Shown in pieces: positions 1-64,000 of a DNA stretch of 64,000 bases. The stretch is from Macrostomum lignano (Eukaryota). Where the stretch lies: assembly GCA_002269645.1 (NCBI GenBank), contig NIVC01001976.1, positions 62,001 through 126,000 on the forward strand. Reading direction: 5' to 3'. Both the position numbers and the translations under genes were made by a program. The notes beneath the pieces were generated by a model. The model was not told where the DNA came from. It worked only from the letters and a program-made list of their open reading frames with translations, and did not search any database. Position 1 is the stretch's first letter, and each line of letters begins with the position of its first letter.

Positions 1-95
1 TCTAGGGTTTGTGAGGTCTAGACTCTAGGGTTTGTGATGTCTAGGGTTTGTGAGGTCTAGACTCTAGGGTTTGTGATGTCTAGGGTTTGTGATTT
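1..95. repeat. End of a ~39-bp tandem repeat (tctagggtttgtga core)
   Basis: Motif tctagggtttgtga occurs 5 times at the window start. Confidence 0.8.
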
Positions 96-550
96 AGTTT
101 AATTTCGTTCAAGTACTCCATGTCCTTATTAACAAACTGGCTGTGCAACAGAGATCTAATGCAATTTGTGAGGAAAGCAGACTGTTTTTCATCCGGTATG
201 TTCCTTCGAATTAGTGTGCGTGCGCCGGTTGCTCTGGGACTGGAACTGGGGGGGGGGTCACGCTTGCGTGAATTCGCCAGATTGAGCTTGAGATTGAGTA
301 GAAAGTAGAAAACAGTGGAACCCTCCCTCCGTATCCTCCTCATTCTCATCTGTTTCTTTGCATCCCCAATCTGCCTCCCTTATGGAGCTTGATTAGCGGC
401 CTTCTGTGCGTAAAACTTTTACTTAACACTGCTATGGTAGGGTCTGTGTAATTGAGTTTCACGTTTAGGTAGGGATTAGTAATCAGGGCTTAGTATGCAT
501 AATATGTTTGTTGTATTAGACTTCGCTAGCAGTGTAGCCAGCTTTTCTCA

Positions 551-1715
551 GGGAGTGCCATTCCAGTTGAGAGAGTGCCATTTCAGTTGAGAGAGTGCCA
601 TTTCAGTTGAGAGAGTGCCATTTTAGTTGAGAGAGTGCCATTTCAGTTGAGAGAGTGCCATTTCAGTTGAGAGAGTGCCATTTCATATGAGAGAGTGCCA
701 TTCCAGTTGAGAGAGTGCCATTCCAGTTGAGAGAGTGCCATTTCAGTTGAGAGAGTGCCATTTCAGTTGAGAGAGTGCCATTTCAGTTGAGAGATTGCCA
801 TTTCATCTGAGAGTGCCATTTCAGTTGAGAGAGTGCCATTCCAGTTAAGAGAGTGCCATTTCATATGAGAGAGTGCCATTTCAGTTGAGAGAGTGCCATT
901 TTAGTTGAGAGAGTGCCATTTCAGTTGAGAGAATGCCATTTCAGTTGAGAGAGTGCCATTTCAGTTGAGAGAGTGCCATTTAGTTGAGAGAGTGCCATTT
1001 TAGTTGAGAGAGTGCCATTTCAGTTGAGAGAATGCCATTTCAGTTGAGAGAGTGCCATTTCATATGAGAGAGTGCCATTTCAGTTGAGAGAGTGCCATTT
1101 CAGTTGAGAGAGTGCCATTTCAGTTGAGAGAGTGCCATTTCAGTTGAGAGAGTGCCATTCCAGTTGAGAGAGTGCCATTTCAGTTGAGAGAGTGCCATTT
1201 CATCTGAGAGTGCCATTTCAGTTGATAGAGTGCCATTCCAGTTGAGAGAGTGCTATTTCAGTTGAGAGAGTGCCATTCCAGTTGAGAGAGTGCCATTTCA
1301 GTTGAGAGAGTGCCATTTCAGTTGAGAGAGTGCCATTTCAGTTGAGAGAGTGCCATTTCAGTTGAGAGAGTGCCATTTCAGTTGAGAGGGTGCCATTTCA
1401 GTTGAGAGAGTGCCATTCCAGTTGAGAGAGTGCCATTTCAGTTGAGAGAGTGCCATTTCAGTTGAGAGAGTGCCATTTCAGTTGAGAGAGTGCCATTTCA
1501 GTTGAGAGAGTGCCATTTCAGTTGAGAGAGTGCCATTTCAGTTGAAAGAGTGCCATTTCAGTTGAGAGAGTGCCATTTCAGTTGAGAGAGTGCCATTTCA
1601 GTTGAGAGTGCCATTCCAGTTGAGAGAGTGCCATTTCAGTTGAGAGAGTGCCATTCCAGTTGAGAGAGTGCCATTTCAGTTGAGAGAGTGCCATTCCAGT
1701 TGAGAGAGTGCCATT
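551..1715. repeat. 20-bp minisatellite (gagagtgccatttcagttga), ~58 copies
   Basis: Direct reading; a few 18-19 bp variant units. Confidence 0.97.
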
Positions 1716-2062
1716 TAATTTGAGCTTTCATGAGTCAAAGATGCCAGAAACAAATTTACAACTGGAAAATATTTTTTTCTGGCTCATTTAAAAAAAACTA
1801 ATGTGCACTCAGTAATTAAGAAAATTATTCAGCAAAATCTCATTTTAAAAAATGGTGACGAGTGTAACGTTGTTTTTATATTTGTAATTATCTTCTGATT
1901 CACAGTGGCTGTGCCTTGTCCGTGATGTGAATGTCATCTGGCTGGCGAAAAATGTTCTCAATTTTTTGAGCAGAATTTCCTGGGCTATTACTTGGGCTTT
2001 TATTAGTGGCAAACTTTTATGGATCATTGAAGAAAAGGCTAATGGGTTGAAATACATTTGAG

Positions 2063-2210
2063 AGTGATAGACTCAGAGTCTACTAGAAAGAGTGACAGAC
2101 TTAGAGTCTACTAAAGAGAGTGACAGACTTAGAGTCTACTAAAGAGAGTGACAGACTTAGAGTCTACTAAAGAGAGTGACAGACTTAGAGTCTACTAAAG
2201 AGATTGACAG
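2063..2210. repeat. 28-bp tandem repeat (gagagtgacagacttagagtctactaaa), ~5 copies
   Basis: Direct reading. Confidence 0.9.
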
Positions 2211-2396
2211 ACTCTATACAGATAGATTCACCAGAAAAAAATTATTACATGACTGACTATAAACGCAAGATAAGGGTGCCGCAGGCCAGGCATCGATAAG
2301 ATTTAGTGCTAGACCATCATGTAGCGATTGATGACTATCCAGCGCCGCATTGAGCAGAGCAACCTCCTCACCTCACCTGCCTTCCACCTACTCTAG

Positions 2397-5300
2397 TACG
2401 CGAATCCCGCTCACGAACGAATGTTCGGTTTCGCACTCGGCGAGATGATTGGCAAGAGTTCATTCGAGATGATTCATTCGGACAAAACAGACGAAGAGGT
2501 CAGCAACCTGCAGCAGCATTTGAGACGCGGAAAGGTTCGTGACTGATTAGAGTGCAGCAAGAAAATGTTATACAAAGTTAGGCTAAAATTGACTTGCTTA
2601 TTTTTTTCTGCAGGAATGGGACGGCGCTGTCACAGGCAGGAGAAAGTCAGGGGCGAGTGCCGATCATCACAATTCCATCTATCCAGTGAAAGGTCGCAAG
2701 GGGTGAGTTCTGTCAGATTTTCACTTTGCTTTTCTTTGCTTTGCAGTGTACACTGGCCCGGCCCCCTAGCTTTACTTCTCTGCCCCAATGTACACTGAAC
2801 CGACCCATAGATTTACTTCTCTGCCCCAGTGTACACTGAGCCGATCCATAGCTTTACTTCTCTGCCCCAGTGTACACTGAGCCGATCCATAGCTTTACTT
2901 CTCTGCCCCAGTGTACACTGAACCGATCCATAGCTTTACTTCTCTGCCCCAGTGTACACTGAGCCGACCCATAGATTTACTTCTCTGCCCCAGTGTACAC
3001 TGACCCGACCCCTATAGCTTCAGCAGCCTATCTCCATTCCCTCCTCTCTTGCAGTAAAGTGCAACACTTTGTCTGCTTGAAGCAGTCGGGCTCTCATCAT
3101 GCCGGCGGCTACGAGAAACATCTGGCCAATTCTCATCACGACTACAGCCTGCCCAAGGATTCCTGTGAGTTCCTGTCTGTGTCACACTAGTGCACCCCTG
3201 CGACTCTGTGTGCACAACTAACTGCTTTGCTAATATATTAACAAATTTATTCTAGCTTCTTCCCCAGTGGAGACTGTAGCGTAGCGGTACCGCGCCCGAC
3301 TATCAAATCAAATTCCCCGGGTTCGATTCCGCCTACGAGGCCACATTTATTTGGGGGAGGGGCGGTTATTTATACGATCGTTTTACGGACTCGTATATTC
3401 ACACAGTAAATTATACTATACTTTAAGTACTATATATATGCCTAATAACCTTAATAAGCCTTACTAATCCTCCTGTTAATACGCTCGCATTTAACTGCGC
3501 CAGATCTACCAGGACTCAGTCAGTCGCGCAAGCCGTCAGTCATGTCTATCTGCAGTGCACCGCTAATGCACTTTGACGGTAGAATAATGCTGCACCCTGT
3601 TGCTTGTCCCCCTGCTCTCTCTCAAACTCTGTCCTGTCTGCAGCGCGATCTGCTCCTGGATTCGCGGCTGATGGCCCTCCAGAAAAAAAGTTATTGATTG
3701 ACAACAACTTTTTAAGTTAAAGCCGATTTTTCCCCAGCCGTTTAGGCAACGACCGCAAGGGGGTTGTTCTTTTAAATTCCTTCACACTTTTTTCTTGCCA
3801 TTGCTGGTGGGAATCTTGGCGCTAAAATGGGAGGTAAGACGCCAGAATCAGAGATCGGGTGGCGCTATAATATTGGATCGGGTGGCACTAGAATCAGAGA
3901 TAGGGTGGCGCTAGAATCAGAGATAGGGTGGCGCTAGAATCAGAGATAGGGTGGCGCTAGAATCAGAGATAGGGTGGCGCTAGAATCAGAGATAGGGTGG
4001 CGCTAGAATCAGAGATAGGGTGGCGCTAGAATCAGAGATAGGGTGGCGCCAGAATCAGTAATCGGGTGGCGCCAGAATCAGAGATAGGGTGGCGCTAGAA
4101 TCAGAGATCGGGTGGCGCTAGAATCAGAGATAGGGTGGTGCTAGAATCAGAGATCGGGTGGCGCTAGAATCAGAGATAGGGTGGCGCTAGAATCAGAGAT
4201 AGGGTGGCGCCAGAATCAGAGATAGGGTGGCGCTAGAATCAGAGATAGGGTGGCGCCAGAATCAGTAATCGGGTGGCGCCAGAATCAGAGATAGGGTGGC
4301 GCTAGAATCAGAGATAGGGTGGCGCCAGAATCAGAGATAGGGTGGCGCTAGAATCAGAGATAGGGTGGCGCCAGAATCAGAGATAGGGTGGCGCCAGAAT
4401 CAGAGATAGGGTGGCGCCAGAATCAGCTATTTTTAAAAGGCCAGCCTCATATTCTTTGTTATTCTTATGCCACCAGCCAGGGCTGTTATCCTTCAAAATT
4501 CGTTTATTTTTTGTATTTAAAAATTTTTAATTTCCCATTTCCATGAGACAATATTTTGAAGGACAAATTTCTAAATTAATTATCGAATAGCACAGAAATT
4601 CTCAAATTTTTATGATCTGCCTGTCTATCCTCTTATCCAGTGCAAATGGCAAGGCCCTGATTGATTGCCAATGGCTAAATAATTAGCAACAAGTTGTCGT
4701 TTTCCTAGAAAAATAATTCAAATGAGCTGCACATCCCTAATCTCGGCTAGTGGCGTTGTAGCGGCGGCACTTCGGAAGAACAAAATAGTTTTCCTTGCTC
4801 AATGTCTTAATTTGCATCATTTTTCTTTCAGCTCTGATGGCAGGAATCAAAACTGGTAGCAGGAAGGACTCAGGGACTGGCAGGTTGAACTCAGTTACCA
4901 TTGAGGCACCGATTCACAAGGTGAGAATGCCGGCTGGAGTGAGATCCCAGATCGTAGATCCCAGATCGTAGATCCCAGATCGTAGATCCCAGATCGTAGA
5001 TCCCAGATCGTAGATCCCAGATCGTAGATCCCAGATCGTAGATCCCAGATCGTAGATCCCAGATCGTAGATCCCAGATCGTAGATCCCAGATCGTAGATC
5101 CCAGATCGTAGATCCCAGATCGTAGATCCCAGATCGTAGATCCCAGATCGTAGATCCCAGATCGTAGATCCCAGATCGTAGATCCCAGATCGTAGATCCC
5201 AGATCGTAGATCCCAGATCGTAGATCCCAGATCGTAGATCCCAGATCGTAGATCCCAGATCGTAGATCCCAGATCGTAGATCCCAGATCGTAGATCCCAG

Positions 5301-8300
5301 ATCGTAGATCCCAGATCGTAGATCCCAGATCGTAGATCCCAGATCGTAGATCCCAGATCGTAGATCCCAGATCGTAGATCCCAGATCGTAGATCCCAGAT
5401 CGTAGATCCCAGATCGTAGATCCCAGATCGTAGATCCCAGATCGTAGATCCCAGATCGTAGATCCCAGATCGTAGATCCCAGATCGTAGATCCCAGATCG
5501 TAGATCCCAGATCGTAGATCCCAGATCGTAGATCCCAGATCGTAGATCCCAGATCGTAGATCCCAGATCGTAGATCCCAGATCGTAGATCCCAGATCGTA
5601 GATCCCAGATCGTAGATCCCAGATCGTAGATCCCAGATCGTAGATCCCAGATCGTAGATCCCAGATCGTAGATCCCAGATCGTAGATCCCAGATCGTAGA
5701 TCCCAGATCGTAGATCCCAGATCGTAGATCCCAGATCGTAGATCCCAGATCGTAGATCCCAGATCGTAGATCCCAGATCGTAGATCCCAGATCGTAGATC
5801 CCAGATCGTAGATCCCAGATCGTAGATCCCAGATCGTAGATCCCAGATCGTAGATCCCAGATCGTAGATCCCAGATCGTAGATCCCAGATCGTAGATCCC
5901 AGATCGTAGATCCCAGATCGTAGATCCCAGATCGTAGATCCCAGATCGTAGATCCCAGATCGTAGATCCCAGATCGTAGATCCCAGATCGTAGATCCCAG
6001 ATCGTAGATCCCAGATCGTAGATCCCAGATCGTAGATCCCAGATCGTAGATCCCAGATCGTAGATCCCTGATCCCAGATCCTTGATTCCAGAACAGATCT
6101 CATATCGTAGATCTGAGAGACCATATATCAGTTAGTTAGGATCTGTACATCCGGTGCCACGTAATCTACTTATTTTTATTTAAATTCACTGCGCTCTGTA
6201 TACATTCGAATTTCATAGTGCCTATGTATGCTGTATCTCTAATTACCCTAGGTAATCAACCTGATCAACGTGGCCCAGGAGAACAGCAACCCGACGGTGG
6301 CCGCGGCCCTTGACAGGGTGCTGGAGATCCTGCATCAGTCTACTGATCTGTACACTGGCGAGCTGCCCAGCACCCAGGAGGACAAGATGACCTCAGATTA
6401 CGTTGGGGGCCTCATGACGGTGAGGTTTTCCTAGCTAAAAATACAAAAAAGTTCAAACTACTATACTGTGAGTAGAAATATGGACATTTTTGCTAACTTA
6501 CGAGTATTTGTAAAAAATATTTTATTTCCTAGGGCGGATCGAAGCCTCCGGAGAAAAAGCGACAAGTGATGTTGCAGCCGAGGCGTAAGTATTTTGTTAA
6601 AATCGATATTTCTTTATTTTTTTAGTGCATTCAGTTTAAAAAATCGTGTTTTCCTAGAAAGCGCACACCTCTTTATATAAGCATGCCTTAGTGTTTATAG
6701 TTTTACTTTATTTTCATATTCTATACTATCTATTATTTATCTTAAGCTTTATTAGAATCTTGTTTGCCTGTCTCTGGCATTATTTATTTCTATTTGTTTT
6801 AATTATGCCCACCAGGCTTTAAAACAGTAGGAGCTTTGACGTGATTTCCTTTTCTTGATTTTATGTTTCGTTTTTAACACAAAATATTCCAGGAATGCAC
6901 CAAAGGCCGTCAGAAATCATGTCTGAGCATATTAACCAACTGCTAGGTCTGCTGCCATATTTTTATTTTTTTACGTCTTGATTGATTGGTTGAGCTTGAC
7001 AGCTTGCCGTGCTGATTATGCAGAGTTTTGCGCTTGTTTGTCTTGTTTATAAATAACTAATAATGCACCTACCAGCCTTGAAAATCAGTTTGCTGTGTTG
7101 CATCTCTTATATTTACCCGCTAACACAGTTCTGGCGTGTCAGTAGTCACTTGTGTTCATTGATGCTTATTTTATTTATTGCAATAATTCCCGATGTTACT
7201 GTGACTGGCGTGCCCAGCTTGTAGTTGGGTAAATCTCAAAGAATATTTTATCCTGGATCCCAGATTCCTAATCCCAAATACTAAATCCTAGATCCTGGAT
7301 CCCAGATCCCAGATCCTACATCCCAGATCCCAGATCCCAGATCCCAGATCCTACATTCCAGACCCCAGATCCTAGATTACAGGTCCTACATCCCAGATCC
7401 CATATCCTAGATCCAAGATCCCATATCCTAGGTCCCAGATCCAAGATCCCATATCCTAGGTCCCAGATCCAAGATCCCATATCCTAGGTCCCAGATCCAA
7501 GATCCCATATCCTAGGTCCCAGATCCAAGATCCAAACTACCAGATCCCAGATTCTAGATCCCAGATCCCATATCCTATATCCCAGATCCCAAGTCCTAGA
7601 TCTCAGATCATAGATCCCAAATCAAAGATCTCAGATCATAGATCCCTATTCCCAAATCCTAGATCTCAGATCATAGATCCCTATTCCCAAATCCTAGATC
7701 TCAGATCATAGATCCCTGTTCCCAAATCCTAGATCTCAGATCATAGATCCCAAATCCTAGATCTCAGATCATAGATCCCAAATCCTAGATCTCAGATCAT
7801 AGATCCCAAATCCTAGATCTCAGATCATAGATCCCAAATCCTAGATCTCAGATCATAGATCCCAAATCCTAGATCTCAGATCATAGATCCCAAATCCTAG
7901 ATCTCAGATCATAGATCCCAAATCCTAGATCTCAGATCATAGATCCCAAATCCTAGATCTCAGATCATAGATCCCAAATCCTAGATCTCAGATCATAGAT
8001 CCCAAATCCTAGATCTCAGATCATAGATCCCAAATCCTAGATCTCAGATCATAGATCCCAAATCCTAGATCTCAGATCATAGATCCCAAATCCTAGATCT
8101 CAGATCATAGATCCCAAATCCTAGATCTCAGATCATAGATCCCAAATCCTAGATCTCAGATCATAGATCCCAAATCCTAGATCTCAGATCATAGATCCCA
8201 AATCCTAGATCTCAGATCATAGATCCCAAATCCTAGATCTCAGATCATAGATCCCAAATCCTAGATCTCAGATCATAGATCCCAAATCCTAGATCTCAGA

Positions 8301-11300
8301 TCATAGATCCCAAATCCTAGATCTCAGATCATAGATCCCAAATCCTAGATCTCAGATCATAGATCCCAAATCCTAGATCTCAGATCATAGATCCCAAATC
8401 CTAGATCTCAGATCATAGATCCCTGTTCCCAAATCATAGATCTCAGATCATAGATCCCTGTTCCCAAATCCTTAATGCTAGATCCCAGATCCCAAATCCC
8501 AAATTCTAGATCCCAGATCCCAGATCCTACATGATTTTGGCGTTTCCCTAGTTTAAAAAATGGGTCATCACAGTTTAGATCAAGAAATTACCTGCTCCCC
8601 TAATTGTTGGAAGGAATCCCATGTGATGGGATTGCAATAAAGATAATACCTTGAATCGGCGCTAGCAACTTAATTCAAAATTGAAAGCAAAACTTTCCCT
8701 TTTAATTACCAAGCTCACTGTTTGTGGTTCATTAAGTTAATTTTCTCATATTTAATGGCGCATTGTACTGCAGCTGCAGTCCTGTTTTTAGACAGATTTT
8801 TCTCTGATTAATTTTTTATTTTACTTCATCTTTCAAGAAAGGGAGCTACTGTCTTAATCAGTTCCTTTCAAGTAGCATGGAGAAGTGTTTATCATAAATT
8901 TAATAATCAAGGATTAAATTCGTGCCCGAATAGCGCGAACCACCAGAGGTTAAGCAAAACCGATTTTGGTTAGTATAAAATGTATCCAGTAAAAAAATAG
9001 TTAGCTTTTTGTCAGCTTTTGTCCTGTACTGTACTGTTATTTTGCGGCCCATGTGCAGTGTCTTGAAATGTCGCCTTTGTAGATTGTTTATAGCTGGGAC
9101 TTATAGTGGGCATTTGAAGTGTGACAATATGAAATTCTTAGTGACAACCTAATAGTGATAATCTGAGAGTGACATTTTAAGAAACGAATGGAGCACTCTG
9201 GAGTATCACTCTTAAATTTTCACTCTTAGAATGTCACTCTCAGATTTTCACTCTTAGAATGTCACTCTCAGATTGTCACTCTTAGAATGTCACTCTCAGA
9301 TTGTCACTCTTATAATGTCACTCCTGTTGTCACTTCAAAGAGTGAAAATCTGAGAGCAACATTCCATTAGAGTGACAATCTGAGAGCGACATTGCATTAG
9401 GGTGACATTCTAAGAGTGACTATCTGAGAGCGACATTTCATTAGGGTGACATTCTAAGAGTGACAATCTGAGAGTGACAATCTGAGAGTGACATTCTAAG
9501 AGTGACAATCTGAGAGCGACATTTCATTAGGGTGACATTCTAAGAGTGACAATCTGAGAGCGACATTTCATTAGAGTGACATTCTGAGAGTGAAATTCTT
9601 AGAGTGACAATCTGAAAACGACATTCTAAGAGTGACAATCTGAGAGTGACATTCTAAGAGTGACAATCTGAGAGTGAAACTTTTAGAGTGACAATCTAGA
9701 GTGACATTCTAAGAGTGACAATCTGAGAGTGACATTCTAAGAGTGACATTCCATTAGAGTGATATTCAAAGGGTGAAAATACAAGAGTGACAATCTGAGA
9801 GTGATACTCCAGCAGTGACAATCTTGGGAAAATTTGTCATTTCATAGAGTTGTAAACAAGCAAATTATTCCAAGCTGATTTCAAGTAAAACGCTGACTCT
9901 AAAACTCCAAAATGTCTAACAAGCCGGCCTCACTGACCCATCCGATTCTCTCAGAGAACTCCTCAAGCAACATACAGTCGCTCAGCGAGATTCCCGAGGA
10001 GCTGCTGGCCTATTTAGACAACGATGACGATTGGAGCTTCGACATCATCGAGCTGGAACGAGTGACAGAGAAGAAGCCCATGGTGTACTTGGCGATGAAG
10101 ACACTGCAGCGGTTCAACGTGTGCCACTTCCTTCAGTGCAGCGAGGACACCATGCTGAAGTGGCTGCAGGTCATCCAGGACCATTACCACGCCGACAACT
10201 GCTATCACAATGCCACCCACGGTGCCGATGTAATGCAGAGTTCGGCCTATTTCCTAGAACGAGATCGGATTAAATCGATCTTCGACGAAATGGACGAAGT
10301 CGCCTCGCTGCTGGGCGCCCTGGTGCACGATCTGGATCATCCGGGCAGGACGAATCCGTTTCTGATCAACAGCCAGCATAAGCTGGCCATTCTGTACAAT
10401 GATATGTGAGTTTTGAATGCCAGAGACGATATGTATCGAAATTAATATTAATAGGAACAGCCGATATGTATCGAAAGTTAATTAAGTATCGTAGAAGTTA
10501 AGTAAATCAATATTGAATGCAAGTAGCCGATAGGTATCGAAAGTAATAATAATATGGCCGACATGCATCGAAAGTCAATATTAATTTAAATAGCCGATAT
10601 GTATCGAAAATCAATATTAATTTAAATAGCCGATATGTATCGAAAATCAATATTAATTTAAATAGCCGATATGTATCGAAAGTAATATTAATAAAAAAGC
10701 TAATATCTATGGAAACCAATATTATTATGAATAACCGATATGTATCGAAAATAATGTTAACAAAATAGCCGATATGTTTAAAAATTTATATTTACACAAG
10801 ATTCATTTAACCCTAACTGTTTTTCGCCAGCACGGTGCTGGAGAGCCACCACGTGTCGCTGGCCTTCCAGCTGACCACTCGCGACGATCGCATCAACATA
10901 TTCAAGAACATGAGCCGCGAGGACTACAAAACCCTGCGCCAGAGCATGATTGACATTGTCCTGGCAACTGAGATGGCCAAACATTTTGAGCACGTGGGTA
11001 AATTCGCTAATCAGATTGTCGCCCCGCTGGTTGCCAAGGAGGGCGAGGAGGGTGCTGAAAGAATCACGGAAGAGGAGGCGCTCGAGATGTTGACTAAATC
11101 GGAGAATCGAACGCTAATAAAGCGAGTTTTAATCAAATGCTCAGACGTGAGCAATCCCTGCCGATCGCTGAAACTTTGCAAAGAATGGGCAAAACGCATA
11201 TCAGAAGAATACTTTCAGCAGGCAAGTTTTTGCGAACATTTGCAGTTTGTCTACTGTTGGTAGCAAATCAGCTATTAATGTAACCGAATTAGCAGATTAG

Positions 11301-12284
11301 CCGATATGTATCGAAAATGCCTATAGTAAATAGGAAAATAAACAAAGGAACTATTTTTTCCTACAGACGGACGAGGAAAAGTCCAAGGGTCTGCCAATTG
11401 TGATGCCTGTGTTTGACCGCACCACCTGCAACATGCCGCACTCGCAGACCAGCTTTATTGATTTCTTTTTGCGCGAGATGTTCAGCGCTTGGCACGGTAA
11501 GCGCAATCACTTATCTGAGTTCGTTAGCAATTGTTCTCAAACTAGTAGTAGTAGGCAATTTTACCCTAATCCACAGAAATCATCAACCATCCCATGATCC
11601 CAAAAATCCCTAAATTAGTCCCAAAATCAACTCATGATCCCAAATTAGTCCTCAATTATCCCATGATCCCAAAATCCCAGAATGACTAAAATAATTCCCA
11701 GATCCAAAAATCCCCATATTAGCCTTAAAAATCCCCAAATTAGTCCGAAAATTATCCCCAGGTCTCAAAATACTCAAATTATTTTTACAAATATCCCACG
11801 ATCTAGAAAATCACCAAATTGGTCCTCAATCACCCCATGATCCCGAGAAACCCAAAATTAGTCCCAAAAATAATCCCAAGATCCCAAAAATTCCAAAATG
11901 CATCCTAAAATAATCCTATGAACTTGAAAATCCCTAAATTAGTCCCAAATAATAACATGATCCCAGAAATCCCTAAATAAATTTTAAAACGATCCAATGA
12001 TACTGAAATTCCCAAAATTAGTTCCAAAATTATCCCTTTATCCCAAAAATCCCTCTTTCCTTAAACTGGATTTCTAACCCAATCTCCGGAATTTTCCCCT
12101 AACAACAATCGCTGCAGCATTCTGCGACGTGCCCCAGCTAGTTGAGAACCTGAACAACAACTACGCCTATTGGAAGCAGCTGGCCGATGAGAACAAACGA
12201 GCGGAAGAGGCGATGCGGGAAGCGGCTGAAAGCGAGGAAGAGGCAGCGGCGGCGGAATCAGCGGACGAAGAACGGACCGCGTGA
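2397..12284 (+). CDS. PDE8: cAMP-specific phosphodiesterase 8 (PAS + catalytic domain), 5'-incomplete
   Basis: Phase-consistent exons: 2397-2534 ([13 protein letters not shown]), 2614-2702 (EWDG..), 3055-3164 (KVQHFV), 4832-4920 (VTIEAPIHK), 6252-6419 ([19 protein letters not shown]), 6533-6584, optional 6893-6946, 9955-10405 ([20 protein letters not shown]), 10831-11221 ([16 protein letters not shown]), 11367-11496 (TDEEK..VMPVFDR), 12118-12284 (stop). Motifs match remembered PDE8A/B sequences. Upstream REC-domain exons were not located. Confidence 0.96.
2750..3020. repeat. 41-bp intronic tandem repeat (cagtgtacactgagccgatccatagctttacttctctgccc), ~6.5 copies
   Basis: Direct reading; inside a PDE8 intron. 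Confidence 0.92.
3270..3345 (+). pseudogene. tRNA-derived element (SINE head or tRNA pseudogene)
   Basis: A box TAGCGTAGCGG (3277-3287) and B box GGTTCGATTCC (3320-3330) at tRNA-like spacing; acceptor, anticodon and T stems do not pair. Confidence 0.5.
3840..4428. repeat. 23-bp minisatellite (agaatcagagatagggtggcgct), ~25 copies
   Basis: Direct reading. Confidence 0.96.
4941..6066. repeat. 14-bp near-perfect array (agatcccagatcgt), ~80 copies
   Basis: Direct reading; produces the spurious 409-aa minus-strand ORF. Confidence 0.98.
7255..8525. repeat. AGATCCC-derived array: degenerate 7-mers flanking a 28-bp core (agatcccaaatcctagatctcagatcat)
   Basis: Direct reading. Confidence 0.95.
9130..9825. 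repeat. Degenerate agagtgacaatctg/agagtgacattcta repeat with an internally inverted block
   Basis: Units are forward at 9130-9200 and 9340-9825, and reverse-complement (tcactcttagaatgtcactctcag) at about 9205-9335. Confidence 0.85.
10425..10780. repeat. ~36-bp AT-rich repeat built on ccgatatgtatcgaa
   Basis: About 9 degenerate copies filling a PDE8 intron. Confidence 0.88.
11590..12060. repeat. Degenerate atcccaaaat/aaattagtcc repeat
   Basis: Recurring motifs in the last PDE8 intron. Confidence 0.7.
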
Positions 12285-14543
12285 CCTTCCTGCGCCGCTC
12301 GCCCTCTTTAGAACTCATATATAATTTATTCGAGAATAGGTCATTTCTATCTATTTTTGTTAAACAATAGTAAAAGATGCTCTATATAGTATTTTTCGAT
12401 ACATATCGGCTGGATCAGATCTGGGTAATTAAACTTGTGTAAATGTCTGCCTAAAATTCGAGTCTGTTTCTGTAGGAAAAATCTACCCAATATTTAATTA
12501 ATGAATTATGAAATTGGTCTCCTAGCTTTGATTTTGTTTTTTTTCAAAATTTTCTTTTCTAGTTGATGCACATCTTATACCAAACCTGTCAATACTTTGT
12601 CCATCTTCGTTTCGTTTTGTCACCTGTAATAAATTGGCATGCGGCAAAATGCTTTTTTTAATCGGGCCAATAAATTTAAGCTTTCTAGTTTAATTAGCAA
12701 GCTGACAATGAGGATTTTCTTAGGAAATCTGTTATTTCCAGGAATCGAACTCGCGACCTGTCCAAGTGTAAATAAATCTCCCAGTAACATATAAAGAATT
12801 TTGTTTTTGTCTGTAGTTGAGTCCAATTTTTGTTTGTATTGAAAGATAATTATCGAGAGTTCTTGGAACACGACTCGTTACATCGTGCGTTCTTTTGAAT
12901 AAAAATTTGTATTTTCTCTTCTATTTTTGATGGCTTCGCTACTATCAGTAGCTGAATTTGACAATTTAACTACATTTAGACTAAATCTTGAATAGTTTAT
13001 TCCCTACTTCTTGGCTTATTATTCGTTTGGCGAGCGAAAAACCAATGACTTTATTGTTCATTTTTGCTGGCGCGACCACATACCACTTGTAACGACTGCT
13101 GAATTATAATGAATTGTTCTTATCTGCAGGCTGTTTGCCCATATCTTTGTTCTTTCTTTGTAATGTTCTCCTCCATGACATTTCCCAGGTTTATATTGTA
13201 TTCAGACTGAGATTCGAAGAGCTAGCTATTACTGAATTATGATTTTGAGCTGAAGCCTCAAGTTCGATTTGTTTTGTATTTTTTCGTATTAATTCTACAA
13301 TTGTATATTCTACTTTTGGTTGCCCATTCGATGTTGTTATTCAAAATTCGTCTTGCAGATTGATCAGGGTGAACCTTGCCGCAAAATTAACTCCCCCGTT
13401 TACATGACAGCCACAATCACAATTATAAACTGTCGATTATGATTTCTTTGTTTCATAAAAATTATATCGTTTTATTACTATATTGATAATTATTTACGTT
13501 GGCGCGTTTAGCGTTCATGAAATATAAGCGCATTGGATAGATCGAGCAGGTGCAACCGTGCGCTTGCACTAATAGTACCTACCATACACACAAATATACA
13601 TTTTGTAGCTGCGTAGCTCAATTTTTTGCAACAAAGTCAGAAAATAGCCTGAAATTTCCAGTTCTTGGTTTTTTAAAACAACATAAATTTAGAACAGATA
13701 ACTCAGTAGTAAGCAGTAGTATGAATAGCTATGATTTCTGCTAAAGTTTAAGATACTTGTATTCTTCGTACGTACGTATTACTCACAGTCACGCTGGCTT
13801 TTTCTATCCTCATAAGGTGTGAAGATTTCTAAAATCAAATCAATATTGCAACTATAGAACGTTCTGATTATGAGATAAGCGATATCTGGGAGTTCGACTT
13901 ACTGCGTGGTAAAAGCTGCTTTGCAAAGTTATTTTTCGATACATATCGGGAAATATAATTTTGTGAGTTTCTAGATATATTTTTGTTGAAAAAAGTGAAG
14001 TCATTCTTTTAAATTGTATAAATTTATGCTTGTGTATTGTTCATGCAACCATGATATCATTTAGTCAGGACTAAATATTACTGAAATATTTATGTTAAAA
14101 TTTAAAGGTTCACCAGAGAGGCTTGATAATTAATTTAAACTTTAAATAAATAGTAATAGACTTTATATTTGCTTGTATTTCTAATATCGTTTAGTAGTGT
14201 TTTTATTTGCGTTTTGCATTAATTAGTGTCGGTCTAATGATTTAACTGCTTATTCTCATAAATATAATTATAAGTCATTTATAATATAAATAATAAAATC
14301 ATTTTATGGCTAAGACCTAAGTTTATTTTTTAGTTTTAATGACATGCTACAGTTGACAAGTCACTTTATAGAGATTTGTAAAATCTATAGCCACCCTCTA
14401 GCTAATGTTTGGTCGATTCGTTTGAAGTAATATGTTTTGTCTTCATCTGGAATGTTTCACTTTAAGCTTTATTTAAAAAGTAAGTAATTTGGAACTTTTG
14501 AAATTTTTAATATAGCTCAAGTGGCAAATGGGGACAAAACTGC

Positions 14544-14842
14544 AAAAAGGTTACAGTCCGTCTGTATTAGCTAGGCTACCTGCCGACGCCTATTCACGGG
14601 TGCGATCCCTCTACTGCTCGACGCGGAGACTTTTGCCTGCTGGGTGTACCCCCTGGGCCGGTACGTCTCTCCTTGGCTAACCTGGCCGCCCCGGCCTCCG
14701 CCAGGGTGACCATGTTGACGCCAGGCTTAGAGTGGACACCTGATCAACATAGAGCGTCGACAGACAGGACTCCCAGCTTCAAGCCGTTCCGTTTCCCGGC
14801 CTCCAGGTAGCTGGATTACAGACGCACGCCACTACGCCCGGC
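14544..14842 (-). ncRNA. RN7SL: Signal recognition particle RNA (7SL)
   Basis: The reverse complement starts GCCGGGCGTAGTGGCGTGCGTCTGTAATCCAGCTAC. It contains CAACATGGTCACC, a helix-6 GGAG loop, helix-8 CCGGCCCAGG..AGCAGG and GGGATCGCACCCGTGAATAG, and ends in a T5 Pol III terminator after ~299 nt. It is colinear with human 7SL as remembered. Confidence 0.94.
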
Positions 14843-15984
14843 CATTCGTTGGGGCGTCAGAAGTGATATTTAATGCAGTATAGTAGTATAAATAGCGCTT
14901 TTCGATATATTTTATTTCGTACATGTGTCATATTTTAAACAATGCGCACTTATATTTGCAAAAATATATATTTGCCACAAAACAGTATACGAGTCGATAT
15001 ATTCTGATTGGAAGACATAATTTTATCCACTGCTTCAAAACGATTTTATGATTCAAAAGTATTATCCCTGGGTTGGTTACTGATTGATTAACTATTAATT
15101 ACAAATAACAAGGATCAATAGTAAATAAAAAATATATATTAGCGTTGGATGTTGGAGTTCACTCCTTAGACTGCAGGTTTGTTGCACTTTGGATATAATT
15201 TAGCATTAATTGATCAAAAACGAAGTGTGAAGTGGCTGTTTTTACTTTATTTTATTTTATTTAAACACGACTGAATATAAAAATACATTGTGGCAGCTGC
15301 TAAAAATATAAAAATACTGCACTGATTTTTAGTAATTTAAACTTTTTTAAATGTAAGTGCTTAATTTCAAGAGAAGTTCGACAAATACATAAAGGTTAAA
15401 ATCGAAAATTTATTTTTTCCCGATATGTATCGAAGTATACAAAAGTAGTTGTAAAAATACCTAGAATTTGTGAAAAACTTTCTGGTCAATAGAAGACATT
15501 GTTGACTTATTGAGTGACTGATTTATGGCTACATGTCAGTTGACTCTAAGGTGCAACGGGGCTCTACCATGCACTTAGCAGGGGTGTTGCAGGGGACAGG
15601 GGGCATCTCAATACTTTGTCCCCCACCCAACCTAAACTAATTATGAACCGTTATGGAAATCAACAATTTTGGCTTCGGGGCACCAGAATCTATGGCGCCT
15701 TCTGCGCTAAAATGAGTGCCAGTGGCGCCAAAAATGACGGCTAAAAAACCGAAACTCACATAATGTAGGACTTCAGTCTAGTAGCATGAGGACATTAAGA
15801 CATGCATGTAACCAAGCAGAAACAAATAAAAATGCGAACACACTTGTTTGAGTCTGCTACAGTATGTTAATACCCGAGCGTTATATAATTAACGCTCCCA
15901 ATAAATACATGTACATCTTACGAGCGTAAGCCATAATTATTAACGTACGTAGCGTACATATGAAGGTTGCAAGACAGAGAGACA

Positions 15985-15998
15985 AGACATGCAGACAC

Positions 15999-16037
<39 letters not shown>

Positions 16038-16068
16038 AACACACGGACAGACACTAAGACAGACACTA

Positions 16069-16101
<33 letters not shown>

Positions 16102-16104
16102 CTA

Positions 16105-16169
<65 letters not shown>

Positions 16170-16172
16170 CTA

Positions 16173-16237
<65 letters not shown>

Positions 16238-16334
16238 CTAAGACAGACAGACAGACAAGACAGACAGACAGACAAGACAGACAGACAGACAAACACACGG
16301 ACAGACACTAAGACAGACACTAAGACAGACACTA

Positions 16335-16375
<41 letters not shown>

Positions 16376-16412
16376 CTAAGACAGACAGACAGACAAGACA
16401 GACAGACAGACA

Positions 16413-16457
<45 letters not shown>

Positions 16458-16477
16458 CTAAGACAGACAGACAGACA

Positions 16478-16514
<37 letters not shown>

Positions 16515-16515
16515 G
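15985..16515. repeat. (ACAG)n microsatellite with cactaag interruptions
   Basis: Direct reading. Confidence 0.97.
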
Positions 16516-16989
16516 TCAACTAAATTAGAAACAGAGGGGCATTTTCCAACGGTTTCTCACTGCCACTCCATTCAATCAATCCAGCGCAAAAAACAGCCAC
16601 TCATCAAGCCCGCTATTATCAACTGCAAATTAATGGAAAAATGAAACTGCCCATAAAAATGAAGTGATAATTGTTTATGACGTGCGCATGCAGCTACGCA
16701 CTGACAGGTGTAGCGTGTCCAGCGCGCTAGGTGCATTGGCAAGATTAAGGGATTAAAGCAACGGTTAGCTCTGTTCTGATTGGCTGCCACTCAAGCAGCC
16801 TGTTAGATGGTTATATGCAATGGGATTAAAGGAAAGGGATTAATGGGAACCATAGCTACAGCTACATGATTAAGGATTTGCAGCCGAAATCTACTGGTAG
16901 AAATTCTAAACTGAACATTTCTTCTGTAGAACAATTTTCACCAAGAAAGTAAAATAAAAAATTATAGAACATTTTGACACAACATCACT

Positions 16990-19900
16990 ATGACTGTTGA
17001 GCGTCTGCAATGCGTCGCGAAAGCTGATGGTCAGAAGCTGCTGTTTCTGCTGCTTTTGCTGACTGTTGCTGCCAGACTGCCGGGGCGGACCGCCGCCTAT
17101 GCTGGAATTGCCGGTTCAGGAAAATTGTCGGTGAGTGAGGACTGGGTGAGGCTGAGTGAGGGCTGGGTGAGGCTGAGTGAGGACTGGGTGAGGCTGAGTG
17201 AGGACTGGGTGAGGCTGAGTGAGGGCTGGGTGAGGCTGAGTGAGGACTGGGTGAGGCTGAGTGAGGACTGGGTGAGGCTGAGTGAGGCTGAGTGAGGCTG
17301 AGTGAGGACTGGGTGAGGCTGAATGAGGCTGAGTGAGGCTGAGTGAGGCTGAGTGAGGCTGAGTGAGGCTGAGTGAGGCTGAGTGAGGCTGAGTGAGGCT
17401 GAGTGAGGCTGAGTGAGGCTGAGTGAGGCTGAGTGAGGCTGAGTGAGGACTGGGTGAGGCTGAGTGAGGGCTGGGTGAGGCTGAGTGAGGACTGGGTGAG
17501 GCTGAGTGAGGACTGGGTGAGGCTGAGTGAGGGCTGGGTGAGGCTGAGTGAGGACTGGGTGAGGCTGAGTGAGGACTGGGTGAGGCTGAGTGAGGCTGAG
17601 TGAGGCTGAGTGAGGACTGGGTGAGGCTGAATGAGGCTGAGTGAGGCTGAGTGAGGCTGAGTGAGGCTGAGTGAGGCTGAGTGAGGCTGAGTGAGGCTGA
17701 GTGAGGCTGAGTGAGGCTGAGTGAGGCTGAGTGAGGACTGGGTGAGGCTGAGTGAGGGCTGGGTGAGGCTGAGTGAGACTGGGTGAGGCTGAGTGAGGAC
17801 TGGGTGAGGCTGAGTGAGACTGGGTGAGGCTGAGTGAGGCTGAGTGAGGCTGAGTGAGGACTGGGTGAGGCTGAGTGAGGGCTGGGTGAGGCTGAGTGAG
17901 GACTGGGTGAGGCTGAGTGAGGACTGGGTGAGGCTGAGTGAGACTGGGTGAGGCTGAGTGAGGCTGAGTGAGGCTGAGTGAGGCTGAGTGAGGCTGAGTG
18001 AGGCTGAGTGAGGCTGAGTGAGGCTGAGTGAGGCTGAGTGAGGCTGAGTGAGGACTGGGACTTTAATATCAGTGCAATTGCAGAAGTCATTTCAGACATA
18101 TTCTTCCAATTCTTAGTCAGCATGAAAGCAATGGCAAGCAAAATTTGATAATTGCTTCTGACACGAACAAGAGCAGCAGACTGCAGCCCAGTTGCTGCTC
18201 ACAGCTTATAGCTACTAATATAATTATAGGGCCTATTTCGTGGACTCTCAGCAATTGTCAAGGGCTTGTAAGCTGAAGTGTGAAGCAGGAGCTGCAATTA
18301 AGCTTCCTACGTTTAAGTGAAACTTGACCTGAAGAAGGCGCTCTCGCTAGTTAATCATTTTAACAGCCCCTATTAGTTTGTCACCCTCACGCTTTCAATT
18401 CCGTTAGCCATTCTTGCTTGTAATTTTCTTGTGTGAGAGTTTTTTTTCCAAATTTTTTTGCATCCATGAGATACCATGAGCTTCGTTGCCTTGAAAAATG
18501 CTGAATTCGTGTCTGTTGGTGCTGAATTCGTGTCTGTTGGTGCTGAATTCGTGTCTGTTGGTGCTGAATTCTTGTCTGTTGGTGCTGAATTCTTGTCTGT
18601 TGGTGTTGAATTCTTGTCTGTTGGTGCTGAATTCGTGTCTGTTGGTGCTGAATTCTTGTCTGTTGGTGTTGAATTCTTGTCTGTTGGTGCTGAATTCTTG
18701 TCTGTTGGTGCTGAATTCTTGTCTGTTGGTGTTGAATTCTTGTCTGTTGGTGCTGAATTCGTGTCTGTTGGTGTTGAATTCTTGTCTGTTGGTGCTGAAT
18801 TCGTGTCTGTTGGTGCTGAATTCGTGTCTGTTGGTGTTGAATTCGTGTCTGTTGGTGCTGAATTCGTGTCTGTTGGTGCTGAATTCTTGTCTGTTGGTGT
18901 TGAATTCTTGTCTGTTGGTGCTGAATTCGTGTCTGTTGGTGTTGAATTCTTGTCTGTTGGTGCTGAATTCTTGTCTGTTGGTGTTGAATTCTTGTTTTTT
19001 GGTGTTGAATTCTTGTCTGTTGGTGTTGAATTCTTGTCTGTTGGTGCTGAATTCTTGTCTGTTGGTGTTGAATTCTTGTCTGTTGGTGCTGAATTCTTGT
19101 CTGTTGGTGTTGAATTCTTGTTTTTTGGTGTTGAATTCTTGTCTGTTGGTGCTGAATTCTTGTCTGTTGGTGCTGAATTCTTGTCTGTTGGTGTTGAATT
19201 CTTGTCTGTTGGTGTTGAATTCTTGTCTGTTGGTGCTGAATTCGTGTCTGTTGGTGCTGAATTCTTGTCTGTTGGTGTTGAATTCTTGTCTGTTGGTGCT
19301 GAATTCTTGTCTGTTGGTGCTGAATTCTTGTCTGTTGGTGTTGAATTCTTGTCTGTTGGTGCTGAATTCGTGTCTGTTGGTGTTGAATTCGTGTCTGTTG
19401 GTGCTGAATTCGTGTCTGTTGGTGTTGAATTCGTGTCTGTTGGTGCTGAATTCGTGTCTGTTGGTGCTGAATTCTTGTCTGTTGGTGTTGAATTCTTGTC
19501 TGTTGGTGCTGAATTCTTGTCTGTTGGTGCTGAATTCGTGTCTGTTGGTGCTGAATTCTTGTCTGTTGGTGTTGAATTCTTGTCTGTTGGTGCTGAATTC
19601 TTGTCTGTTGGTGTTGAATTCTTGTCTGTTGGTGCTGAATTCTTGTCTGTTGGTGCTGAATTCGTGTCTGTTGGTGTTGAATTCTTGTCTGTTGGTGCTG
19701 AATTCGTGTCTGTTGGTGTTGAATTCTTGTCTGTTGGTGCTGAATTCTTGTCTGTTGGTGCTGAATTCGTGTCTGTTGGTGTTGAATTCTTGTCTGTTGG
19801 TGCTGAATTCGTGTCTGTTGGTGTTGAATTCTTGTCTGTTGGTGCTGAATTCTTGTCTGTTGGCGCTGAATTCTTGTCTGTTGGTGCTGAATTCTTGTCT

Positions 19901-22463
19901 GTTGGTGTTGAATTCTTGTCTGTTGGTGCTGAATTCTTGTCTGTTGGTGCTGAATTCTTGTCTGTTGGTGTTGAATTCTTGTCTGTTGGCGCTGAATTCT
20001 TGTCTGTTGGTGCTGAATTCTTGTCTGTTGGTGCTGAATTCTTGTCTGTTGGTGTTGAATTCTTGTCTGTTGGTGTTGAATTCTTGTCTGTTGGTGCTGA
20101 ATTCTTGTCTGTTGGTGTTGAATTCTTGTCTGTTGGTGTTGAATTCTTGTCTGTTGGTGCTGAATTCGTGTCTGTTGGTGCTGAATTCTTGTCTGTTGGT
20201 GCTGAATTCGTGTCTGTTGGTGCTGAATTCTTGTCTGTTGGTGCTGAATTCGTGTCTGTTGGTGCTGAATTCGTGTCTAAGCTGCTTGCTGGATGTCGGA
20301 CGCTGCATGGACGCTCGCGACCCATCCACCCCAGATGGAAAAATTCTGTCTACGGCCACCGACATGCAAGACTTCCAACAACAAATCCAACACCTGCACC
20401 ACCACTCTCAATTTGACTCAACCCCCCACCCCGCAGTGTGAAGGCGAGGGAGCGGTCTGCTTCACCCAGGCCGCCTGCTGTGAGAACTACAGCTGTTTGC
20501 GAGCTAGCCAGGGTGAGTCTGACAAATATTTATACACTGACGTAACCCGCACAGGCAACGAACCTGTTCGGTTCTCAGGATCCCGTGCGGTCTCGGGATC
20601 TGATGCTTGCGCACTGGATCGATAAATACAATTATAACTGGCGAGATGTTGTTTCAAATTTTCCTTTTGAGGCTAAAATAAAGTGGCGCCAAATCTCATA
20701 GAAATGGCGTCAAATATCAGGTAAAATGGCGCCAAATCTTACGTAAAGTGGCGCCAAATCTCAGGTAAAGTGGAGCCAAATCTCAGATAAACTGGCGCCA
20801 AATTTCGAATAAAGTGACGCTAAATCTCAGGTAAAGTGGCGCCAAATCTCAAGTAAAGTGGCGCCAAATCTCAAGTAAAGTGGCGCCAAATCTCGAATAA
20901 AGTGACGCTAAATCTCAGTTAAAGTGGCGCCAAATTTCGAATAAAGTGGCGCCAAATCTCAAGTAAAGTGGCGCCAAATCTCGAATAAAGTGGCGCTAAA
21001 TCTCAGTTAAAGTGGCGCCAAATCTCAGGTGAAATGGCGCCAAATCTCAGGTAAAGTGGAGCTAAATCTCAGATTAAAGTGGCCAAATGTTTTAGTTACA
21101 GATTCTCGATCACAGCCCCATAACCAGCACTCCTAGAGATCCAGTTAGAACTTGTTCTTCAATTATCAATTTTCGACCTGTCAGTCCAAGTAACAATGGG
21201 CGTGGCTGTTATGGTAAGCCAAATATTTGCTGAAGGAACAGTTTGCAATGCGAATTTCCATATCTCAATATGTCATTCTCTGGGCAAGGTAAAGCGAGTC
21301 ATTGTGTCTTCAGTACGTGTAGAAAATTATTTGCACAAAATCAAGTACACCGGAGGTTGGACCTGAGTCTGATTTTCTTCTGTTAGCTATTAGGCTACAT
21401 ATATTGCTTCAGGTGAGACAAAAAGGTCTCAAACGCAATTGGAATGTTGGTTGTTGTCTTTCATCCCAGTAAAGATATGTGGGCTAAGTTAGGGATGCAC
21501 TATTGGGAGAGAGAATAGAGTAGACACAGAGAGTAGACAGAGAGTAGACACAGAGAGTAGACAGAGAGTAGACACAGAGAGTAGACACAGAGAGTAGACA
21601 CTAAGAGTAGACACTGAGAATAGACACTGAGAGTAGACACTAAGAGTAGACACTGAGAATAGACACTGAGAGTAGACACAGAGAGTAGACACAGAGATTA
21701 GACACAGAGAGTAGACACAGGGAGTAGACACAGGGAGTAGACACAGAGAGTAGACACAGGGAGTAGACACAGAGAATAGGCACAGGGAGTAGACACAGAG
21801 AGTAGACACAGAGAGTAGACACAGGGAGTAGACACAGGGAGTAGACACAGAGAATAGGCACAGAGAATAGGCACAGAGAGTAGACACAGAGAGTAGACAC
21901 AGAGAGTAGACACAGGGAGTAGACACAGAGAATAGGCACAGGGAGTAGACACAGAGAGTAGACACAGAGAGTAGACACAGGGAGTAGACACAGGGAGTAG
22001 ACACTGAGAGTAGACACTGAGAGTAGACACAGAGAGTAGACACAGAGAGTAGACACAGGGAGTAGACACAGAGAGTAGACACAGAGAGTAGACACTGAGA
22101 ATAGACACTGAGAGTAGACACTGAGAGTGGACACTAAGAGTAGACACTGAGGACACTGAGAGTATCTGCATCCCATCTCCCTCAGCCTCCTACGGCCGCT
22201 GCGCCCCCAACCAGGCAGACATGCGGCTGGCCGAGGACGCGGCCCTGACTGACTCGGCAGACGACAGCAGCGGCGCTTTCAGCTGTTCGAGCGACTCTGA
22301 CTGCCCATCCGGTCAGTGCTGCAAAGCTTCGACATCGTCGCCTGTGCCAATCGGCGGGCGGATGTCGTGCGGAAACTGCGAACGTCAGAGCCGACTTTTG
22401 GAGAGCCTGTTTGAGCAATACTACAGCGCGTTCAAGCGGAGCGGCAAAGGTGAAGACAATTAA
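16990..22463 (+). CDS. Secreted cysteine-rich precursor with two C-C-CC-C-C (knottin-like) modules, ~164 aa
   Basis: Exons 16990-17130 (signal core LLFLLLLLTVAA, donor GTGAGT), 20437-20512 (CEGEGAVCFTQAACCENYSC, donor GTGAGT) and 22186-22463 (ASYGRC..CSSDSDCPSGQCC..CGNC..FKRSGKGEDN*). Phases 0 and 1 match and total length is 495 nt. AATAAA lies ~75 nt after the stop. Confidence 0.78.
17131..18055. repeat. 10/11-bp GTGAG-containing repeat (gagtgaggct / gggtgaggact)
   Basis: Starts exactly at the exon-1 donor of the knottin gene. Confidence 0.96.
18498..20277. repeat. 21-bp minisatellite (gaattcttgtctgttggtgct), ~85 copies
   Basis: Direct reading; one EcoRI site per unit; source of four ~650-aa repeat ORFs. 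Confidence 0.98.
20680..21085. repeat. ~22-bp repeat (aaagtggcgccaaatctcaggt)
   Basis: About 17 degenerate copies. Confidence 0.9.
21505..22160. repeat. 13-bp repeat (gagagtagacaca)
   Basis: Direct reading; ends ~25 nt before the 22186 acceptor. Confidence 0.95.
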
Positions 22464-22699
22464 AAGACATTTTGGAGTTCACTAATCCCGCTGCTATGCA
22501 AAACTAAATTGCAATAACTTGCAGTTATTTTGAGAATTCAATAAAACAGTATACTTACTAAAGAAATAAACTCGACATCTTTGGAGAAATTTACAACTGG
22601 CAATAAAAACATCGTTTTTTAAAAATGTCTTGTTTACGGAATTCTAGAAAATTTTATTGGCAATAGAAATTTGAATAGTTATCGGGCAGGTTTTCGGGT

Positions 22700-23240
22700 T
22701 AGTTTGAAGGCTGACTCTATGAGGGTTTTGAAAGCTGATTCTGGGAGGGTTTTGAAGGCCGATTCTATAAGGGATTGAAGGCCGATTCTATTTGAGGGTT
22801 TTGAAGACAGATTCTATAAGGGATTGAAGGCCGATTCTATTTAAGGGTATTGAAGGCCGATTCTATAAGGGTTTTGAAGACAGATTCTATTTAAGGGTAT
22901 TGAAGGCCGATTCTATTTAAGGGTATTGAAGGCCGATTCTATTTAAGGGTATTGAAGGCCGATTCTATTTAAGGGTATTGAAGGCCGATTCTATTTAAGG
23001 GTATTGAAGGCCGATTCTATAAGGGTTTTGAAGACAGATTCTATGAGACATTTAAAGGCTGATTTTGGGAGGGTTTTGAAGGCCGATTTTGGGAGGGTTT
23101 TGAAGGCCGATTCTGTGAGGGTATTGAAGGGCAATTCTGTGAAGCTTTGAAAGGCCGATTTTATGAGGATATTGAAGGCAGATTCCATCATGCAAGGTTT
23201 TGAAGGCCAATTCTGTCAGGGTATTGAAGGCCGATTCTAT
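22700..23240. repeat. ~25-26-bp repeat (agggtattgaaggccgattctat)
   Basis: Direct reading. Confidence 0.9.
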
Positions 23241-23624
23241 GAGGGTCTTGAAAGTCAAAACTTTAGGTATTGGACAGCTCATAGTTGTTTGCTAAGTATT
23301 ATTCAATATAGACCGGTACTTTTTTTAGTTTGCTTATGTGTTGGTTCGTGGCTGTGTTTTTTTTGTGACACACGACATTCAAACACTCTGTCACATTAAT
23401 AATAAATTAATTGGGCACTGCTGAATAATGCAGGGAACTGGGGCCTAAAGGACTTGAGATTTTTTCCGCTTTTCTAGGACTTTATTAATACAAGTGCGGT
23501 GCCTTCTGAACGTGGGATGATCGGGTTGCAGGACCAGTTTGGTTTTGGTTTTTGGGCTGGTTTTGGTTTAGATTACTTTAGGTTTAGGTTCACAGCGAAC
23601 CACACGGAATTGCCTTAAACCAAG

Positions 23625-24930
23625 GAGAAAATCGCTATAAACTACAGGAAGAATCCCCATAAAACTACAGGAAGAATCCCCATAAAACTACAGGAAATCC
23701 TCATAAACTACAGGAAATCCTCATAAACTACAAAGAGAATCGCCACAAACTACAAGGAGAATCGCCACAAACTACAAGGAGAATCGCCACAAACTACAAG
23801 GAGAATCGCCACAAACTACAAGGAGAATCGCCACAAACTACAAGGAGAATCGCCACAAACTACAAGGAGAATCGCCATAAACTACAGAGAATCGCCATAA
23901 ACTACAGAGAATCGCCAAAAACTACAGAGAATCGCCATAAACTACAGAGAATCACCATAAACTACAGAGAGAATCACCATCAACTACAGAGAGAATCACA
24001 ATAAACTACAGAGAGAATCGCCATAAACTACAGGGAGAATCGCCATAAACTACAGGGAGAATCGCCATAAACTACAGGGAGAATCGCCATAAACTACAGG
24101 GAGAATCGCCATAAACTACAGGGAGAATCACCATAAACTACAGGGAGAATCACCATAAACTACAGAGAGAATCACCATAAACTACAGAGAGAATCACCAT
24201 AAACTACAGAGAGAATCACCATAAACTACAGGGAGAATCGCCATAAACTACAGAGAGAATCACCATAAACTACAGAGAGAATCGCCATAAACTACAGAGA
24301 AAATCGGCATAATCTACAGAGAAAATCGCCACAAACTACAGGGAGAATCGCCATAAACTACAGGGAGAATCGCCATAAACTACAGGGAGAATCACCATAA
24401 ACTACAGGGAGAATCACCATAAACTACAGAGAGAATCACCATAAACTACAGGGAGAATCGCCATAAACTACAGGGAGAATCGCCATAAACTACAGGGAGA
24501 ACCGCCATAAACTACAGGGAGAATCACCATAAGCTACGGAGAGAATCGCCACAAACTACAGAGAGAATCACCATAAACTACAGAGAGAATCGCCATAAAC
24601 TACAGGGAGAATCGCCATAAACTACAGGGAGAATCACCATAAACTACAGGGAGAATCGCCACAAACTACAGAGAGAATCACCATAAACTACAGAGAGAAT
24701 CACCATAAACTACAGAGAGAATCGCCATAAACTACAGAGAGAATCGCCACAAACTACAGAGAGAATCACCATAAACTACAGAGAGAATAACCATAAACTA
24801 CAGAGAGAACCTCATAAACTACAGAGAGAATCGCCATAAACTACAGAGAGAATCACCATAAACTACAGAGAGAATAACCATAAACTACAGAGAGAACCTC
24901 ATAAACTACAGAGAGAATCACCATAAACTA
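23625..24930. repeat. ~22-bp minisatellite (aaactacagggagaatcgccat)
   Basis: Direct reading, ~60 copies. Confidence 0.96.
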
Positions 24931-25269
24931 CATATCAACTTAAAAGCCAAAAATATCCCCAATTTAAATCCGCCAAGCCTTCAAACTAAAGCAAATGCAT
25001 ACATATTATGAGCGCAAGTCAATAAAAAGAAAGCGAGCTCTCAATTATATTGTTTAGCAAAATTGCCAGCCAGCCTTGAAAAAAGACAACCTTCAAAAAA
25101 GGACATTCTCAAAATGCAACCAAATGTGTATATTATATATAGCCAAATATTGCTAAACTGTTGTAAATGAGATGAGAGGGATGAGAGGAGACGTGAGGAG
25201 CAAAGTGAGAACGGAGACTAAGAGAATCGGGTACAGTGCATTGAAGAATAAAAAGAGCACGAAAGTCAA

Positions 25270-25460
25270 CAAAAACGAAGAAAAATGCGCACAAAAAGGC
25301 AGGAAAAACGAAGAAAAATGCGCACAAAAAGGCAGGAAAAACGAAGAAAAATGCGCACAAAAAGGCAGGAAAAACGAAGAAAAATGCGCACAAAAAGGCA
25401 GGAAAAACGAAGAAAAATGCGCACAAAAAGGCAGGAAAAAACGAAGAAAAATGCGCAAAA
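25270..25460. repeat. 33-bp repeat (aaaacgaagaaaaatgcgcacaaaaaggcagga), ~5.5 copies
   Basis: Direct reading. Confidence 0.92.
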
Positions 25461-25547
25461 ATGGGCAACAAGAAACAGAGAAAACACTAGGTAACATATT
25501 TTTACCGCAAAGAACCAAAAAGTCAGACTTTAATGACCAAAAGTGCG

Positions 25548-25987
25548 TCACTGAAACAAAAACGAAGCATCAGATGTGGCGGCCGGTTCCGCAGTCGTTT
25601 CAGATTCGCGCAGAGCCGCCAGAATCTCCTGCTGGCGTACGCGGAGCGGAGCCAGGATATTGGCCAGTTCCAGCTCCTCAGCCTCGAGCAGATCATCGAG
25701 CTCAGTTGTGTTCAGCTCCGTGTAATCGAATTCTAAATCCGATTCTTCTCCTGCGGTGCCGCCCTCTGCTGCGGCTGAAATTGTCGGTTTTGATTGGGGT
25801 AGATCACCCGTACTGTCACTCTCTGCCATTTGTCACTCACTCTCCCTCATCTGTACCATTCCCTTACGTCTGTTACTCTCTCACATCTATGTATGTATGT
25901 ATGTATGTATGTATGTATGTATGTATGTATGTATGTATGTATGTATGTATCTATCTGTCGATCTATCTCTATCTATCTATCTATCTG

Positions 25988-26034
<47 letters not shown>

Positions 26035-26039
26035 GTCTG

Positions 26040-26070
<31 letters not shown>

Positions 26071-26071
26071 G

Positions 26072-26114
<43 letters not shown>

Positions 26115-26139
26115 GTCTATCTATCTATCTATCTGTCTG

Positions 26140-26170
<31 letters not shown>

Positions 26171-26175
26171 GTCTG

Positions 26176-26246
<71 letters not shown>

Positions 26247-26275
26247 GTCTATCTATCTATCTATCTATCTATCTG

Positions 26276-26318
<43 letters not shown>

Positions 26319-26343
26319 GTCTATCTATCTATCTATCTGTCTG

Positions 26344-26394
<51 letters not shown>

Positions 26395-26399
26395 GTCTG

Positions 26400-26434
<35 letters not shown>

Positions 26435-26435
26435 G

Positions 26436-26490
<55 letters not shown>

Positions 26491-26495
26491 GTCTG

Positions 26496-26526
<31 letters not shown>

Positions 26527-26527
26527 G

Positions 26528-26558
<31 letters not shown>

Positions 26559-26579
26559 GTCTATCTATCTATCTGTCTG

Positions 26580-26618
<39 letters not shown>

Positions 26619-26619
26619 G

Positions 26620-26678
<59 letters not shown>

Positions 26679-26683
26679 GTCTG

Positions 26684-26730
<47 letters not shown>

Positions 26731-26735
26731 GTCTG

Positions 26736-26786
<51 letters not shown>

Positions 26787-26819
26787 GTCTGTCTATCTAT
26801 CTATCTATCTATCTATCTG

Positions 26820-26870
<51 letters not shown>

Positions 26871-26899
26871 GTCTATCTATCTATCTATCTATCTGTCTG

Positions 26900-26934
<35 letters not shown>

Positions 26935-29900
26935 GTCTGTCTATCTATCTATCTATCTATCTATCTGTCTGTCTATCTATCTATCTATCTATCTATCTGT
27001 CTGTCTATCTATCTATTTCAGACCCTGTCCCTCACTATATCTGTCTGTCACTCTCTAGTTGTCCCTCACTATTCCCCATTTGTCACTGTCTCCGCAGTTG
27101 GAGCCAATCTACAGGTAAGTACAGCCTATTTAAGGTTAACTACCTGATTCACCGTTTCCACCCGTGTCCATCTGAGCGCCTCCAGCCTCAGCAGCAGCCT
27201 CAGCAGCAGCCTCGTCACCGCAGGCTGTCAGCAGCTGCTCTTCATCAAGTGTTTGTTCAGCAATCTCCAATCGAGTCAGCAGGGCGGCAAGCTCGGCCTT
27301 GGTTGAGTCTTCGTCCTCGTCTTGTTCGAGCTGCGCAAGCTCTCTGGGTGACAGGTGGTTTAAATTGCTTACTGGTTAAGTTTGAGTGTGTTAGACACTA
27401 GATGTTAGGGTGTTAGAGAGGCTGGGTGCTAGATGTTACACACTGTGTTAGACACTAGATGTTAGGGTGTTAGAGAGGCTGGGTGCTAGATGTTACACAC
27501 TGTGTTAGACACTGGATGTTAGGGTGTTAAAGAGGTTGGGTGCTAGATGTTACACACTGTGTTAGACACTAGATGTTAGGGTGTTAGAGAGGCTGGGTGC
27601 TAGATGTTACACACTGTGTTAGACACTGGATGTTAGGGTGTTAGAGAGGCTGGGTGCTAGATGTTACACACTGTGTTAGACACTAGATGTTAGGGTGTTA
27701 GAGAGGCTGGGTGCTAGATGTTACACACTGTGTTAGACACTGGATGTTAGGGTGTTAAAGAGGTTGGGTGCTAGATGTTACACACTGTGTTAGACACTAG
27801 ATGTTAGGGTGTTAGAGAGGCTGGGTGCTAGATGTTACACACTGTGTTAGACACTGGATGTTAGGGTGTTAGAGAGGCTGGGTGCTAGATGTTACACACT
27901 GTGTTAGACACTAGATGTTAGGGTGTTAGAGAGGCTGGGTGCTAGATGTTACACACTGTGTTAGACACTGGATGTTAGGGTGTTAGAGAGGCTGGGTGCT
28001 AGATGTTACACACTGTGTTAGACACTAGATGTTAGGGTGTTAGAGAGGCTGGGTGCTAGATGTTACACACTGTGTTAGACACTGGATGTTAGGGTGTTAG
28101 CGAGGCTGGGTGCTAGATGTTACACACTGTGTTAGACACTAGATGTTAGGGTGTTAGAGAGGCTGGGTGCTAGATGTTACACACTGTGTTAGACACTAGA
28201 TGTTAGGGTGTTAGAGAGGCTGGGTGCTAGATGTTACACACTGTGTTAGACACTGGATGTTAGGGTGTTAAAGAGGTTGGGTGCTAGATGTTACACACTG
28301 TGTTAGACACTAGATGTTAGGGTGTTAGAGAGGCTGGGTGCTAGATGTTACACACTGTGTTAGACACTGGATGTTAGGGTGTTAGAGAGGCTGGGTGCTA
28401 GATGTTACACACTGTGTTAGACACTGGATGTTAGGGTGTTAGAGAGGCTGGGTGCTAGATGTTACACACTGTGTTAGACACCGGATATTAAGGTGTTAGA
28501 TTGGGTTTTAAGGTATTAGAGACTGGGTATAACATGAATAAGGCAGTCAATCTGAGGGCCAACCAAAAGTACTATAAAAGAGAATGCGGTCAACACACCC
28601 AACATCCTTAAGAGCAGACTCGGCCTCCTGAATCATCTGATCTAGCTCAGCCTCACTGAGCTCGGCGAACTGCTCACAGAGCTCGCCATCGTCATCGCTC
28701 TGATTATCCACCTCATCGGCAGAAGTCGCAGCCTCGGCAGCAGCAGCCTCTTCTGGCAAATATGAGTCGTCAGGATTGAAATCCTCACGGTCCTGCAATA
28801 TTCAAAATAAATTAAATTAAAAATTAAAAAGCACCCAATGAGTTCATTTTAAGAAGTTAAACCAAACACTAAGACTATGGATTGGGCTGTAGCCCAGCAA
28901 CTGAGGATCTGGGAGGCTGGCCCAGCAACTGAGGATCTGGGAGGCTGGCCAAGCCACTCATGAGGATCTGGGAGGCTGGCCCAGCAACTGACACTCTGGG
29001 AGGCTGGCCCAGCAACTGAGGATCTGGGAGGCTGGCCCACCAACTGGGGATCTGGGAGGCTGGCCCATCAACTGGGGATCTGGGAGGCTGGCCCAGCAAC
29101 TGAGTATCTGGGAGGCTGGCCAAGCCACTCATGAGGATCTGGGAGGCTGGCCCAGCAACTGACACTCTGGGAGGCTGGCCCAGCAACTGAGGATCTGGGA
29201 GGCTGGCCCACCAACTGGGGATCTGGGAGGCTGGCCCATCAACTGGGGATCTGGGAGGCTGGCCCATCTACTGAGGATCTGGGAGGCTGGCACAGCAACT
29301 GAGGATCTGGGAGGCTGGTGGCCCAGCAACTGAGGATCTGGGAGGCTGGTGGCCCAGCAACTGAGGATCTGGGAGGCTGGTGGCCCAGCAACTGAGGATC
29401 TGGGAGGCTGGCCCAGCAACTGACACTCTGGGAGGCTGGTGGCCCAGCAACTGACACTCTGGGAGGCTGGTGGCCCAGCAACTGAGGATCTGGGAGGCTG
29501 GTGGCCCAGCAACTGAGGATCTGGGAGGCTAGCTCAGCAACTGGGGAGGCGCTGAGATGAGATCTATTGGAAACATACTTCATACTTACAACATATAGCA
29601 TACTTCATCAGCTACAAACTCAGCACAGTGCCCATCTCACCGCAGCCTCTCGCAGATCTCTAATTTCCTGCTCAAGCTCCGCAATCTCAGCCTCCTTAGC
29701 CGATATTCGAGTTAAAAACTCGGCTTCATCTTCCCCGACAGAGCCGGAGTCATCGCTTAGCAGAGCAGCTTCTCCATCTGACTCATCAACAGCATCGCTG
29801 GCCTCCTCCTGATCAACCTCGGATTCTTCTGCCGTTGCCGCCTTCTGCTGCAGCTCCTGCTGAACCTGAAGCTGTCGCTGCAGCTCGGCCATCTTAGTTC

Positions 29901-30377
29901 GCAGCTCTTTGGAATTCAGTGATAGTAGAATATTAGTCTTAGAATAATTGAAGTCCAATTTTCTACGCTCGTATTTGCACCAATTCGAAAGTACCCAGCC
30001 GCCTACCCGCAAGCTCTTCGGACTGCTGCTGCTGCTCAGCCACAGCTGAGTTCTTCTCCGCCGTCAGCTGGCAGGCCAGCTGGGTGAGCCGCAACTCCTC
30101 GGCTGAGCTGGCGAGCTGGTAATAATTAGGATTCGGTTGGGGTGGCGCTTTTGGCAGCATGGTGTCTGCCGTCTACCCGTCTGTCTGTCTGCCCGTCTAC
30201 CCGTCTGTATCTGTCTGTCTGTCTGTCTTTATGTCTGTCTGTCTGTCACTCTGTCTGTCTGTCTGTCTGTCTGTCACTCTGTCTGTCTGTCTATATGTCT
30301 GTTTGTCTGTCTGTCTATATGTCTGTCTGTCTGTCTGTCACTCTGTCTGTCTGTCTATATGTCTGTCTGTCTGTCAC

Positions 30378-30435
<58 letters not shown>

Positions 30436-33400
30436 ACTCTGTCTGTCTGTCTATATGTCTGTTTGTCTGTCTGTCTATATGTCTGTCTGTCTGTCTGTCA
30501 CTCTGTCTGTCTGTCTATATGTCTGTCTGTCTGTCTGTCTGTCACTCTGTCTGTCTGTGTCTATATGTCTGTCTGTCTGTCTGTCTGTCTCATCGTTTGT
30601 TTCTACCCTCTCCTGACACACAAAACAAAATCGCGAATGATTACCTCCTGCTCACAGCAATGAACTTGATCAAGGATGCTCTTCTGTCGCAGGTAACGAC
30701 GTTTGACTGCAACGCATTGACAATAAATTTATTTGTTAGAATGACACGATTGCAAAAGTACATAGTATACTATTTTTTAATTTGTCATGACAACGCACGC
30801 TTTTCGCCAACAGCCTCAGTTAGATCGCCAGCTTCGCCGAGATCTGCGGCGCACATGCTTCTCAACATGGCTTGAATGTCGATACGCTCCACTAATTGAG
30901 CTTTGAGCTTCTTTACTGTGGGATTTTACAATTTAAGTAAAACAAAACATGTTGCTTTTAGCGTTTCCTACAGCAAAATATGGACTAATTAGTGTAGGGA
31001 ATGCATTGAAAAACAGAATAGTATGTATGGGCTGCTTGCTGCAACTCTGAGCTCTGAGTTTTTACTTACAGAACGGACTGTTTTAACGACTTTCTGCCTA
31101 AATAACACTTTTCTATCCATTTACAAACATATCTACCTATTTACAAACATATCTGCCCATTTACAAACATCTCTACCTATTTAAAAAACATATCTATCTA
31201 CCTATTTACAAACAAATCTGACTATTTACAAACATATCTACCTATTTACAAACACATCTACCCATTTACAAAACATCTTACCCATTTACAAACATATCTA
31301 CCCATTTACAAACATATCTACCCATTTACAAAACATCTCTACCCATTTACAAACATATCTACCCATTTACAAACATATCTACCCATTTACAAACATATCT
31401 ACCTATTTACAAACATATCTACCTATTTACAAAACATATCTACCTATTTACAAAACATATCTACCTATTTACAAACAAATCTGACTATTTACAAACATAT
31501 CTACCTATTTACAAACAAATCTAACTATTTACAAACATATCTACCTATTTACAAACAAATCTGACTATTTACAAACATATCTACCTGTTTACAAACATAT
31601 CTGCCCATTTACAAACATATCTACCTATTTACAAACAAATCTGACTATTTACAAACATATCTACCTATTTACAAACACATCTACCCATTTACAAAACATC
31701 TTACCCATTTACAAACATATCTACCCATTTACAAACATATCTACCCATTTACAAAACATCTCTACCCATTTACAAACATATCTACCCATTTACAAACATA
31801 TCTACCCATTTACAAACATATCTACCTATTTACAAACATATCTACCTATTTACAAAACATATCTACCTATTTACAAAACATATCTACCTATTTACAAAAC
31901 ATATCTACCTATTTACAAAACATATCTACCTATTTACAAACAAATCTGACTATTTACAAACATATCTACCTATTTACAAACAAATCTAACTATTTACAAA
32001 CATATCTACCTATTTACAAACAAATCTGACTATTTACAAACATATCTACCTATTTACAAAACATATCTACCTATTTACAAACAAATCTGACTATTTACAA
32101 ACATATCTACCTATTTACAAACAAATCTGACTATTTACAAACATATCTACCTATTTACAAACAAATCTGACTATTTACAAACATATCTACCTGTTTACAA
32201 ACATATCTGCCCATTTACAAACATATCTACCTATTTACAAACAAATCTGACTATTTACAAACATATCTACCTATTTACAAACAAATCTGACTATTTACAA
32301 ACATATCTACCTATTTACAAAACATATCTACCTATTTACAAACAAATCTGACTATTTACAAACATATCTACCTATTTACAAACAAATCTGACTATTTACA
32401 AACATATCTACCTGTTTACAAACATATCTGCCCATTTACAAACATGTCTGCCTATTTGGCTATTTACAAACATATCTGCTTATTTACAAACATATCTACC
32501 TATTTACAAACATATCTGCTTATTTACAAACATATCATCCTATTTACAAACATCTCTACCCATTTACAAACATATCTACCTATTCACAGCAGAGCAATAA
32601 CAACTCACTAGCTTTGCAGACTTTCACCAGAGTAATCGCAGACTCCGCAATCGAAGCCAGACGCTGACGAATATCAGAGAGCCTAAAATACAGTATTAGA
32701 GCCAAATTAGTTAACTTTACAAACTAATTTACTCGGCCACTTTAATTCAATATTCAGTCAGCAGCCAGACAACAGACAACTTAAACCTGTTGTGCGCAAC
32801 GTCTTCTAAAACGGTCTCTTGCTTGCCGAACATGCTTAGCATAGCACACTGCTTCTGCAATAGTAAGTGAACCTGCTTATTTGCTTATTGCATGTTATTA
32901 ATTTAAATAAAATAAGATTATAAAATAGAAAACCACAACTGACGTTCATTGCAGCGTTCTGTTTTCTAGTTTCCACAGCCAACTTGCATAGAGTCACTAC
33001 TCGAGTAGCCTGAAAGTTTTGAGATAAGATATCAATTTTACAAATCTCAGGATCTGAAACGTCAGACAGACACTACACTGAAGAACCTGAAGAGTTAGAG
33101 ACAGGACACTGAAAGACCTGAGGGGTTAGAGACAGGACACTGAACGACCTGAGAGGTTAGAGACAGGACACTGAATGACCTGAGGGGTTAGAGACAGAAC
33201 ACTGAAGGACCTGAAGGGGTTAGAGACAGGACACTGAATGACCTGAGGGGTTAGAGACAGAACACTGAAGGACCTGAAGGGGTTAGAGACAGGACACTGA
33301 ACTGAAGGACCTGAAGGGGTTAGAGACAGGACACTGAATGACCTGAGGGGTTAGAGACAGGACACTAAATGACCTGAAGGGGTTAGAGACAGGACACTGA

Positions 33401-35323
33401 ACTAAATGACCTGAAGGGGTTAGAGACAGGACACTGAATGACCTGAAGGGGTTAGAGACAGGACACTGAACTGAAGGACCTGAAGGGGTTAGAGACAGGA
33501 CACTAAATGACCTGAAGGGGTTAGAGACAGGACACTGAATGACCTGAAGGGGTTAGAGACAGGACACTGAACGACCTGAGAGGTTAGAGACAGGACACTG
33601 AACGACCTGAGAGGTAAGAGACAGGACACTGAACTGAAGGACCTGAAGGGGTTAGAGACAGGACACTAAATGACCTGAAGGGGTTAGAGACAGGACACTG
33701 AATGACCTGAAGGGGTTAGAGACAGGACACTGTACTGAAGGACCTGAAGGGGTTAGAGACAGGACACTAAATGACCTGAAAGGGGTTAGAGACGGGACAC
33801 TAAATGACCTGAAGGGGTTAGAGACAGGACACTGAATGACCTGAAGGGGTTAGAGACAGGACACTGAACTGAAGGACCTGAAGGGGTTAGAGACAGGACA
33901 CTAAATGACCTGAAGGGGTTAGAGACAGGACACTGAACTGAAGGACCTGAAGGGGTTAGAGACAGGACACTAAATGACCTGAAGGGGTTAGAGACAGGAC
34001 ACTGAACTGAAGGACCTGAAGGGGTTAGAGACAGGACACTAAATGACCTGAAGGGGTTAGAGACAGGACACTGAACTGAAGGACCTGAAGGGGTTAGAGA
34101 CAGGACACTAAATTACCTGAAGGGGTTAGAGACAGGACACTGAATGACCTGAAGGGGTTAGAGACAGGACACTGAACTGAAGGACCTGAAGGGGTTAGAG
34201 ACAGGACACTGAATGACCTGAAGGGGTTAGAGACAGGACACTGAACTGAAGGACCTGAAGGGGTTAGAGACAGGACACTGAATGACCTGAAGGGGTTAGA
34301 CAGGACACTGAACTGAAGGACCTGAAGGGGTTAGAGACAGGACACTAAATGACCTGAAGGGGTTAGAGACAGGACACTAAATGACCTGAAGGGGTTAGAG
34401 ACAGGACACTAAACTGAAGGACCTGAAGGGGTTAGACAGGACACTGAACTGAAGGACCTGAAGGGGTTAGAGACAGGACACTAAATGACCTGAAGGGGTT
34501 AGAGACAGGACACTGAACTGAAGGACCTGAAGGGGTTAGACAGGACACTGAACTGAAGGACCTGAAGGGGTTAGAGACAGGACACTAAATGACCTGAAGG
34601 GGTTAGAGACAGGACACTGAATGACCTGAAGGGGTTAGAGACAGGACACTGAACTGAAGGACCTGAAGGGGTTAGAGACAGGACACTAAATTACGTGAGA
34701 AGAGCGACAGCACATTGTGAATGAAGAAGGATTTGGATGCATTTAACCAGATAATAAATACATATACATACCTTCTTGGAGAAAGTATCCACAATGGTGT
34801 CGCGCAAATTATAAATGCGCTGCTCAATGCTACGAAAACGTTTAGTGAGAGCTTCCGAGCGTCCGGACCTTTAATAAAGAATTAATTTTTGTTACAAAAG
34901 CGAATAAAAATACTACTGATATAAAAACGTTACTTTAGTAAAGCTACTAATGCGAATACTATTACTGGTGCAGACATTAAAAAACATTTATAAGACATAC
35001 TTATACTTATAATAATTGGAATATGCATATTAATACACACGATTTATCCTACTACTACAAAAATTACTCCTACTACTACTACTACTGCTACTACTACTAC
35101 TACTACTACTGCTACTACTACTGCTGCTGCTACTACTACTACTAATACTACTACTACTACTACTGCTACTACTACTACTACTTCTACTACTACTACTTCT
35201 ACTACTACTGCTACTACTAATACTGATAGTACTACTACTGCTAGTACTACTACTGCTACTACTACTACTACTAGTCTACTACCACTACTTCTACTACTGC
35301 TACTACTACTACGTCTACTACTG

Positions 35324-35358
<35 letters not shown>

Positions 35359-36546
35359 GCTACTACTACTACTGCTACTACTACTACTGCTACTACTACT
35401 CCTACTACTACTACTACTACTACTACTCCTACTACTACTACTACCCCTGCTAGTACTACTGCTACTACTACAAGAACCTACACAAGAGCAGGAGGCATAG
35501 GCTCGCACAGCAGTTCAGGCAAATATTTTTTCGCCGTCTCAATAGCAATTCTGGCGTTCTCGTCTCTATTATCAATACTATTATGGCTACTAGCGCCAGT
35601 AGTAGAGATGAAATATCTTAAAGCAGCGGCGGCAGAGCCAGCGGGCGCATAGGTGGCGGCTGAACTAGCTCTACTAATACTACTATAAGCAGTAGCAGTA
35701 GATGCAGCCCTGCTGTTGCTAGCACCACCGCGTCGAGCGTGACATCGTTTCGGCGGAGGCACTGGCGGCGGCGGCATCAGCAGTCGATAGTACTCTTCTT
35801 CCATCTGCTGCAGCTGCTCAACACTGGAGCAATTCGCAGTTTCATTTGACTGCTTTTTTGCAGACTTCGGCGCTGATGAGTCAGCCGCTGAGTTGGATCG
35901 CCTCTTTTTGCTTTTCTTATGCTTTTTCGTCTTCTGCCGTTTCTCTGCAGGCTCAGCGCATGCGCCTTCGGCAGTACTTTGATATTTAGCTGGCTTTGCT
36001 AGACTAGCAATTGGCTCGGTTATGCACAGATCCTCATTCATCTCTGGCCAATCAGATACAGATAGGACAGCTTGAGCCACCAGAGCTTTCCAATTGGGTT
36101 CTTCTGGTTCCTCTTGAGTGGCGGTTGACGCTTTTGGCACTGTTGAGGCTTCCATGGCATCTGCTGATGGGGTGCCAGTCAATCAGAAAAGAAAAGTTGA
36201 TATCTAATTGTTAGAAAAATTTCTGGCAAAAGTAAACCCACAGCTAGGTATACAAATTTAGCTAACTCTGTTCTTAAGCAGATCTTACTGAAAATATATT
36301 TACATTCTCTAATTTTTGGATAGTAAGAATATTGTGTGACCCTAATGTCAATGAGCCTCAGATATTAGCAATTGTTTAAAAAATGTTTTTGTCTATATAT
36401 AATCAATGCACCATAATTAAAGTTGAGTTCCAAGGGACATAAATTTACAAAAATGCCTTACTAGTATCACCTTTAAGTTTTTATGTAATTATGTATGAGC
36501 ATAGATACTTACCAGAGCTTGAAGAATTCCTTGAATGATGGCTCAT
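25548..36546 (-). CDS. Orphan ~753-aa protein: basic/low-complexity N-terminus, central coiled coil, very acidic C-terminus
   Basis: 13 phase-consistent GT-AG exons in transcript order: 36546-36513, 36163-35482, 34868-34772, 33009-32944, 32872-32787, 32682-32609, 30915-30799, 30706-30645, 30115-30007, 29906-29641, 28792-28599, 27343-27144, 25822-25548 (2262 nt, no internal stop). The last acceptor is weak. No family recognised. Confidence 0.8.
25888..27018. repeat. (TATG)n followed by (TCTA/TCTG)n microsatellite
   Basis: Direct reading. Confidence 0.98.
27385..28490. repeat. 57-bp minisatellite containing TTAGGG, ~19 copies
   Basis: Unit gtgttagacactagatgttagggtgttagagaggctgggtgctagatgttacacact. 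Confidence 0.97.
28890..29545. repeat. 28-bp minisatellite (cccagcaactgaggatctgggaggctgg), with 31-bp variants
   Basis: Direct reading; same unit as 54037-54830. Confidence 0.96.
30170..30592. repeat. (TCTG)n microsatellite with tcactctg/tatatg interruptions
   Basis: Direct reading. Confidence 0.96.
31115..32585. repeat. 21-22-bp minisatellite (tttacaaacatatctacctat)
   Basis: Direct reading. Confidence 0.97.
33075..34690. repeat. 32/37-bp minisatellite (gacctgaaggggttagagacaggacactgaat)
   Basis: Two length variants, often alternating. Confidence 0.97.
35048..35472. repeat. (CTA/CTG)n trinucleotide tract
   Basis: Direct reading; reads (TAG)n on the sense strand of the minus-strand gene. 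Confidence 0.97.
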
Positions 36547-37380
36547 TTTTTATAATTTTGGTTTATATTTTCAATTGGTGCTTGTAGCAACAGATTTACA
36601 AAGAGTTGTCTGCTAAAATAAAAAAATAATTGACTTGAGTGTAAAAGAAAAAAATATTTTGACTTTATTGATTGATATAAAATTTATATATTGATATAAG
36701 TAACAACAATAGTATTAAGTGTTGACACAAAATTAATGACAATGATTAGGTCTTTTAGGATTTTATATATTTTTAGAAACTGATTAAAATTTGTTGACTA
36801 TACCTAGAATTAAAGAAAAGAACAGGTTATTCTATATAAAAGTACTGCCTATTTAAGTAAAACAGACATTTCCTACTTAATTCTATTTGAAAAGTGCTTT
36901 GGTATGCACAGCTTTAATTTAGGCCTATGAATATTTTCTTAATTGTAACTGTATTTTCAAAGTTGCATAAAAAAGCACACTCCAATACCTTATGATATTT
37001 AGTACTATAACTGATATAGAATAAAATGATTAGGCTCTTTTGTCAATTTATTGCATCAGCCCAAGAGCTACAAATAAAACTAGGCCTATAAAAATACACA
37101 ACCCTTTTAATATTATAATTTTTTAGTTATTTAACTTTTTAATTTTAGTAGTATAAAAAATGCAATTTCCTAAAGCATACTAGATCCCAAGCTAAAATCT
37201 TGTATTTGTGTAGAACTAGGCCTATAATAATTCCTAAAGATACATTTTACAGTTAAGAAATTGAATATCTATCAGTTACAGTAGTTTATATTACAAACAT
37301 TAACAGCATATTGATATAGATTATATTTAAATTATAATATCATTGAAAGAACAAGGATTCAATTTTGCAAGAGATTCATC

Positions 37381-37490
37381 ACGCCAACTCGCAAGCAGAA
37401 GTAAAAATCCTACTTTTGGTCGCACGTGTGGGCCCAGAATCCGAGTGACATGGTGCGAATAAAGCGCATTATTAAAAAGTGAACGTTTTA
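37381..37490. promoter_or_regulatory. Small CpG-rich island, putative bidirectional promoter
   Basis: About 8 CpG in 110 bp (including CACGTG) between CpG-depleted flanks, lying between divergent genes. Function is inferred. Confidence 0.5.
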
Positions 37491-38839
37491 GAATGATCAA
37501 AACCTTTTGTTTTTGCTTATCTACTATTTTCTTGTTTAATTTCCTTTGGTACAGTAACTAACTTTTTGATATATGATTTTATATTTTAATTTTTTTTCTT
37601 AGTTTTACCTACAGTGCATTACTTTTGCATTTGTTTTTTTTATAAAAGAATCATTAATTTTAAATAAATAATATTTCGATGAAAATATCTTCAAGAAAAA
37701 TTAAAAATTACTTCGAAAAGAGATACATAGCACTACTGGGGCCTACTATCACTGACAGTGACAGTCAGCTCGATAATATTACATGTCTAAGGATATTTAA
37801 GCTATTTATATTCTTTTTAGCTTAGTACTTGATAACTTGTGACCAGGAAAGCATGGGGGCCATGATTTTTTGGCCTGTAACTACTATAAACTATGCTCTA
37901 CTCTACAGCTCTAGGCCTACAAGCAGGGGCGTAGGGAGGGGGGGGGGGGTAGGGGGATGTATCCCCCCTGAAAAGCCTGACCAAAACTTTTTTGTTGCCA
38001 TTTGTTGCTATATGCTTCCATGTGACTCTGTCATAGCACTTTTACATTGGTGTCTCCCCCTATGGAAAATTCACCTAAAATCTAATTTCTTATGATTTTA
38101 GAAATTTATTTAGATATATAGAAGGAGCATAATGCCAAATTTCTTTTAAGCTCTTAATCTAATTTCTAAAAATTGGCATACTTTGAACAATGACATAGTA
38201 AAAGGCTATGTTAAAAGGTTTCTAGTTTACAAGTATTTGTCTTTGTCTATTGACAATTTAATTTTTTCAAAAGATATGATGTATGATAATGATAATGATA
38301 TCTAGATATATATGTCTTACTAAACTAAACTAAGCATATGCTTTAATAGAATTAGGTCTATTAATGCCATATATACAATAGCAATATAGATTAGTTTATA
38401 GAATCCAAAATCTTAAAAAAAATGCATTTTTGCAACTAGATTTTTGGCTTAAAATAAAAAATAAAGCTTTAAGGTTATTTTCTTTATAAACATTAAGTTA
38501 TAAGGGTTGTTTGGAAAGTCTACAATCAAACATGCATATCTTTTTTGAGTCACTACTTTTGTACTTTATGCTGAAACTTTATACTATAGACAAATATTAT
38601 ATCCTAAATGTTTTAAAATAGGACACCTATACTTGTTTGAGCTAGGCATTTCTTTCTTGCAGTGTTTTTAGTCACATAGCCTACTAATTAATCTTTTCAC
38701 TTTGCTGAATAACAAAAGCAAAAATGAAATATCATTTGGTTTTTGTAGAAGCAAAGGAAGCAAAAAGCAGAAATTCTTTATAAGGTGCAAGCAATATATA
38801 GTGAATATACACCATCAAAAACAATGGTTAATAAATAAG

Positions 38840-64000: not shown

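Follow-up and report, generated by a model that had tools for sequence, protein, structure and literature searches.

What kind of protein is encoded by the three-exon gene on the + strand at 16990-22463 of the window, the 64,000-nucleotide stretch of Macrostomum lignano contig NIVC01001976.1 analyzed here? The weight of the profile, cysteine-spacing and intron evidence makes it probable that its product belongs to the protostome prohormone-3 (PH3) family, also called ITG-like or space blanket (spab), as a divergent short form with 12 cysteines. To our knowledge, the members of this family are widely expressed neuropeptide-like precursors whose cysteine-rich product is without known receptor or mechanism. 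It is a known, functionally obscure family, of which the flatworm protein would be a new divergent member.

The gene, its database record and the encoded precursor

Joining the three exons (Table 1) yields a 495-nt coding sequence specifying 164 amino acids. Both introns are of the GT..AG type, with GGTGAGT donors and pyrimidine-rich acceptors, and two minisatellites occupy nearly all of the first. Exon 1 ends directly ahead of the first cysteine of module 1, while intron 2 falls within codon 73, six residues past Cys5, and separates Cys5 from Cys6, as foreseen in the original prediction of a first knot split by an intron. An AATAAA downstream of the stop codon may serve as the polyadenylation signal.

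Table 1. Coordinates of the gene and its associated repeats in the window
Feature	Position	Strand	Description
Exon 1	16990-17130	+	141 nt; start codon, signal peptide, short N-terminal peptide to S47
Intron 1	17131-20436	+	3306 nt, phase 0
Intron 1 minisatellite	17132-18053		21/10-mer array, beginning at the donor itself
Intron 1 minisatellite	18499-20278		21-mer array
Exon 2	20437-20512	+	76 nt; module 1 Cys1-Cys5; CEGEGAVCFTQAACCENYSCLRASQ
Intron 2	20513-22185	+	1673 nt, phase 1
Intron 2 array	20679-21083		22-mer
Intron 2 array	21517-22151		13-mer
Exon 3	22186-22463	+	278 nt including TAA; module 1 Cys6, acidic linker, module 2, LFxQYYS tail, K156-R157, SGKGEDN
AATAAA, putative polyadenylation signal	22540-22545	+	Starts 77 nt past the end of the stop codon

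The spliced product is letter-for-letter identical to GenBank PAA62070.1/PAA92554.1, and the GenBank gene call on this contig covers exactly the same interval. The locus is BOX15_Mlig015013, copy g2 or g3, and its label, "hypothetical protein BOX15_Mlig015013", carries no functional name. As the coding sequence was already annotated, the gene is functionally unnamed rather than unannotated, and the earlier impression that it looked unannotated was wrong. The M. lignano annotation was built from RNA-seq transcript assemblies (PMC5730564); because this transcript-derived coding sequence is identical to ours, the three-exon splicing is shown indirectly. Exons, introns and the GenBank match hence agree that a genuine gene is spliced here and codes for a secreted precursor built with two cysteine modules, as had been proposed. 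In a second copy of the locus exon 2 is 100% identical. A near-identical pair of copies diverges by 1.2% in the coding sequence versus 1.5% in non-repeat non-coding DNA, which provides no usable signal of selection.

The precursor opens with a signal peptide comprising an n-region (M1-K16) and a hydrophobic core (L17-A28). It is probably cut after A36 (TAA/YAG, the slash marking the cut), leaving the aromatic Y37 at the N-terminus; this site satisfies the -3/-1 rule and is aligned with the paralogue sites SEA/YL, AAG/FI, GHG/FI and ADG/FS. Module 1 (Cys 48, 55, 61, 62, 67 and 78) has the framework C-x6-C-x5-CC-x4-C-x10-C, and module 2 (Cys 106, 112, 117, 118, 134 and 137) the framework C-x5-C-x4-CC-x15-C-x2-C. 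The acidic spacer and KR site described originally are both present: the 27-residue linker between the modules (residues 79-105) contains 6 acidic residues and 1 basic one, and the dibasic K156-R157 lies close to the C-terminus, followed by the heptapeptide SGKGEDN. The predicted mature protein, Y37-F155, is acidic (~12.4 kDa, pI ~4.4). Given that the two modules are dissimilar to one another (hhalign 0.5%), a single knot duplicated in tandem does not account for them.

Probable affinity with the prohormone-3 family

An exhaustive phmmer search recovered relatives solely in M. lignano, where they form five paralogue groups, and HMMER searches of large sequence libraries yielded none outside this species. 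The paralogues share 28-44% identity, and across all five groups the 12 cysteines are invariant and the positions of both introns are the same. Also conserved are G42, G52, G76, D111, P113, Y152, the family-specific LFxQYYS tail and the C-terminal basic site, which is dibasic or polybasic in four of the five groups (RKR, RR and RKKR among them) and a single R in the fifth. Among the automatic UniProt names, "ITG-like peptide" stands on one paralogue and "Prokineticin domain-containing" on one; automated pipelines labeled one paralogue, but never BOX15_Mlig015013 itself.

Although the link to PH3 is beyond the reach of sequence-profile HMMER searches of large databases, directed comparisons point to it. 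The hhalign comparison of the flatworm profile with Platynereis prohormone-3 gave a probability of 83% (E 8.6e-6, for a single comparison) and that with two annelids 91% (E 9.5e-7, likewise for a single comparison). Against 22 annelid and arthropod sequences the value was 82%, with 85 collinear columns spanning both modules, whereas arthropods alone gave 46.5% and a single Tenebrio sequence just 3.6%. The real hhalign scores of 41.3 and 45.5 exceed all 150 column shuffles (13 +/- 3, maximum 23), the reversed-alignment controls (24.3 and 13.6) and all 100 shuffles that preserve the cysteine framework (22 +/- 4, maximum 35). An annelid PH3 HMM also matches the window protein, with an E-value of 0.0066 (hmmsearch, Z = 60,000).

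The similarity resides mostly in module 1, all six cysteines of which align with those of the PH3 family. Its spacing of 6-5-0-4-10 recurs unchanged in Platynereis, and compares with 6-5-0-4-24 in Urechis and 4-5-0-4-9 in Tenebrio. In addition, six codons past Cys5 of this module, a phase-1 intron interrupts the window gene (CLRASQ/A, the slash marking the intron) and likewise the PH3 genes of Tenebrio (CVDVDG/V), Apis (CMNVDG/D) and Lepeophtheirus (CVDAEE/N); such an intron would predate the flatworm-arthropod split. The precursors also have in common a later module of the form C-x5-C-x4..6-CC-x13..15-C-x..-C, and they may further agree in a mature chain that opens with an aromatic residue behind the signal peptide (Platynereis ALG/WS, W in arthropods, the predicted Y37 in the flatworm) and in a putative dibasic processing site shortly before a short terminal peptide. 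The shared site and phase of the intron, the collinear profile similarity and the C-terminal dibasic site together point to a PH3 ancestry. Thus, among the several candidates originally listed, it is ITG-like/prohormone-3 that profile scores, cysteine spacing and intron position support.

The flatworm form nevertheless departs from the rest of the family in several respects. The usual pattern is 16 cysteines in three modules (6 + 4 + 6), whereas the flatworm protein has 12 in two, one module being absent. Oyster and scallop members are likewise reported to have only 12 of the 16 family cysteines in common (PMC8398477), so that the count is no bar to belonging to PH3. The identity of the lost module is ambiguous: module 2 of the flatworm gives weak, roughly equal hhalign values against PH3 module 2 (63%) and module 3 (39%), and the cysteine framework favors module 3, as its 5-4-0-15-2 spacing (5-4-0-15-8 in one paralogue) resembles that of Urechis module 3 (5-4-0-13-8). 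The flatworm protein has neither a dibasic site ahead of module 1 nor a WGGLFNRF-type N-terminal peptide, and the CCQxxRRxRQ and HTAGEKR-ITGxx motifs, which are invariant in the PH3 family, are absent from it. Similarly, SGKGEDN bears no resemblance to the ITG peptides (ITGQGNRIF type in insects). Finally, the five paralogue groups of M. lignano differ from the usual single gene. Our literature search found no report of the PH3 family from any flatworm.

Folds of the modules and competing interpretations

As modeled by AF2 (pLDDT 79.6, reaching 88-90 in the core), module 1 has a C-terminal beta-hairpin, and nearly all Foldseek matches of this model are inhibitor-cystine-knot (ICK) peptides (TM up to 0.65/0.78, rmsd 2.0 A), none of them significant (best E 0.16). 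The C-C-CC-C-C arrangement and loop lengths are within the range of ICK knottins such as spider Toxin_12-type toxins, conotoxins of framework VI/VII and squash trypsin inhibitors, and Pfam Toxin_12 is annotated in a number of PH3 proteins from insects. Hence, we infer that module 1 is an ICK-like domain with three predicted disulfides, even as neither sequence nor Foldseek E-values reach significance for it. Unlike typical ICK toxins, which consist of a propeptide and a single knot, the flatworm protein is a 164-residue two-module precursor with an acidic product, and its homology is probably with a neuropeptide-precursor family and not with venom families. Modeling of the full-length chain gave poor confidence (pLDDT 54.6, and 47-70 in module 2). 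Of the original picture of a tandem cystine knot, the first half fits the spacing and model of module 1; the second is left tentative by the low-confidence model of module 2 and by its last loop of two residues, which is short for an ICK hairpin. Double-knot toxins such as DkTx and pi-hexatoxin-Hi1a also carry two six-cysteine modules per chain and are weakly matched by the full-length model, but those matches are insignificant, and the flatworm modules are mutually dissimilar and separated by the long acidic linker.

The ICK-like fold predicted for module 1, along with the occurrence of five paralogue groups in one species with no HMMER relative elsewhere, as is typical of secreted effectors that evolve fast, raises another interpretation. 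The proteins might be Macrostomum-specific, expanded double-domain effectors (toxins, antimicrobial or defensive proteins, adhesive-gland products or seminal proteins) directed at other organisms or the mating partner rather than acting as internal hormones, and either unrelated to PH3 or derived from a PH3 protein recruited to a non-neural gland. Recruitment to a gland has a precedent in the spider Argiope bruennichi, whose venom is rich in PH3-like proteins and whose venom gland expresses them at high levels (PMC7407881). Nevertheless, we regard this interpretation as rather unlikely, because the intron position and phase, collinear similarity and conserved dibasic site point to PH3 ancestry. 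Further, an acidic mature protein is at odds with the cationic nature of most antimicrobial peptides. Moreover, in the literature searched, the gene identifiers of the family were not found in gland-specific, seminal-fluid or adhesion studies.

Module 2 suggests a different comparison, in that it opens with C-x5-C-x4-CC and a D-x-D-C-P-x-G motif, recalling the Dickkopf, colipase, prokineticin and astakine proteins. If it were a functional colipase-like domain, the protein would be a signaling molecule of that class, to which the sub-threshold matches of six of nine family members to Pfam Dickkopf_N (E 0.026 at best), the presence of draxin's C-terminal domain and of Dkk1/Dkk4 among the top Foldseek matches, and the "Prokineticin" name on one paralogue might be taken to point. 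However, every Pfam score is far under its curated cut-off (Dickkopf_N 12.8 bits versus 25; E 0.026-0.16), the Prokineticin model gives no match, a sequence search of solved structures returned none either, and module 2 has six cysteines as against the ten of the colipase fold. The draxin and Dkk E-values are insignificant and one of the Foldseek queries was module 1 alone; these matches reflect the general likeness among small disulfide-rich folds. The prokineticin/Dkk likeness once ascribed to the start of module 2 remains below every Pfam cut-off, and we hold a colipase-type function to be highly improbable. Still more remote is the prospect that an artefact of annotation or assembly, or a copy without function, accounts for the locus, as might be feared from the highly redundant DV1 assembly of M. 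lignano, the repeat-filled introns and one database version of the protein with a frameshifted middle. Against this, at least two copies with mapped exons keep an unbroken reading frame through all three canonical exons, a third locus with an identical protein is on record, the gene model derives from transcripts, and paralogues as divergent as those described above retain the 12 cysteines and both introns.

Proposed working and significance for the family

On the preferred PH3 interpretation, we propose that the three exons are joined by splicing and that the signal peptide would direct the product to the secretory pathway, where it would be removed, probably after A36, to leave the aromatic N-terminus seen in the family. 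Module 1 would then fold as the ICK-like domain, and module 2 may form another domain with three disulfides, of the CxxDxDC..G..CC type, like PH3 modules 2 and 3. A prohormone convertase could cleave at K156-R157 and a carboxypeptidase trim the basic residues, which would release the acidic protein Y37-F155 and the C-terminal heptapeptide. By analogy with the family in insects, oyster and annelids, the product would be an extracellular signaling ligand, most likely released from neurons or neurosecretory cells. PH3 is regarded as an ancient protostome neuropeptide precursor; peptides derived from it have been found by mass spectrometry in ants, beetles and the oyster, and in the fly midbrain spab expression extends to 20-25% of the cells. 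In the literature searched we found no mention of the gene identifiers of the BOX15_Mlig015013 family.

A hypothetical protein thus gains a probable family, and nothing established is overturned. One could go further and suppose that Macrostomum kept and expanded, into five paralogue groups, a stripped-down two-module PH3 that joins an ICK-type knot to another disulfide domain; this we offer as a speculative and, on present odds, improbable extension. Were it true, it might furnish the first experimental handle on the receptor and function of PH3/spab, in a transgenic, RNAi-tractable animal. If the paralogues proved to be split between neurons and secretory glands, they would represent a neuro-hormone caught in the course of turning into venom-like, defensive or seminal effectors. 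RNAi and transgenesis work in M. lignano, and the five-fold expansion of paralogues in such an animal points to an experimentally accessible setting in which to study a hormone family that is still little understood.

A three-exon gene and its near-identical copies

We read the gene BOX15_Mlig015013 from window positions 16700-22800, and scripted splicing exactly reproduced the exon model of the original prediction, giving a CDS of 495 nt that encodes 164 aa. Both introns open with GTGAGT preceded by G and close with a pyrimidine tract and AG; GGTGAGT occurs three times in the 64-kb window, two of these being the donors of this gene, and an AATAAA starts 77 nt past the last stop-codon base. 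The signal peptide, the first module with inhibitor cystine knot (ICK) spacing, the acidic spacer, the second module and the KR tail that had been claimed are all present in the spliced protein. The exons look isolated because the introns are packed with minisatellites, and a tblastn search of the window with the protein recovers no further copy of either module.

Features of the window and of the encoded 164-aa precursor
Feature	Position	Strand	Remarks
PDE8-like cyclic-nucleotide phosphodiesterase	6990-12284	+	PAS and PDEase_I domains; upstream neighbour
PDEase_I exons of this neighbour	9912-10409, 10835-11263	+	
(AGAC)n microsatellite	15972-16515		~134 copies
Exon 1	16990-17130	+	sequence reading and scripted splicing
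Intron 1 minisatellite	17131-18053		21/10-mer, TGAGTGAGGC-type
Exon 2	20437-20512	+	sequence reading and scripted splicing
Exon 3	22186-22463	+	sequence reading and scripted splicing
Array-borne spurious ORFs (examples)	18373-20441, 25172-27058		
449-aa ORF	59352-60701	+	EF-hand pair (Pfam EF-hand_7, E 1e-9)
(CTGT)n array	60704-62018		directly after the 449-aa ORF
Signal hydrophobic core	protein N-terminus		LLFLLLLLTVAA
Module 1	Cys 48-78		C-x6-C-x5-CC-x4-C-x10-C
Linker between modules	27 residues		6 acidic, 1 basic
Module 2	Cys 106-137		C-x5-C-x4-CC-x15-C-x2-C
C-terminal tail	protein C-terminus		RLLESLFEQYYSAF-KR-SGKGEDN

The locus had looked unannotated, but an exact look-up reveals that the gene is known in GenBank, where the same protein is deposited without a function: PAA62070.1 and PAA92554.1 ('hypothetical protein BOX15_Mlig015013g3/g2'; UniProt A0A267H4D4) are identical to the spliced 164 aa. 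The locus on NIVC01001976.1 matches window 6990-32463 base for base, with its gene call at 16990-22463. As the only input to the GenBank annotation of this assembly was transcripts assembled from RNA-seq, with ORFs called by TransDecoder (PMC5730564), the identical CDS constitutes indirect evidence for the predicted three-exon splicing.

The assembly holds three copies of the gene (g1-g3, on NIVC01000114.1, NIVC01001976.1 and NIVC01000046.1), whose proteins are 98-100% identical and whose introns differ in length because of differing repeat copy number; intron 1, for instance, spans 2596 nt in the NIVC01000114.1 copy versus 3306 nt in the window. That copy (g1) is collinear with the window gene and differs from it at 6 of 495 coding bases, and the PDE8-like neighbour precedes this paralogous or allelic copy too, so the duplicated block spans both genes. 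For the copy on NIVC01000046.1, DNA identity to the window is limited to exon 2, yet the protein is identical. The three-copy state fits the assembly redundancy of line DV1, for which near-identical duplicated blocks have been described by the assembly authors (PMC5730564). The window/g1 pair says little on selection, since divergence in its non-coding DNA outside repeats is just 1.5%; as this equals the CDS divergence (1.2%), we rejected a reading of purifying selection from this pair, in which the core alone has a weak deficit of changes (1 versus 5 expected, P = 0.04).

The repeats surrounding the gene merit separate description. Between the end of the (AGAC)n microsatellite and the start codon lie ~470 nt of unique sequence, a short promoter region that is 99.6% identical in the g1 copy. 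The intron 1 minisatellite starts at the donor GT itself and is made up of dozens of GTGAG donor-like motifs; the exon-1 frame stays open for ~52 codons into it (VSEDWVRLSE... repeats), and the array may be a source of cryptic 5' splice sites. Across the window there are ~40 separate mini- and microsatellite arrays, with periods of 3-258 nt and each up to ~1.9 kb, which sit within introns and between genes and give rise to numerous long but spurious ORFs on either strand. The 449-aa EF-hand ORF is probably part of another gene.

A Macrostomum family and its probable relationship to prohormone-3

Word-indexed searches with the protein and the family profile recovered M. lignano proteins only; phmmer, run exhaustively against 1.84 billion representative proteins, returned five matches, all from M. 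lignano, and 5.8 billion sequences searched with a profile yielded no relatives beyond this set. The phmmer matches and their cluster members form five paralogue groups with 2-3 near-identical copies each, the paralogues of Mlig015013 being Mlig022787, Mlig030832, Mlig031025/019154 and Mlig005172. In the alignment of this family, the paralogues drop to 28-44% identity with the window protein, while all 12 cysteines along with G42, G52, G76, D111, P113 and Y152 are invariant. A C-terminal LFxQYYS-like motif is likewise kept, followed by KR, RKR, RR or RKKR in four of the five groups and by one R alone in the fifth. When mapped exactly with splicing, every paralogue shows the same two introns: one in phase 0 directly before Cys1, the other in phase 1, separating Cys5 from Cys6 of module 1. 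It is conservation at this depth that really speaks for a functional gene.

Among the names that UniProt assigns automatically to the paralogues are 'ITG-like peptide', 'Ixodegrin' and 'Prokineticin domain-containing', which we took as leads for testing; the 'ITG-like' label is carried by one paralogue, not by the window gene. The names ITG-like peptide, prohormone-3 and, in Drosophila, space blanket (spab) denote a single family: prohormone-3 has been equated with the ITG-like prohormone (PMC8398477), and NCBI applies all three names to orthologues of the ITG-like protein of Tenebrio. The family is regarded as an ancient group of protostome neuropeptide precursors (PMC3890597, PMC6425005) with 16 conserved cysteines; just 12 of these are shared by the oyster and scallop members (PMC8398477).

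For comparison we used the precursors of Tenebrio (ITG-like; PMC9552230), Platynereis (prohormone-3; PMC3890597) and Urechis (prohormone-3; PMC7737342), along with an arthropod set of 22 aligned sequences, drawn from the 222 relatives that the Tenebrio protein retrieved from the database. The ITG-like/prohormone-3 connection, named as a check in the original prediction, was supported in profile-profile comparisons, in which annelid-containing sets gave probabilities of 82-91%, above the controls. The flatworm profile matched Tenebrio alone at 3.6% (E 0.012), the 22 arthropods at 46.5% (E 2e-4), Platynereis alone at 83% (E 8.6e-6), annelids plus arthropods at 82% (E 1.1e-5, with 85 collinear columns covering both modules) and the two annelids at 91% (E 9.5e-7). 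The real scores of 41.3 and 45.5 compare with 13 +/- 3 for column shuffles (maximum 23), 24.3 and 13.6 for reversed alignments, and 22 +/- 4 for shuffles that keep the cysteine framework (maximum 35; 0 of 100 reach the real score). Hence, the likeness is more than one of composition or cysteine spacing. At Z = 60,000, the scale of a proteome, the annelid profile picks up the window protein with a borderline E of 0.0066, and this accounts for the failure of searches through billions of sequences to detect the link.

Gene structure furnishes a second, independent line of evidence. We mapped exactly the exons of the prohormone-3 genes of Tenebrio, Lepeophtheirus and Apis, in which the phase-1 intron of module 1 falls at CVDVDG/V, CVDAEE/N and CMNVDG/D respectively, versus CLRASQ/A in the window gene; in all four the split codon is the sixth past Cys5, a coincidence of place and phase expected by chance roughly once in 90 (for a module of ~31 codons). 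Upstream of module 1, a phase-0 intron is present in all four as well. Taken with the profile similarity, the shared intron makes common ancestry of module 1 in the flatworm and arthropod proteins the most economical explanation. The three arthropod genes have an extra phase-0 intron directly before Cys5 of module 3 (PRK/VC), and Apis an additional phase-1 intron between modules 2 and 3, both of which the flatworm genes lack. On the whole, we consider it probable that the window gene is a new, divergent 12-Cys member of the prohormone-3/ITG-like/spab family.

Module correspondence and fold

The cysteine frameworks are 6-5-0-4-10 / 27 / 5-4-0-15-2 in the window protein, ending in 5-4-0-15-8 in its paralogue P0012, and 6-5-0-4-24 / 8 / 5-5-10 / 27 / 5-4-0-13-8 in Urechis prohormone-3. 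By framework, flatworm module 2 would thus correspond to prohormone-3 module 3, the four-Cys middle module being absent from the flatworm; by local sequence (CxxDxDCPxG) it scores 63% against module 2 and 39% against module 3, and MAFFT likewise pairs it with module 2. Prohormone-3 modules 2 and 3 also resemble each other (38%), and flatworm module 2 may correspond to either. A 'tandem' knot in the sense of a duplicated unit is not supported, flatworm modules 1 and 2 being dissimilar (0.5%).

AlphaFold modelled the full-length protein poorly (mean pLDDT 54.6; module 1 ~70-74, module 2 hairpin 47-70), too poorly for module 2 to be interpreted. Module 1 modeled alone from 21 flatworm and arthropod sequences reaches a pLDDT of 79.6 (core 88-90) and displays the expected C-terminal hairpin. 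In Foldseek searches of the PDB no E-value reached significance (best 0.16), the usual outcome with domains of ~35 residues; the match list is nonetheless made up nearly entirely of ICK peptides (best TM 0.65/0.78, rmsd 2.0 A) and also contains draxin and Dkk C-terminal domains. Several insect prohormone-3 proteins have a precomputed match to the Pfam ICK family Toxin_12. An ICK fold is a plausible prediction for module 1, its knot connectivity being putative. Pfam scans of the window protein and all nine family members gave sub-threshold values only (Conotoxin_I2 0.034, Dickkopf_N 0.026-0.16, WAP 0.015, Toxin_12 0.12), and a sequence search of PDB chains with the window protein returned nothing at E <= 10. 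The prokineticin/Dkk likeness seen in module 2 falls below all thresholds, and we consider either identity unlikely for this module, which has six cysteines rather than ten.

Proposed maturation, function and significance

Beyond the directly observed gene structure, signal-type N-terminus, two conserved disulfide modules and C-terminal dibasic site, we propose the following maturation. Going by the -3/-1 rule and the paralogue alignment, signal cleavage would occur after A36 and expose Y37 as an aromatic N-terminus, comparable to that of Platynereis (ALG/WS), the W of arthropods and the YLGSG... start of an oyster prohormone-3 peptide detected by MS. Each module would form three disulfides, and a convertase cut at KR followed by trimming would yield an acidic 119-aa protein ending at F155 (~12.4 kDa, pI 4.4) and SGKGEDN, presumably followed by release as an extracellular ligand.

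A neuronal or neurosecretory origin would follow by analogy with other prohormone-3/spab members: oyster prohormone-3 is expressed mainly in the visceral ganglia (PMC8398477), ant brains and the nervous tissue of beetles have yielded prohormone-3 peptides, and in the fly midbrain 20-25% of cells express spab. In fly larvae, spab knock-down in nociceptors reduces heat nociception. The main rival explanation would cast the five Macrostomum paralogues, in part or in full, as gland-secreted effectors, a role with a precedent in a spider whose venom contains abundant ITG-like proteins (PMC7407881).

Literature searches found no paper reporting prohormone-3 from a flatworm, and none mentioning the gene IDs of this family, including expression data by gene ID. 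What is new here is that an ancient intron is shared, that a 12-Cys architecture occurs outside bivalves and that the family has expanded five-fold. While not surprising in kind, these findings are of use for annotation and for comparative neuroendocrinology.
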